Below are positions 1-64,000 of a DNA stretch of 64,000 bases, piece by piece; within the stretch, counting starts at the first letter, position 1; each line of letters begins with the position of its first letter. Below the pieces are notes generated by a model, which did no database searches, was not told where the DNA came from, and worked only from the letters and a program-made list of their open reading frames with translations. The translations under genes were made by a program, and so were the position numbers. Source of the stretch: an uncultured Chthonomonadaceae bacterium. GTDB lineage: Bacteria; Armatimonadota; Chthonomonadetes; Chthonomonadales; Chthonomonadaceae. The stretch covers positions 1 to 64,000 of the forward strand of contig CAWIEK010000051.1 of assembly GCA_963835065.1 (NCBI GenBank), in the 5' to 3' direction.

Positions 1-6
1 GCGAAG

Positions 7-49
7 TTGGTTTGAAGGTCCCTCCGCACAGGGACACCCTTCAAACCAA
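7..49. repeat. Imperfect hairpin (terminator- or REP-like)
   Basis: TTGGTTTGAAGG (7-18) pairs with CCTTCAAACCAA (38-49); inner GTCCCT/AGGGAC stem. Confidence 0.55.
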
Positions 50-262
50 TTCCCTATGACGGTTGCAGAAACCGGGGCAGACTCTGCTATTGACTGGTAT
101 ACTACTCGTAGAAAATCATGTCTCACGCGCTCGTACGCGCAATTTTTAACGTGACATTGTGAACCCGCTTTATCATTTGCCCCGTCGCTCCGGTACTGTG
201 TGACCGGCTGCGAACTTTTCCACAGGTTTGGCGGCGCTCATTGCCGGAAAGAGAGACCGAGA

Positions 263-2839
263 ATGCGCTCGTGGCTCCCATTTATACTGCCGATAAGTTC
301 CGTGCCGCTTTTGGCGACAGCACTTCTGCTTCCCTCGAACGGACAGACCAGGCAGAAGACAACTCCGAAGCCGCATGTCTCCGCTCCCGCACAAGCCGCG
401 CCGGATACCGCAGCCTTCGATAAATCCGCCTTTGATAAAACCACAACCGCGTTTTTTACCCAAAGCTGCGCGTCCTGCCACAATGCCAAAGCCAAAGCGG
501 GCGGGCTGGATTTGCAGTCTCTCAGCCATGCGGGTTCCTTCCGTGCTTCCCTCACGCGCAGCCGCGAAACATGGGAAAGTATCGTCCGCAAAGTTCGTAC
601 CGGAGAAATGCCGCCGCCGGGTTCGCCGAAGCCGAGTGGGGCGCAGGTCAAGGACGTGACGCAGCGTATCGAGGCCGAACTCGAACGCGCGGATCGCCTT
701 GCCGCTTCCAATCCGGGCAGAGTGACCGCGCGGCGATTGAACCGCGCCGAATATAACAACACGGTTCACGACCTGCTTGGCGTCAACATCCGGCCTGCCG
801 ACGATTTTCCGCAGGATGATTCCGGCTATGGTTTCGATAACAATGGCGATGTGCTTTCCCTGGCTCCCGCGCAGATGGATCGCTATCTGGCGTCCGCCGA
901 AAAGCTGGCGCGAACGGCGATTTACGGCCCGGAGATACTGAAGCCGACGCTGGCGCGGCATGACGCTTCGGGCCGTAACATCGTGCCGGCCTTCAAGGTT
1001 CCGGCGAGTTACGACGCTTCCGGCCTGACGGTTCCCAATTCCTTCCATGTCACGCATCGGTTCCCCGCCGATGGCGAGTACCTGTTTCGCACCCGATTGG
1101 ACGGCCTGCGCCCGCTCGGTTCCGAAGCGCTGCACTTTGGTATCTGGATAGACGGCAAGCAGATGGAGGAGCAGGCGTTCGACCCAACCGGGGATGCCGC
1201 CTTCAACCCGGATCGTCAGGATTTTTCCGGCAGAACGGTGGAATGTCGGCTCAGAGTGACGGGGGGCGAGCATTGGATTGCCGCCACTGTGGGACGGATG
1301 TACGAGGGCCTGCCAAAAGAGGTTGGCGGGCCGAACCCGTCGCAAAAAACCGTTGCCCCGCCCGTCTTCAAGCCGTTCCCCGGCCTGCCCCCGGAACGCA
1401 TCGCGGAGTTTCGCAAGCGCTTTGAAGCCCGCCAGAAGGAAAAGGTTGTTGTCAACGACGCGCGGGTGAGCGGGCTGGAAATCGGCGGGCCGTACAATCA
1501 GGCCAAGGGGCCGTCCGAGACAAGCCTGCGCAAAGTGTTCACCTGCGGGCATCTGCATGGCGGGCATAATGCAGCCTGCGCCCATAAGATCATCAGCGAT
1601 TTTGCGAGCCGCGCCTTCCGCCGCCCCGTGACGGAACGGGAAATCAACCGCTTTACAAATCTCGTGACTCTGGCCCGTAAGCAGGGCAACTCGTTTGAAG
1701 AAGGAATTTGCCTCGCGCTGGAGGGAATTCTGGTATCGCCACATTTCCTGTACCGTATCGAGCAAGATCCAACCGTAACACAAGCCCGACCGGTAACAAG
1801 CGGCGACACGTCCCACCTGATTACGCAGCATGAACTGGCGTCGCGCCTGTCCTACTTTTTGTGGAGCAGTATGCCGGATGAACAACTTCGCGCCTGCGCC
1901 GATAAGCAGACATTGCGCAGTCCCGGCGTCTTAGCCGCGCAGGTTCGGCGGATGCTGAAAAACCCTCGTTCGAGTGCGCTGTCGCAGAACTTTTCCGGGC
2001 AATGGCTGCAATTCCGCGCCCTTGAATCGGTCAAGCCGGATCGTCAGCGCTTTCCCGACTTTGACGAATACCTGCGCATGTCCATGCGCCATGAAACCGA
2101 AATGTTTTTCGACAACCTGATGCGTGAGGATCGCAGTATTCTCGACCTGCTGGTGGGGAAATACACGTTTCTCAACGGGCGACTGGCGAATTTTTATGGC
2201 ATTGGGGGCGTGGAGGGGCCGGAGTTTCGCAAGGTTGATTTGACCGGCACGCCACGCGGGGGAATCTTGACGCAGGCAAGCGTTCTGACCGTCACTTCGT
2301 ATGCCAACCGAACGTCGCCCGTGCTGCGCGGCAAGTGGATACTGGAAAACATTCTCAATTCCGCGCCTCCGCCCCCGCCGCCGGGCGTACCTAACCTGGA
2401 CGTGTCCACCGTCGGCTCGGAAGCGTCGCTGCGGCAGCAGTTGGAAGCCCATCGGAAGAACCCGACGTGCGCCGCCTGCCATGCGCGTATGGATCCGCTC
2501 GGCTTCGGGCTGGAAAATTTCGATGCGGTCGGCGCGTGGCGGACCAATGACGGCAAAATCCCGATTGACGCTTCCGGTTCGCTCCCGGACGGGCGCAATT
2601 TCAACGGGCCGGACGGCATGAAGGGGATTTTGAAGGCCGACCAAACGGTGTTCGCGCAGTGCCTGACCGCCAAACTGCTCACGTATGCGCTGGGGCGCGG
2701 ACTTGAGCGCTATGACAACGCAACCGTGAAAGCCATCACGCAGCATATCGCCCTAAGCGACTACCGTTTTTCTAACCTCGTTCTCGAAATCGTTGCCAGC
2801 AAGCCCTTTCAGATGCGCAAAGGAGACAAAGCCAAGTGA
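263..2839 (+). CDS. DUF1592/DUF1588/DUF1587/DUF1585/DUF1595 (PSD/PSCyt) cytochrome c-type exported protein
   Basis: Signal-like N-terminus; CASCH and CAACH haem motifs; RRLNRAEYNNTV, ELASRLSYFLWSSMPD, TSPVLRGKWILE, LLTYALGR family motifs; ATG at 263 chosen over the track GTG at 200. Confidence 0.9.
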   Translation: MRSWLPFILPISSVPLLATALLLPSNGQTRQKTTPKPHVSAPAQAAPDTAAFDKSAFDKTTTAFFTQSCASCHNAKAKAGGLDLQSLSHAGSFRASLTRSRETWESIVRKVRTGEMPPPGSPKPSGAQVKDVTQRIEAELERADRLAASNPGRVTARRLNRAEYNNTVHDLLGVNIRPADDFPQDDSGYGFDNNGDVLSLAPAQMDRYLASAEKLARTAIYGPEILKPTLARHDASGRNIVPAFKVPASYDASGLTVPNSFHVTHRFPADGEYLFRTRLDGLRPLGSEALHFGIWIDGKQMEEQAFDPTGDAAFNPDRQDFSGRTVECRLRVTGGEHWIAATVGRMYEGLPKEVGGPNPSQKTVAPPVFKPFPGLPPERIAEFRKRFEARQKEKVVVNDARVSGLEIGGPYNQAKGPSETSLRKVFTCGHLHGGHNAACAHKIISDFASRAFRRPVTEREINRFTNLVTLARKQGNSFEEGICLALEGILVSPHFLYRIEQDPTVTQARPVTSGDTSHLITQHELASRLSYFLWSSMPDEQLRACADKQTLRSPGVLAAQVRRMLKNPRSSALSQNFSGQWLQFRALESVKPDRQRFPDFDEYLRMSMRHETEMFFDNLMREDRSILDLLVGKYTFLNGRLANFYGIGGVEGPEFRKVDLTGTPRGGILTQASVLTVTSYANRTSPVLRGKWILENILNSAPPPPPPGVPNLDVSTVGSEASLRQQLEAHRKNPTCAACHARMDPLGFGLENFDAVGAWRTNDGKIPIDASGSLPDGRNFNGPDGMKGILKADQTVFAQCLTAKLLTYALGRGLERYDNATVKAITQHIALSDYRFSNLVLEIVASKPFQMRKGDKAK

Positions 2840-4192
2840 ATTTTATTACCAAAAATGCGTTATCGCGGCGAACGTTCTTGCGGGGCGTGGGCGCGGCCAT
2901 TGCCCTCCCGATGCTGGACGCGATGACGCCCGCCCTTGCCGCCGCCAGTCGTGTCAGCAAATCGCCCGTGCGCCTTGTCTTCGCGTATGTCCCGAACGGC
3001 ATTATAATGAAGGACTGGACGCCCAAAACGGTTGGCGGTGGCTATGAAATGACGCGGATTCTGGCTCCATTGAAAGCGTACAGCGACGACATGCTGCTGC
3101 TTTCCGGGCTGGCCGATCACAACGGCAACGAATTGGGCGACGGGCCGGGCGACCATGCCCGCGCGGGCGCGTCGTTTCTGACGGGCGTTCACTGCCGCAA
3201 AACCAGTGGCGCGGACATCCACAGCGGCGTTTCCGCCGATCAAATCGCCGCCCGCGCGTTCGGTTCGCAGACGCGGTTTGCCTCGCTGGAATTGGGCTGC
3301 GAGGACTCTCGAACGGTGGGCAACTGCGATTCGGGGTATAGCTGCGCGTACACCAACAGCATCTCGTGGCGCAGCCCGACAACGCCCATGCCGCCCGAAG
3401 TGAACCCGCGCCTTGTTTTCGAGCGCCTGTTCGGTTCGGAAGACTTCGGTCTGGACCCGGCAACCCGCGCCCGCCGCGCCGGTTATCGTAAAAGCATTTT
3501 AGACATGGTGCGCGAAGACACGCAAACGCTGTCCGGCACGTTGGGGCAGGCGGACAGGCGCAAAATGGACGAGTACCTGACAAGCGTACGCGAGATCGAA
3601 ATGCGTATCCAGAACGCCGAGCGCGGCAATCACGCCGCTTCGCCGGGTATCGAAAAGCCGGACGGCATCCCCGTCACCTTTGCCGAGTATGTGTCCCTGA
3701 TGTTCGATTTGCAGGTCGCCGCTCTGCGGGCGGATATGACGCGGGTTTCCACGATGATGATCGGGCGCGAAGGCAGTATGCGAACGTATCCCGAAATCAA
3801 CATTGCGGACAGCCACCATCCGCTCACGCACCACCGCAACAACCCCGAATTCATCGAAAAAGTGACGCAAATCAACACGCTGCATACCACCCTGCTCGCG
3901 CAGTATCTTGGCAAACTAAAGGCTACGCCTGACGGTGACGGCACACTCCTCGACAACTCTCTCGTCGTGTACGGCAGCGGTTTAGGAGACGGCAACCGCC
4001 ACACCCACGAGAACCTGCCCATCCTGGTTGCCGGGCGGGGCGGCGGCAGCGTCAAGCCGGGACGCCACATCGCTTACGAAAAAGAAACGCCCATCGCCAA
4101 CCTGTACATGACCCTGCTGGATCGCGCCGGGCGTCCATCCCGATTCCATCGGCGACAGCACCGGCAAACTGGTTCAGCTTGATTCGGTGTGA
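2836..4192 (+). CDS. DUF1552 domain protein with Tat signal; probable 1-nt indel near 4130
   Basis: SRRTFLRG Tat motif, SHHPLTHH; overlaps upstream gene; the family-typical C-terminus GVHPDSIGDSTGKL lies in a shifted frame ending TGA at 4190-4192. Confidence 0.88.
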
Positions 4193-4270
4193 AATAGGGA
4201 AACGTTCCCTCCGACAAAAAATTAGAGACAAGTTATGGTAGGCTGTAGGCGCAACTGTTGTCACATCGCC

Positions 4271-4300
4271 TTGACAGAAGAGTTTGCCCTGTGTTATCAT
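4271..4300 (+). promoter_or_regulatory. Sigma70-type promoter of the TA operon
   Basis: TTGACA-N18-TATCAT with TGn extension, 35 nt before the antitoxin ATG. Confidence 0.5.
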
Positions 4301-4334
4301 GGAATTCGCTGCAAATTACATGAAGGATGAGGCT

Positions 4335-4622
4335 ATGATTAGTATTGAGGATATTTATTCGTTGAGCGAGTTTCAGCGCAATACCAAAGACTTTCTGGCG
4401 CGGATGAAGCAGAGCCGAACACCGGTGGTGCTGACCGTCAACGGCAAAGCGGAAGTGGTTGTTCAGGATGCCGCCAGTTATCAGGAGATGCTAAACCGTC
4501 TGGAGCGCGCTGAGGCTGTCAGCGCCATTCGTCAGGGTATCACGGACTTTGCGAATGGCAACGATGTAGATGCGGATGAGGCGTTGGAGAAGATCAGGAC
4601 GAAACATGGCATATCGCGTTAG
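4335..4622 (+). CDS. Phd/YefM family antitoxin
   Basis: SLSEFQRN...PVVLTVNGKAEVVV; overlaps toxin gene. Confidence 0.9.
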   Translation: MISIEDIYSLSEFQRNTKDFLARMKQSRTPVVLTVNGKAEVVVQDAASYQEMLNRLERAEAVSAIRQGITDFANGNDVDADEALEKIRTKHGISR

Positions 4623-4956
4623 GTTCTCCCAAACAGCAGTTGCGGATGCCGATGCTATCTACGAGTGGATGAAAACTCACTACTCTGAAAAGACGGCAAC
4701 AAAATGGTACAACGGCCTTGTTGATGCCGTTCAGACATTGAAAGAGTTTCCGAACAGCTTTCCCTACGCGCCGGAGCGCGAGGAAACCGGAATGGAACTT
4801 CGACAGTTACTTTATGGCAAACGCAGCGCTGTCTACCGGGTTATATTCGCTGTCGAGTGGGATGACCGACTGGAGCAGGATGTTGTGCGTGTTTTCCGCG
4901 TATGGCATGGCGCAAGGGACAGAATTACGAAAGCTGATCTTGAAGGCGACGAGTAA
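4606..4956 (+). CDS. RelE/ParE family toxin
   Basis: MAYRVRFS...LKEFPN...YRVIF...VFRVWHGAR. Confidence 0.88.
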   Translation: MAYRVRFSQTAVADADAIYEWMKTHYSEKTATKWYNGLVDAVQTLKEFPNSFPYAPEREETGMELRQLLYGKRSAVYRVIFAVEWDDRLEQDVVRVFRVWHGARDRITKADLEGDE

Positions 4957-5070
4957 GCGAGTACGGGAGTATAGTATACTCGCCTGCTCAACCACTTGAC
5001 AGTCTGATTCGGTTCGCCACTGCCCTCTTTGTAACTACTTCTAAATCGGGAGTACGCCGAAAGTAAACCC

Positions 5071-5289
5071 ATGAAAATCAGCTACGATCAGGAAGTAGAC
5101 GCTTTAAGCATTCTGTTCCGCGAAACTACGGTAACAACGCAGGAACTGGCGGAAGGTATCGCTGCCGAATACGACGCGGACGGCCAACTGGCAGGAATCG
5201 AAATACTGGATGCGGCGCGGCGTTTCGGCGGCCCGGAAACCTTGCGCCAGATTGTCGTGGAAGGCATCGGCCCCATGCTCCGCAAATAG
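5071..5289 (+). CDS. DUF2283 domain small protein
   Basis: MKISYDQEVDALSI...AGIEILDA motif. Confidence 0.8.
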   Translation: MKISYDQEVDALSILFRETTVTTQELAEGIAAEYDADGQLAGIEILDAARRFGGPETLRQIVVEGIGPMLRK

Positions 5290-5508
5290 GGCTGCGATTA
5301 AGAGGATTTGGGCTGCCGTACCCGGACGAGCAGTTGGCTATCCGTGATGGCGCTGGCAATGACGGACACCCGCGAAGCGCGTCAACTCACGCAGGTAGAA
5401 ATTGGAAGCGTATCAGAAGCTACAGGGCGTTCCGCCAATCGGTCTGCGACCGGAACACGTATTTTCTTGAACATTTCTAACGCGCATACGAGATGTAGGG
5501 AGAACGAA

Positions 5509-8151
5509 ATGCCCCTGCCAAGTGGAACTATCACCTTTCTTTTCACAGACGTTGAGGGCAGCACCAAATTGTGGGAACACTACCCTGACACAATGCCCGC
5601 GTCCCTTGAGGCTCACGATGTTTTGATGCGCCGCGCTATTGAGACAAACAATGGCTACGTGTTCAAAACCGTTGGGGATGCGTTCTGCGCCGCCTTTGCC
5701 ACGCCACAAGACGCCATCAACGCCGCCCTGTCTGCGCAGTTAGATTTGTGTACCCATGCCTGGGGAGCAACGGGCGCGCTGCGCGTTCGTATGGGCGTAC
5801 ATACAGGCACGGCGCAGGAACGGGACAACGATTATTTTGGTCCAACGCTAAATCGCGCTGCGCGTCTGGAAGCGCTGGCGTATGGCGGACAAATCCTGTT
5901 GTCACAAGCGGCCTATGACATGGTACAGGATAATCCGCCCGAAGGCGTCAGCCTCAAGTTCCTGGGAGCGCACCGCCTCAAAGATTTACAACGCCCCGAA
6001 CACGCTTATCAACTGCTTCATTCCGAACTGCCTTCCGAGTTCCCGCCCCTTAAATCTCTGGACGCCCTGCCCAACAACCTGCCGCAGCAGATGACCAGTT
6101 TCGTGGGGCGAGAACAACAATTGCAAGAGGTCGAGCAGTTGTTGTGCCGAACGCGCATGCTAACCCTTGCAGGCAGCGGGGGAACGGGCAAAACCCGGCT
6201 TTCCCTGCAAGTCGGAGCGGACGTACTGGAACAATATGTAGATGGCGTATGGCTGGTGGAATTGGCTTCCCTGTCCGCCCCGACGCTGATTGCACAGGCA
6301 GTTGCGGCGGTTCTGAAAGTACAGGAGGAAGCAGGCCATTCGCTTCTTGCAACGCTGACAGAGTATTTGAAAAGCAAAACTCTGCTGCTTATTCTGGATA
6401 ACTGCGAGCATTTGATTGAGGCTTGCGCGCATCTTGCCGACACATTGCTCAAAAACTGTTCCGGTCTGCGCGTACTCGCCAGCAGCCGCGAAGGATTAGG
6501 CATTGCAGGTGAGGTAACGTATCGCGTTCCCTCGCTTGCCTGCCTGAATCCTCGCAATTTGCCCTCCGGGCAAGATCGTGTGTCCGCTTTGATGCAGTGC
6601 GATGCGGTAAGGCTGTTTATGGAGCGGGCAACGGCCTCACAGCCGAATTTTACGATCACTCATGCCAACGCGCTTGCGGTGGCGCAGATATGTCACCGTC
6701 TGGACGGCATCCCGCTTGCTGTTGAACTCGCTGCCGTGCGGGTCAAAGTGTTAAGCGCCGAACAAATTGCCGCCAAACTGGATGACTGCTTCCGCCTGCT
6801 CACGGGCGGCAACCGTACCGCGTTGCCGCGCCAGCAAACTCTACGCGCCCTGATTGACTGGAGCTACGACTTGCTGAACGATCAGGAAAAGGCGTTGCTC
6901 AGTCGCCTGTCGGTTTTCGCTGGTGGCTGGACGTTGGACGCTTGCGAAAAAATCGCCGCAGACGACAACCTGGAAGCGTGGGACATATTGGATTCACTGT
7001 CCGCGCTGGTAGACAAGTCGCTGGTAGTCTGCGAAGAAAGCCGGGGCGAATCGCGTTACCGCCTGCTGGAAACCATTCGGCAGTACGCCCATGAGAAGCT
7101 GTTGGCAAGTGGGCAGAGTGTTGCTTTATGCAAACGCCATCGGGATTATTACCTTGCGCTGGCCGAAGACTGCAAGCCCAAGCTGCGCGGCGCGGAACAA
7201 GCCGCAATCCTGTCACTGCTGGAAGTGGAAATGGACAACTTGCGGATAGCCCTGAAGTTTTGCTGTGAAGATGCGGAAAGCGCCGAAATTGGGCTGCGAT
7301 TTGCAGGAGCCTTATGGAGAATGTTTTTAATTCGCGGTCATCTGGCGGAGGTACGCGCCTATCTGAGCATCCTGCTCAACTGTCCTGATGCGCAATCCCC
7401 TACTCTGGCGCGCGCCGACGCGCTCACCGGAGCCGGGAATCTGGCGCATTTGCAGGGAGAAATGGAGCAGGCGTACGTGCTGCATGAGGAGAGTTTGGCA
7501 ATCAAGCGCATTATGGGTGACAAGCAGGGTATTGCCGCAGCGTTATGTAATCTGGGACTACTGGCGCAGGAGCAGGGTGATTATGACCGCGCGTTGTCGT
7601 TACAGCAGGAGAGCCTCGCGCTGTATCGCGAAATGGACGACAAGTATAGCGTTGCCCGCACACTTGGAAATTTAGGACTTCTCGCACTGGAGGCAAACAA
7701 CAGCGAACTCGCCCGCGCCCTGCATAAAGAAAGTTTGACACTGCGCCGTGAACTAAAAGACTCACATGGTATAACAATCGCGTTAGGCAACCTCGGACTT
7801 GTAGCGTTACAGCAGGGTGACTGCGATGGCGCACAATTGTGCTTAGTAGAGTGCCTTACACTCTGCCGCAATTTGGCAGAAAAATTTGTCACACCTTATG
7901 CTTTGGAAGGGTTCGCCGCACTTGCAAAAATGCGAAAGCAAGCGGAGCGCGCGACACAACTTTATGGTGCAGCAACAGCACTCCGCGAAGCTATTAAATC
8001 GCCCCTTCCCCTCAAAGACCAAAAAGACACTGCGCAAGTTCTAACCGAATTGCAGCAAATTTTGGGACAAGAAATCTTTGCCCAATCCTATGCAGCAGGA
8101 ACGTCGTTGAATTTGCACGAAGCAATAGAACACGCACTTTGTGGCTGTTAG
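5509..8151 (+). CDS. Class III adenylate/guanylate cyclase + STAND NTPase + TPR protein
   Basis: FTDVEGST, KTVGDAF, VRMGVHTG, NRAARLEA; Walker A GSGGTGKT; LLILDNCEH; GIPLAVELAA; C-terminal TPRs; GGAG RBS before 5509. Confidence 0.92.
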   Translation: MPLPSGTITFLFTDVEGSTKLWEHYPDTMPASLEAHDVLMRRAIETNNGYVFKTVGDAFCAAFATPQDAINAALSAQLDLCTHAWGATGALRVRMGVHTGTAQERDNDYFGPTLNRAARLEALAYGGQILLSQAAYDMVQDNPPEGVSLKFLGAHRLKDLQRPEHAYQLLHSELPSEFPPLKSLDALPNNLPQQMTSFVGREQQLQEVEQLLCRTRMLTLAGSGGTGKTRLSLQVGADVLEQYVDGVWLVELASLSAPTLIAQAVAAVLKVQEEAGHSLLATLTEYLKSKTLLLILDNCEHLIEACAHLADTLLKNCSGLRVLASSREGLGIAGEVTYRVPSLACLNPRNLPSGQDRVSALMQCDAVRLFMERATASQPNFTITHANALAVAQICHRLDGIPLAVELAAVRVKVLSAEQIAAKLDDCFRLLTGGNRTALPRQQTLRALIDWSYDLLNDQEKALLSRLSVFAGGWTLDACEKIAADDNLEAWDILDSLSALVDKSLVVCEESRGESRYRLLETIRQYAHEKLLASGQSVALCKRHRDYYLALAEDCKPKLRGAEQAAILSLLEVEMDNLRIALKFCCEDAESAEIGLRFAGALWRMFLIRGHLAEVRAYLSILLNCPDAQSPTLARADALTGAGNLAHLQGEMEQAYVLHEESLAIKRIMGDKQGIAAALCNLGLLAQEQGDYDRALSLQQESLALYREMDDKYSVARTLGNLGLLALEANNSELARALHKESLTLRRELKDSHGITIALGNLGLVALQQGDCDGAQLCLVECLTLCRNLAEKFVTPYALEGFAALAKMRKQAERATQLYGAATALREAIKSPLPLKDQKDTAQVLTELQQILGQEIFAQSYAAGTSLNLHEAIEHALCGC

Positions 8152-8585
8152 CTTAACACTTCTTTTGTGTCCGAACTATGAAAATCGGCATGACTTGGTA
8201 TGCCGCTCATAGCAAGTTCTACGCCATCATTTTTATTGACAGTCAAAGTAATACCAACAGACTTCAAGATTTGAACATCTTGCCCAGTGTGAGACTGGAT
8301 AGTAGAACTTGAAATTGAAATCTGATGATTGAGAGTCACTGAAGCAACGTCAGGGTTATGGGTTATTGTGCCACCTTCTGGTACTTCCCAATTTGTGAGA
8401 TTCTTGGTAGTGTCTGATGAGTTTTGTTTAAACTCATCATGATGTTCTGTGGTTGCGGAAAGCTTACCACGCAGTATTTGAAGATGCAGAATATACTCTG
8501 CACAAGTCTGCATGATTTCTTTTATCTGTTCAAAATGGTTGTTGTCAGCAGGTGTTCCTGCACTCTCAGGCTGTCCCATTAACAT
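8148..8585 (-). CDS. Hypothetical protein (low GC)
   Basis: 145-aa ORF with GGAGGAG RBS; convergent overlap with the cyclase stop. Confidence 0.55.
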   Translation of the reverse strand: MLMGQPESAGTPADNNHFEQIKEIMQTCAEYILHLQILRGKLSATTEHHDEFKQNSSDTTKNLTNWEVPEGGTITHNPDVASVTLNHQISISSSTIQSHTGQDVQILKSVGITLTVNKNDGVELAMSGIPSHADFHSSDTKEVLS

Positions 8586-8852
8586 CTCCTCCCTAACCGA
8601 AGCGGTTTACATCGTTGAGCCTTATCACTGTTGAAACAAGTAAATGTTACTACATAGTAATATTGCCTGTAACCGAGCAACAAGTACCAACATAACGATT
8701 ATACACTATTCAAACAGAAATTTGTACGTTAAATTACGAATTCTTGGCGCTGTGAAACATTATTCAAGCAGACAGGCGTAGCGAGTACGGTGCGTTGACA
8801 GTATCCGCCGTTATTTAAAATAAGCGTTGACGTTCTGGAAAGAGCAACAGGA

Positions 8853-11800
8853 ATGAACAAAAATCTTGTAAAACGAGGATGGCTTGGCATGGCACTGTCG
8901 CTGATGACGGCGCTAATTGGGATGCAGGGGAACGCGAAAGCGCAGCAAAATCTGCTGCCTGATCCTTCTATCGAAGAAACGCAAGCGCCCAATCGGTACG
9001 GCATCCCCTACCGGAAATGGAGCGGCTGGCTGTACGAGGGCGCGGGCGCGTTCCGCATCGGCAAGGTCGCGCATGAGGGCAAAACAAGCGCGGAGATGGA
9101 CGGCTCTCCCGGCGTAAAAATGCGCCTGTCGAGTCCGCCTGTGACCGTTATGCCGGGGCGCTATCGTTTTACCTGCTATGTGCGCGGGCTGGATGTGGGC
9201 AGCGGCGTTTACGGCTTCAGCGAAGACGTGAATTTTGCCGATGATGCCTACGTTTCGCTGAAAAAGCCGGGAACGTTCGGCTGGACGCGGCTCGAAATCG
9301 TTAAGGACGTGCCCAAATCGCAGGAAGTGGTGTTCCGCATCGGGCTGTGGGGCGCGGGCCGCTTGTGGGTGGATGACGCCCGTTTGGAGCGGGTTTCCGC
9401 CGATACGCCCGTCACCGCTGCGCCCGTGTGGGGCCGGGAAGAAAAGCCGATTGCGCCCCCATCAGCATTGGACGCAAAAACAGCGGTTCACTGCCCCGAC
9501 TGCGGCTATCGGAACCTGCCGGAATGGGCGCATTGTTACGCCTGCGGCGCGGATTTGAACGCCCATGCCGATACGCCCTCCACTCCGCCCGTTCGCCTGC
9601 TTGCCGATTTTGAAAACGGCAAGGTTGACGCCGTTCACGCCGGGAGAGGGCATTGACGTTGCTCCACTTCCCAACGCGCCGCAAAACAAAAGCGCCCATG
9701 CCCTGCGCGTACAAAAAGGCTACGCGATCTGGGACGGGGCGCAGGATTGGACGGGCTACGACTTCTTCAAGGCCGATGTTTACAACCCCGGCGACGAACC
9801 CGCGTCCCTGTATCTCGAAATGCGCGATCAGGGCACGACCGATTACTGGACGCGCGTGAATTACAACACGGTTCTCCCGCCCGGCGCGTCCACGCTGATT
9901 ATTCCCGCCGACCTGTACGTTGGAGAAAAGAGCCGTCCGGGACGGCCGCTGGACAAGGCGCACATTACCCGCCTGGTGCTGAACGCGGACGGCGCGAAAA
10001 CCCCGATTTTCTTTGACAACCTGCGTCTGGAGCGCGACCTGTCGGATCGCGTTCACGTTCCCGGCTTGCAGGCGTTTTCGTTCGGCCCCGAAAGCGGCAC
10101 AAGTATGCGCGGCTTTACGCCCGTTACGCCCGCAACCCTGTACGCGCCCGGACGCGGGTACGGCCTGAAAAACGCCCGCGTGTGGCGCGCAATGGATGCC
10201 TTGCAGCCCGACCCCCTTTATGAGCGCGTGATGTGCATTGAAAGCGGCGGGTTCGCGGTTGATTTGCCGGACGGCAAGTACCACGTTTTTCTTAATCTGG
10301 ACAGTCCCTCCGGTTTTTGGGGCGAGTACCAGACGTATACAAAGCGCATTGTCAAGGCGAACGGCGTACCTGTCGTGCAGGACACGATGGACTTGCCCCG
10401 CTTCCTGCAAAAGTATTTTCGCTATGCCGACGTGGAGGATCGCCCGGAAGACAACACGTTCGACAAGTACCAGCGGACGTACTTTCAGGAAAAAGAGTTC
10501 GACGTGGAGGTAAAGGGCGGGCAGCTGCAATTGGATTTCGAGGGCGAAACGTGGGCGAATACCGTTTCCGCGCTCGTGATTTATCCCCACGCGCAGGCCG
10601 CATTGGGCAAGCAGTACCTTGCCAATCTGCGCGAACGGCGGCGGTTTTACTTCGACAACTACTTCAAGCGCGTCCTGCCCAATCCCCGCCGCGACAGCAA
10701 GGGCGCGATTCCCGCCTTTGTTCCCACCCCGCAGGAGCAGAAGCAGGGCTATGTCCTGTTTGCCCGCGACCCGATGGAAGACGTGCCCATCAACGGCGTT
10801 CCGCGCCGCGAGGAAGTCGGCAAGGCATTGGAAGTTTCTGCGGCTGCCGGGCAACTGGAACCACTCGTGTTTTCCGTGCATGGCCTGCGCGAACAGGGCG
10901 CGGTGTCCGTCTCGGTTTCCGATTTGAAGTCGGCTGGGAGCGTGGTTCCCGCAAGCGATGTGAGGTTGGGCGTCGTCTCGCACCGCTTAACCCGCGTCAC
11001 GGGAGAGGGAACGGTTTACACCATTGCGCCCCGGTTCATTCTGCCGCGTGCCGGAGGAGTGGTTCACAAAGCCAACACCACGACCTTCTGGCTTACCCTC
11101 CACGTTCCGCATACGGTGCAGGCGGGCGAGTATCAGGGCAAAATCACGCTGCGCTTTGCGGACGGGCGAACCGACAGCCTGCCTATTCATGCGCGTTTGT
11201 TTGCCACGCCGCTTGACGAATTGGATGTGCCTGCCGGACCCTGGGGCAGCGCGCTGAGTCTGCCCTGGCAGTCGGCGGATACGGCGGATTACAACCGCGA
11301 GATGTTCCGCAAAAGCCTTGCCAAAATGCGCGAATACGGCTGCACGACGTTTTCCGGCATCCCCACCCTGAACATTCGGAGTTGGAACAACCGCGTACCG
11401 GACATTGACTTCGCGCAGGCAGACCGCGAAATGGCCGACGCCCGCGAGTTGGGCTTCCACAATATCGTCGTCAACTACAACGGCGGCATCGGCGGCTTTA
11501 ACAACTATGTCATAGACGAAGCGGCGATGAAAGCGGCGGGCTTCGCGTCCTACCCGGATTTCCTGCGCGCGATTTTAACGGTTGTGGACGCCCACGCCCG
11601 TACCGCGCACTGGCTGCCCGTCGCGTACAACCTGTGCGACGAGCCGATTGGCGAGGACGCGGTTCAGGCCGGAAGCCAACGCCCGCGCCTGGCGCGAAGC
11701 CGCTCCCGATACGATTCTGACAACAGGCGCGACGAGCGTAACCTCCGCCGCGCCCAATGACCCGCACCTCGCCCTTGCCCGCGCCCTGAAAATCGCCAAC

Positions 11801-12292
11801 CTGAACGCGCACGACGAGGCCGCGCTGAAAGCCATCAAAGACGCGGGCGGCGCGTGGGCGTTTTACAACGACGGCAGCCGGTGGACGTTCGGCGCGTACA
11901 TGTACAAGTGCGCGCAGGAGTACGGCATGAAGTTCCGGCTGTCGTGGCACTGGAATGCGGCGGCGGGCGACCCGTACTACGCGCTGGACTGCCGCGAGGA
12001 CGATTACGCCTGGGTAGCCACCAACGCCCGCCGCGAACTGATCCCGGCCATCCACTTCGAGCGCGACATTCGGGGCGGCATAGACGATTACCGCGCCATG
12101 CTGACGCTTTCCCGCCTGCTCCGCGCCCACCCCAACCATCCGAAAGCGGAAGCCGCCCGCCGCCTGCTGGACACAAAACTGGCTTCTTTCCACTTAGGCG
12201 ACCGTGACCACGACGCCAAATGGCCCAAAAGCGAGTACCAAACGTATCGCCGCCAGGTGCTGGAAGCCATTGAGCAGCTAACAGGCAAGTAG
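8853..12292 (+). CDS. Large secreted glycan-active protein (CBM-like domains, Zn-ribbon-like motif, GH123-like C-terminal barrel); split by two probable indels (~9625, ~11670)
   Basis: Three consecutive overlapping ORFs (8853-9656, 9565-11760, 11582-12292) read as one protein; signal peptide ..AKA|QQ; CPDC..CYAC; YNLCDEP. Family assignment tentative. Confidence 0.65.
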
Positions 12293-12394
12293 GTCAGGGT
12301 TTTAGGGTGTTAGGGTTCTATGGTTTTAGGTTAGGTGCGGGGTAATCGCTACCTGAACGTAGACCAAAATAGTCTTCAAGCGCAGAGACATACC

Positions 12395-13386
12395 ATGAGT
12401 TGCGAAACGTTATTCCAATTAGCGCCTACACAACACGCCGAATATCCTCTGGAAATACGCGAGCGGTTCGAGACGCTTCTGCGCGCTAACCCGCAATGTG
12501 TCCACGCAAGGGACTATTCCGGGCATACGCTCCTGCATTGGGCGGCCAATGCCAATCAGACCTACATCGTCGAGTTACTCCTCGCACTGGGCGCTGATGT
12601 CAATGCTCGTACACAGGATGGACATACTCCACTGTATCGTGCGGCAACGTTATGCCTTTCTTGGAGGCTGCGGAACGGCTTCTGGCGCATGGAGCCGACC
12701 CCAACTTGCTAACAGATGGTAATCAGTCGCCTCTATCCGAAGCAGGTTGGTTTTGTCGGAACCCTCAGCAGTCCGAGAAGTTGACTGCCCTGCTTCTGGA
12801 ACATGGCGCCAATCCAGAACAACGGGATATCGATGACAATGTGCCTCTCCACTTTATGCGCTGTCTCGGCGCGTTGCGGCAGATGCTGCGCTACGATGTA
12901 GATGTCAACGCGCAAAACAAGCAGGGAGAAACCCCTCTTCTGGTCGCGGTGCGCGAAGGCTACGATGATATTGCCAAAGCGCTCATTGCGGCGGGCGCGA
13001 ATGTCAATATTCGCAATGCGCAGGGGCAGACACTGCTGCATTTGGCGGTTCTGGATGAGGATTATGGCAACGCGCGCACTGCCCGACTGTTGCTCAAACT
13101 GGGCGCGGACATCAACGCCCGCGACCATGCAGGACGCACCCCCTTGTATCAGGCCGCCAGTTCGCACTTTGCGCCTGGAGTGCGGTTGCTGCTTGCGTCG
13201 GGGGCAGAAGTGAATGCGCGTGATGCCGAAGGCCACACGCCATTGTATGCCGCAGAGGAGGGTTTCTATCTGGGCACTAATCCCTACTATGCGCCTCCTC
13301 CCGAAGGCGAGGGCAACCCGAAGAACTTTGCGAAAGGGCGTAAGAAGATCGCAATGCTGCTGCAGGCAGCGGGCGGGCAAACGTAG
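12395..13386 (+). CDS. Ankyrin repeat protein; probable indel near 12650
   Basis: Repeated GxTPLH/TPLY..A and LL..GADVNARD motifs across ORFs 12335-12712 and 12652-13386. Confidence 0.88.
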
Positions 13387-13507
13387 GATAGAGGAGGGCT
13401 GAGGTCTAACTGGCACAAGGTACTAATAGACATACCCCTTAAACACGGCACAATCTCGTGTCCGCAGGACAATTGGCCGCAGGCGTAACAATCGGTAAAG
13501 AATTTAG

Positions 13508-14977
13508 ATGGTATATACCGGCCCATTCCAGAAGAGGCAGAAAAGTATGAAGCAACGACAAATGCAAGGGCGTCGCTGGACGGTTTGCGGCGCAATGATG
13601 CGCCTGCTGTTCTGTGTTGTGCTGCTGGTGGGAATGGCGAACGCGAATGCGCAGCCGGTTCCGGGGCAAACCTGGCAGGCGAAAACGGGTGGCCTGCTCA
13701 TTGTCGCGCCGCAGGCATTCGCGCCCGCCCTTGCCGATTATGTCCGCTACAAGCGTGCGCAGATGCCGACCACATTGGTGACGCTGGAAACCGCGCTGAA
13801 CTCTGCAACGGGCGTGGACGACGCGGAGCGGCTCAAGCGGTATCTGTATAAAGCGTGGCGCGGCCAGCAAATCGGGTACGCGCTGCTGGTGGGCGATGCG
13901 GACGTGCTGCCTGTGCGCTACATGACGCTGGATCGCGTCACGCCTGCCGCTTTCGACTATGCCTTTTATCCGTCCGACCTGTATTACGGCGATCTTGCCC
14001 GCGCGGACGGCAGTTTCGATGATTGGAACGCCAATCGGCAGAGTTTTCATGCGGGCTATTTCGGCGAAGTGCGCGGCGAAAAAAACAAGCACGACCCGAT
14101 GAACTATGACCAAATTACGTACCATCCGAAAGTGGCGGTGGGACGGTGGCCGGTCAGTACGCCCGAAGAAGCCGCACTGGTTGCCGCCAAAACCATGACT
14201 TACGAAACCGGCCTGCGCAGGGGCGACAAAAGCGGCCAGAATCAGGCCGCGCTGTTTGCCGTTGGCGGGTGGGTGGATATGCGCGAACAGATGAACAGCT
14301 TCGCGGCCCTGCTTGCGCCCCACTGGAAGACCGCGCGCTACTTCTACGCCGACGCCCGCAACGACCACACGCCGCCGCCCAATGAAAACGAACTAATTAC
14401 GGCTTTGAATTCCGGCGTCGGGCTGCTGCTTCACGCCGGGCACGGTTCGGACAATACATGGGAAGGCTGTTTCCAAATCCGGCATCTGGATCAGGTACAC
14501 AATGCGGATCGCCTGCCGGTTGTCGTGTCCGCCGGCTGTTCCACCGCCCGGTTTGCCACCCTGCCGCCCTATGAAGGCTACATGGATGTGAACGGGCAGG
14601 AACACCGGGGCACAGATGCGGGCGAAGTGTTCACAAGCCCGCCCCCGCCGCCCGCCTGCTACCAGAAGGGCAAATACAATCCCACCGGATTAGGCGAGCA
14701 ATTGCTGCGGCAGAATAAAAACGGCGCGGTAGCCTACATCGGCTGCAACACGGGCAGTCAGCCGTGCGGCCTGACACTGGTAGACGGCTTCGTACAGGCG
14801 ATTGCCCACACCCCGCAGCCGCGCCTGGGCGACTGCTGGAATCAGGCGATTGTGTACTACTACGACCACGAGCATCTGGCAACGCTTCAGCCCTCCGAGG
14901 ATTGGTATCCCGCCAGTATTTTCTTTCAGGGCATGAAGTTCATGCTGTTCGGCGACCCATCACTGCCGCTGCGCTAA
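13508..14977 (+). CDS. C25 (gingipain) family cysteine peptidase, secreted
   Basis: LLVGD, SDLYY, VGRWP, HAGHGS (catalytic His), SAGCST (catalytic Cys), GAVAYIG, LFGDPS; true start may be a downstream Met. Confidence 0.88.
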   Translation: MVYTGPFQKRQKSMKQRQMQGRRWTVCGAMMRLLFCVVLLVGMANANAQPVPGQTWQAKTGGLLIVAPQAFAPALADYVRYKRAQMPTTLVTLETALNSATGVDDAERLKRYLYKAWRGQQIGYALLVGDADVLPVRYMTLDRVTPAAFDYAFYPSDLYYGDLARADGSFDDWNANRQSFHAGYFGEVRGEKNKHDPMNYDQITYHPKVAVGRWPVSTPEEAALVAAKTMTYETGLRRGDKSGQNQAALFAVGGWVDMREQMNSFAALLAPHWKTARYFYADARNDHTPPPNENELITALNSGVGLLLHAGHGSDNTWEGCFQIRHLDQVHNADRLPVVVSAGCSTARFATLPPYEGYMDVNGQEHRGTDAGEVFTSPPPPPACYQKGKYNPTGLGEQLLRQNKNGAVAYIGCNTGSQPCGLTLVDGFVQAIAHTPQPRLGDCWNQAIVYYYDHEHLATLQPSEDWYPASIFFQGMKFMLFGDPSLPLR

Positions 14978-14978
14978 T

Positions 14979-15088
14979 GGTGTTCGGGTATTCGGTATGG
15001 TGTTTGTCTGATGCGCTGCCGCGTTAAAGTCAACTTCGGTACTTTCGCATTAACCTGAACACCCGAACACCTGAATACCTGAATACCT
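14979..15088. repeat. Short octamer tandem repeats in inverted arrangement
   Basis: ACC(T/C)GAA(C/T) x4.5 at 15053-15088; complementary GGTGTTCGGGTATTCGGT at 14979-14996. Confidence 0.7.
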
Positions 15089-15128
15089 ATTCTCTCTTCT
15101 CTCTTCTTTCCGGTACGAGGCTATAAAA

Positions 15129-16385
15129 ATGGATGTGGAGCCTTTGGAACCCTTTAATATGCCTGCGCCTGCCGGTGTGGAAACAACGCCGCCGGTGTTC
15201 CCGCCTGCGAAGATTACGCCTGCATCCTCTCCTGTCGGGCCACAGGAGGCGGAAGACGCGCAGCGCCTACTCAAACGGATCGGGAGGAATCATCCGGTGC
15301 GGGAGGCGGCGGCAGCGTGGATAGAAGGCGGGGCGGTTCCGCCGCAAACAACGGATACGCTGCTGCGCGCCCTGAAAAGGCCACAGCCCTACCATTGGCG
15401 CAAGCAGGCAGTAGCGGCATGGATGCTGGGACACGCGGAGTGGCAGGGGGCGGATACCGAAGACGCAGAAAAACGTCTGATGAAAGTGGTGAATACTTGG
15501 GTTCTGCTCAACATTCCCTATCGCTTTTTGCGCGCGAATGTGTTGACCGGCCTGATCTGCGCCGTAATCAGCGTCGGCGCTAAATTACCCAACCCTCCTG
15601 CCTTTTTTCTTCTGTTCTTCATGCTGATTGGAATCGTGCTGCTCTCGGTTTTACTCTCGTTCCTTGTTACTCCCGTCCTGGGGCTGGTGGAAAACGCGAA
15701 AACTACGCGCATCCGTATTGCCGCTATCGTTGCTTTGGGGCGCTTGCGTTCTATAGAAGGACTGCCCACTCTGGCGCGGGCAAGCATGGAAGGACCGCAG
15801 GTAGGCACATTTACTTCGTGGTGGCAATTGCGCCGGGTGCGCCGGGCGGGGTTGGAAGCAATGGGGCAAATTTTACCCTGCGTCACGGAATACGATTACG
15901 CGCGGCTGGCTTCCAGTTTGCCAACCTTGTGCCGCGTGCTGAAAAAGGTGGCGATCCGGCCCCGGCAGGAGCCGCAAAAGGCGGAAGCATTGGCGCTTAA
16001 CCTGCTCACGGCGTTGAGTAAGATTGGTGACGGGCGCGCGGTCAGCGCGGTAGAGCAGGTCGCGCGCGCTGCCGACTCTGCCTCCGTGCGCCTGGCGGCG
16101 CAAGGCGTCCTGTCTGTGCTGCAAGACCGTCAGAAACAGGAGAACGCGGCCAACACCCTGCTGCGGGGCGCGTCGCAGGCAGCCCCGGCGCAAGACACGT
16201 TACTGCGCGCGGCAACGGCCATCCATGAGACAGACCCCCGGCATCTATTGCGTCCCGATGTTTCCCCGCGCCCCGTCGAAATGCCGCTGCAAGAAACCAC
16301 GCCACACCTATCCCACCCACAGACATATCAGCCACAAGCAGGCGAAGCGCTTCCTCTGGAACAGCAAACATTGGGGCAGGCGTAG
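15129..16385 (+). CDS. Membrane protein with HEAT-like repeats and triple LLR tail
   Basis: Two hydrophobic segments; IAAIVALGRL, LTALSKIGD; NTLLRG/DTLLRA/HLLRP. Confidence 0.7.
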   Translation: MDVEPLEPFNMPAPAGVETTPPVFPPAKITPASSPVGPQEAEDAQRLLKRIGRNHPVREAAAAWIEGGAVPPQTTDTLLRALKRPQPYHWRKQAVAAWMLGHAEWQGADTEDAEKRLMKVVNTWVLLNIPYRFLRANVLTGLICAVISVGAKLPNPPAFFLLFFMLIGIVLLSVLLSFLVTPVLGLVENAKTTRIRIAAIVALGRLRSIEGLPTLARASMEGPQVGTFTSWWQLRRVRRAGLEAMGQILPCVTEYDYARLASSLPTLCRVLKKVAIRPRQEPQKAEALALNLLTALSKIGDGRAVSAVEQVARAADSASVRLAAQGVLSVLQDRQKQENAANTLLRGASQAAPAQDTLLRAATAIHETDPRHLLRPDVSPRPVEMPLQETTPHLSHPQTYQPQAGEALPLEQQTLGQA

Positions 16386-16465
16386 AAGCGGGAACCCGCG
16401 TTTGTTGCGCGACGGGCTGAACTGGATCGGCGAAGTCACAAAACTACAGCAATCCTGGGGCTTGT

Positions 16466-16549
16466 TTGCGCCCGCGCCCCTACAGCAACAGGGCTGGTAC
16501 GTATCAGGAGGCTTTGTGCCCTCCAGAAGCTGGTTGGGCGCGGGCGCAA
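16466..16549. repeat. Inverted repeat pair, REP-related
   Basis: TTGCGCCCGCGCCC (16466-16479, followed by CTAC) and GGGCGCGGGCGCAA (16536-16549). Confidence 0.55.
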
Positions 16550-16781
16550 CTCCTCTCCGGCATAAATACGGGTAAAGGAAAATTGGCATTGTGGTATAAT
16601 TGAACTGTCAAGCGCACAAATGCGCAGGGAAGGCAGACATTGCATCGTTATGCCTGCTCGCGCAAATATCGCCGTCGAACGGCCATAAACAAATAGGGAT
16701 CGGGCAAACTCAACTTCCATTTTTCCTGCCTGCTGTCAGCCCTGAAACGCCGCAGTAATCTTCCCTGAATAAGAGCGAACA

Positions 16782-17615
16782 TTGTCAGATATTATCCGAA
16801 CTCATGTCACCATACGGCCCAGCAGCGGCTGGGCCGCCCTGAACTTGCGCGAAGTCTGGCAGTACCGCGACCTACTGCTGACCCTGGCAACGCGCGACCT
16901 CAAATTGCGGTATCGGCAGACAGCGCTTGGCGCGATCTGGGTTATTTTGCAGCCGCTTCTTGCCGCCGGGATTTTCTCGTTCGTGTTCGGCAAAGTGGCG
17001 AAACTTCCCAGTGACGGCAAGCCGTACTTTCTGTTCGCGTATGCCAGCCTGCTCGGATGGAACCTGTTCAGCAATACGCTGCAGCGCGTCAACACGTCTT
17101 TGCTCGGCAACTCGCAGCTTGTTTCCAAAGTATACTTCCCGCGCCTGGTGCTGCCGCTCGCTTCCATTTTCGCCACCATTGTAGACTTCGGCGTTGCCTT
17201 TGCCATGTTCCTGGTGTTGATGGTCGTCAATGGCGTTGTGCCGACGTTGGGCATTTTGCTGCTTCCCTTCTGGCTGCTGCTGTTCCTGCTGCTGGCGATG
17301 GGGGTCGGAATGTTCTGCTCCGCCCTGATGGTAAGCTATCGGGACGTGGGCTATATCGTTCCCGTCATGATCTCGTTTTTGCAGTATGCCAGCCCGGTTG
17401 CGTATTCCACGTCGGCCATTCCCGCCCATCTCCGCGCCTGGTATCTGATGAACCCGGTGGCAAGCATCCTCGAAGGACTGCGCTGGTCACTGCTAGGCTC
17501 GTCCACGATAAGCGCGCCGGGAATCCTGTCGGCGACGATTGTTTCCGTCGCGGCTTTTATCATCGGGGCGTTTGCCTTCAAGCGCATGGAGCGGAGATTT
17601 GCAGATGTCATCTAG
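16782..17615 (+). CDS. wzm: ABC-2 polysaccharide transporter permease
   Basis: RDLKLRYRQTALG, KVYFPR, YRDV..IV, ERRFADVI; multiple TM helices. Confidence 0.93.
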   Translation: MSDIIRTHVTIRPSSGWAALNLREVWQYRDLLLTLATRDLKLRYRQTALGAIWVILQPLLAAGIFSFVFGKVAKLPSDGKPYFLFAYASLLGWNLFSNTLQRVNTSLLGNSQLVSKVYFPRLVLPLASIFATIVDFGVAFAMFLVLMVVNGVVPTLGILLLPFWLLLFLLLAMGVGMFCSALMVSYRDVGYIVPVMISFLQYASPVAYSTSAIPAHLRAWYLMNPVASILEGLRWSLLGSSTISAPGILSATIVSVAAFIIGAFAFKRMERRFADVI

Positions 17616-18924
17616 TGAAGTAGCCGTGTCGGTGCGCGATTTGAGCAAGTCCTATACCATTGCCCACAATGCGGAAAAGCACTCTACCGCAGCGGAAGCG
17701 CTGATGCACCGGCTGAAAAATCCCGGTCAGCGCATAGAAAAAGAGACGTTTTGGGCGCTCAAGGATGTTAATTTCGACATTCAAAAAGGCAATGTGGTAG
17801 GTATTATCGGCAGGAACGGCGCGGGCAAGTCCACGCTGCTCAAAGTCCTCAGCCGCATTACCGAGCCGACAACCGGGCAAATAGACCTGTATGGACGGGT
17901 TGGCAGCCTTTTGGAAGTGGGTACGGGGTTCCACCCGGAATTGACAGGCAGAGAGAATATCTATCTGAACGGCGCGATTTTGGGCATGAACCGTAAGGAG
18001 ATTGCGCGGGAGTTCGACGCCATTGTAGATTTTTCGGGCACGGAGAAGTTTCTGGATACGCCGGTGAAGCGGTATTCGAGCGGCATGTATGTGCGGCTTG
18101 CCTTTGCCGTCGCCGCGCACCTGAACCCCGAAATCCTGATTGTGGATGAAGTTCTCGCTGTCGGGGATGCCGAATTCCAGAAGAAGTGCATGGGCAAAAT
18201 GAAGGATGTGGCGCACAGTGGGCGCACCATTCTGTTCGTCAGCCACAATATGACCGCCATCGCAGCCTTATGCAGTCACGTCGTTTGGATGGACGGCGGC
18301 AAGGTGCGGGATTACGATATGACCCGGCGCATTGTGTCCGCTTATATGAACGCCTCGTATGCGCAAAATACGGATCGCTCCTGGGATATTTCCGAAGATG
18401 CGCCGGGCAACAATCAGGCGCGTATCTGGAAAGCCCGCGTTGGCGCTGACGAGCGCCCTCGTTCTGAGGCCGTCACCGTTCGCACTCCCCTGGTCATAGA
18501 GTTTGAATACGAAAACTATGTGCCCGGAGCCTGCCTGAATTTAAGTATTGTGGTAACGAATGAAGAAGGGGCTGCCGTTTTCAACTCGTTCCCGATTACG
18601 GAACCGGAGTGGAATGGACACCCCTTTCCGGCAGGCGTGTTCCGCAGTTCCTGTTACGTGCCGGGAGACTTGCTGAACGACGGCACTTACTCTGTTGATT
18701 TGTACATTGTCCGCGACTATGCGAACGTTGTCTATCACCATGCCGAGATTTTGTCCTTTGAAGTACAGGATTCGCCCGACCTGCGCGGCGCGTGGCATGG
18801 CGATTGGATCGGCGCGGTACGGCCCAATCTGCGCTGGACAACCCAACTGCTGCGGGAACCTGCGCAGGTTCCTGCCGATGCGCTGTCCGTTGAGACGGCG
18901 GCGCTGACTTTTGCCAAGGGGTAG
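17605..18924 (+). CDS. wzt: ABC polysaccharide transporter ATPase with C-terminal Wzt_C domain (copy 1)
   Basis: GRNGAGKST, YSSGM, LIVDE, VSH; ~180-aa C-terminal domain; overlaps wzm stop. Confidence 0.93.
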   Translation: MSSSEVAVSVRDLSKSYTIAHNAEKHSTAAEALMHRLKNPGQRIEKETFWALKDVNFDIQKGNVVGIIGRNGAGKSTLLKVLSRITEPTTGQIDLYGRVGSLLEVGTGFHPELTGRENIYLNGAILGMNRKEIAREFDAIVDFSGTEKFLDTPVKRYSSGMYVRLAFAVAAHLNPEILIVDEVLAVGDAEFQKKCMGKMKDVAHSGRTILFVSHNMTAIAALCSHVVWMDGGKVRDYDMTRRIVSAYMNASYAQNTDRSWDISEDAPGNNQARIWKARVGADERPRSEAVTVRTPLVIEFEYENYVPGACLNLSIVVTNEEGAAVFNSFPITEPEWNGHPFPAGVFRSSCYVPGDLLNDGTYSVDLYIVRDYANVVYHHAEILSFEVQDSPDLRGAWHGDWIGAVRPNLRWTTQLLREPAQVPADALSVETAALTFAKG

Positions 18925-19187
18925 TGAGGGAAGCGTTGGCAAAAGGGCAGGCAGAAAAAAATATGTAGAGTGCATCGTCGAAATCTTGGCAATACAGCGC
19001 TTCCAGCCCGATGTCTCGTTGTGTCAAATTGTAGGAGAGAGGCGTCGTGACCTCCAAAGCGTCAGGGCGAACGGGCGGGGTGAAACATAGGCTTTGCACC
19101 TCCCTTCCTGTGGGTATAACGTCTGTATAGTAGACGTGTGTACTACTCTTTAGACGGCGGTGTGGGGCAAAAGGTTCACTTCTTTCG

Positions 19188-19212
19188 AGGGCGCAATAAA
19201 TTGCGCCCCTAC
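19188..19212 (-). repeat. GTAG-type REP palindrome
   Basis: Minus strand GTAGGGGCGCAATTTATTGCGCCCT, identical to 23669-23693. Confidence 0.8.
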
Positions 19213-19260
19213 GTTCGGGAAGTTAAAAATTTACAGGCTGTAAGTAAAAGTGAGGTAAGA

Positions 19261-19971
19261 ATGAATTGGCATCGTGTCGCCCGCGTTTTTGGCGTTGCAT
19301 CGCCGCATCTGATGACCGCGATCAAATCCGCGCAAAATGAAGTTTCCATCGCGCGCCAATCCAAACAGGCTTACCAGCGTTTGCGCGAGATGCCGGAGCG
19401 GAACCTGCGGGTGCATCTTGGATGCGGCGGGGATGTTCGCGAGGATTGGCTCAACATTGACCTGCCGATTCCGCAGGGAACGGGAAGCTCGCTCCCGGAC
19501 AGCGCGAACCTGGTTATTTATGATCTGCGACAGGGGCTGCCCCTTCCCGATAATTCTTGCGATTACATCTACTCGTCGCACTTTTTTGAACATCTGGAGT
19601 ACGCGGAGGGCGTGAATTTGATGCGCGATTGTTATCGCTGCCTGGGAGCCGGAGGCGTTTTTCGCGCCGCCCTGCCCAACCTGGCCGCTGTCTTTCGCGC
19701 TTACCTGGCGGACAATGAAAGCCATTTTGCCGACATTGATGCCAACGCGCTGGCAACGCGAACACCCCGCACCGCCGCGATAGTGGATTGGATCAACTAC
19801 GGCGTTTATCAGTTCGGGGAGCATAAATGCATTTATGATGAGGAAAAACTGATTCTCGTTTTGCGCGACATTGGCTTTTCCAAAGCCTGCGCGTCGGAAT
19901 TCAAGATGGGAATTGATGTTAATTCCGAGATGCGCAAAACCCATTCCTTTTACGTCGAGGCTGTCAAATAA
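19261..19971 (+). CDS. Class I SAM-dependent methyltransferase
   Basis: VHLGCG, LPLPDNSCDYIYSSHFFEH, L..GG.F; GAGGT RBS before 19261. Confidence 0.85.
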   Translation: MNWHRVARVFGVASPHLMTAIKSAQNEVSIARQSKQAYQRLREMPERNLRVHLGCGGDVREDWLNIDLPIPQGTGSSLPDSANLVIYDLRQGLPLPDNSCDYIYSSHFFEHLEYAEGVNLMRDCYRCLGAGGVFRAALPNLAAVFRAYLADNESHFADIDANALATRTPRTAAIVDWINYGVYQFGEHKCIYDEEKLILVLRDIGFSKACASEFKMGIDVNSEMRKTHSFYVEAVK

Positions 19972-20011
19972 AACAGTATGTGATTATTTATGAGGATGTT
20001 GAGGAGCAATT

Positions 20012-20677
20012 TTGACGGCATCGGCAAAAACTCGCGTTGTCGTATGGGGCGTCGGTGGACACGCGCTCGTCGTTGCGGATATTCTGCGCTGTTCGCCTGA
20101 TTACGCTTTGGAAGGCTTTCTGATAGATGCCGCGAACAGCGCGTTTACGAGAGAATCCCTGCGGCCTTTGCTGCTTGGCGGGGCGGAATGTCTGGACAGG
20201 CTTCGCGCCGCCGGGATTGTAAACGCAGTGGTGGCGATTGGCGACTGCAAAACCCGGCTTGAAGTCGGGGACTGGCTGAAATTGAACGGTTTTAATCTTG
20301 CCGTCGTCATACATCCTAAGGCGATTCTTGCCGATGATACACGCATCGGCGCAGGCACGGTGATTGCGGCAGGCGCGATTGTCAGTCCCGGCGTTACAAT
20401 CGGCGAAAATGTCATTGTTAACACGGGCGCTACCGTAGACCATGAGTGCCGGCTTGCGGATGGCGTTCATGTGTCGCCCGGAGCGCATCTTGCGGGGCGT
20501 GTTATTGTGGAACGGGGCAGTTGGATCGGTATGGGCGCAAATGTCATAGACGGCATTCGCATTGGCGCGAACAGCATCATCGGAGCAGGCTCCGCCGTCG
20601 TCCGACATATACCCGACAACGCCGTGGCTTACGGCGTGCCGGCAAAGGTTATGAAGGAGAATAACAGTGGTTTATAG
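20012..20677 (+). CDS. NeuD/PglD-type sugar acetyltransferase (hexapeptide repeat)
   Basis: WGVGGHA, VAIGD, VIHP, VDHEC, YGVPAK; GAGGAG RBS before TTG. Confidence 0.9.
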   Translation: MTASAKTRVVVWGVGGHALVVADILRCSPDYALEGFLIDAANSAFTRESLRPLLLGGAECLDRLRAAGIVNAVVAIGDCKTRLEVGDWLKLNGFNLAVVIHPKAILADDTRIGAGTVIAAGAIVSPGVTIGENVIVNTGATVDHECRLADGVHVSPGAHLAGRVIVERGSWIGMGANVIDGIRIGANSIIGAGSAVVRHIPDNAVAYGVPAKVMKENNSGL

Positions 20678-21887
20678 TTCTTCAGCGGTGAAGAGTCTGG
20701 CGCTTCTTGGGAGTAAGCCGGCCTTTGCCGAGCCGCTTCACGTCGGACGGCCCAACATCGGTAATCGTGAAAAATTGATGGAGCGCCTCAACGACATGCT
20801 GGATCGGCGCTGGCTTTCCAATGACGGCGTTCTGGTGCAGGAGTTTGAACAGCGTATTGCGGATATGGTTGGCGTCAAGCATTGCATTGCCATGTGCAAC
20901 GCGACCATTGCGCTGGAAATCGCCATTCGCGCGGCGGGACTTACCGGGGAAGTGATCGTTCCTTCCTTTACCTTTATCGCCACCGCCCATGCCGTGCAAT
21001 GGCAGGAAATCACGCCTGTTTTTTGCGACGTGGACAGCGATACGCACAACATTGACCCTGATGTCATCGAGCGCATGATTACGCCGCGCACGACGGGGAT
21101 TATCGGCGTTCACGTTTGGGGCCGGCCCTGCGCTGTTGATGAATTGAGCGAGATTGCCGACCGTCACAATCTGACCCTGATGTTCGACGCGGCTCATGCT
21201 TTTGGCTGCTCGCATAAGGGTAAAATGATCGGGAATTTTGGCGAGGCGGAAGTGTTCAGCTTTCACGCAACCAAGTTTCTCAACACGTTTGAGGGCGGCG
21301 CGGTTGTCACCAACAACGATGATCTGGCGGTGAAGATGCGCCTGATGAAAAACTTCGGATTTGCCGGCTACGACAATGTTATCTACATCGGCACGAACGG
21401 CAAAATGACGGAAGCCGCCGCCGCGATGGGATTGACCAGCCTGGACAGCATGGAAGACTTCATCGAAACCAATTACCGCAACTACGCGCAGTATCGCCGG
21501 GAATTGACGCGGCTGCCCGGTATTCGCGTGATTGATTATGATAACGCGGAGCGCAACAACTATCAATACGTGGTTGTAGAGGTGGATGAGGATAAGGCGG
21601 GACTGAACCGCGATCAGCTTGTGGAAGTGCTGTGGGCGGAGAATGTTCGCGCCCGCCGGTACTTCTATCCCGGCTGTCATCAGATGGAACCGTACCGCTC
21701 CAACTTCCCACACGCCGGACTGCTGCTGCCGCGAACGGAAAAACTCTCCAATCAGGTGTTTATCCTGCCGACAGGCACGGCGGTAGGTCCGGCAGAGATT
21801 AACGCCATCTGTGGGATTGTTGAAACGGCTCTCGCGCAGGCAGATGCCGTGCGGCGGCATCTGAACATGCCCCAACTTGTGGCGTAA
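20667..21887 (+). CDS. DegT/DnrJ/EryC1/StrS sugar aminotransferase (DesI/VioA-like)
   Basis: FDAAHAFG, SFHATK (PLP Lys), EGGA, RRYFYP. Confidence 0.93.
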   Translation: MVYSSSAVKSLALLGSKPAFAEPLHVGRPNIGNREKLMERLNDMLDRRWLSNDGVLVQEFEQRIADMVGVKHCIAMCNATIALEIAIRAAGLTGEVIVPSFTFIATAHAVQWQEITPVFCDVDSDTHNIDPDVIERMITPRTTGIIGVHVWGRPCAVDELSEIADRHNLTLMFDAAHAFGCSHKGKMIGNFGEAEVFSFHATKFLNTFEGGAVVTNNDDLAVKMRLMKNFGFAGYDNVIYIGTNGKMTEAAAAMGLTSLDSMEDFIETNYRNYAQYRRELTRLPGIRVIDYDNAERNNYQYVVVEVDEDKAGLNRDQLVEVLWAENVRARRYFYPGCHQMEPYRSNFPHAGLLLPRTEKLSNQVFILPTGTAVGPAEINAICGIVETALAQADAVRRHLNMPQLVA

Positions 21888-21931
21888 CCTTTCAGCGCAA
21901 CGATGTATCTGACTAAAGGTTTGGAACAGCA

Positions 21932-22802
21932 TTGAGAAAAATTAAACAGCGGATTCAACGATTCATTGATATTTATCAATCTAATACAATTGAAAGAACT
22001 CAAATTCTGGAGCAACAAATCAGGACGTTGACGGAGCAGCAGGAGGGTCTTTTTCTGCGCCTGGAGGAAGTAAGCAGCCGACTTGAGGTAAACCCCGATC
22101 TTGTTGACGATTTCCGGGCCTGGAAAGCCGCCCATACTCTGCCCCAAAACCCGAAGGTGTCGTGCTGCGTGGCAACCTACAATCGTTCGCAACTGCTGGT
22201 GGAACGCTGTATTGCCTCCATTCAGCGACAAACGTACAGCAATTGGGAACTGATCGTTGTCGGCGACCACTGCACGGACGATACGGCAGACGTGATTGCA
22301 AAACTCGGTGACGCGCGCATCCGGTTTGAAAACCTGCCTGTTCGCGGCCCTTATCCTGAAGACCCGCGCAAGCGCTGGATGGTGGCAGGCACGTTTGCCA
22401 TGAATAAAGCCTTGTCTTTAGCGAGCTGGCGACTACATCACGCATTTGGATGATGATGACGAACACGCGCCGGAGCGCATGGCGCAGTTGGTGGCGTTCG
22501 CCGGAGCAAACGCTCTGGATTTCGTCTGGCATCCGTTCTGGTATACAGATTACGCGGGAGATTGGCAAGTCAATGAAGCCCCCGAATTTGGCCGGGGACA
22601 GGTGACAACCTCCTCGGTTTTTTACCGCCAGTGGTTCAAAAACATAGGATGGGATATAAACGCGCACAAACTGCTGGAACCGGGCGACTGGAATCGCTTC
22701 CGGCGCATCCGCTACTTAAAACCGGATAGCGCGCGCTACCCGGAACCATTGCTCAGACACTATCCCGAAAACACGCAGCACCGAGCGCAGCCGAATTCGT
22801 AA
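21932..22802 (+). CDS. GT2 glycosyltransferase with N-terminal coiled coil; probable indel near 22425
   Basis: VATYNR, ELIVVGD..TD; GDYITHLDDDD continues in the shifted frame. Confidence 0.8.
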
Positions 22803-22859
22803 TCATTACACCGAATACCGACATACGGCTTTTTCAGGATAAATACCCGGACATATCAA

Positions 22860-23672
22860 GTGCAAGCAAGTAATCACGACAAGCCCGGTTTCCATATTGC
22901 CACCATTGCCAACCGACTCGACGAGTACGCGGCGATGAAAGCAAGTTTTTTGCAGGCAGGCTTTACGGAGCCTGCCTGTCGCTATACCCTTCTGGACAAC
23001 TCAAACGGCAATAACCACGAGCCTTACAGCGCCATCAACCGCCTGATTGCCGCCACTACGGAACCCTATCTGATTGTCTGCCATCAGGACATTCGGCTGG
23101 ATCAAGGGCACGGCTATGAGCGGCTGACGCAGCTTCTGGCGGAATTAACGGCGCTTGACAATAAGTGGGCAGCAGCGGGCAACGCGGGGGGCCGGGTGCA
23201 TGAAGCGACAAGTCATCTGGTAGACCCACACGGCGCTCACAATACCGCGCCGCTTCCCCACGAAGTGTACACGCTTGATGAAAACCTGCTGATCCTCCGC
23301 ATGTCCCGCAAACCCGCCGCTTCGCCCGGACTTTCCGGTTTTCACCTGTATGGGGCCGATGTTTGTTTGAATTCCATGCGGCAGGGGTATACTTCTTATA
23401 TCATTGATTTTCGCCTGACGCATTTAAGCGGTGGCAGCCCCGAAAGCGACGCCTTCGCGCAGGCCAAGCAGAAATTTGAAGCGTACTGGAGTCGGCGTTT
23501 CTGGCTGTGCCTGCTGAAAACAACGTGTACGGAGTTGACGTTAAGCCGCCTGCCGGTTGTGCGAACTCAGTTGCTTAATAAAGTCAACCGGAGCCGGGTT
23601 TATAATCATATCAACCTGTACTACAAAGCCGCCAATTTTGCGAACAGGTTCCGCTCAAATAAAAATTCGTAG
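22860..23672 (+). CDS. Glycosyltransferase-like (GT-A fold) hypothetical protein
   Basis: LIVCHQD, V.TLDE, FHLYGADVCL; operon context. Confidence 0.6.
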   Translation: MQASNHDKPGFHIATIANRLDEYAAMKASFLQAGFTEPACRYTLLDNSNGNNHEPYSAINRLIAATTEPYLIVCHQDIRLDQGHGYERLTQLLAELTALDNKWAAAGNAGGRVHEATSHLVDPHGAHNTAPLPHEVYTLDENLLILRMSRKPAASPGLSGFHLYGADVCLNSMRQGYTSYIIDFRLTHLSGGSPESDAFAQAKQKFEAYWSRRFWLCLLKTTCTELTLSRLPVVRTQLLNKVNRSRVYNHINLYYKAANFANRFRSNKNS

Positions 23673-23736
23673 GGGCGCAATTTATTGCGCCCTCTGCCGG
23701 ACCGGTTATTGCGGGCGTGATGAATCACGCCCCTAC
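23669..23736. repeat. Inverted REP doublet (REPIN/BIME-like)
   Basis: GTAGGGGCGCAATTTATTGCGCCCT (23669-23693) and oppositely oriented GGGCGTGATGAATCACGCCCCTAC (23713-23736). Confidence 0.82.
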
Positions 23737-23768
23737 AACCCTTATTTGAATAGAAAGGAAATTTGCCG

Positions 23769-25045
23769 ATGTCCTCCAGCGATATTGCCGTGTCGGTGCG
23801 CGACCTGAGCAAGTCCTATATTATTGCCCACAACGCGGAAAGGCACTCGACGGCGGCGGAAGCGCTGATGCACCGGCTGAAAAATCCGCGTCAGCGCGTG
23901 GAAAAAGAAGAGTTCTGGGCGCTTAAGGACATCAACTTCGATATTAAGAGGGGGGATGTGGTCGGCTTCATCGGCAGGAACGGGGCGGGCAAGTCCACGC
24001 TGCTCAAAGTGCTGTCAGCCGCATTACGGAGCCGACAACGGGGCAGATTGATCTTTACGGGCGGGTTGGCAGCCTGCTGGAAGTGGGTACGGGCTTTCAT
24101 CCCGAACTGACAGGCAGAGAGAATATCTACCTGAACGGCGCGATTTTGGGCATGAACCGCAAGGAGATTGCGCGGGAGTTCGACGCCATTGTGGATTTTT
24201 CGGGTACGGAGAAGTTTCTGGATACGCCGGTGAAGCGGTATTCGAGCGGCATGTATGTGCGCCTCGCGTTTGCCGTCGCCGCGCACCTGAACCCCGAAAT
24301 CCTGATTATTGACGAAGTGCTTGCTGTGGGCGACACCGAATTCCAGAAGAAGTGCCTGGGCAAAATGAAGGATGTCGCCAAAAGCGGGCGTACCATCCTT
24401 TTTGTCAGCCATCAGGAAGCGGCGGTGCGGCAGTTGTGTACGTCCGCCATTTTGCTGAATGCCGGCAAGTTGGTGGTGGCGGGGCATCCCGATGAGGTGT
24501 ATGACCAGTATCGGGTTCGGCGCACGACAACCGGTTTTTCCACGGTAAACCGAACCATGTCCAGCCCGGAACTGCAATGCGAGGACGCTTACTTTTCCTA
24601 TCGCGGCATTGACACGACGGAAATTCCCAGTGGCGCGCAGCCCGATCTGACGCTGGTGATTCGGGTGAATTCCCGGTGTACCTTCACGCCCGAAGTGGTG
24701 TTTCGCAATGCTCAGGGTGTACAGGTGCTGTTCGGCTGCCACTGGTACGCCAATGGCGAAGCGTATACCTTTGATCCGGGCGTGTATGAAATGACGTATA
24801 AATTCCAGTTACCGTATCTGGTCACGGGGCGCTACAGCGTTGACTTTGTTATTTCCGATCCGTGTGTGCGCTATCTGGACTTTATTGAGGAGGCTTTGGA
24901 TTTGTACGTCACGTCGCCGATTAATTCGGCCACAGGGTTTAAGTTCGACCAGTCCTTCGGGCGCGGGTGCATTTACGTGGAAGCAGAAGAAGTGAGCGTG
25001 GTTTCTAAATCAGAAGAGTTCGACAAGAGTTATTCTCAGGTGTGA
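23769..25045 (+). CDS. wzt: ABC polysaccharide transporter ATPase (copy 2) with a different C-terminal domain; probable indel near 24015
   Basis: NBD nearly identical to copy 1 up to ILFVSH, then unrelated; frameshift at GTGCTGTCAGCCGC relative to copy 1. Confidence 0.88.
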
Positions 25046-25108
25046 ACTTTCTTATGAACAGGATGGCTGTTCGTCGGCGTCGCTTTGTGAAACACATCAG
25101 GAGAAGGT

Positions 25109-25876
25109 ATGGGGTTTAGAATCAGAGGCCGTATCAACGCATGGATTGCGCATACGCGCAATCGCTTTCTCGTGTGGCGCGTGGATACGGTAAAACAACA
25201 GGGCAATCTTTTCCGCACCCGCGCGCTGAGGCGGCGATACGCCCTGCCGGAAATAGACATCAAGGAAATCGCTTCCCGCCCCGTCGCGCTGCCGGAACTG
25301 ATTATGGACGACATCGGCATGCCGCCTTATGTCGAAACCATCGAGCATGATGATATTCGGCCCCTGCTGACGATTGCGGCGGGCTTGCAGTCGCGCGTGA
25401 TTGTGGAATTGGGAACGGCGTATGGCAACTCAACGGCAAATCTGTGCAAAGTCTGTCCCGAAGCCACGATTTATACGGTGAACGCGCCTGCCGAAGAGCA
25501 GTCGGGCGAACTGGTCACGTTTGAACTGACCCGCGAACAGGTGGGGCGCGTGTATCGCAAGGCCGGTTACGGGGACAGAGTGGTTCAGATATTCAAGAAC
25601 ACGCTGGAACTCGACCTGTCGGAGTACCTGCCGCAGCCGATGGTAGATTTGGCGATCATAGATGCCTGCCATGACACGGACTTTGTGATCAACGACTTTC
25701 ACAAGGTAAAATCGTTCATCAAGCCGGGCGGCGTTGTGGTGTTCCACGATACGCACCCCAGCCTTTGGCGGCATACGTTTGGCAGCTACATCGCCTGCAT
25801 GAAACTGCGCCAACAGGGATTCGATATACGCCATCTGCGCTCGACCTGGTGGGGCGTGTGGAAAAACAGCGAGTAA
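25109..25876 (+). CDS. Class I SAM-dependent methyltransferase (Methyltransf_24-like)
   Basis: IVELGTAYGNS, DLAIIDACH, IKPGGVVVFHD. Confidence 0.85.
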   Translation: MGFRIRGRINAWIAHTRNRFLVWRVDTVKQQGNLFRTRALRRRYALPEIDIKEIASRPVALPELIMDDIGMPPYVETIEHDDIRPLLTIAAGLQSRVIVELGTAYGNSTANLCKVCPEATIYTVNAPAEEQSGELVTFELTREQVGRVYRKAGYGDRVVQIFKNTLELDLSEYLPQPMVDLAIIDACHDTDFVINDFHKVKSFIKPGGVVVFHDTHPSLWRHTFGSYIACMKLRQQGFDIRHLRSTWWGVWKNSE

Positions 25877-25885
25877 CCCGGTTTC

Positions 25886-27109
25886 ATGAAACTTTTATTC
25901 ATTTCCGGTACCTTGCCGCCAAAGTCGTCTCCTGAAGGCATCCATACCGCCATGCTTTGCAGGCATTTTGCCGCGCAGGGCATTGATGTTCACCTGTTGA
26001 CGACAAAGCAGGAGGGTATCCCAACGGATTTGCCCTGCGCCGTTTATCCGATCATGGAAAAATGGGACTGGTCGGAAATGCCGCGCATGGCCCGATTCAT
26101 TCGCCGCTGCAAACCCGACGCCGTACTGCTGATGTACCTGGGGTTTATGTACGGCAATGAGGCGATGGTGACGTTTGCGCCTACGGTGTGCAGGCGGCTT
26201 CTGCCCCGGCGCGTAAAATTTATCACGCAGTTTGAAAATTTCATGGGCGCGGACACCAAAACCAAATTCTCCAATGATTTCCGCCGACTGCTGACGCGAC
26301 TGCAAGGCAGGCAGGGCGTCAGCCGGGAATTCGGAACCCTGCTGAAGGACAGCGACCATATCATTTTCCTGAGCCGCAACCACTTCGATCAGGCGAAAGA
26401 GCATTTTGATGTTACCTACCAGCATGTGCCTATCGAAGCCAAATCCAGCGTGATTCCCGCGCCGCCCGTGATGGAACGGATCGCGCCCGACCCGGCCCGC
26501 GCCCGCGCCGAAGAGCGCGCCAAATTGGGACTGGAACCGGACGCGCCCTTAATTTTGTACTTCGGGTTTCTTTATCTCGGCAAAGGCATTGACACCCTGG
26601 TTCGCGCCTTTCAGCAGTTAAGCGCGCGCTTTGACAACGCCAAACTCATCATTGTCGGCGGCGTCGTGGATTATAGCGACCCTGCTCTAAACGAGCCTGT
26701 CAGGATGTTTCACGCTTTGCCCAAAGAGCTTGGCATTGAGGATAAGGTGATCTGGACGGGATTTTTGGACTCCAGTACCGATCTGGCGTCACGGTATATG
26801 TATGCCGCCGACCTGTGCGTCCTGCCGTTCGACTTTGGCGTACAATTGAATAACAGTTCGCTTGCGGTGGTGATGAACCACAATCTGCCGGTCATTTCCA
26901 CGCGAGGCGAACACCTGGAACCGGAGTTTAAACACAAAGAGAATATCTACTTATGCCCTCCCAAAGAGCCGGCGATACTGGCAAGCGCAATGGAAGAGGT
27001 TCTTACGGATACCGGGTTGTATGATCAGTTGGTGAGCGGCGCGCAGCAAATGTCCCGCGAACTTTTTTCCTGGGAAGAAGCCGTCAAACGAACTATCGCT
27101 TTATTTTGA
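25886..27109 (+). CDS. GT4 glycosyltransferase
   Basis: ILYFGFLYLGKGIDTL, AADLCVLP, PVIST. Confidence 0.87.
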   Translation: MKLLFISGTLPPKSSPEGIHTAMLCRHFAAQGIDVHLLTTKQEGIPTDLPCAVYPIMEKWDWSEMPRMARFIRRCKPDAVLLMYLGFMYGNEAMVTFAPTVCRRLLPRRVKFITQFENFMGADTKTKFSNDFRRLLTRLQGRQGVSREFGTLLKDSDHIIFLSRNHFDQAKEHFDVTYQHVPIEAKSSVIPAPPVMERIAPDPARARAEERAKLGLEPDAPLILYFGFLYLGKGIDTLVRAFQQLSARFDNAKLIIVGGVVDYSDPALNEPVRMFHALPKELGIEDKVIWTGFLDSSTDLASRYMYAADLCVLPFDFGVQLNNSSLAVVMNHNLPVISTRGEHLEPEFKHKENIYLCPPKEPAILASAMEEVLTDTGLYDQLVSGAQQMSRELFSWEEAVKRTIALF

Positions 27110-28081
<972 letters not shown>

Positions 28082-28084
28082 AAT

Positions 28085-29212
28085 ATGACCAAATTGCGCG
28101 TCCTGCTGATACTGCACGAACTGAGTTTGTCCGGCGCTCCCAAAGTGGCGCTTGAACTCTTTGCGGAATTTGCGGCCAGTGTTGAAGTCCACATTTTTTC
28201 TATCCTGGATGGCCCGCTGCGCGAACAAGCGAGTATGCTTGGCATGGTGACAAACATTCAGGACTTGCAGAAATCCCAAACTCTGTCGGAGCGGATTGCT
28301 CGCAAAACGAAACGCGCCCGTCTGGAAACGCTGCTGCGGCATTGGAAACCCGATGTGATTTACGTCAACAGCGTGGCCGCCCTGCCCGCCCTGCCGCTCA
28401 TGGATTATACATCCGCGCCCGTTTTGCTCCATGTGCATGAGATGGAGGCCGTTATCCGCTTCCTTACGGGCGGGGAGCCGTCCCTGCTGCGAGAAAGACC
28501 CACAGGCTACGTTGTGGTTTCTGAAGCGGTCAAGCGCGCGCTGACCGGCGCGTTTGCCATTGACGCCGCTAAAATCACGGTCATCCATGCGTCCATCTCG
28601 CCTCCGAAGCAACAGACAATTTCGATGGCGATACCGAAGGCAGACAATGCGCCTTTTGTCGTCGGCGGAGCGGGAACCCCGGAAATGCGCAAGGGCATCA
28701 CGCTCTGGCTGCAAATGGCGTCGGAACTGATGTCCAAAGTCGGCGCAGACAAGGTGCGCTTCCAGTGGGTGGGGGTTCGGGACAATCTTGATGGACAATT
28801 GTTTCGCGTCATGGCGCAAAAAATGGGCTTAGAAGCCAGCGTGGAGTTTATTCCGCTGACGCCTGAACCATTGGCCTATTTCGCCGGGTTCGACCTGCTT
28901 GCCATGACCTCGTGGGAAGACCCGTGTCCGCTCGTGGTACTGGAAGCCATGCTGCTGGAAAAGCCTGTCGCCTATTTTATGGGGAGCGGAGGCGCTGTGG
29001 AGGAAACAGGCGATACCGGACTTGCGATCTCCGATTTCTCCCCCGGCGCGATGGCGGATGCTATTGCCGATCTGATGCAGTCGCCGGAACGCCGTGCCGA
29101 CATGGGCAAACGCGCCCGCGCCCGCGTCCTGGAGAATTTTGTTACGTCGGTACAAGCGCCTAAAATCGAACAGCAGATTCGCCTGTTAGCCGGTCAAAAC
29201 GCCCCGCGCTGA
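28085..29212 (+). CDS. GT4 glycosyltransferase
   Basis: HELSLSGAP, HVHE, RKG, TSWEDPCPLVVLEAM. Confidence 0.87.
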   Translation: MTKLRVLLILHELSLSGAPKVALELFAEFAASVEVHIFSILDGPLREQASMLGMVTNIQDLQKSQTLSERIARKTKRARLETLLRHWKPDVIYVNSVAALPALPLMDYTSAPVLLHVHEMEAVIRFLTGGEPSLLRERPTGYVVVSEAVKRALTGAFAIDAAKITVIHASISPPKQQTISMAIPKADNAPFVVGGAGTPEMRKGITLWLQMASELMSKVGADKVRFQWVGVRDNLDGQLFRVMAQKMGLEASVEFIPLTPEPLAYFAGFDLLAMTSWEDPCPLVVLEAMLLEKPVAYFMGSGGAVEETGDTGLAISDFSPGAMADAIADLMQSPERRADMGKRARARVLENFVTSVQAPKIEQQIRLLAGQNAPR

Positions 29213-29229
29213 ACAGATGCTTCAAGAGC

Positions 29230-29253
29230 GGGCTTGATGAATCAAGCCTCTAC
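29230..29253 (-). repeat. GTAG-type REP palindrome variant
   Basis: Minus strand GTAGAGGCTTGATTCATCAAGCCC; compensatory stem change relative to 23713-23736. Confidence 0.75.
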
Positions 29254-29308
29254 AGCACGAACTTTTTATGCGCCGCTTGGTATAAATCTAATTAAAGTGC
29301 AAGAAATA

Positions 29309-30289
29309 ATGCAAACAAATATATCTATTATCGTCCCGGTTTACAATGCGGCAAAGTTTCTGGCGCGGACGCTGCAAAGCGTACAGGCGCAGACCGTGTC
29401 CGATTGGGAACTGATTGCCGTTGACGACGGCAGCAAAGATTGCAGCGCGGACATTGCGCGGGAGTTTGTGGCACAGGACGCGCGGATTCGCCTGGTACAG
29501 CAGGCAAATGGCGGCGTGGCGGCGGCGCGGAACCGGGGGTACGCGGAAACTAATCCCGGCTCTTCTTACATCATTTTTCTCGACAACGATGATTTATGGG
29601 CCTCGGACATGCTGGAGAAACTTCTGCAAGCGCTGGCGGTTCATCAGGATTGCGCGGCGGCGCATGGCAGGGCCGTGCTGATTGACAGTCAGGAACAGCC
29701 GTATGTCACGGATGAACTCAATCCGTACTTTGCAGTGGTGGAAGAGTTTTTGAGCCACCGCTCTATGGTACAGGGAAACCAGATTGTGGATCGCGCGCCT
29801 TCCGAAACCACGACGTTCAACCATTTTGCCGTGCGCAACTGCATCGTGTCGCCGGGCTGTGTCCTGTTCCGCCGCTCCGCGCTGCCCGCCGCGCCGCTCT
29901 TCGATCTTCAGACCGTTCCCAGCGATGATTGGGATTTGTATCTGAATGTGAGTCGCTCACGGCCCTTTGCCTACATCCCGGAAGCGGTCTTTTATTACCG
30001 CATTCATGATTCCAATGCCTCCGGCAACGTCGAAAAGATGCATGCGTCCGGCAAATACGTGCGCCAGAAAGCCTTCAAAACGTACGCGAACGCGCCCCAC
30101 CTCCACGATGCGCTGGTGCAGGGCGCGCTGGCTCCGTATCACGAAAAAAGAACCGAGCGTTTGCGCTGGATGCGCGACTGCCTGCACGAAGGGAAGTTGG
30201 TCGCCGCGCTTCAGCAGGGCTTGCAAACGCTCAAAATCGCGCGCGAAATGCGCCAATTCCGGCTCCAAAACAAAAAGGCAGCCTCCTGA
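29309..30289 (+). CDS. GT2 glycosyltransferase
   Basis: SIIVPVYN, ELIAVDDGSKD, NGGVAAARN, FLDNDD, SDDWD, YRIH. Confidence 0.9.
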   Translation: MQTNISIIVPVYNAAKFLARTLQSVQAQTVSDWELIAVDDGSKDCSADIAREFVAQDARIRLVQQANGGVAAARNRGYAETNPGSSYIIFLDNDDLWASDMLEKLLQALAVHQDCAAAHGRAVLIDSQEQPYVTDELNPYFAVVEEFLSHRSMVQGNQIVDRAPSETTTFNHFAVRNCIVSPGCVLFRRSALPAAPLFDLQTVPSDDWDLYLNVSRSRPFAYIPEAVFYYRIHDSNASGNVEKMHASGKYVRQKAFKTYANAPHLHDALVQGALAPYHEKRTERLRWMRDCLHEGKLVAALQQGLQTLKIAREMRQFRLQNKKAAS

Positions 30290-30312
30290 GCCGGGTATTG
30301 AAAATACCCGGC
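30290..30312. terminator. Hairpin between convergent genes
   Basis: GCCGGGTATT-GAA-AATACCCGGC directly after the GT2 stop; no long U tract. Confidence 0.45.
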
Positions 30313-30325
30313 CAATTGGCGTGGT

Positions 30326-31276
30326 TCAGACAGGGCGCTGCGCTTGCTTGCGGCGGCGCAGGAAGGCAATGCCGCTCAGGGCGGAAGCGGCAAGTAAGGC
30401 CACAGTTCCGGGTTCGGGAACCGCGACGCCGAACGCGAGATTGGCAATCAATTGATGGCCGGGCGCGGTAGGATGCAGGTTGTCCCAATACAGGTAGGTG
30501 TTGGGGTCGCCCACAAGCGTGTTCAGGTAGGAATGAGTCACGTCCGCATAACCATACTGCGCCGGGTTGGACACGATCTGATTGTACAGGGCGTTGTCGT
30601 CGAGCAGAAAGAAGGTGTCGCCGGGAAGCGTCAGGCGCAGCATCTGAAGGGATTGGTTCAGCAGAGTATCATGCACGGCGGCAAGCTGATGGAGAACAGG
30701 GGACGCCGGTGTGCCGATGACATTCGGCAGTTGTCCCAAATCCGACAGGTTGGCAACCAGAAATGTACGCGCGCCGTGCGCGGCCAACTGGTTGATTTCG
30801 CCGGTAAGGTTGGCAACCGGCTTGGTGGGATCGGTCTGCCCGTTCAAATAATCGTTGCCGCCGCCCCACAGGATGTACAGGGCATTGGGGTCAACCACAG
30901 GATGCGCGATGAGGTAGCCCGCCACTTCGGTCTGCATCCCCGGCAGCCTGCTGTCAACATTGGTGGTGTCGGTATGCGCGCCGCCATACGCAAAATCCTC
31001 GGTAGGCTGGCTGACCACGCCGGGGATCGCGGCCAGGTCATCAACCCAGATCGGGCCGTTGGAAAAGCGACCGTTATAATAGGGGGGAGGCGGAACCGTT
31101 CCCATGCTTGCGGCGAAAACGTTGCCGTTATCGGAGATGCTGTCGCCGAAGACAACTAATTTGCTGTACGCCTGCGCCTGCGCCCCGCGTGGCGCGCTTG
31201 CCAGAACCGCGCAAGCCGCCAGGCCGAGCGACAGCGAACGGCCAAACCGTGACAGGGAAAAAGAGAGTCGAGACAT
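30326..31276 (-). CDS. SGNH/GDSL hydrolase with PEP-CTERM sorting signal
   Basis: FGDSISD.G, GRFSNG, GGNDY, WDNLHPT; C-terminal VPEP + TM + RRRK; signal peptide AQA. Confidence 0.92.
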   Translation of the reverse strand: MSRLSFSLSRFGRSLSLGLAACAVLASAPRGAQAQAYSKLVVFGDSISDNGNVFAASMGTVPPPPYYNGRFSNGPIWVDDLAAIPGVVSQPTEDFAYGGAHTDTTNVDSRLPGMQTEVAGYLIAHPVVDPNALYILWGGGNDYLNGQTDPTKPVANLTGEINQLAAHGARTFLVANLSDLGQLPNVIGTPASPVLHQLAAVHDTLLNQSLQMLRLTLPGDTFFLLDDNALYNQIVSNPAQYGYADVTHSYLNTLVGDPNTYLYWDNLHPTAPGHQLIANLAFGVAVPEPGTVALLAASALSGIAFLRRRKQAQRPV

Positions 31277-31304
31277 AGTTAAGTTCAGGCTTCCTTTCAT
31301 GAAG

Positions 31305-31344
31305 AAGCAGTGGGTCAGGAATGTGACTTCCTGACCCACTGCTT
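31305..31344 (-). terminator. Intrinsic terminator-like hairpin after the RRM gene
   Basis: 17-bp perfect stem AAGCAGTGGGTCAGGAA/TTCCTGACCCACTGCTT, 6-nt loop. Confidence 0.7.
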
Positions 31345-31373
31345 TTACTGCGCTGCTGATTTAAACGCCGGAA

Positions 31374-31802
31374 TTACCAGCGGCTGCCGCCGCCACCGCC
31401 GCTGCTGCCGCCGCGATCTCGGTCACGGCCACCGCCGCCGCCACCGTAACCGCCGCCACCGCCACTGCTGCGGCCACCACCGCCACCGCCGTAGCCGCCA
31501 CCGCCGCCGCTGCGTCCGCCGCCACCGCCATAACCACCGCCGCCCGAACGCTCTTCACGCGGGCGCGCTTCGTTGACGGTCAGCGTTCGTCCGCTCATCA
31601 TCGTGCCGTTGAGCGTGTTGATGGCCGCCTGCGCTTCGGCGTCCGTGCTCATTTCCACAAAGCCGAAGCCTTTGGACTGGCCGGTGTATTTGTCCGTGAC
31701 CACGCTGGCCGAAGCCACCGTGCCGGAAGACGAAAACAAGTTTTCCAGATCGCTGTCGCTGGTGGAATAGGGCAGTCCGCCCACATAGATACGTGTCGCC
31801 AT
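31374..31802 (-). CDS. RRM RNA-binding protein with glycine-rich tail
   Basis: RNP2 IYVGGL, RNP1 KGFGFVEM, VNEARPRE, GGYGG repeats; AGGAG RBS. Confidence 0.95.
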   Translation of the reverse strand: MATRIYVGGLPYSTSDSDLENLFSSSGTVASASVVTDKYTGQSKGFGFVEMSTDAEAQAAINTLNGTMMSGRTLTVNEARPREERSGGGGYGGGGGRSGGGGGYGGGGGGRSSGGGGGYGGGGGGRDRDRGGSSGGGGGSRW

Positions 31803-32228
31803 TGTGCAATGGCTCCTTTCTTCATTTCCTTACAGAATCTTCTCATAATTCTATAAAGGAAAACTGTCAACGCATCGCCGCATGGCATTTCCATCGGAAC
31901 CACGCTGAAAATCGCTCTTGAAGCCGGTTCGATCCCAAACGGGAACAAATGAAAATCAAGAGGGAATTAAACGCGCGATGGAAAGCCGGCTGCGACGCCG
32001 GGAGCAAAGAGGGAAAGCCTATCATTATCTTCCCCATCTGAAACAAGCGGCAGGAAAGGAGAAAAGAGCCTGAAGCACACGGGGCAGCCACACCATTTTC
32101 CCAATGGGAATGTCGCTGCATCAGCAAAAAGGTTCCATCCAGCTTCGTGTCCTCGCACAGATAGGGCAGTATACCACACAAACCCGATTTTTCAGCGCTC
32201 GAAACTCGAAATTATGCTTAGAAATTTC

Positions 32229-34616
32229 TCAGTAGGAGATTAGTACCCGAATATCCCCCTGCGTCCGACAGATGACGGTAAGCCGCGTACCGTGAAATTG
32301 AAAGGGAGCCGGGCTGCCGTTGATTGTTACGGCGAGGGGAACGCGCCCATTCTGCGCTTCGCCGACAAGCGTCCAGGCAACGGGTTTATGGCGCGGCGTA
32401 TCAAAATAAAAATCCAATTGAACGTGTTTGCCGTCCGGGGAAACGCTGCCGTCACGCAGCGCGGCAGGCTGCCATTCCGTCAGCAGCAGGGGCGCGGACC
32501 GGGAAAGCAGTTCCGCCAGCACATTCGGCCCGATCCAGGCATTGTTACGGTTTGCCTGCGCCATGTCAACGTAATTCCACAGGGTGGATGTGGGTTCGCC
32601 AAGCAGGGCGCGGGCAAAAATATGCGGAAAAGTCACATAAATCGAGTTGCCTTTGTAGGTTGTGGCGAAGGGATACACAACGTCGCCGCGATACCATTCC
32701 GGGAAACTGCGCGCGTACTCGGCTTCGTAGTCCGCCAACGCCGTCCCGCCAAACGCGCGGAGAACCGCGTACAATTCCGGCAGTACGCCATCTCCCGAAA
32801 GGACATTGGTGGTATCCCAGGGGTCATCTTCGCCCAGGCGGGCGCGGGTGAAGCCTTCCATTTCGTGGAAGCCCAACACCACGCTTTTCGGCCCGATCAG
32901 GCCGGCTTTACGCGCCCAGGCGGTGTACAGGAAGCGGGCGACAGTGGGCACGGCGATACGCGCGGCTTGTGCGGCAAAGTATTCTATGCCCGCTTTGTCC
33001 TTCAGGGCGCGGGCCATTTTCAGGCAGGCCAGCGTACCGCAGTAGGTGGCCGCCATCGGGTCGCCGGTTCCCGTGCTGTAGCCGTGATCGGCGTTTACAA
33101 CCGTCATCCACGCCCAGTCGTCGCCCCGGTCAAAATAGCGGTAGATACGCCGGACGTCGTTCCAATGCGCGCGGACAAACGCCCAATCTCCCGTATACTG
33201 CGCGTATTTGTACAGCCCGTAAAGCGGCAGGGCATCGCCCCAATCCAGATCGTAGCGGCGCTGATTCGGCCCGGCAATAAAATACGTCCATAGATAGGAT
33301 TGTCCGGTGAACGGCTCGGTTTCCGTTTTCCACGGGCGGGGCGGCGGTTTTGCGGTATCGGAGGAAGTTTCCGGTGTGGAAGCGCGGGGCAAGGCTGCTT
33401 TCGCCGGAGCGCGCGGCGGGGAAGGCTGCGGCAGATAGGGCGGCAGCGTAAAGGCAAGCGGCAAATAACGCTGCCAGGCGGCCTGCGTTTCGGCCCGGCG
33501 TTGTGGCGTCAAGTAGGCCCATGCCATTTGCGCGTTCGCCATGCCCGCGTAGCCCAGGTCAACCGCATTGTTCGCCCAATCGCCGCCCAGATGCCCCACC
33601 AGTTCATTCAGCAGGCGGGTATTGCCCTGCGCATTAGAGGCCGCTTCCGCTTCCACGCGAACATAGCCGCGCTCGTCTGTGGGCGGCACGGGCAGGGTAT
33701 ATCGCGCCGTATTACCCCGCATATAGGTAAAGTCGCCCCATTTTGTCGGGCAGTCCGCCGTGACCGTTTCGCCTGTGATGGCAGCCGGGTAGCCATGCGC
33801 GCGGGCAAACGCGAGAACGGGCGGCAGGGGCGCGATAGGGAGGCCCTCCGAAGTGGGAGCGTAGGTTTCCGTGAAGGTAACGGTCTGTCCATCCGGCGCA
33901 AGGCGATGGCTGCTGTAGTCGCGCGTGGGAATGGAAATAGCGGCCCATCGGCGGGCTTCGGCGCGAAGGTGATTTTCTTCCGCCGCGCTTGCAGCCGGAG
34001 CCAACTCGCGCAGGCCAAGCGGCGTTACAAACCGCGCGTCGCCAATCGCTTCCTGCCCTTCCACCACAATCTCGGTTTTATCGGGCAGGCAGGCCAGTGT
34101 TTTGACGCGAGGCTCAAATCCCCTGCGGAACGCGATCAGCAGGGGCATGGACGCCCGATCTTCGCGCCGTATCAGCAGGCCGGAACACTGTTCTGATTCC
34201 GGCGCAGGCGGCAGGTAAGCCATTGTAACCGGGAGGGGGTTGCCCTTCTCATCGGTAACGCGCAGCCGCATCCGCCTGCCATACGTCGCGCCAAAGCCGG
34301 GATACAGCAGGGTATAGCGCAACTGCGTTGGCTCATCCGCGCTTCCACCGGACAAACGGAGCGTTTTGCCGGTTGTGCCGATGGCGATAACCTTTGCCCG
34401 CGCCCTGCCCTCCCCATACGTTATTTGCATCGGCGTGGCCGTCGGCGGCGCGGCAAAACCATGCGGCGTCACGTTCAGCGTCAGCAGACCATCGTCATTG
34501 AAGCGACCAAAGCGACCAAATTGGCTCCTGTCGCTTGCAGGCGCGGCCTGCGCGCGCAGGACTACAGGGAGTGCAAAGAACAGCGAAAATGTCAGCAGGC
34601 GCAGGAATAATCGCAT
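32229..34616 (-). CDS. Large secreted hypothetical protein (possible alpha/alpha-barrel glycosidase)
   Basis: Long ORF; signal peptide MRLFLRLL..LRA; Trp/Tyr-rich YAQYTGDW.F...W helix motif; function tentative. Confidence 0.6.
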   Translation of the reverse strand: MRLFLRLLTFSLFFALPVVLRAQAAPASDRSQFGRFGRFNDDGLLTLNVTPHGFAAPPTATPMQITYGEGRARAKVIAIGTTGKTLRLSGGSADEPTQLRYTLLYPGFGATYGRRMRLRVTDEKGNPLPVTMAYLPPAPESEQCSGLLIRREDRASMPLLIAFRRGFEPRVKTLACLPDKTEIVVEGQEAIGDARFVTPLGLRELAPAASAAEENHLRAEARRWAAISIPTRDYSSHRLAPDGQTVTFTETYAPTSEGLPIAPLPPVLAFARAHGYPAAITGETVTADCPTKWGDFTYMRGNTARYTLPVPPTDERGYVRVEAEAASNAQGNTRLLNELVGHLGGDWANNAVDLGYAGMANAQMAWAYLTPQRRAETQAAWQRYLPLAFTLPPYLPQPSPPRAPAKAALPRASTPETSSDTAKPPPRPWKTETEPFTGQSYLWTYFIAGPNQRRYDLDWGDALPLYGLYKYAQYTGDWAFVRAHWNDVRRIYRYFDRGDDWAWMTVVNADHGYSTGTGDPMAATYCGTLACLKMARALKDKAGIEYFAAQAARIAVPTVARFLYTAWARKAGLIGPKSVVLGFHEMEGFTRARLGEDDPWDTTNVLSGDGVLPELYAVLRAFGGTALADYEAEYARSFPEWYRGDVVYPFATTYKGNSIYVTFPHIFARALLGEPTSTLWNYVDMAQANRNNAWIGPNVLAELLSRSAPLLLTEWQPAALRDGSVSPDGKHVQLDFYFDTPRHKPVAWTLVGEAQNGRVPLAVTINGSPAPFQFHGTRLTVICRTQGDIRVLISY

Positions 34617-34839
34617 AGGTTGTCCCATCGCATTTTGGAGAATGTTCACAGCGGCAGCGGGCATTTCCGCATCCATGTCTTCATAAGGGGATGAACCTCT
34701 GTTGGAGTACCGGCGCATCATCGGTTCATCGAAGCACAGTTTAATTTCCATAGGTTGCTATACATGAGGCAATGACGTGTCATTTCGGCCCTGATTTACG
34801 CAGAATTCTGACAATGATTTTGTAACCTCTTGTCTGGGC

Positions 34840-35375
34840 TATCTTCAAAGGCGTCAAACCGGATTTGTTAGCATGGTTTATGTCCGCGTGATGCGCTAAC
34901 AGAAGTGTTACGCAGGATTGGCGATTTGCAGCGACTGCTTGTATCAAGGGCGTATCGCCATAATCTGAATCTTGCGCATTGGGGTTAGCCCATCAGTTAC
35001 AAGTTAAGGAAATTTCGAGATTGTCAAGGGCTATTTTCACTGATTTTCAGCTCGTTAAAAGCCGTGTCACAACATCCGAAGTGGCTGTTTGTCCGCTAAA
35101 TGTTTCTTGCGATGGGCTGCCTGCTCGCTAATAGGCTTGGCAGGCAGCAGAACATCGGCAGAAAAATAGTGAAAATAACCCTTGACAAATCTTAAAAGTG
35201 CTTAACTTGTAACTGATGGGGTTTATCTTCAAAGGCGTCAAACCGGATTTGTTAGCATGGTTTATGTCCGCATGATGCGCTAACAGAAGTGTTACGCAGG
35301 ATTGGCGATTTGCAGCGACTGCTTGTATCAAGGGCGTATCGCCATAATCTGAATCTTGCACATTGGGGTCAGCCC
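34840..35375. repeat. 152-bp direct repeat (34840-34991 and 35224-35375), 3 mismatches
   Basis: Direct comparison of the two copies. Confidence 0.92.
34989..35220. mobile_element. 232-bp MITE (IS4-like ends, tentative)
   Basis: Perfect 20-bp TIR CCCATCAGTTACAAGTTAAG, extended by a second near-perfect block TGTCAAGGG(C/T)TATTTTCACT; no transposase. Confidence 0.85.
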
Positions 35376-36265
35376 TATGATTAAGCAATATTTTTACCAA
35401 CTTACAATCGCCTGAATAAGCGGCATAGAGAAGGGGCGTTGCTCCTGTTGAATCTTTTGCATCTATGGCAAAACCATTGCTCAACAGCAGACTAACCATT
35501 GCGGCATCATGTTTTTTGACAGCATGATGTAAAGCCAGACGGTCTGCTCCATTAACCTGTTTTGCCTTTCGGAGTTTGTTAATAAGTATCTTCGCAACTT
35601 GTAAACGCCGATACTCTACAGCGTACCGTAAGGGTGTGCCCAAACTTGGCTCGTTTCGGCGTGGGTCCTCCCCTTTATCGAGCATTGCTTTCACTTTGAC
35701 AGTATCCCCGCGTCGAATGGCGCGGTAGAATGGGCTTTCCACTATAGGAGCAAGAGGGTCTTGAGGCAGTTGGAAACCATAACCAATGTAAGCCCAACCC
35801 ATCATGTTACAAGTGAGAATTGCGCCGATTAGCAAGTAATGCTTAGAACAGCATATTTTTTGATCGCACAAGTATAAACTAGCATGAATAACTTACCATA
35901 TCCCATAGAAGTCTCCCTGATGAATAGCGCCCTGGTCCAATGCCTGGCTCGGGGATATGAGAATTCGGATTCGCATAGATGCCTGCTTTTAATGGGTTCA
36001 GCCACAATACCGTTTTAGCAGGCCAACCGTCTCCGCCTGCGGGCAATCCAATCAAAGCAGGAAGAAACTGTGCTTTGTTTTGACTATTTAGTTGTCAATG
36101 TGCTGGTCAGCAAGCATTATGTGTGAGTGTCAAGCATCACAATGTAGCATTGGTTTGTTGCGCGTTCAATATAATGTATTCTGATTGTGGATGTGGCATG
36201 TGCTGTCTCCCATTGGTATCAATGGCCTCTCGGCACACTTGCATACTGCTACGCCGCATTTCGTT

Positions 36266-36775
36266 CTAATGCGAAGTCAGAAGGTTCCTAATCCCTGCAT
36301 CCACTTTGTAGTCCGTAAGCTGCATCCTGCATAAATTCTGCGTGTGTTTACCCATATAGGGAAAGATGCGGTCAAAGTGACTTGCGTAAGTGGTAAGTAA
36401 CGCCTCGCAAACAGTGACACTGATCAGATTTCGAACTTGGAAATCTGAATTGCTGGCTAACTCTTCTATCCAAGCCATAATATCGGCCAAGCGATTTGCC
36501 TGGCTAGGGTTGGCTGTAAGTGTAATCAGGAACGGGATAAGCAGGTTCTCCATTACAAGGGTCAACCCCGGACTTGACTGAACAGTTTCACTCAATCCAT
36601 GCAGTTGGTTAATTTCGTGCATATCAATGCTGTCTTGTTCAGTCCAGAGCAAGTGTGCGCTATTGTTCTCGCGCAGCATTTCTTCATAGTTCTCCCGAAT
36701 TTCCGGTACGGCTATGAGTAAGCGTGGGAGAACGTTATTGTATTCTCGCATGTCTCCTTGTGCCATATTTGACAT
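36266..36775 (-). CDS. Hypothetical low-GC protein, putative immunity protein
   Basis: 169-aa helical acidic ORF; ATG overlaps an upstream TAA (TAATG). Confidence 0.6.
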   Translation of the reverse strand: MSNMAQGDMREYNNVLPRLLIAVPEIRENYEEMLRENNSAHLLWTEQDSIDMHEINQLHGLSETVQSSPGLTLVMENLLIPFLITLTANPSQANRLADIMAWIEELASNSDFQVRNLISVTVCEALLTTYASHFDRIFPYMGKHTQNLCRMQLTDYKVDAGIRNLLTSH

Positions 36776-36903
36776 TACTTTCCTTGCAGCGCGCGCTGTA
36801 AGTCATCGTGCTGTGATGTGTACCCTGTGTTCTCTATAGCAGCAAGTCTCCAACGCGCTACGCCCGTTCTGATTGTGTATCCCCATAGAGAAATCCAAAG
36901 CCA

Positions 36904-37422
36904 TTATAAAAATGTATTATAATCAGTTCCGGTGGTAAAATTGCCGCTGCTGTCGGCGATGGTGCTGTCGGCGATGGTGTTGAACGTTTTAACGACGGCG
37001 CGGTATTTCGCTCCCGCAGTGGCAAAGATGTCGAAGTTGTTCAGCGCGTTCGCGCCATTGATGGTCACGTTCATTTTGCGGCTGCCGGCTGCGTTAAACG
37101 CCAACTCCGCAAAATGAAGCCGCACCACATACCAACCGTTTGCGGTAAAGCCTGGAAGCGTGTAGACAAGAAGAGAGGAAGCCGTGTTCTGCGTCTGATA
37201 GATGGACGCGGGCGCGGCATTGGCAACGCCCTTCACGTCAATGCCCGTCGTTGTGGAAACCGGCGAACTGCTGCTGTAATAAGCGTCCGAGCGAAACGTT
37301 CCGACTGTGACCCCGCCGCCGCAATCCACGCGCAGAGGCGCGTCGGCATGAGCAAAGCGAACGCCGGACAAACACAGCGTCCAAACAGCAAACAGCAGGG
37401 CAATCAGCAGACGGCGGGCCAT
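36904..37422 (-). CDS. Secreted malectin-domain protein, apparently truncated
   Basis: Signal peptide AHA|D; RVDCGG, IYQT, YVVRLHFAEL, RKMNVTING, FDIFATAG; GGAGAG RBS; runs into AT-rich sequence after a 15-bp tandem duplication. Confidence 0.8.
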   Translation of the reverse strand: MARRLLIALLFAVWTLCLSGVRFAHADAPLRVDCGGGVTVGTFRSDAYYSSSSPVSTTTGIDVKGVANAAPASIYQTQNTASSLLVYTLPGFTANGWYVVRLHFAELAFNAAGSRKMNVTINGANALNNFDIFATAGAKYRAVVKTFNTIADSTIADSSGNFTTGTDYNTFL

Positions 37423-37997
37423 AATCGCTCTCCACGAAAATCAACATAACGACAATGCAGGGGATGGCGCAAACACTGGAAGATTGCATAAACACGCGCA
37501 GCATACCCAAATGGACAGGGCTGCCGTTTCATCGCAGAATTTCCAAAGTTCGAAAAGTGAAGCAGGAAGAAAGGGAGAAGACACAATCTCCCGGATCAAC
37601 AATCGCACAGGCAAGCAAGGCAAACAACACGCTATTTCAGGGGCATACAGACAGCCCGCAGGTTCACGCACTCAATAGGAGAATTGCCGCACACCGTATC
37701 GCATGTCAAACCAGAAGACTGTTGCCGCCGCAGAAAAGGCGCACAAAAGCCGGAAGTAAAAGCAGTGAAGAAGTGGACCACTTAGCGCGTACAAAACACC
37801 CGTCAAGCGAACAAACCAGTATTTTGTACAATTAACAAAAGTATACGCCACCATCCAAGCGCCAGTCAATAGGAAAAATACAATTTTTCAAAATTTTTCA
37901 TTTGCTTCCATTTACGCCGCCCAGATACAGCGTTATGAAGCAAAACACCTCATTTTGTCGAATTAATCTTACTTTCCCTACTGTATCTCTTCTCCCT

Positions 37998-38064
37998 CCC
38001 CGTGACCCCCGTGTTCCCCGTGGTTTATGTCTCCTCTTCTCTCCGTGTTCTCCGTGTTCTCCCC
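37998..38064. repeat. 9-bp intergenic tandem repeats
   Basis: CCCCGTG(AC/TT/GT) x3 at 37998-38024 and CTCCGTGTT x2 at 38041-38058. Confidence 0.65.
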
Positions 38065-38407
38065 GGAACTTTTTTCGCGCAAGTGACCGTAAAACCCGCA
38101 GGAGCGCGGAAAATAAGATATACTATGCCAAAGTGTCCCGTTTGGCGGCCCTGACGCCCCCGTTTCCGGCAAGACCACACGACTCCCCATGATTGCGTGT
38201 TCTTCCGCACAATACAAACAATCTAAGATTTTCGGCTCGACGGCAGCCCACGCCTTCTTTTCAGCACCGATTACCCCGGTAGCGAAGCCTGGCGCTGCAT
38301 GTCCACTTTCTTTAACTATTTACAGATTTACCATCGGCCTGAAACCGCCCGGTTCCCCTGCGCCCTCCCCGCGCCGCGAACCGAAGCGGAAGGAGACCTG
38401 ACGACGT

Positions 38408-41400
38408 ATGAATTTCCGAAACCATCCCCGTGTTCGCCGCATCACCACCTGTGTCTCGACCCTGTCGCTTGTCGCGTACTCCACGTCCCTGCTTTCGCCC
38501 ACCTTCGCGCAGGAGCCGGGTACGCCCATGCCCGTACAAAACACGCCCGAAAAAGCGAAAAAGCAGGACGAACTGGATCGGCAGAAAAAGCCCGCGCCGC
38601 CGCCCGCGCCCGGCAACCCGGCGGTGATTATTGACCCCAACAACGGCAGCGGCAACAACACGCGCGACTTCAACCGCGACGGCACGCCCCGGATTCCGAA
38701 CCATACGCGGCGTGACTATGGCGACCATCAGCGCACCCCGGAAGACACGCGCATGGGAACGGATGTCAAGAACCTGCCCCTGTATGGCTATATATTTTTC
38801 GCCGACGCCCGCCGCAACATCGAAGCCCGGCGCAATGGCCTGATCAGCGCGCTTAACGGCAACAATCAAAATGCAAACGGTTCGTCCCGCAATGACCGCA
38901 ATTTCACGAACGGCAATGCGGACGGCAGCCGCCGCAATACCAACAACCGCAACGGCAATGATGGCGACAATATACCCACTCGCCGCGCCGATGGTTCCGA
39001 TGCCAACAGCGGCAACCAAAACGGACAGGACAATCGGGATGGGCGCAACGGCAACGGGCGCAGCAGTGACGGGCGCAACGCTGATGGACGTAACACTGAC
39101 GGACGCAATAGTGATGGGCGCAATAGTGATGGGCGCGGCAATCAGGATGGGCGCGACAACGCCGATCCGAACGACGATTCCCGCAACGATGACAACGTGA
39201 CCGATGCGCAGCGGCGGCGCGATGCCCGCCGCCGGGATGCCGATTCTACGGACGCCGCGCTGGAAGACGACAACGGGGTACAGAGCCGCTTGCAGGGGTT
39301 TCCCGCGCGCAACAGTGGCGACACCCGCAATAGCGGACGCGCGGACGATAATGGCAATGACCGCAGCGGAACGGACCGGAACAGCAGCGGCAACCGTAAT
39401 CGTAGCAACACAGGCAGCAACAGCACGGACCGCAACGGCCAGAACAACTCGCAAAACAACCCGAACTACAACTCACAGTATAATCCGAACAATTCCAACA
39501 ATTCCTACAACACGCCCGTGCAGCGCTCCACTGTCAGCGGCTTCGACGGCATCATTGACCCGATCACGCAGTTGACCAACAACATCATCGCCTCCCCGCC
39601 CGCCACGTACCAGTTGTCCGGCGGGGATGAAGTGGTGATTCACATTACCACGCCCAAACTGAACCCGATTGACATGACCCGCACCGTAGACACGCTGGGC
39701 AATCTCGATATGGGCGAAATGGGGCGCGTGGTCGTGCGCGGCAAAACGCTGGACCAGATTGAAAGCGATGTTCAAAAACGCGCCACGCAGTATTACAAGG
39801 GCGCGCAGGTGTCCCTCAACCTCAAGCAACTGCGCACCATTTCTGTGACCGTGCAGGGCGAGGCCGTGCAGCCGGGCACGTATGTGGTTCCTTCCGTCAT
39901 TTCCGCCTTCAACATGCTGAATGCGGTTGGCGGGCCGACGGAAGACGGCTCGCTGCGCGACATCAAGGTGATGCGGCAGGGCAAAGAGATCAAAAGCCTG
40001 GACTTTTACAAGTTTATGAAGGGCGACGGGCAGGAAGACGTGATCCTGCGCGCGGGCGACATTTTGGTGATTTCGCCGACTGGCAACCGCGTTGCCCTGA
40101 CCGGCGAAGTTCGGCATCCTGCGCAGTACGAATTGAAGGACAACGAAAGCCTGCAGGATGCGCTGAAATATGCGGGCGGCGTGAAAGCGTCGGGCGTGGA
40201 TCAAATCGTACAACTCAACACGCTGGAACCGGGCCAGAACCGCGTTTTGAAAAACATCAATCTGCGGGATAAAGCGGAAGTCGCGGCTATCAAGCTGTAC
40301 GACGGCGACAGCGTGGAAATCCATTCCGTGCGCCAGATCATTGATAACAAGGTGCATGTGGCGGGAGCCATTTCCCAACCCGGCGATTACGCCATGACGC
40401 CGGGTATGAAAGTGGCCGACCTGCTGCGCCTGGCCCGCAACCCGATCAGCGAAGCCTATCTGGGCCGCGCCGCCCTGAAGCGCTGGAACGGCGACAACAC
40501 GACCACGCTGATCCCCATTGACCTTGCCAAAGCGATTGAAAACGACCCGCAAAACAACATTCCCCTGATGAAGTGGGACAGCCTTGAAATCTATTCGCGC
40601 TCCGAAGCCGCATTTGTCGGGACGCGCAAGATCGAAGTGCGCGGAGCCGTGCAGCGCGAAGGCGTGTACGAGTACAGCCAGAACATGCGCGTACTGGATA
40701 TTCTGCTGCGCGCGGGCGGCGCATTGCCCAATGCGGAGCGCATCGAACTGATACATCAGCACGGCGATGGCACGTACAAACTGGAATCCATCAACGTGGC
40801 GGATGTGGCGCACGGCGACCCGGCCAAAAACGTGCTTGTGGAAGACAACGATATTGTAGCCGTGTACAAGAACACGGAAGCGCAGTTTATCGCTTCGCAT
40901 CAGGTGCGCGTTGAGGGCGAAGTGGTGACGCCGGGCTTTTATCCCCGCGCCGAAGGCATGCGCCTGACCGACGCCCTGCGGCTTTCGGGTTGGTTCCGGC
41001 CCGGCGCGCATCCGAGCGTAAAAATCGCCCACGCGCGCCGTTCGGTAGACTCCAAAGACGCGGCGGGCAACATTGTTTCCGTCGCCTTCGACACGCAGTT
41101 CCGGTGCGACCCGCAGGACGACCTGCGTTTGGAAGACGGCGACGTGATCGCTGTACAGGGCACGGGCGGCATTGACGAGCGCCCCGCTGTGGTTTATGTG
41201 AAGGGCGCGGTCAACACGCCCGGTCCCATCTTCCTCAAGAACAAAAACGTGCGTCTGAGCGAAGCCATTGCCGAAGCGGGCGGCCTGCGCCCCGAAGCCT
41301 TCCCCGAAGGCGCGGAGTTCAACCGCGATCCCGCCAAACTGTCGTCCAAAACGCAGAAGGAAATGGCGACAACAATCGGCAAACTGACCAATCTGCTCAA

Positions 41401-42052
41401 CGATCAGGATTACCTGGGGAAACTTGCTCAATCGGATATCGAGCGTTTGAAGGCGCTGCAGCAAACCAGTGACAGCGGCAGTCTGCTGGGCGGCCAGCAA
41501 AGCACCAGCGCGCTCAACAATGCGGCGGGGGTTGCCATCGCTTCCAAGCTGTCGGAACACCAACTTGTGACGCCGCCGCGCCGCCTGACCGAAACAGAAC
41601 TGGACCCGAGCGGTAACATCGCTGTAAACCTGCCTGCCGCGCTGGAGGAATCGAAAAAGGGCGGACGGCGCGACGACGACATTCTGCTGGTAGACGGCGA
41701 CACCATCACGGTTCCCGAAAAACCGACGACGGTTCAGGTGATCGGCGCGGTCATCCATCAGCGCGGCGTGCTGTTCACGCCGGGCAAGTCGCTGGAATTC
41801 TATATCGAGCAGTCGGGCGGCTATGCCCCGGATGCCGCGCCGATGAAGACCATCGAAATCATTCGCGCGGGCGGAGGCATTATTCCCGCCAACAAGGTCA
41901 AGGATTTACGTCCCGGCGACGTGATTCTGGTTCCGACCAAAGTGCTGGCGGCGAAAATCGCGCAGCATCACGACGGCATCGGCGATTTCTTCAAGTCCAT
42001 CACCAACTCGGCGATTATCTTCCGGCTGGCAACAGGAGTGTTTGGAATCTAA
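38408..42052 (+). CDS. Polysaccharide export protein with multiple SLBB domains (KpsD/Wza-like) and N/D/G/R-rich insert
   Basis: LPLYGY.FF, YQLSGGD poly_export region, repeated V.GEV..PG.Y / AGG / L..GD.I.V SLBB motifs; AAGGAG RBS. Confidence 0.9.
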   Translation: MNFRNHPRVRRITTCVSTLSLVAYSTSLLSPTFAQEPGTPMPVQNTPEKAKKQDELDRQKKPAPPPAPGNPAVIIDPNNGSGNNTRDFNRDGTPRIPNHTRRDYGDHQRTPEDTRMGTDVKNLPLYGYIFFADARRNIEARRNGLISALNGNNQNANGSSRNDRNFTNGNADGSRRNTNNRNGNDGDNIPTRRADGSDANSGNQNGQDNRDGRNGNGRSSDGRNADGRNTDGRNSDGRNSDGRGNQDGRDNADPNDDSRNDDNVTDAQRRRDARRRDADSTDAALEDDNGVQSRLQGFPARNSGDTRNSGRADDNGNDRSGTDRNSSGNRNRSNTGSNSTDRNGQNNSQNNPNYNSQYNPNNSNNSYNTPVQRSTVSGFDGIIDPITQLTNNIIASPPATYQLSGGDEVVIHITTPKLNPIDMTRTVDTLGNLDMGEMGRVVVRGKTLDQIESDVQKRATQYYKGAQVSLNLKQLRTISVTVQGEAVQPGTYVVPSVISAFNMLNAVGGPTEDGSLRDIKVMRQGKEIKSLDFYKFMKGDGQEDVILRAGDILVISPTGNRVALTGEVRHPAQYELKDNESLQDALKYAGGVKASGVDQIVQLNTLEPGQNRVLKNINLRDKAEVAAIKLYDGDSVEIHSVRQIIDNKVHVAGAISQPGDYAMTPGMKVADLLRLARNPISEAYLGRAALKRWNGDNTTTLIPIDLAKAIENDPQNNIPLMKWDSLEIYSRSEAAFVGTRKIEVRGAVQREGVYEYSQNMRVLDILLRAGGALPNAERIELIHQHGDGTYKLESINVADVAHGDPAKNVLVEDNDIVAVYKNTEAQFIASHQVRVEGEVVTPGFYPRAEGMRLTDALRLSGWFRPGAHPSVKIAHARRSVDSKDAAGNIVSVAFDTQFRCDPQDDLRLEDGDVIAVQGTGGIDERPAVVYVKGAVNTPGPIFLKNKNVRLSEAIAEAGGLRPEAFPEGAEFNRDPAKLSSKTQKEMATTIGKLTNLLNDQDYLGKLAQSDIERLKALQQTSDSGSLLGGQQSTSALNNAAGVAIASKLSEHQLVTPPRRLTETELDPSGNIAVNLPAALEESKKGGRRDDDILLVDGDTITVPEKPTTVQVIGAVIHQRGVLFTPGKSLEFYIEQSGGYAPDAAPMKTIEIIRAGGGIIPANKVKDLRPGDVILVPTKVLAAKIAQHHDGIGDFFKSITNSAIIFRLATGVFGI

Positions 42053-43830
42053 TGCAAACAAAACCGATCTTATTGCCTGATCCCATACCCGCGCAGGACA
42101 TCAACTTTCAGGTTGACGGCGGGCTGCTGCGCGACATTCTGCGTCGCAAAGCGCTCACGCTTGCGCTCGTCGGCCTGGCGGTGGGCGGCGGGTATGCCAT
42201 GCGCGCGTTGTACTCCGCGCCACAGCAGTACCTGGGCGAGTGTTCCATCGCGTTGCAGCAATCCGGGCCGGCGGGACTGCCCACCGGCCTGAGCGCCCTG
42301 CTCGGCGGCGGGGGCGGCGGTTCCCACAAATACATGGGCCTGCTTGCCAGCCGCATGATGGCGGAAAAAGTGGAAAAGCGGGTGCATTTGCAGGAGCGTC
42401 TGCATTTGGGCAGCCCGCAGGAAGCCGTCGGGCTATTGCGGGGCGGCTTGAAACCCGATGACACCACCTTTGACGGGCTGCTGATTATCCACTTTGTGAT
42501 GGATGCGCCGCCCATCAAGGCGCATGACGCGCAAAAGGCGGAGCAGGTACGCCTTGTCGTGGCGGATGTGGCAAACGAGTACGCCAATCAACTGGCGGAT
42601 TTCTACAGCGAAAGCAACTCGGAAGGCTCCAACGCGCTGCTTAAAATCGCCGAAAATGAGCGGCAGGAAGCGCGCGCCAATTACCAGCGCGCTACCAACC
42701 GCCTGCGCGATTTCGTGGCAAGCTGGAAGAAGATGCCCGTCGCCAACACGCCTGTCGGCGGCAATATGGAATCCAACAGCCCTGCCGACCTGCTCAGTCT
42801 GTACTCGCAAATTGACGCGCTGGATGCGGAAATGCGCTCTGCCCGCGTCGCGCAGGACACGTCCACAAAGCTGCGGACAGAGCAGATCAAGAACCTGAGC
42901 ATCCTGCCTGCCGAAGACAGCCTGCTCAACAACGCGCGCAGCCGGGTCACGGAAGCGGAATTGAATTTCAAGCGCGTGTCTGACGTGTATGGCCCCTCCA
43001 AACGGGAGTATAGCGAAGCGGAAGACAGCCTGCGCCATGCCAAAGATGAGCTGGCGCAGCAATTGAAGGGCATCCAGAAGCTGCAAACGTCGGACCAGGT
43101 GGAGTTGCGCAAGCAGCTTGCGGTTCAAAAAGACCGCCGCGACTCGCTTGCCAAACGGATCGCGTCTGCGGAAAACAGCCTGTTTTCCCGGCGCGACCTA
43201 GCCTGGCGCCTGGAGCAATTGCGCACGGATCAGGGCATCGCGCAGGGCCGGATGCAGCAGGCGGAAGTGAAAGCCGTAGACGTGCGCCTGAGCACGCTGA
43301 CAGGTAAAAGCAAAATCTCCATTCTGGACAAAGCGCTTCCCCCCGACACCAACATGGCGGGCAATGCCAGTCCCACGCGGGCGAGCATTTTAATCGGCCT
43401 GCTTGCGATGTGCGCGATTACGGCTCTGGAATACATGCGCGCCATCCGCCGTCGCTCGCTCAACGCCTTTCAGTTCGCCCTGACCAACGCCGGCCTGATG
43501 AGCAACGGTCTGCCGCATCCCATCAATGTCGCAACAGCAAACGGCAACGGCGCTCACGTCATTCACAACAATCTTAACAATCTCAACAATCACAATGTTG
43601 AGGATGACAGCCTGAACAGCGAACCGCAAAACGGCAACGGCAACAATGGCAATGGCAATGGCAGCCACACCAACGGCAGCAATGGCAACGGCAGTAACAG
43701 CAACGGCAGCAAGGCGAACACCGGCAATGTGAGTGGCGGCAGCAATGGCAATGGCGGCAGCAATGGCAATGGCGGCAATGGCAAAAACGGCGGCAAGACA
43801 GGCTATGCCAAATCCGCCCGTCGGCGCTGA
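42052..43830 (+). CDS. Polysaccharide co-polymerase-like (Wzz/GumC/KpsE-type) protein with Asn-Gly tail
   Basis: Two TM helices flanking a long coiled coil; ILDKALPP; TAATG coupling to the export gene; no tyrosine-kinase domain. Confidence 0.78.
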   Translation: MQTKPILLPDPIPAQDINFQVDGGLLRDILRRKALTLALVGLAVGGGYAMRALYSAPQQYLGECSIALQQSGPAGLPTGLSALLGGGGGGSHKYMGLLASRMMAEKVEKRVHLQERLHLGSPQEAVGLLRGGLKPDDTTFDGLLIIHFVMDAPPIKAHDAQKAEQVRLVVADVANEYANQLADFYSESNSEGSNALLKIAENERQEARANYQRATNRLRDFVASWKKMPVANTPVGGNMESNSPADLLSLYSQIDALDAEMRSARVAQDTSTKLRTEQIKNLSILPAEDSLLNNARSRVTEAELNFKRVSDVYGPSKREYSEAEDSLRHAKDELAQQLKGIQKLQTSDQVELRKQLAVQKDRRDSLAKRIASAENSLFSRRDLAWRLEQLRTDQGIAQGRMQQAEVKAVDVRLSTLTGKSKISILDKALPPDTNMAGNASPTRASILIGLLAMCAITALEYMRAIRRRSLNAFQFALTNAGLMSNGLPHPINVATANGNGAHVIHNNLNNLNNHNVEDDSLNSEPQNGNGNNGNGNGSHTNGSNGNGSNSNGSKANTGNVSGGSNGNGGSNGNGGNGKNGGKTGYAKSARRR

Positions 43831-43842
43831 ATCTAAAATCTC

Positions 43843-45357
43843 GTGAACAACATCTCCATCAAGCGCAATGTGGTCGGCAATCTTGTCGGCAGGCTGTATG
43901 CCGCCCTGATCAGTTTTGCCGTCGTGCCGATTTACATGCGCCTGCTGCGCCCGGAAGGGTACGGGCTGGTCGGCCTGTTCGTCACGCTGCAAACCGTCGT
44001 CACCCTGCTGGACTTCGGGCTGAGTCCCTGATGACGCGCGAACTTGCCCGTCTTTCCGCCCTGCCGGATACGGAACAGGAACAGCGCGACCTTGCCCGAA
44101 CGCTGGAACTCGTGTACTGGCTGATTGGCGCGTTTATTGGCGCGGCAATTATTTTGTTCGCGCCCCTGATCGCGTCCCATGCCTTACATGCGCAGGCTCT
44201 GCCCAAAACTATCGTCGTGCAGGCCATTCGCATCATCGGCCTTATCATGGTGTTTCAGTGGCCGGATTCGTTTTACAGTGGCGGGCTGTTAGGATTGCAG
44301 CGGCAGGTAGCCTTGAACGTTATCCGCATTGTCACCGCCACCCTGCAAAGCGTGGGCGCGCTGCTGATACTAAAGTTCGTTTCGCAAACCATCAGCGCGT
44401 ACCTGTGCTGGATGGTAATCGTTTGGGCCGTGCAGACCGCGCTTCTGGTGGGCTGCCTGTGGAAAACGCTGCCGCGCGCCCCGCGCCCCGCCCGCTTTCG
44501 CAAAGCCTTGTGGATTAAAAATTCCCGCTTTACGAAGGGCATGACGGGGGTTGCGCTGACGACTGTGCTGCTGTCGCAATCAGACAAACTGGCGGTGGGA
44601 ACCTTCATGCCCCTCGCCGCGTTCGGCTACTACACCTACGCGTCCAACTCTTTCCAACACCCTACCCCTGCTGTTTTCGCCCATTTACAACGCCGTTTTT
44701 CCCCGCTTTTCGCAGTTTGTCGCGCTGGAAGACGAGGCCGGACTGGCGCAGTTCTACCACAAAAGCTGTCAACTGATGGCCTTGATTGTGCTGCCGACCG
44801 CAAGCGTGGGCGCGATGTTCTCCCACGAAATTCTGACCCTGTACATGCGCAATGCGGAAGACGTTCGGCATGTGCAGCCCATCTTTTGCCTGCTGCTCAT
44901 CGGCACGGCGTTTAACGGCATCGTCACCCTGCCCTACGCGCTGCAGCTGGCGTATGGCTGGACATCGCTGGCCGCCATCAAAAACCTGCTCGCCACAATC
45001 CTTATCGTACCCCTGCTATGGTTCACCGTGAAACATTACGGCGCAATCGGCGGCTGCGTTATGTGCCTGACAACCAACATCGGGTACTTTCTGCTGGAAG
45101 TGCCGATCATGCACCGCCGCTTGCTGCGCCATGAAATGCCGGCGTGGTACATTCGGGATGTAGGACTGCCCCTGCTCATCAGCCTGGTCATCGTCGGCAT
45201 ATTTCGCGCGTTCATTTCGCCGCAAATGCCCGTTCCCGTTCTGATCGCCGGTATCGCCTGCGCCTTTCTCACCGCCCTCGCCTGCGCCTTCCTTGCCATG
45301 CCCTGGGCGCGCGCCACGCTCACGAGAAGAACTGCGCAGCCTATTCCTCCCCCTTGA
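43843..45357 (+). CDS. wzx: Oligosaccharide flippase; two probable indels (~44025, ~44655)
   Basis: YMRLL.PEGYG, LDFGL, SQSDKL, FGYY, IYNAVFPRF, LPYALQLAYGW spread over three frames. Confidence 0.85.
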
Positions 45358-45400
45358 CATTGTTCAATCGGTATATGAAATCTCCTGGTTACCCCGAACA

Positions 45401-45446
45401 TTGCGCGTTGTGGCGACGGGCTGAACCCCGTCGCCACAACGCGCAA
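45401..45446. repeat. Perfect 20-bp-stem palindrome (REP-like or terminator)
   Basis: TTGCGCGTTGTGGCGACGGG-CTGAAC-CCCGTCGCCACAACGCGCAA; 14-nt core also at 16409-16422. Confidence 0.75.
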
Positions 45447-45626
45447 AGCTATGGATAAAGAAGAGACTGAAAGTACCCTGCAAGTATTTTACAGCAAGCA
45501 TTAAAATCATTTAGCGCAAGTGTTGCCCCCGCTGGAACTTCAACAGGTGACTGTGATACAGGTATAATGGAACAGTTTCATTTTCAAACAGATTCCCAAT
45601 GCCGGGATCACTCAGGAAGGCAAAAC

Positions 45627-47939
45627 ATGCAATTTCCCCTTATCGTTCCTAAACTCCCAACGTTGTTAATGCTGTTCGCGTGCGCCGCCGTTTTGTCTGT
45701 GCTGTCTCAGGGCGAGGCGCGGGCAGGGCAGGCGAAAAAAGCGCCCCTGATGACGCGCTGGGCCAAACAGGTTGATCCCAAAAAGCCGCTGCCGGAATAT
45801 CCGCGCCCCCAACTTGTCCGTTCCGAATGGCTCAATTTGAACGGGATTTGGGAGTATCAGCCCGGAATGGAGGGCGATACGGTTCCGGTTGGCAAAACGC
45901 TGTCGAGTCAGATTGTCGTGCCGTACCCCGTCGAGTCCGCGCTGTCGGGGGTGATGGAGCATCATGACCGGCTGTGGTATCGCCGCGCCTTTACCGTGCC
46001 GCCCAAGTGGAACGGCAAACAACTGATGCTCAACTTCGGCGCGGTGGATTACGAAAGCGAAGTGTTTGTCAACGGCAAAAGCGTGGGCGTACATACGGGC
46101 GGCTATGTGCCGTTCAGCTACGACATCACGCCCTACCTAAAATCCGGTGGCCCGCAGGAACTGATCGTGCGCGTTTTCGATCCCACCGACTTGGGCGGGC
46201 AGCCGCGCGGCAAGCAAACGCTGCATCCCGGCGGCATCATGTACACGCCCACAAGCGGCATCTGGCAGACCGTGTGGCTGGAACCCGTTGCGCAGGGCGG
46301 GATTCGAGACCTGCATATCGTTCCCGACGTAGACAACAGCCTTGTACGCCTTACGGTGAACGCCCCGAACGCAACGTCGGCAACCCTCTGCGTCGTCAAA
46401 ATCCGAGAAGCAGGCCGCGTAATTAAAACCGTCACAATGACGCCCAACGCCGAAGCCCCAATCCCCATTGAAAACGCTCGACTGTGGTCGCCGGACAGCC
46501 CATTTTTATATGATATGGAGGTGGCGCTGATAGACCGGAAAAATCTGGATGTGACGACGCTGATAAACGGGAAAAACGCAACAGATCGCGTCACCAGCTA
46601 CTTCGGGATGCGCAAAATCTCGCTTGCGCAGGTCGGCGGCTTCCAGAAGATGATGCTCAACAACAAGTTCGTCTTTGAAATCGGGCCGCTGGATCAGGGG
46701 TTTTGGCCGGACGGGATTTATACGCCGCCAAGTGAAGCCGCGCTCAAAGCCGATATTGCGTCCATGAAAACCTTCGGCTTCAACATGGTGCGCAAGCACA
46801 TCAAAGTGGAACCCGCCCGCTGGTACTACTGGACGGACAAAATGGGATTGCTCGTGTGGCAGGACATGCCCTCGCCCAACTCCTACACCGACCATCCGCA
46901 GCCCATTGACAAACCCGTTTTCGAGAAACAACTGAACGACATTATCACCACGCACTGGAACGCCCCCTCCATCATCATGTGGGTGGTTTTCAACGAAGGG
47001 CAGGGACGACACGATACGGCGCGGCTGGTAAATATGGCAAAGCAACTCGACCCGTCGCGCCTTGCCGACCGGGACAGCGGTTCCGGTTACGAGAAAAACG
47101 AGGATGTGGGCGATGTGGAAGACATTCACTCGTACCCTCCGCCCGCGTACCCGCCCGTCAGCCCGACACGCGCACTTGTGTGCGGCGAATACGGCGGCAT
47201 CGGCTATCTCGTCAAGGGGCATACCTGGCGAACAACGGGAGGAGGCTACACGAATGTCACGAGCGCGAAAGATTTGGAAGAGCGGTACGGCGAATATGCC
47301 GCCATGCTGAAGATGTTCCGGGATCAGCGCGGCTTGAGCGCGGCCGTTTACACGCAGATTACGGACGTGGAAACCGAGCTCAACGGCCTGCTCACGTATG
47401 ACCGCGCGTTCAAATGCGACCCGGCGGAAATCGCCAAAGCCAACCGATTCGAGTACCCGGTTCCGACATATCAGGAGATCATTCCCACTTCGGAAAAAAC
47501 TGCGCAAACGTGGAAATATACCTTTACGATGCCGACAGGGAACTGGATGGGGAAGACGTTCGACGACACAAATTGGCAAAGCGGCATGGGCGGATTCGGT
47601 ACGCAGGTTCCCACCGACCCGCATATCGGAACGCCCTGGACGACTTCAGACATCTGGCTGCGGCGAACGTTCAATCCGGGCAGTTTGACGGCGGAGCAGA
47701 TCAGCCAATTGGTCATTCGGGACTACCACGACGAAGACATAGAAGTGTATATTAACGGCGTCCGAGCGTATGCGGCAGGCGGTTACATCGCTTCCTACGA
47801 GTACAAGCCGCTCACGCCCGAAGCCCGCAAAGCCCTGATACTCAACGGAGAAAACACGTTCGCCGTCCATTGCCACCAAACCACCGGCGGCCAGTACATT
47901 GACGTCGGCATTTTCCAGCGCATCCCCGCCCGGCAATAA
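45627..47939 (+). CDS. Glycoside hydrolase family 2, secreted
   Basis: EYPRPQL, NLNG.W, FGAVD, HTGGY, SGIWQTVW, FGMR, FNMVRKHIK, WVVFNEG, GEYGG. Confidence 0.93.
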   Translation: MQFPLIVPKLPTLLMLFACAAVLSVLSQGEARAGQAKKAPLMTRWAKQVDPKKPLPEYPRPQLVRSEWLNLNGIWEYQPGMEGDTVPVGKTLSSQIVVPYPVESALSGVMEHHDRLWYRRAFTVPPKWNGKQLMLNFGAVDYESEVFVNGKSVGVHTGGYVPFSYDITPYLKSGGPQELIVRVFDPTDLGGQPRGKQTLHPGGIMYTPTSGIWQTVWLEPVAQGGIRDLHIVPDVDNSLVRLTVNAPNATSATLCVVKIREAGRVIKTVTMTPNAEAPIPIENARLWSPDSPFLYDMEVALIDRKNLDVTTLINGKNATDRVTSYFGMRKISLAQVGGFQKMMLNNKFVFEIGPLDQGFWPDGIYTPPSEAALKADIASMKTFGFNMVRKHIKVEPARWYYWTDKMGLLVWQDMPSPNSYTDHPQPIDKPVFEKQLNDIITTHWNAPSIIMWVVFNEGQGRHDTARLVNMAKQLDPSRLADRDSGSGYEKNEDVGDVEDIHSYPPPAYPPVSPTRALVCGEYGGIGYLVKGHTWRTTGGGYTNVTSAKDLEERYGEYAAMLKMFRDQRGLSAAVYTQITDVETELNGLLTYDRAFKCDPAEIAKANRFEYPVPTYQEIIPTSEKTAQTWKYTFTMPTGNWMGKTFDDTNWQSGMGGFGTQVPTDPHIGTPWTTSDIWLRRTFNPGSLTAEQISQLVIRDYHDEDIEVYINGVRAYAAGGYIASYEYKPLTPEARKALILNGENTFAVHCHQTTGGQYIDVGIFQRIPARQ

Positions 47940-48078
47940 CGCCGGGTGTTGCGGCAGGATCGCTGAAATTTCAAAAGCGCGCTCGGCCTTGCTGGAAACG
48001 GTATTGAAGACCGGGAAGGGTTTCTGGATTGGGGCGAGCGCGCTTCTTCTCACAAGTCAGCATGACAGGAGATTGCTC

Positions 48079-48408
48079 ATGGCAGAACACTTTACTTACA
48101 AGCCTGTTGAGTGGACTACCGAAAGGAGCAAAATCAATGCGCCGGACCGCTTGCAAGCCATCCAAGAGGTTCTTGATAAACGAGGTCCCATCATCGTGCA
48201 GCATTGGTTCTATTACGGTGGCCGCGCGCCGGACCGCCTTGTGTTTGTTGATTACGACGAGTTTACAGAGTACCTGAACAGCAAGGCTAAGGCAGGTGAC
48301 GCATTTGACGTGTGGAGATTTGCGGACGTATGTACGCGCGACAACATGCTGGCGGAAGGCAAAATGCCTGATGAACAAGGGCGTGTGCCCGTTGGCGGCG
48401 CGTACTGA
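48079..48408 (+). CDS. Hypothetical protein
   Basis: AGGAG RBS; 109 aa ending PDEQGRVPVGGAY. Confidence 0.65.
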   Translation: MAEHFTYKPVEWTTERSKINAPDRLQAIQEVLDKRGPIIVQHWFYYGGRAPDRLVFVDYDEFTEYLNSKAKAGDAFDVWRFADVCTRDNMLAEGKMPDEQGRVPVGGAY

Positions 48409-48568
48409 AAGGTCGCCGCCGTAAGTTCTCGCAGTGGCGGGCTTGTTTTGCGCGTTCCAAATGATGAGAGCGGATATGTTTAGTGTTTAATTCTCTCGGC
48501 AGCCCTTGTCACAGAGGCATAGGATATAACACGCTGTATTTTGGACGGTTATCAGGAGGGGAGCGGGC

Positions 48569-49191
48569 ATGGCCTACGCCGACTTTACACTGAGCAGCGT
48601 GACCAAGCGGTTCAACTTGACGCTAGACACAAGCATGGATTTGTACGGGCATATTCCTGCCGTCACGCCCGAACCCGCCTTTTTGCGGCGCTTGCAGCGC
48701 GATATGGAGATGGCGCTGCAAGTGTCTACGGAAAGAGCGCGTTCCGAATTTATCATCGCGCCTATTCTGGCCGAAGTGCGGTACATGGCGCATAACGAAA
48801 TCGCGCTGTTTTCCGGCGTGGAGTTTACGGTTGACGCGCTGCAAGACCTAGCGGTTTTTGCGACTACATTATTACTCGTTCCCGGCAACAGATGTTTGTT
48901 GAGGCTCCCGTGCTGATGCTGGCGGAAGCCAAGAACGAGGACATGAAGCGCGGCTACGCGCAGTGCTTTGCCGAAATGATTGCGGCGCAATTGTTCAACG
49001 CCCGCCACGACAGCGAAGTGGAGAAGCTCTACGGCGCGGTCAGCATCGGCAATCAGTGGAAGTTTCTGGAACTCGAAGGCGCAACCGCCCGCATTGACCG
49101 CATGGACTACTACATCGAACATGTAGACAAAATCATGGGCATCCTGCTCTACATGGCGACAGGCCGCGCTGCGTCCTCCCCTGCGCCTTGA
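48569..49191 (+). CDS. PD-(D/E)xK-like hypothetical protein; probable indel near 48850
   Basis: ERARSEFIIAPIL, GFCDYII (shifted frame), EAKNED, QCFAEMIAA, YGAVS.G..W.F. Confidence 0.75.
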
Positions 49192-49275
49192 GGGTTCCAT
49201 TTTGATAGTTCCATTTTAGAGGACGACTCCTTGAATTCTGCGCCTACGCGCTGACGTTATTGGGCGAACCTGTCT

Positions 49276-50175
49276 ATGTGGAAGAGTTTTCGGGCGTTCA
49301 GCCGGGAACGAAATAGCGATATGAGGAGAAGCATGAGATACGCCCTCCCCAATCCGCGCCAAAAGCGCAACGTTTGGTTGAAGATTACTTTGCGCAACGC
49401 AAAAAAGAGGAAGCCTTTGGATAATCGAAGCAAGCCGCGACGTAGAAGTTTCTCTCGAAAGAATAACACGCTGGTAGTGTTCGCTGGTTTAGGCTGCGTG
49501 TTCGGAAGCGAATTTTTGGGCATAATGTTTGGTAAAACAACCGCCGGTTCCGTAATTGCTGTTAGCGGAGTGTCCATCGGGTTTATACTGGCATTCTATG
49601 GCCTTTCTCGAGCTTTTATATGGAAAGCAGAAGTTCGCGCTGTTATAGAGACAGAGAATATCGAACAGATTGGCATTCTCGTGGAGGCGTTAGGATTGCG
49701 GAACCGCTGGGGCAATTGTGGTAACACGCCAGAGGCACGGCAGCGCGTTACCGCTTTTTACGAAGGTCTGGATGAGGTGTTGATCCGACTGTTACCGCAA
49801 CTACAGTCGGGGGATATTGCGCTGTTGACGAAAGAACAGCGAACTATTTTATACCAGAGCCTGCAGGGAAGAGATTCTTATCTGGTGGAAGCGATCCTGA
49901 AAGGTCTGATGCAGATAGATGACCAGGGCGCCCGTCCTGCTATCACTGAACTGGCTAATGGGAAATGGAAGGCTGAACAGGATACGTCCTTGCGCGCATT
50001 GGCACAGGAATGTCTGGCGCAGTTGCAGAGGAACCGGGAGCAGGAAGAAGTTCGTCACAATCTTTTACGCGCCTCTCAGAATGCAAACTACTCTTCCGCA
50101 AACTTGCTGCACACCGCCTTGCCTGATGAACGCGAGCAGGCATCCAAGCAGTTACTACGCGCAAACAAGGACTGA
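49276..50175 (+). CDS. Membrane protein with HEAT-like repeat and triple LLR tail (paralogue of 15129-16385)
   Basis: Two TM segments; ILKGLMQIDD; HNLLRA/ANLLHT/KQLLRA; start uncertain. Confidence 0.65.
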   Translation: MWKSFRAFSRERNSDMRRSMRYALPNPRQKRNVWLKITLRNAKKRKPLDNRSKPRRRSFSRKNNTLVVFAGLGCVFGSEFLGIMFGKTTAGSVIAVSGVSIGFILAFYGLSRAFIWKAEVRAVIETENIEQIGILVEALGLRNRWGNCGNTPEARQRVTAFYEGLDEVLIRLLPQLQSGDIALLTKEQRTILYQSLQGRDSYLVEAILKGLMQIDDQGARPAITELANGKWKAEQDTSLRALAQECLAQLQRNREQEEVRHNLLRASQNANYSSANLLHTALPDEREQASKQLLRANKD

Positions 50176-50210
50176 TGTTCTGGGAAACCTCATAGCGACT
50201 GCGCATAGTG

Positions 50211-50363
50211 GGGGTAAGCCATGCGCTGATACTGTTGGCGAATTACCTGCAGACCTTATTCGGGCCTGAAACGGCGACGTTTTGAGATCAAGCCGCACAG
50301 CGCAAATACACTCAAATGGCCCATTTTGGAATTCGCCAACAGTATCAGCGCATGGCTTACCCC
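50211..50363. mobile_element. MITE-like element with 34-bp perfect inverted repeats
   Basis: GGGGTAAGCCATGCGCTGATACTGTTGGCGAATT (50211-50244) and its exact reverse complement (50330-50363); 85-bp spacer. Confidence 0.7.
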
Positions 50364-50416
50364 GACTTTACGTGGAAGAGTTTTCCGGCGTGGACTTGCC
50401 GCCGAGGCAAACAGGA

Positions 50417-52882
50417 TCAGCGGCGTCCGCCCCGAACCCCGCCCCCAAAACCGCCAGCCCTGACGCCGCCCCCAAAACCGCCGGGCTGCGCCCCCCCAAA
50501 ACTGCCCGTCGGGACGCCGACGCTGCCACGCCGCGCATAACCGCCGAAACTGCCGCCCATCGAAGGAAAGGGGCTGCTGATTTGCGGCGCGGGGGCGCGG
50601 AAAACCGGCGAGGGCGCGCGAAACGTTGGCGTGACTGGCCGCGCTGCGCCGATACTCGTCGGACGATAGGAACCGATTCCTGTTGACGGGCGGTATGTTC
50701 CGAGGCCGACAGTTCCCGCTCCCGCGCCGATATGCGAGGGGCTTGCTGCCGCGCGTATTCCTCCAAGCGCGCGGACGCTTTGCTCACTGTTGAGACGCAT
50801 GGGTGTTTCCGGGCGCGCGTTCGGAATGCCTGCCCGCGCCGTTCGGACATTCGCGCCCACCGACGTTCGACTGGCCGCGCCGGAAGTGGGCAAGGGACGC
50901 CATTGATTGCCGGTACGCGCTTCCCAGCCTGTCGGAGTACGACGGTACACGCCGCCATCCCGTCCGGCAAAGACGGTGTTGCCGCCCGTCCTGCCCCGAT
51001 TGCCGAGCGTATACGCAGGCCGTACTCCCAGTCGTGGGCGGCTCGTGGCGATATTCTGCGGCCAGCGGTGGTACACATTGAAGTGGTTCAAGTTGGCGTC
51101 GTGCCAGCGCCAGTCGCCATGATCCCGGCGGAAGTTGTCCGTCCAGCGCACGCGATCATGCCAGCGCCAATCGCCCCACCACGGCCCCCACCAGGGATGC
51201 CAGATTGGGCCATAGCCGAACCCGAACCCGATAGACCACCCGCTGCCGATGTTAAAATCAAAGCCCACCCCCAGGCCATAGGTGATCGGAGCGCCAATCC
51301 ACAGGCTGCCGATCCAGGGCCGATAACGATACCCGGAGCCATAAACCACGCACCCGTAAGGTTCTACATACGTTCCCAAATAACCGGGCGTGTAGCCTAC
51401 GTAGACCGCGTCCGGCGTGGCTCCGTACACGTAGGTATTTGTCACATAGTTGATCGGAGACGTGACGGGAATGGTATAAATCACGGGTGGAACGGAGGCC
51501 GCGAGTGTCCAGGGGCCGATGGGCGCCCCGCCCGTAAACCACGCGCCGTTCTGACAGGCGTAGTACACGCCGGGACTGATGAGAATGACCGGCGTGGCCG
51601 TGTTGATGGCGTACTGCATCGTCGTGCCTTCAACGGGCGCGAATTGCGGGTCGCCATCGTAGACCACGTCAAGGTGGGCGGAACTTCGCTGCACCGTCGC
51701 GGTTTGCGGGATGTTATGCGCGATAAGCGCCTGTTTCGCTTCCGTTGTTCCGGGCACGGAGGGGAGCGCGTCGCCGGCGGGGTGCGATTCGGGAATACGG
51801 GCGAAGTCGCGGGGCAGCGCGCTGCCCGCAACGAATGTCCACGCGCCGCCTGTCAGCGACCGGGACCGATACCAGCGTCCCGAAATCAGCGCGTAGTAGT
51901 TCTGGTCGGCGGTATTGAGGAACAGGCTGTTTTGTGAATTTTGCGCCCACAGCAGGCGGGTTCCGGCAATGGGCGCAAAGTTGGGCGCTCCCTGCGTTTG
52001 GATCAGTTCCGCCTGTGTTTCGCTGACATACACGGTGGGCACGACATCGGTATCCAGCGCCTGCTTCACATCGGGCGTCGGATTGTCCATTAAGTCCACG
52101 TTCTGCGTGGCGACGGCGGCCTGCCGCGCGGTTTCCAATGCGGCGGGCAGGTTGACGGCGACCTTCCAGATGGCTTGCAGGGAAGCGGCCTGCATCCAGC
52201 GATCCATCAGGTACAGGTAGTAGGTTCCGCTGCCCTGATCGAGCAGCAGGAGGGCGGGGGTATTGATTACCCGCAGCAGATTGGTTCCCGCAACCGGGCG
52301 CAGGGTCGGCGGGCCGTCCACCAGTACCAGCACGGCGGGGCGATTGCTGTAAAGGATGCGGGGCGGATCGTTACGGATGGGCTGTTGTGTCTGCCGCTGC
52401 TCGGCCTGCGTAATCGCAAGGTTGGCTTCCAGCTGCTCCAGCGGCACGGTACGCGCGAGATTGCCCACATCCTGCTGCAGCGCCCGGACGTAGTTCTGGT
52501 CGTTGGGCAGAGTGTTGCGCGTGATCTGAATATCATTGAGCGTGACGAGCGAGGCTTCCTTGTCCACGTCGGTACGGGCGGAAAACCAGATGACGCCGTA
52601 AACAGGCGTGGCGACGGCGTTGGCCTGCACGGATACCGCCGAGCGTCCCGTCAGGCGGTTGCCCTGCCAGCGGTCAAGCTGCGGCTGATAAACGGTGAGG
52701 GTCGCGGTTCCACTGGTAATCTGTCGCGGCCATTGGGTCAGCAGGGCGTCCTGCGAACCGGGTACGGGCATTGTGGCCGTGTTTTGCGCCCGTGCCGGCC
52801 CGTAACCGGCGGTGGGCGCAAGCGTGAGAAGAAGCCCTATTCCGGCGACCGGGGCGTAGCGTTGCGTGTAAATACGATTCAT
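50417..52882 (-). CDS. Large secreted protein with Trp-rich and Gly/Arg-rich C-terminus (homologues often loosely labelled carbohydrate-binding)
   Basis: Signal peptide ARA|Q; WPRQ..YQPQ; ISGRWY; YTPGY; WHPWWGPWW; GGFGGG repeats. Confidence 0.72.
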   Translation of the reverse strand: MNRIYTQRYAPVAGIGLLLTLAPTAGYGPARAQNTATMPVPGSQDALLTQWPRQITSGTATLTVYQPQLDRWQGNRLTGRSAVSVQANAVATPVYGVIWFSARTDVDKEASLVTLNDIQITRNTLPNDQNYVRALQQDVGNLARTVPLEQLEANLAITQAEQRQTQQPIRNDPPRILYSNRPAVLVLVDGPPTLRPVAGTNLLRVINTPALLLLDQGSGTYYLYLMDRWMQAASLQAIWKVAVNLPAALETARQAAVATQNVDLMDNPTPDVKQALDTDVVPTVYVSETQAELIQTQGAPNFAPIAGTRLLWAQNSQNSLFLNTADQNYYALISGRWYRSRSLTGGAWTFVAGSALPRDFARIPESHPAGDALPSVPGTTEAKQALIAHNIPQTATVQRSSAHLDVVYDGDPQFAPVEGTTMQYAINTATPVILISPGVYYACQNGAWFTGGAPIGPWTLAASVPPVIYTIPVTSPINYVTNTYVYGATPDAVYVGYTPGYLGTYVEPYGCVVYGSGYRYRPWIGSLWIGAPITYGLGVGFDFNIGSGWSIGFGFGYGPIWHPWWGPWWGDWRWHDRVRWTDNFRRDHGDWRWHDANLNHFNVYHRWPQNIATSRPRLGVRPAYTLGNRGRTGGNTVFAGRDGGVYRRTPTGWEARTGNQWRPLPTSGAASRTSVGANVRTARAGIPNARPETPMRLNSEQSVRALGGIRAAASPSHIGAGAGTVGLGTYRPSTGIGSYRPTSIGAARPVTPTFRAPSPVFRAPAPQISSPFPSMGGSFGGYARRGSVGVPTGSFGGAQPGGFGGGVRAGGFGGGVRGGRR

Positions 52883-52935
52883 CTCTGTCTTTTCTGTCTT
52901 TCTAACATTGTTTTTCTATGTGCCTGCCAGTACGG

Positions 52936-52968
52936 GAAAACTTTGCGTCGTAGCGCGAAAACTTTGCG
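52936..52968. promoter_or_regulatory. Direct-repeat operator candidate
   Basis: GAAAACTTTGCG x2 with a 21-bp period in a divergent intergenic region. Confidence 0.55.
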
Positions 52969-53184
52969 GCACAGGCGGGCGACATGCGTAACCGTCAGAC
53001 GGCGCAAAGGCTATTTTCCGCCTCACCGCAAAGACAGATTTTGCACTACCTCTGAACGCCTAATTCTAATCCCACCAAACACTACATACAGTGGTACGGC
53101 ACAGTCGCAGGCCCTCCTAAAGCGGTCATGGGTCTGTGCTATAATGGAGGTGTCAGAAGCAGGCAGGTTTGAGGAGGCGCGAAC

Positions 53185-53286
53185 ATGAAGAAACCCGCAC
53201 AGATTGCAGACGCGCAGGCGCAGCGCGTGGAACAGATTGCGGCTGTGCAGGGCGCTGCGGAAAGCACGCGGAGACTGACACAATGA
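53185..53286 (+). CDS. 33-aa leader ORF, truncated paralogue of 61702-62193
   Basis: TGnTATAAT at 53137-53145, GAGGAGG RBS; 16 of the first 27 residues identical to ORF 61702; stop overlaps next ATG (ATGA). Confidence 0.65.
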   Translation: MKKPAQIADAQAQRVEQIAAVQGAAESTRRLTQ

Positions 53287-54290
53287 ACCGAAAAGGGGTC
53301 AACTACGATATTGGCGTATACCTTGGCGACTGGGCTTCGCGCCCGGTTTTCGATCTCACCTTGATACGCCGCGAACTTGAAATTATCCAGAACGACCTGC
53401 GCTGCAACGCCGTCCGCATCTCCGGGCGGGAAATCGAACGGCTGGCGCAGGCCGCGCAAATCGCGCTGGAGTTGGGGTTGGAAGTCTGGCTCTCGCCACT
53501 GCTCTACGACAAAAGCGCGGATGAAACGCTGGCTTACATTCTGGAGTGCGCCGAACAAGCCGAAGCGTTACGCCGACAAGCGCCGCATCTTGTCTTTATT
53601 CTCGGTGGCGAATTGACGCTTTTCATGCAGGGGCTGCTTCCGGGCGGCAGCTTCATGGAGCGAATTGCCGCCCCGACGCTCTTTGAAAGCCTCCATTCCG
53701 GGCGGCACAACGAACCGCTCAATGCCTTCCTGACCAAAGCGAACGCGGCTGTTCGGCAGGTTTTTCACGGCGAAGTGAGTTACGCCGCTGTAACCTTTGA
53801 AGAAGTGGACTGGACACCCTTCGACTACATCTGTCTGGACCACTACCGCATGGCGCATGACCGAGACACTTACGGCGCGCAGCTTCGGCGCTATGGGGTT
53901 TACAACAAGCCGCTCATCATCGCGGAAGTCGGCTGCTGCACGTATCAGGGAGCCGAGAACGCGGGCGCGATGGGTTGGGCCATCATGGAAAACTCCGAAC
54001 ACGCGCCGCCGCGACTTAACGGCGATTACATCCGTGACGAAGGATTGCAGGCGCGCGAACTGACCGACCTGCTGACGATACTCGATGGCGAGGGCGTAGA
54101 AGGCGCGTTTGTCTTTACCTTTGTCTCGCCCACCCTTGTTCATCTCGATCTCCCCCGCATGGACTTTGATATGGCGAGCTACAGTCTGGTCAAGAGCTAC
54201 GTGGATCAGTGGGGCGTGACGTACCCGGACATGGCGTGGGAGCCGAAAGAGTCTTTTCGGGCGGTGTCCCGCTACTTCGGGAAGGGCTAA
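53283..54290 (+). CDS. TIM-barrel glycoside-hydrolase-like hypothetical protein
   Basis: KGVNYD.G, CNAVRISG, LEVWLSP, GGELTLF, IAEVGCCTY, FVFTF, WEPKESF. Confidence 0.7.
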   Translation: MNRKGVNYDIGVYLGDWASRPVFDLTLIRRELEIIQNDLRCNAVRISGREIERLAQAAQIALELGLEVWLSPLLYDKSADETLAYILECAEQAEALRRQAPHLVFILGGELTLFMQGLLPGGSFMERIAAPTLFESLHSGRHNEPLNAFLTKANAAVRQVFHGEVSYAAVTFEEVDWTPFDYICLDHYRMAHDRDTYGAQLRRYGVYNKPLIIAEVGCCTYQGAENAGAMGWAIMENSEHAPPRLNGDYIRDEGLQARELTDLLTILDGEGVEGAFVFTFVSPTLVHLDLPRMDFDMASYSLVKSYVDQWGVTYPDMAWEPKESFRAVSRYFGKG

Positions 54291-54311
54291 CTTTCCCAAC
54301 TCCCATTCCCG

Positions 54312-54340
54312 TTGACAGGAATTTCGTTCTTTGCTATACT
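54312..54340 (+). promoter_or_regulatory. Consensus-like sigma70 promoter
   Basis: TTGACA-N17-TATACT with TGn extension, upstream of GAGGAGG RBS. Confidence 0.75.
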
Positions 54341-54364
54341 GAACTCAATAGAGAGGAGGACGGG

Positions 54365-54556
54365 ATGGAAAAAGTCGCGGCTATTTTTCACTCTTTTGAA
54401 GAAGCGGAACAGGCTGAAAAGGCCTATTACCAGCGCTTATCGCCGCTCGAACGTCTCGCTATCATGCTGGAACTCAATCGCCGCTGGCTGGAAGGGAATT
54501 ATGCTGACACTGCCCCCGGCTTCCAGAGAGTTTATCGAATTGTTAAACTCAAATAG
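54365..54556 (+). CDS. Small protein, putative antitoxin partner of a nucleotidyltransferase
   Basis: SFEEAE..YYQRLSPLERL; strong RBS; overlaps downstream NTase ORF by 56 nt. Confidence 0.7.
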   Translation: MEKVAAIFHSFEEAEQAEKAYYQRLSPLERLAIMLELNRRWLEGNYADTAPGFQRVYRIVKLK

Positions 54557-54662
54557 CGTACGCTATCTCATTGTGGGTGGTTATGCTGTTGCCTATCACG
54601 GCTATCCACGCTTCACAGGCGATATTGACCTCTTTCTTGATCGGAAATCGGGTGCATGTTAG
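54501..54662 (+). pseudogene. Truncated nucleotidyltransferase (DUF6036-like)
   Basis: VRYLIVGGYAVAYHGYPRFTGDID motif, then stop after 53 aa. Confidence 0.75.
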
Positions 54663-54685
54663 AAGCGCGTACAAAAAGAACTGAC

Positions 54686-55147
54686 ATGGATACTAAAATT
54701 GATGTGCCTGAGCCTCTGGCTTCTATCATGTACGCCTGTGAAGTGAACTGTATCGCAGGGTGTTGCGGCCTGGATGCTTTTGACATACATCCCCAGTGGA
54801 TACGCGCCTGGATGGAAAGCCATGACCCGGCGCTTTTGGCTGTTGCGCGGCAACAATTGGATGAACTGATTGAATACTTGTCCGAAGTGGAGGGAAACTA
54901 CTATTCGCCATTGCTGAATGTTGATGGAAGTAATACCGGTTGGATTTCTTTGCTCGCCCAATGGAAAGTAGCCATTGAACAAGCCCCGGCTGCGCCGTTA
55001 CCTCAACCTCCAAAGCAGAAACCACCTGCTACAGCGTTCACGAGCTGGATGACAGAAAAGTTACTCCTGTTGAGCTGTGGAGCGTTGGGGGCTGCGCTGA
55101 TAGTAGCGATCATTGCTCTTATTTACTGGCTGCTTGGACGCTGGTAA
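54686..55147 (+). CDS. Cys-motif hypothetical protein (DUF6331-like) with C-terminal TM helix
   Basis: CEVNCIAGCCGLDAFD; hydrophobic C-terminus. Confidence 0.62.
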   Translation: MDTKIDVPEPLASIMYACEVNCIAGCCGLDAFDIHPQWIRAWMESHDPALLAVARQQLDELIEYLSEVEGNYYSPLLNVDGSNTGWISLLAQWKVAIEQAPAAPLPQPPKQKPPATAFTSWMTEKLLLLSCGALGAALIVAIIALIYWLLGRW

Positions 55148-55228
55148 TCAAGAGCAGTTCGTAGACAAGCTCTTTTCGGGCGGTGTCCAACTATTTTGGG
55201 AACGTACCATTGACATCAGGATTACTTT

Positions 55229-55840
55229 ATGACGAACTCCAAGCCACAGACAAAGCACAAATACTCTGTTATCAAGCTCAAAGACGCGATGCAGTTGCTG
55301 GGACGCGAAACGCTTACGCTCTGGCAGCCGAACGCGGTTCCGCGCCCGCCGAGCGATATTCTGCTGGCGAATTTACAGCGTCTCAACTCATTCGATTTGA
55401 GGTCTACCGAGCAGGCGAAGACCCTGCTAATTGATGCGCTGTTTGCCGAGGTCGTCCCGCACCATCCCAACTTGAAGGTGTGGAAAGCGGCTGCGCTGGA
55501 CACGGACACGTTGACGGGCGTGGCGGATTACCTGATTGCGCCCTTTCGCGCCTATCTGGAAACGCCTTTGTTGTGCGCTGTGGAAGCCAAGCGGGATGAT
55601 TTCGAGCGCAGACAGGCGCAGTGCCTCGCGGAAATGTACGCCTGCGCGTGGAACAATCGGCAGGCGGGCCATGACGTGGATGTGTACGGCATTGTCAGTA
55701 ATGGGCAGGTGTGGCTATTCTACAAATGGGAACGGGGGAGTGACGTGTACGAAACCGAACAGGTCGCCATCAGTGATATGCCGCATCTGCTCGGCCTGCT
55801 GGATTATGTCTGCGGCGAGTGCGCCCGCCTCGTTCCATAA
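55229..55840 (+). CDS. PD-(D/E)xK-like hypothetical protein (related to 48569-49191)
   Basis: LTGVADYLI, VEAKRDD, QCLAEMYA, YGIVSNG..W.F. Confidence 0.75.
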   Translation: MTNSKPQTKHKYSVIKLKDAMQLLGRETLTLWQPNAVPRPPSDILLANLQRLNSFDLRSTEQAKTLLIDALFAEVVPHHPNLKVWKAAALDTDTLTGVADYLIAPFRAYLETPLLCAVEAKRDDFERRQAQCLAEMYACAWNNRQAGHDVDVYGIVSNGQVWLFYKWERGSDVYETEQVAISDMPHLLGLLDYVCGECARLVP

Positions 55841-56061
55841 GCAACATCGACCAATCAGACAGAAAGAAGCATGGGGCGGAAGAAGGATTACATTCTGATG
55901 TTGAGGGGCTTGCCTGAACTGCTCTTATTGCGCAGAACTGCTATCTATCTTTGAAAGGCACTGACATGCCGCCGTACTCTAATGACGAAGTTGAACTTGA
56001 TTATATTCTTGATTGCTTCAAAGCCGCAATAAAATGTCTATTGTTACATGACGTTTACCTC

Positions 56062-56223
56062 TTAAAGCGGGGGCAAGCGGGTAACGTCTTTGCACTTGCA
56101 ACGCGGGCATATTACGCCGTCAGGCCAGCGCATATTCTTTACAAGTTCAAGGCAGATTGTCGGATCGCTGAAATAACGAACCGCTTCCATGAGGCTTTCG
56201 AGTAAAGTGTTTGTGGTTTCCAT
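56062..56223 (-). pseudogene. IS1595-family transposase N-terminal fragment (not in ORF track)
   Basis: Manual translation METTNTLLESLMEAVRYFSDPTICLELVKNMRWPDGVICPRCKCKDVTRLPPL*; RWPDG..CP.C is the IS1595 Zn-ribbon start. Confidence 0.78.
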
Positions 56224-56368
56224 GAGAGTTTTTGACCGTCCTGAACAAGAACAAGTTGCCTGATACTCTTGTTACTACAACCGGACGGGCAAAACAGCAA
56301 GACTTTTGCTTAGTCAAGTATCTTTTTTGTGGGCAGGTATATAATTGAGGAAAACTCTCTGAAACTAA

Positions 56369-57332
56369 GAATCTATCTCAAAACGAAAGTGGCTCTGCAA
56401 CGGGCAAGCTGACCTCTTGCTTTAATACGTGCAACTTGCGGAACCACAGGAGGGCACAGGCGAGTTTGCAGGTTGCCAGGTAGTTGCTGGGCTTTTTGTC
56501 CCACCGGATGAGGATGCCGCGCCAACGCGACAGCCAAGCAAACGTGCGCTCCACCACCCAACGCCGCGCCGGATGCATTTTCTCGCCCGCTTCATCTTTC
56601 TTTTCTTCGCCAATGCGGCGAATGTGGGGCGTATAGCCTGCTTTCTTAGCGGCTTCTTCCCCACGCGGATTGTCATAGCCTTTGTCCAGGCACAGGTTTT
56701 GAGGTTCTTCGGGCGTGGGCTGCGGACGGTACACCACCACCGCGCTGATCGTGGCCGCGAGCAGATGCGCGTCATTGGTGTTGGCGCTGCTGATACAAAT
56801 GCCCGTCGGCCCGCCGTCGCCTTCCACTAAAAGGCTCTTTTTGACGCCTTGCTTCCCACGATCCGTGGGATTGGGACCGACACAGGCGTCGTCTTGTGCC
56901 CCTTTTTAGGCACACCGCGCGCTTTGCTCAGGCAGGCATCGGCAGATTGCCAGTCCCACTCTACGCCGCCCAAGAAGTCGCAATTGCGCAGAAGGACCGC
57001 CCACAACTTGCCGAACAAGTCCAGCTTCTCCCACCGCTGCAAGGTGCGGTGGATGCTGGCATTGTCGCCAAACTCCTTGGGGAGTTGGTTCCATTGGCAG
57101 CCGGTACGCGCTCGGTAGATAATGCCGTTGAGAGCAAGACGGGCATCAATGCGCTTGCGTCCGCGTTTGCAAGGGGGATCGTACTGGTTGATCAACGCCT
57201 GAATGTGTTCCCATAACTCGTCGGGAACACGCCAGATCGTCGGTAAAGAGGGTGTCTGCGCCATAAGTCACTCCAAAAAAGTAGTCGTAACTTTATCATC
57301 GGCAGGCCACTCGCTTATTTTGAGATAGATTC
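56369..57332 (-). mobile_element. IS5-family insertion sequence (964 bp)
   Basis: TIR GAATCTATCTCAAAA/TTTTGAGATAGATTC, TAA target duplication, two-ORF transposase. Confidence 0.92.
56378..57264 (-). CDS. IS5-family transposase (two ORFs, likely programmed -1 frameshift)
   Basis: TGCQW..LP, DKGYD, RWVVERTFAW; AAAAAGGGG slippery site at the junction. Confidence 0.9.
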
Positions 57333-57380
57333 TAAGGTTGACAGAAGAACAGTAATAATCCAACACGAAGGAGAGACGCA

Positions 57381-57692
57381 ATGGATGAAAAAGCCGAAAC
57401 CCCTATTCAAAATTGCGACAATCTGGTTAAGAACAGATGTCCCAAGAAATGGATAAATCTGCAACGTACTGAGTATGAGGATGTTGGTTTTTGCACCTCT
57501 TGCCAGAAGAAGGTGTTTTTCTGTTATACATTAGAGCAGACTTATCGGCATAGAGGGGATTGCATTGTTGTGATGAAGGGTGCACGAAATTACAGCAAAA
57601 TGCACCCGGTAATGAAGTGGCTGCTCAGAGACAACCCAATTGCGAGAACATACCGACTTTGGCGGGCACTCGTAAACGGGAAAATAGGATAA
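57381..57692 (+). CDS. Small Cys-rich hypothetical protein
   Basis: AAGGAG RBS; CPKKW...FCTSCQKKVFFC. Confidence 0.65.
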   Translation: MDEKAETPIQNCDNLVKNRCPKKWINLQRTEYEDVGFCTSCQKKVFFCYTLEQTYRHRGDCIVVMKGARNYSKMHPVMKWLLRDNPIARTYRLWRALVNGKIG

Positions 57693-57866
57693 GGATTTAG
57701 TAAGAATTCTTATCCTATGTCTGCCTACTTGGTCTGCTTAGTCAACTATATAAGTACCAAAAGTTACTCTTGTTGAGATGTGGAGCGTTGGGGGTTGCGC
57801 CGATAGTAGCGGTTATTGCTATTATTTACTGGTTGCTTGGGCGTTGGTAATGTGGAGGGAAATTTC

Positions 57867-58070
57867 ATGATAAACACAGTTTGGGCCGTTGTTCACGACG
57901 GACGCATCGAACTGCTGGATAAAATAACCGCGCCGGAAGGCACACGGGTTCTGGTCACGCTGCTTTTGGAGGATGAAGCCGATTTCTGGCTGAACGCGAG
58001 TTCCAGTTCGCTGAACGAAGTATGGGACAACCCGGAGGATGACCGATATGCCGAGTTACTCGAAGCCTGA
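57867..58070 (+). CDS. Putative antitoxin
   Basis: GGAGG RBS; AVVHDGRIEL..PEGTRVLVT, acidic tail WDNPEDDRY; overlaps mazF. Confidence 0.78.
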   Translation: MINTVWAVVHDGRIELLDKITAPEGTRVLVTLLLEDEADFWLNASSSSLNEVWDNPEDDRYAELLEA

Positions 58071-58380
58071 AGTGGTACTGGTACGTTATCCCTTTTCGGA
58101 TTTAACGGGCGCGAAGGTCAGACCGGCGGTTGTGGTCAGCGCAAGCCACATATCACAGGACTTGCTTATCGTGCCTCTCACAAGTAAAACCGGTGGGCTG
58201 CTGGCAGGTGAGTTTGTGCTGACAGAGTGGAGTAAGGTCGGGCTGAACATTGAAACAGCCGTCAAGCGCGGTATCTACACCGTCAAAGAAACGCTGGTGA
58301 GTAAGCGCGTCGGTAAACTGGAAGACGCCGACGCAAAGCGGCTCGAACAATCGTTGCGCGCTTGGCTAAGTCTGCCGTAG
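58048..58380 (+). CDS. mazF: PemK/MazF family toxin
   Basis: VVLVRYPFSD...KVRPAVVVS, IVPLTS, VGKL. Confidence 0.9.
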   Translation: MPSYSKPEVVLVRYPFSDLTGAKVRPAVVVSASHISQDLLIVPLTSKTGGLLAGEFVLTEWSKVGLNIETAVKRGIYTVKETLVSKRVGKLEDADAKRLEQSLRAWLSLP

Positions 58381-59667
58381 TGGTTTCGCGTATGAATGGC
58401 AATGTAGAACCAATCTGCCGCTGACATACCCCCGATAATTTGGTTCTCCGCTGCTTTTGGTGAATGGGAAGCAGGTCTTATGAACGCTCTTTCATGCCGC
58501 CTCTTTTAAGCGGCTTGCACCCTCGGCAGCACCCGCGCCCGCAGCAGGTCGAAGTTCGCGCGTCCGTACATGGAACGCTTCACCAGTTTGAGGCGGTTCA
58601 CTTGCCCTTCGGTCTGTCCATTGCTCCATTGCAGCGACAAAGCGGCTTCCACCGCTGCCAAGTCCTGCTTGAGACTGGCAGCAAAACGGGCCAGAACGGT
58701 GCTGCCGCTGGCTGTAGCGGCTTGCATCCAGGCAGGCAGCGCCTTTTTGTTGCGCTTACGTACCATGCCTAGGAACTGCTGCGCCAGATCATAGGCGCTT
58801 TGCAAGGCGGGACATTGCTGCCACAGAGCCGTGAGAAACGCTTGCGGCTTGGCGTCCAAGTCTTGCGTTCGGCACAGGAACCAGGTAGCAACTTGCCGCG
58901 TGGCGGGTACTTTGGGCGTAGGGACTTTCTCCTGCGCCTGACGCAAACAGGTAACATAGCGGCAGACCCACGAGGCGACGCCGGTATAGCCCTGCTCTTT
59001 GAGTTCTCGCGCTAACTGGCAGGCATTGCGGCAGCCTTCCTGCCAGCGCCGGTGCAGGTACGGCTTAAACGGATCGAGCGAAGTCGGCACAGGCGAACGC
59101 GGGGCGCGCTCCGGGAACGTCCCTGCCCGTATATAATGCGCAACAGTGGCACGAGCCAGAGGAAGTTGCCGCGCGATCTTGCGCAACCCAACGCCTTGTT
59201 GGTGCAGTTGCACCACCTGTTCATAACGTTCCAAGCGTTTGCGACGTCGCTCCTGGCTCTCTTCCTCCGCCATCTTGCCCTTGGTAGGCGGCCAAGCAAC
59301 TGCGATAGGTTCTTGCAAGGCAGGCGCGGCTTGCTTCAACGCGGCCCGGTTCTGGTCGAGAACGCGCTCCAGGGTTTCAGACAGGTTCTTGAGCAAGTGC
59401 CAGCGATCCGCCACCTGAACGGCGTTGGGAGCGCCTTGCCTGGCTCCTTCGGCATACGCGCCTGCTCGGTCCCGGCTGAGTATCTCCACGCCGGGATGGG
59501 CTTGCAGCCAGATTGCCAGGCTCTGTGAAGTGGCATCGGGCAGCAGGTCCACGACACGATGCTGCTCCAGGTCCACCAGAATGGTTCCATAGCGCCGCCC
59601 TTTGCGGAACGCCCAATCGTCTACACCTAACACGCGCACGGGGGCAGCACCCCTTGCGGCACGGCTA

Positions 59668-61098
59668 GTGGGTCAGTTGTCACGCTGAGTAACAAATACA
59701 AGCGGGCTATTCCTTGCTCTGCCAACGCCTGCGAACGGGACGGTGGGTAAAGGCGCGGCTACCGCCCAGCTTATGACGCTCCCGAAAACGCTGTCGCCGC
59801 TGCCAGCGTTTGCCATGCCACTCAAAGGGCGTCGGATCGGCATTCCAGCCGCGTACCGTAGCGGCCAACCATTCCATGATCTGCGCGGCGCTGTGCGGAT
59901 GCTGACCACACAGAGCGCGGCGTACCAGAATGCGCTGAATGGCTTCGGCCATGTTCAGCCACGAACCGCCCAGAGGCGTATATAAAAGAAGGATGCCTCG
60001 CTGCACACACCAGTCCACCATTTCCGGTGTATAGTGGCCGGCCAGATTGTCCCAGATCAAGATCAAGCGCACGAGCGGTCCCAGGCCATCGGCAAAAGCC
60101 GCGGGAGGAAAGCCCCAATCTACCCAATGCCGTCCCCAACCGCTTTGGGCTTCGGGAGAGAGTTCCGGCAGCGCGTCCAGGATCGCCGTCAACTCCTGCT
60201 TGAGCCAGGGATGCAGGATCGCATTGGTCGCTTGCTCGACAGGCAAGGCGCGTACCTGTCCACTGTGGGGATGAAACAGCGTCAGCAGCTTGGCGGTTCC
60301 CTGCCGAATGTACTCATGCGGCTGGCAAGCGGGCTGTCCTTCGGGTTGCCAACTGGCTCCGGGTTGCGGAATGGCTTGGTAGGGTCCGGCTTCGTCCTGG
60401 TTCCACACAGGAATGCCCGCGGCTTCGGCTAAAGTGTACGCCTGCTCGATCAGCCCCTTTTTACGTCGGCATGGGGATCCTGCACGGTTACAACACCGTC
60501 TTTGCGTTTGCGTTGCACGGTTCCCGTGTGACACCAGGTACGGCTTTGTTGCCAGGAATAGCCTGCCTGATGCAGCGTTTGCAGAATGACATAGGTACTC
60601 ACCTTCGGCAGACCATCCGGGGCACGACGCAGAGCGCGCTGCAAGGTCGTCAACGACCAGATTGCGGTCTGATCCTGTTCCCGGTCAGGCGGGCGAGCAA
60701 ACTCTTGAAGGATGCGGGCTTGCTCCTGCGCGCCATAGGCTACGGAAGGACCCCCGCCATGATGTCCGGCGACAGCGGGCATGCCTTCCTGGTTGAAGCG
60801 TCGTACCAGACGGGCAACCGCTTGACGCGAGGTGCGTCCCGCCTGATGAGCCGCCTGTCCAAAAGTCTGGCCCTCGGCGACGGCCAGAAGTTCCTTGGCG
60901 CGGGCGATGCGATCTGCCGGAGCGCTACGCGAACGCGCCAGAGCCGAGAGTTCGTAGCGCTCGGCTTGAGTTAAGGTGCGTAAAGGTTCTTTAGGTGGAC
61001 GTGCCATACTCCTTCTCCTGCGGGAGCCAAGGTGCTCCACGCAACAGAAGCGACGAGGCACATACCGGATTTGTTCCTGTGCGTGACAACTGACCCAC
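59668..61098 (-). mobile_element. IS630-family insertion sequence (1431 bp)
   Basis: 18-bp perfect TIR GTGGGTCAGTTGTCACGC; TA duplicated within CTAG. Confidence 0.92.
59707..61007 (-). CDS. IS630 transposase (two ORFs, likely programmed frameshift)
   Basis: HTH ORF A; QDEAG, WDNL..H, SWLNMAE in ORF B; AAAAAGGGG at the junction; AGGAG RBS. Confidence 0.88.
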
Positions 61099-61701
61099 TA
61101 GTGGCCTGACGAATATGGCGCAGAAGCGTGTTCGGACTGACGAGCAACCCTAAACTCACGGCCAACCGCGCTCCGGCTTCGCCGCCCAGAGCGTAGCCGA
61201 GCAGGTACAAGGCGTGGTGCAAGCGGTTTGTCTTACGCGCATAGCGAACCGCGAGATCAGGGAGCGGCTCGGTAAAGATGCGGCGTGAGCATCCTGGCTC
61301 GTCGCAAAAGAACTTGCGTGCCTGCACGTTGATTTGCACGGCAATGTGGTTCCAGGGCATATCGGCGAGAGTACGTGAGTAGCGGCTATGCACTCGTACC
61401 GAAGTGTGTTGGCACACAGGGCACAGAGCCGAAGTCGCCACCACAGCCAGGTCAACCAGGATTTTGTTGGCACAGTTTGTAACTTGAAGAACCCGCAGGC
61501 CGTCGCCTGTGGGCAGCAAAGTAGGAGTAGACATACTACTTTTTACTGGCTGCCATCTAGTCACAGTTCCGCTTCACCAAAAGCAGCGGTGAACCAAATT
61601 ATCGGGGGTAGATCAAACCTTGTTAATCTCTTCACAGGCGTTTGCCCCCTATTATCTTATCAATGGAAGGGGCAGAACAGGAAGATTGATGAGGCGCGAA
61701 C

Positions 61702-62193
61702 ATGGGGAAACTGGTGCAAATTGCGGACGTGCAGGCGCAGCATCTAGAACAGCTTGCGGCTGCGAAGGGCACAACGGAAAGCCCGTTGGTGGAACAGGCA
61801 TTGGAACTGCTGTTTGGGCAAAGCGGCAGGGATGAGGCTCTGCGCACAGACAAAGAAGCGTTACAGCAGTTGGAAGCGGAAGGTGTCTTGCCATCCCCGC
61901 ATCAGATCACGCCTCCCCTCAACCCCGATGAGTACCAGATGACACATGCCGTTCGTATTACGTCGGAAATGACCCGCGACTGCGCTTCTACCATACGCCG
62001 TCTGCCGGTTGACATGCCAGAGGATGAACCCGCTCAATTGTCTTTAACTCCCCGCACACCGGGACTGAGTCAAGGCGAAGTGTGGATAGCCCCGGATTTC
62101 GATGCTTCTATGCCCGACGAATGGCTTGAAGAGTTTTACAATGGAGAACTCTTTTCATGCAAAGTCGGTGTTCAAGTCGCTTTGCAAGCATGA
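61702..62193 (+). CDS. Chimeric antitoxin-like protein (RHH-like N-terminus, DUF2281-associated C-terminal motif)
   Basis: LEQLAA..GTTES.LVEQAL; RTPGL..GEVWIAPDFD..PDEWLEEF. Confidence 0.55.
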   Translation: MGKLVQIADVQAQHLEQLAAAKGTTESPLVEQALELLFGQSGRDEALRTDKEALQQLEAEGVLPSPHQITPPLNPDEYQMTHAVRITSEMTRDCASTIRRLPVDMPEDEPAQLSLTPRTPGLSQGEVWIAPDFDASMPDEWLEEFYNGELFSCKVGVQVALQA

Positions 62194-62202
62194 GTGAACG
62201 GG

Positions 62203-64000
62203 CTATGGATACACGCCTTTGTCGTAAAAGCGGATTTCGACGCGGTGTACGGATTTGGGGTTGCTCCCGGAACCGCCTGCCAACTCAATGCGGTTTGCCT
62301 CGCCGAACCGAACCATTGGCGTCACGTTGAAAACCGTTACCTGCTCCCGTATCTGTTCGCTGCGCTTCAGCAACTGGCCGTTGATGAGGAGGGAGAACCT
62401 GTCTCCCGTTGCCTCATAATAGATGACGACATTGCGGCCTTTGCGCGCGGCGTCAATCACCACATCGCGGCTCAGGAACATGCCCGTGAAGGTGCCGGGA
62501 ATCTGTACGTCACTCGTTTTGCGCAGCGGGTCGGCGTAGGCTGTCCACGTTCCCGCGAGGTCTTGTTGTTCGTGAGCATCCGGCAGATAGTACAGCCAGA
62601 TGGGGCCGTGTGAGCCGGTCAGCGTGGATTTGCCCTGTATGTCAAGGGCCAGCAGATGCGTGGTTCCCGGCTTGAGTATGCCGCCAAGCGCGTCGAAATA
62701 CGGCCCGTCCACGCTTTTCCGCCCGCCCTGCCACGCCGCGCCATCCACAAACAGCCGCGTGTCATAAGCAAACTGCGCGCCCGGAATATCGGCGCATAAC
62801 ACGATCTGCCCCGCCGTCCAGTGCGCGGGCACGGTGAATGTCCGGCGCAGCAAGTGGCGCTTCGCGGTTTTATCTCCCGGCGCAAGCCACAACCCCAACG
62901 GCCTCCGCTCCCACGCCTTATTGTCCACGCCCGGTTGCGCCAGCATTGCGGCCTGTTCGTCGCTTTGCCCCGCAATGTTTTTGTATGCCCAATTCTGCGT
63001 CAGATCAAGGGAAAAGCGCTGCATGTCGGAAGGAGTGGGCAGTTTTTTGGCCGGCGGCTTTACGGTTCCCTGCCACCAGTTGCGCTGCAATCGCAGCCAT
63101 TCCAGTGGGGAAGCCGTCACGTCCGCGCGGGGCGAAACCATCATGCGCGTCTGGCAGGGAGCCAGCGTAATGCCGGGCACTTTATCGCCGCGCGGGTCAC
63201 GAACCACTTCCAATTGCTGCCCGCTCACCACATCCGTCAGGCTTGCGGGGTGAACGTTGGGCAGGAAGGCCAGATCGGTTGCCATCGCGGTATCGGATTC
63301 GTTGAACAGAATCCAGATGTCGTGCAGGCCCGTGTTGCCGATGAAATGCCGCAGATGCAGACCGCGCTGTGGCGCAACCGCAGCGGGAACCCGGTCCGCA
63401 ACGCCGAAATGCCGCAGCAATGCGCTGATGAGCGCGACAAACCGCTCGTCCCGCAAGTCCACGCCGACATGAACGATCCAGCCTGCGCCAAGCGGCCTCA
63501 TGCCGACAGCGACCGCGCCATCCTCCCAAACGGCAAGCGCGCGGCAGTCGGGCGCAGCGGGTTTCAATGCAAGACCCGCCGCCCGCGTCTGGAGCGGCAA
63601 ATCGGCGGGCGTCAATATGTTCTGGCCGGGAACCGGCGACAGCGAACGACCCTCATTCCAATTCTGCTGCCGCGTCACTTCATACCCGCTCAGTTTGCAA
63701 ATAGGCCAGGCGTCCGGCTGTGTTGGCGTATGGCGTCCCGTTTGCCCATACGTGACGAACACGCCGCCCTGCCGCGCGAATGTTTCGATGCCGCCAATCA
63801 ACTCCTCGTCCATGAACACAGAATTGGAGTCAATAATCACGCGGTACTTGCTGACGACGGGCGTACCGAAGTCCTTTGCGCCAATCCCGTCACGCGGACA
63901 GTAGTTCAGCAAATGGCCTGCCGCGTTGAAGCCGGAATAGTAGCCGCCCTGACTGCCCGGTTCCGGCGTCCAGGGGAAGCCTGTCAGCCAGGCGTTTGGC
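62203..64000 (-). CDS. C-terminal part of a large glycoside-hydrolase-like protein (5' end outside window)
   Basis: Frame stays open to the window edge; trimerisation-like segment (YRVIID...FARQGGVFV) followed by galactose-binding-like domains. Confidence 0.62.
   Translation of the reverse strand, partial: PNAWLTGFPWTPEPGSQGGYYSGFNAAGHLLNYCPRDGIGAKDFGTPVVSKYRVIIDSNSVFMDEELIGGIETFARQGGVFVTYGQTGRHTPTQPDAWPICKLSGYEVTRQQNWNEGRSLSPVPGQNILTPADLPLQTRAAGLALKPAAPDCRALAVWEDGAVAVGMRPLGAGWIVHVGVDLRDERFVALISALLRHFGVADRVPAAVAPQRGLHLRHFIGNTGLHDIWILFNESDTAMATDLAFLPNVHPASLTDVVSGQQLEVVRDPRGDKVPGITLAPCQTRMMVSPRADVTASPLEWLRLQRNWWQGTVKPPAKKLPTPSDMQRFSLDLTQNWAYKNIAGQSDEQAAMLAQPGVDNKAWERRPLGLWLAPGDKTAKRHLLRRTFTVPAHWTAGQIVLCADIPGAQFAYDTRLFVDGAAWQGGRKSVDGPYFDALGGILKPGTTHLLALDIQGKSTLTGSHGPIWLYYLPDAHEQQDLAGTWTAYADPLRKTSDVQIPGTFTGMFLSRDVVIDAARKGRNVVIYYEATGDRFSLLINGQLLKRSEQIREQVTVFNVTPMVRFGEANRIELAGGSGSNPKSVHRVEIRFYDKGVYP

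What the first reader, a model, noticed from the sequence alone, without database searches (positions are those of the whole stretch)
16782..25876. One Wzm, two Wzt with different C-terminal domains, each paired with its own methyltransferase
Seen: wzt1 (17605) and wzt2 (23769) have near-identical ATPase domains, with long stretches differing only at synonymous sites, and diverge abruptly after the H-loop ILFVSH. Each is followed by a different SAM methyltransferase (19261, 25109), and there is one wzm. REP elements lie after wzt1 and just before wzt2. Known: Wzt C-terminal carbohydrate-binding domains recognise terminal caps such as the methyl(phosphate) added by WbdD in E. coli O9a. Inference: interchangeable 'cap writer + cap reader' modules could let one permease export two differently capped glycans, or form hetero-dimeric transporters.
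Basis: partly seen in the sequence, partly recalled or inferred. Interest (0 to 1): 0.72.

Follow-up and report, generated by a model that had tools for sequence, protein, structure and literature searches.

The report
One glycan channel, two sugar-reading motors
A soil bacterium's surface-sugar export cluster has one channel gene and two motor genes with nearly identical engines but very different sugar-reading tails, so one channel likely exports two differently ended sugar chains, an untested variant of a known exporter.

Summary
Confirmed: one wzm, two wzt whose ATPase halves are 92% identical and whose C-terminal domains are distant Wzt carbohydrate-binding domains (CBDs), each followed by a different methyltransferase. 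The 2-nt frameshift in wzt2 is probably an assembly error: close strains encode an intact 424-aa Wzt2, and 9 of 86 tested places in this assembly change frame. The genome holds two other wzm genes, each with its own wzt, so Wzt2 must borrow a permease; extra or unlinked wzt genes recur in the family. The two ATPase halves show patchy gene conversion. The 'writer plus reader' pairing holds only in part. The MT2 family sits directly behind wzt in 17 of 33 loci, but beside unrelated CBDs. The Wzt1-type CBD tracks amino-sugar (DegT) genes, not MT1. Single-Wzt clusters can carry both methyltransferase types. Neither enzyme shows the coiled coil of WbdD-type terminators. LpxC and KdtA were not found, so the glycan is probably not O-antigen. 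Best reading: one shared permease, two Wzt that read different chain ends; a mixed dimer is untested. This scan noted twin-Wzt loci before on other DNA; I found no paper describing them.

The parts
16782..17615 (+). wzm, ABC-2 permease, 277 aa
   Evidence: Pfam ABC2_membrane E 3e-20
17605..18924 (+). wzt1, ATPase plus CBD type 1, 439 aa; overlaps the wzm stop
   Evidence: ABC_tran, Wzt_C; catalytic motifs intact
17938..18093 (+). wzt1 codons 112-163: tract nearly identical to wzt2 24104-24259 at synonymous sites, likely gene conversion
   Evidence: 5 differences in 50 codons, shuffle p 0.007; no such tract against wzt3
18972..19213 (.). intergenic repeats, including a REP-like palindrome at 19187-19213
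   Evidence: dozens of copies genome-wide
19261..19971 (+). MT1, stand-alone SAM methyltransferase, 236 aa
   Evidence: Methyltransf_11 E 2e-7
20012..20677 (+). NeuD/PglB/VioB-family sugar acetyltransferase
   Evidence: TIGR03570 above cut-off
20667..21887 (+). DegT aminotransferase, closest to DesI/VioA (dTDP-4-amino-4,6-dideoxyglucose)
   Evidence: TIGR04427 557 bits, cut-off 650
21932..22802 (+). GT2 with a short N-terminal coiled-coil-like segment; one extra base near 22427 in this assembly
   Evidence: close-strain contig lacks the base; intact 289-aa P0173; crude heptad score
22860..23672 (+). GT2-like protein without a Pfam hit
   Evidence: ESM Atlas neighbours carry Glyco_tranf_2_5 in 51-78% of members
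23668..23737 (.). REP-like inverted pair just before wzt2
   Evidence: replaced by other letters in the X1 strain
23769..25045 (+). wzt2, ATPase plus CBD type 2; 2 extra bases near 24013 in this assembly, 424 aa when intact
   Evidence: CBD model pLDDT 87, best structural matches are four Wzt CBD entries, Z 14-16
25109..25876 (+). MT2, stand-alone SAM O-methyltransferase of a conserved wzt-linked family, 255 aa
   Evidence: Methyltransf_24 E 5e-19
25886..27109 (+). GT4 glycosyltransferase
27119..28081 (+). GDP-fucose-synthase-like epimerase/reductase
   Evidence: NF047922 297 bits, cut-off 500
28085..29212 (+). GT4 glycosyltransferase
29234..30289 (+). GT2 glycosyltransferase, last gene of the cluster

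Best explanation
The cluster encodes one Wzm permease and two Wzt ATPases with near-identical motors and different carbohydrate-binding domains, and both Wzt likely dock on the same Wzm so that it would export lipid-linked glycans with two different chain ends. Shown: the gene layout, an intact Wzt2 in close strains, the CBD fold, no spare wzm, and patchy identity of the ATPase halves. Inferred: a wzt2-MT2-GT4-epimerase-GT4-GT2 block was added behind a wzm-wzt1-MT1-acetyltransferase-DegT-GT2 block; gene conversion keeps the Q-loop/helical region that grips Wzm the same in both; Wzt1 reads an end built from an N-acetylated 4-amino-6-deoxy sugar, possibly added by the coiled-coil GT2 and possibly methylated; Wzt2 reads an O-methylated end made by MT2. 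Homodimers of each Wzt are the default; mixed dimers may form. The acceptor is probably a surface protein or another non-LPS carrier.
For: Intact Wzt2: an X1 contig anchored in the gene upstream of wzt2 runs on in frame, and three X2/X3 contigs (copy not assignable) lack the 2 bases; P0123 (424 aa) has the same longest-contig length, 382,757, as cluster-mates of Wzm, Wzt1, MT1, ORF22860 and MT2; 9 of 86 tested places in this assembly change frame. No spare permease: 3 wzt to 2 wzm of this subfamily in G000. Trans-pairing is common in the family: wzt exceeds wzm in 3 of 18 genomes that have the subfamily, and in 8 of 18 the two lie on different contigs or over 1 Mb apart (flanks read for 5 of the 8). 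Docking region: 0 residue differences Wzt1/Wzt2 in codons 91-150 against 10 for Wzt2/Wzt3. Conversion: tract p 0.007; all 3 ATPase differences between P0123 and window Wzt2 go to the Wzt1 residue, 2 of 5 in the other direction. MT2 directly behind wzt in 17 of 33 loci against 14 of 54 for any methyltransferase behind any wzt. CBD1 with DegT 6 of 9 vs 8 of 61. LpxC and KdtA not found, controls positive.
Against: No expression or glycan data. Wzt2 could use the C60 Wzm, which is 70% identical. The longest-run test for conversion was not significant (p 0.10), and ATPase cores are conserved anyway: P0002 is 89-91% identical to both. The DegT association is not corrected for kinship and rests on 9 loci. 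CBD2 does not resemble the CBDs that accompany MT2 elsewhere (rank 60 of 108). The Aquifex methyl-cap pocket residues are not kept in CBD2 (read by hand against PMC9445017). No Wzt1-type CBD from the 853,304-nt contig that holds the Wzt2 and MT2 orthologues appeared among 79 representatives, so the two-Wzt state may be young and confined to this species.
Confidence: 0.55

Rival explanations
1. Strict cap-writer plus cap-reader cassettes: MT1 methylates the end read by CBD1 and MT2 the end read by CBD2, and each pair moves as a unit.
For: wzt(CBD1 46%)-MT1(44%)-acetyltransferase(52%) is kept in G016, another genus. Wzt2 and MT2 orthologues share a longest-contig length of 853,304. MT2 is behind wzt in 17 of 33 loci. 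L097 has two wzt, each followed by a different methyltransferase. Wzt-WbdD-WbdA vary together in P. syringae (PMC7820976, passages).
Against: MT2 goes with at least 7 unrelated CBD clusters. MT1 is within 4 kb of a CBD1-type wzt in 0 of 9 non-seed loci. A single-Wzt cluster carries five methyltransferases, MT1-like and MT2-like among them. No coiled coil or transmembrane helix in MT1 or MT2 by a crude scan.
Confidence: 0.17
2. One glycan, two readers on one pump: Wzt1 and Wzt2 form a mixed dimer, or Wzt2 serves mainly as a CBD donor in trans, and together they check two features of the same chain.
For: All genes lie on one strand in one cluster with one permease. The ATPase dimer motifs are identical. 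CBDs dimerise by strand exchange and can work in trans (PMC9445017, passages).
Against: The CBDs are 14% identical by profile alignment and their C-terminal segments differ. Each CBD type occurs alone in other genomes, so neither needs the other.
Confidence: 0.13
3. Wzt2 works with the C60 Wzm or with either permease, as a free module in a pool of three near-identical ATPases and two permeases.
For: The three ATPase halves are 86-92% identical and the two Wzm 70%. Wzm and wzt are often unlinked in the family.
Against: Wzt2 matches Wzt1, not Wzt3, in codons 91-150, and it lies in the C51 cluster.
Confidence: 0.1
4. wzt2 is a leftover of a captured cassette, redundant or decaying, and the frameshift is real in this strain.
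For: The source reads could not be examined. wzt2 and the GT2 at 21932 are both broken in this assembly.
Against: Both genes are intact in close strains. CBD2 is 79% conserved in three orthologues. Frame changes are frequent across the assembly.
Confidence: 0.05

Closest known systems
Cap-dependent Wzm/Wzt O-antigen exporters: Aquifex aeolicus (PDB 8DKU, 7K2T, 6O14), E. coli O9a (2R5O), O12 (5HNO)
   Same: Wzm permease, Wzt ATPase with a C-terminal CBD of the same fold; modifying enzymes encoded next to wzt.
   Different: Two Wzt with unlike CBDs for one Wzm; stand-alone methyltransferases without a ruler; Aquifex pocket residues not kept; LpxC and KdtA not found in the host.
Pseudomonas syringae CPA 'TET' operon (wzm-wzt-wbdD-wbdA; PMC7820976, passages read)
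   Same: wzm conserved while wzt, methyltransferase and glycosyltransferase vary as a block.
   Different: There the blocks are alternative alleles in different strains; here two blocks sit together behind one wzm.
Geobacillus stearothermophilus S-layer glycan export (wzm-wzt-wsaE; PMC2943079, passages read)
   Same: Wzm/Wzt export of a 2-O-methyl-capped glycan to a protein acceptor in a host without LPS; methyltransferase gene right behind wzt.
   Different: WsaE fuses the methyltransferase to polymerising domains; one Wzt.
Massilia violaceinigra locus with two wzt (PMC9834719, passage read)
   Same: Two annotated wzt near one wzm.
   Different: The authors could not verify the domain of one copy and drew no mechanism.

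Membership tests
Wzm/Wzt glycan ABC exporter with CBD | ABC-2 permease gene next to the ATPase gene | tested here: met
   wzm overlaps wzt1; wzt2 has none of its own
Wzm/Wzt glycan ABC exporter with CBD | Intact Walker A, signature, Walker B and H-loop in both Wzt | tested here: met
   (Wzt1 and the intact P0123)
Wzm/Wzt glycan ABC exporter with CBD | C-terminal domain of Wzt CBD fold, Wzt2 | tested here: met
   model pLDDT 87; 6O14 Z 16.4, rmsd 3.0, 141 aligned; 5HNO Z 16.0; 2R5O Z 14.1; next unrelated row Z 10.5; profile hits 8DKY E 1e-7
Wzm/Wzt glycan ABC exporter with CBD | C-terminal domain of Wzt CBD fold, Wzt1 | tested here: met
   Wzt_C E 1e-6 (over cut-off); hhalign to the CBD2 profile 97%; no model was built
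Capped-glycan systems of the O9a/O12 type | Chain terminator with a coiled-coil ruler (hallmark recalled from Mann et al. 2019; consistent with PMC11231755 passages) | tested here: inconclusive
   MT1 and MT2 show no coiled coil or anchor in a crude scan; the GT2 at 21932 has a short heptad segment
Capped-glycan systems of the O9a/O12 type | CBD binds the terminal cap and export needs it | not testable with these tools
   needs binding and knockout assays
WbdD methyltransferase-kinase | Methyltransferase fused to kinase and coiled coil | tested here: not met
   236 and 255 aa single-domain proteins; no WbdD entry among PDB sequence hits at E up to 1
Aquifex-type 3-O-methyl cap reader | Asn313, Thr346, His350, Trp362 pocket | tested here: inconclusive
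   hand reading of low-identity alignments puts His, Asp and Ser at the first three in CBD2; the fourth lies beyond the aligned stretch
LPS O-antigen export | Host makes lipid A-Kdo | tested here: not met
   LpxC and KdtA not found in a 92% complete genome, controls positive; incompleteness is a caveat
Co-varying CBD and methyltransferase pairs | One methyltransferase family goes with one CBD type | tested here: not met
Mixed-dimer ABC ATPase | Wzt1 and Wzt2 bind each other | not tested

The most novel reading that the evidence does not exclude
A glycan exporter with exchangeable heads: one Wzm takes either of two Wzt, or a mixed pair, and gene conversion holds the docking surface constant while the sugar-reading domain and its downstream modification genes are swapped as cassettes. 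One channel thereby exports two differently ended glycans, one ending in an N-acetylated amino sugar and one in an O-methyl group placed by an uncharacterised, cross-phylum family of stand-alone terminators (MT2), onto a non-LPS carrier.
Probability: 0.3. Interest if true: 0.72.

Novelty: new variant of a known kind. Interest (0 to 1): 0.5.

Why it matters
Studied Wzm/Wzt exporters have one Wzt and one cap specificity. A natural one-permease, two-reader locus tests directly whether specificity lies wholly in the CBD and whether unlike Wzt can share or mix on one channel, which matters for building glycan export lines. It also yields two testable leads: the MT2 family as ruler-less, wzt-linked methyltransferases across at least five phyla, and a CBD type linked to amino-sugar ends.

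Tried and rejected
No RNA holder was listed for the region. Raw reads of the source sample were not available; only contigs of related strains were laid. The two 187-nt X1 contigs could not be assigned to copies, because one carries several wzt3-like bases, so I do not count them as evidence of conversion. REP-like units as cassette borders: rejected as specific, they are genome-wide and flank other genes. GC and GC3 show no step at the ATPase/CBD junction. The promoter and terminator scan gave nothing interpretable. The full-length Wzt2 model was poor (pLDDT 56); its fold search only repeats the sequence result. Complex prediction of CBD1 with CBD2 was not available, so there is no verdict on binding. 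MT1 had no match at E 1e-35 in 300 other genomes of the phylum (G016 was not among those listed). L097 could not be extended to look for its wzm. Mann et al. 2019 (Glycobiology 29:822) and Mann et al. 2016 were not held, and a guessed PMC id gave an unrelated paper; the 2019 census may describe multi-Wzt loci, and I could not check it or its supplements. Paper searches for a description: 'two wzt'/wzm, wzt1/wzt2, Wzt with gene conversion/heterodimer, second/additional/orphan/paralog wzt; I saw listings only, except PMC9834719, and none described the mechanism.
Full report
Setting. The window is G000:C51:1-64000 of an 8.0-Mb, 71-contig genome, 92% complete. No call names the organism; I take it for an Armatimonadota member from recalled traits only. 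Strains about 96-97% identical occur in biocrust and soil metagenomes.

Observation. The + strand cluster 16782-30289 reads wzm, wzt1, MT1, NeuD/VioB-type acetyltransferase, DesI/VioA-like DegT, GT2, GT2-like, wzt2, MT2, GT4, Fcl-like epimerase, GT4, GT2. Wzt1 and Wzt2 differ at 16 of 211 residues up to the H-loop and at 21 of the next 30. The tails align at 14% identity by profile. Both are Wzt CBDs: a CBD2 model (pLDDT 87) matches 6O14, 5HNO, 7K2T and 2R5O at Z 14-16, above unrelated rows at Z 10.5 or less; CBD1 rests on Pfam and profile evidence. The REP-like units exist but are genome-wide.

The frameshift. wzt2 has 2 extra bases near 24013. In run X1 a 1,575-nt contig that covers the upstream gene and the wzt2 start continues in frame; three contigs from X2 and X3 lack the 2 bases, though they may belong to either copy. 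A 424-aa intact Wzt2, P0123, has the same longest-contig length (382,757) as cluster-mates of Wzm, Wzt1, MT1, ORF22860 and MT2; co-location is inferred from that length. In this assembly 9 of 86 tested places change frame, counting wzt2 itself and one place twice, and the GT2 at 21932 is likewise broken here and whole elsewhere. The break is most likely an assembly error, or private to this strain.

Is there a spare permease? The genome has wzm-acyltransferase-wzt3 on C60 (Wzm 70% identical) and a distant wzm-wzt pair without CBD on C2. So three related wzt face two related wzm. Of 30 family genomes searched, 18 have this Wzt subfamily; wzt outnumbers wzm in 3 (G000, G001, G009), wzm outnumbers wzt in G007 (1:0, not among the 18), and in 8 the two genes lie on different contigs or, in single-contig G005, 1.34 Mb apart (flanks read for 5). 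Three genomes of one genus in a sister family also have an extra wzt, but with CBDs 36-39% alike. Among 80 metagenome loci, one (L097) has two such wzt 8.5 kb apart, each followed by a different methyltransferase; its wzm is not in the 21 kb held. Working with a permease encoded elsewhere therefore looks ordinary in this group.

Gene conversion. Synonymous differences between wzt1 and wzt2 are patchy: 5 in 50 codons at 112-163 (shuffle p 0.007, one window size), with no such tract against wzt3; the longest-run test gave p 0.10. Wzt1 and Wzt2 are identical in residues 91-150, where Wzt3 differs from Wzt2 at 10; by general ABC knowledge this Q-loop/helical region grips the permease. All 3 ATPase differences between P0123 and window Wzt2 change to the Wzt1 residue, and 2 of 5 between P0129 and window Wzt1 change to the Wzt2 residue. 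Against three Wzt2 orthologues, P0123 sides with Wzt1 at 8 sites (4 also shared with Wzt3, so uninformative) and with the orthologues at 5. The tree joins Wzt1 with Wzt2 and P0002 at 95/93.

Writer and reader pairing. A methyltransferase follows wzt directly in 14 of 54 scanned metagenome loci (54 of 63 next genes, near-duplicates and fragments dropped), so two in a row is only mildly unusual. MT2 belongs to a conserved family (244 hits). Of 33 genome loci from Planctomycetota, Acidobacteriota, Verrucomicrobiota, Chloroflexota and Bacteroidota records, it lies directly behind wzt in 17, further within the locus in 4, and without a wzt in the DNA held in 12, six of which are short. That ties it to export. 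But those CBDs fall into at least 7 unrelated clusters, and CBD2 ranks 60 of 108 on their joint profile. For CBD1, wzm-wzt-MT1-acetyltransferase is kept in G016. Outside the seed set, among de-duplicated loci with 4 kb or more downstream, CBD1-type wzt have DegT within 4 kb in 6 of 9 against 8 of 61 (Fisher p 0.0014, kinship not corrected) and MT1 in 0 of 9. In two Pyrinomonadaceae genomes a single wzt of CBD1 type sits with DegT, an acetyltransferase and both an MT1-like and an MT2-like gene; one cluster was scanned and has five methyltransferases, and wzm and wzt counts are 3:3. One methyltransferase per Wzt is thus not the rule. MT1 and MT2 are single-domain and show no ruler; the GT2 at 21932 has the best heptad segment of eight proteins in a crude scan.

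Substrate. LpxC and KdtA were not found, so O-antigen is unlikely. PEP-CTERM proteins are present. Wzm/Wzt export of methyl-capped glycans to proteins is known from S-layer systems (PMC2943079, passages). I identified no initiating transferase within the cluster.

Mechanism. Most likely (0.55) both Wzt use the adjacent Wzm and read different chain ends: CBD1 an amino-sugar end, CBD2 an end methylated by MT2. Layout, intactness, fold and conversion signal are shown; partner choice, ligands and the mixed dimer are inferred or untested.

Comparison with what is known. It works like the cap-dependent exporters (PMC9445017 and PMC11231755, passages) and resembles the exchangeable TET block of P. 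syringae (PMC7820976, passages). It fails the WbdD and LPS features, and the terminator hallmark is inconclusive. Four searches found no paper on one Wzm with two unlike Wzt beyond a passing mention in PMC9834719; Mann et al. 2019 could not be read. Earlier notes of this scan report twin-Wzt loci in three other genomes; they are unchecked, and one prompted my conversion test. Verdict: real, a new variant of a known kind, interest 0.5.

Noticed in passing
window 8853-12292 and 12335-13386: A large carbohydrate-active-looking gene appears as three overlapping ORFs and an ankyrin-repeat-like gene as two, probably further assembly indels.
   Followed up: no
G000:C60:116000-174000 (L001-L003): A long polysaccharide region with chain-length and export-like genes, an exosortase-like gene, a flippase-like gene and wzm-acyltransferase-wzt3-GT4-FkbM-DegT; wzt3 has a CBD1-type tail and a DegT 73% identical to the window's. 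Labels other than those scanned are by eye.
   Followed up: partly
G000:C2:98137-99792 (L004): A third wzm-wzt pair; the Wzt is 255 aa and has no CBD.
   Followed up: partly
L097:1549-12186: Two wzt with different tails 8.5 kb apart, followed by a TylF-like and a Methyltransf_23 gene; no wzm in the 21 kb held.
   Followed up: partly
L166:2328-3857: wzm directly followed by an MT2-family gene, with no wzt in the 12.5 kb held.
   Followed up: no
L161 and L149: A record labelled Bacteroidales has a CBD 90% identical to a Gemmatales one: misbinning or recent transfer.
   Followed up: no
L028:11117-13784 (G001): The extra wzt of the same-genus genome, 2 Mb from wzm, is followed by a DDE transposase gene.
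   Followed up: partly
L125, L128, L130 (G033, G034, G039): An extra wzt without adjacent wzm; a methyltransferase precedes it in the two scanned, and in two it is followed by the same glycosyltransferase family as a paired copy.
   Followed up: partly
window 30326-31339 (-): GDSL lipase-like protein with a PEP-CTERM tail directly after the cluster.
   Followed up: no
window 13508-14977: Peptidase C25 (gingipain-like) family gene upstream of the cluster.
   Followed up: no
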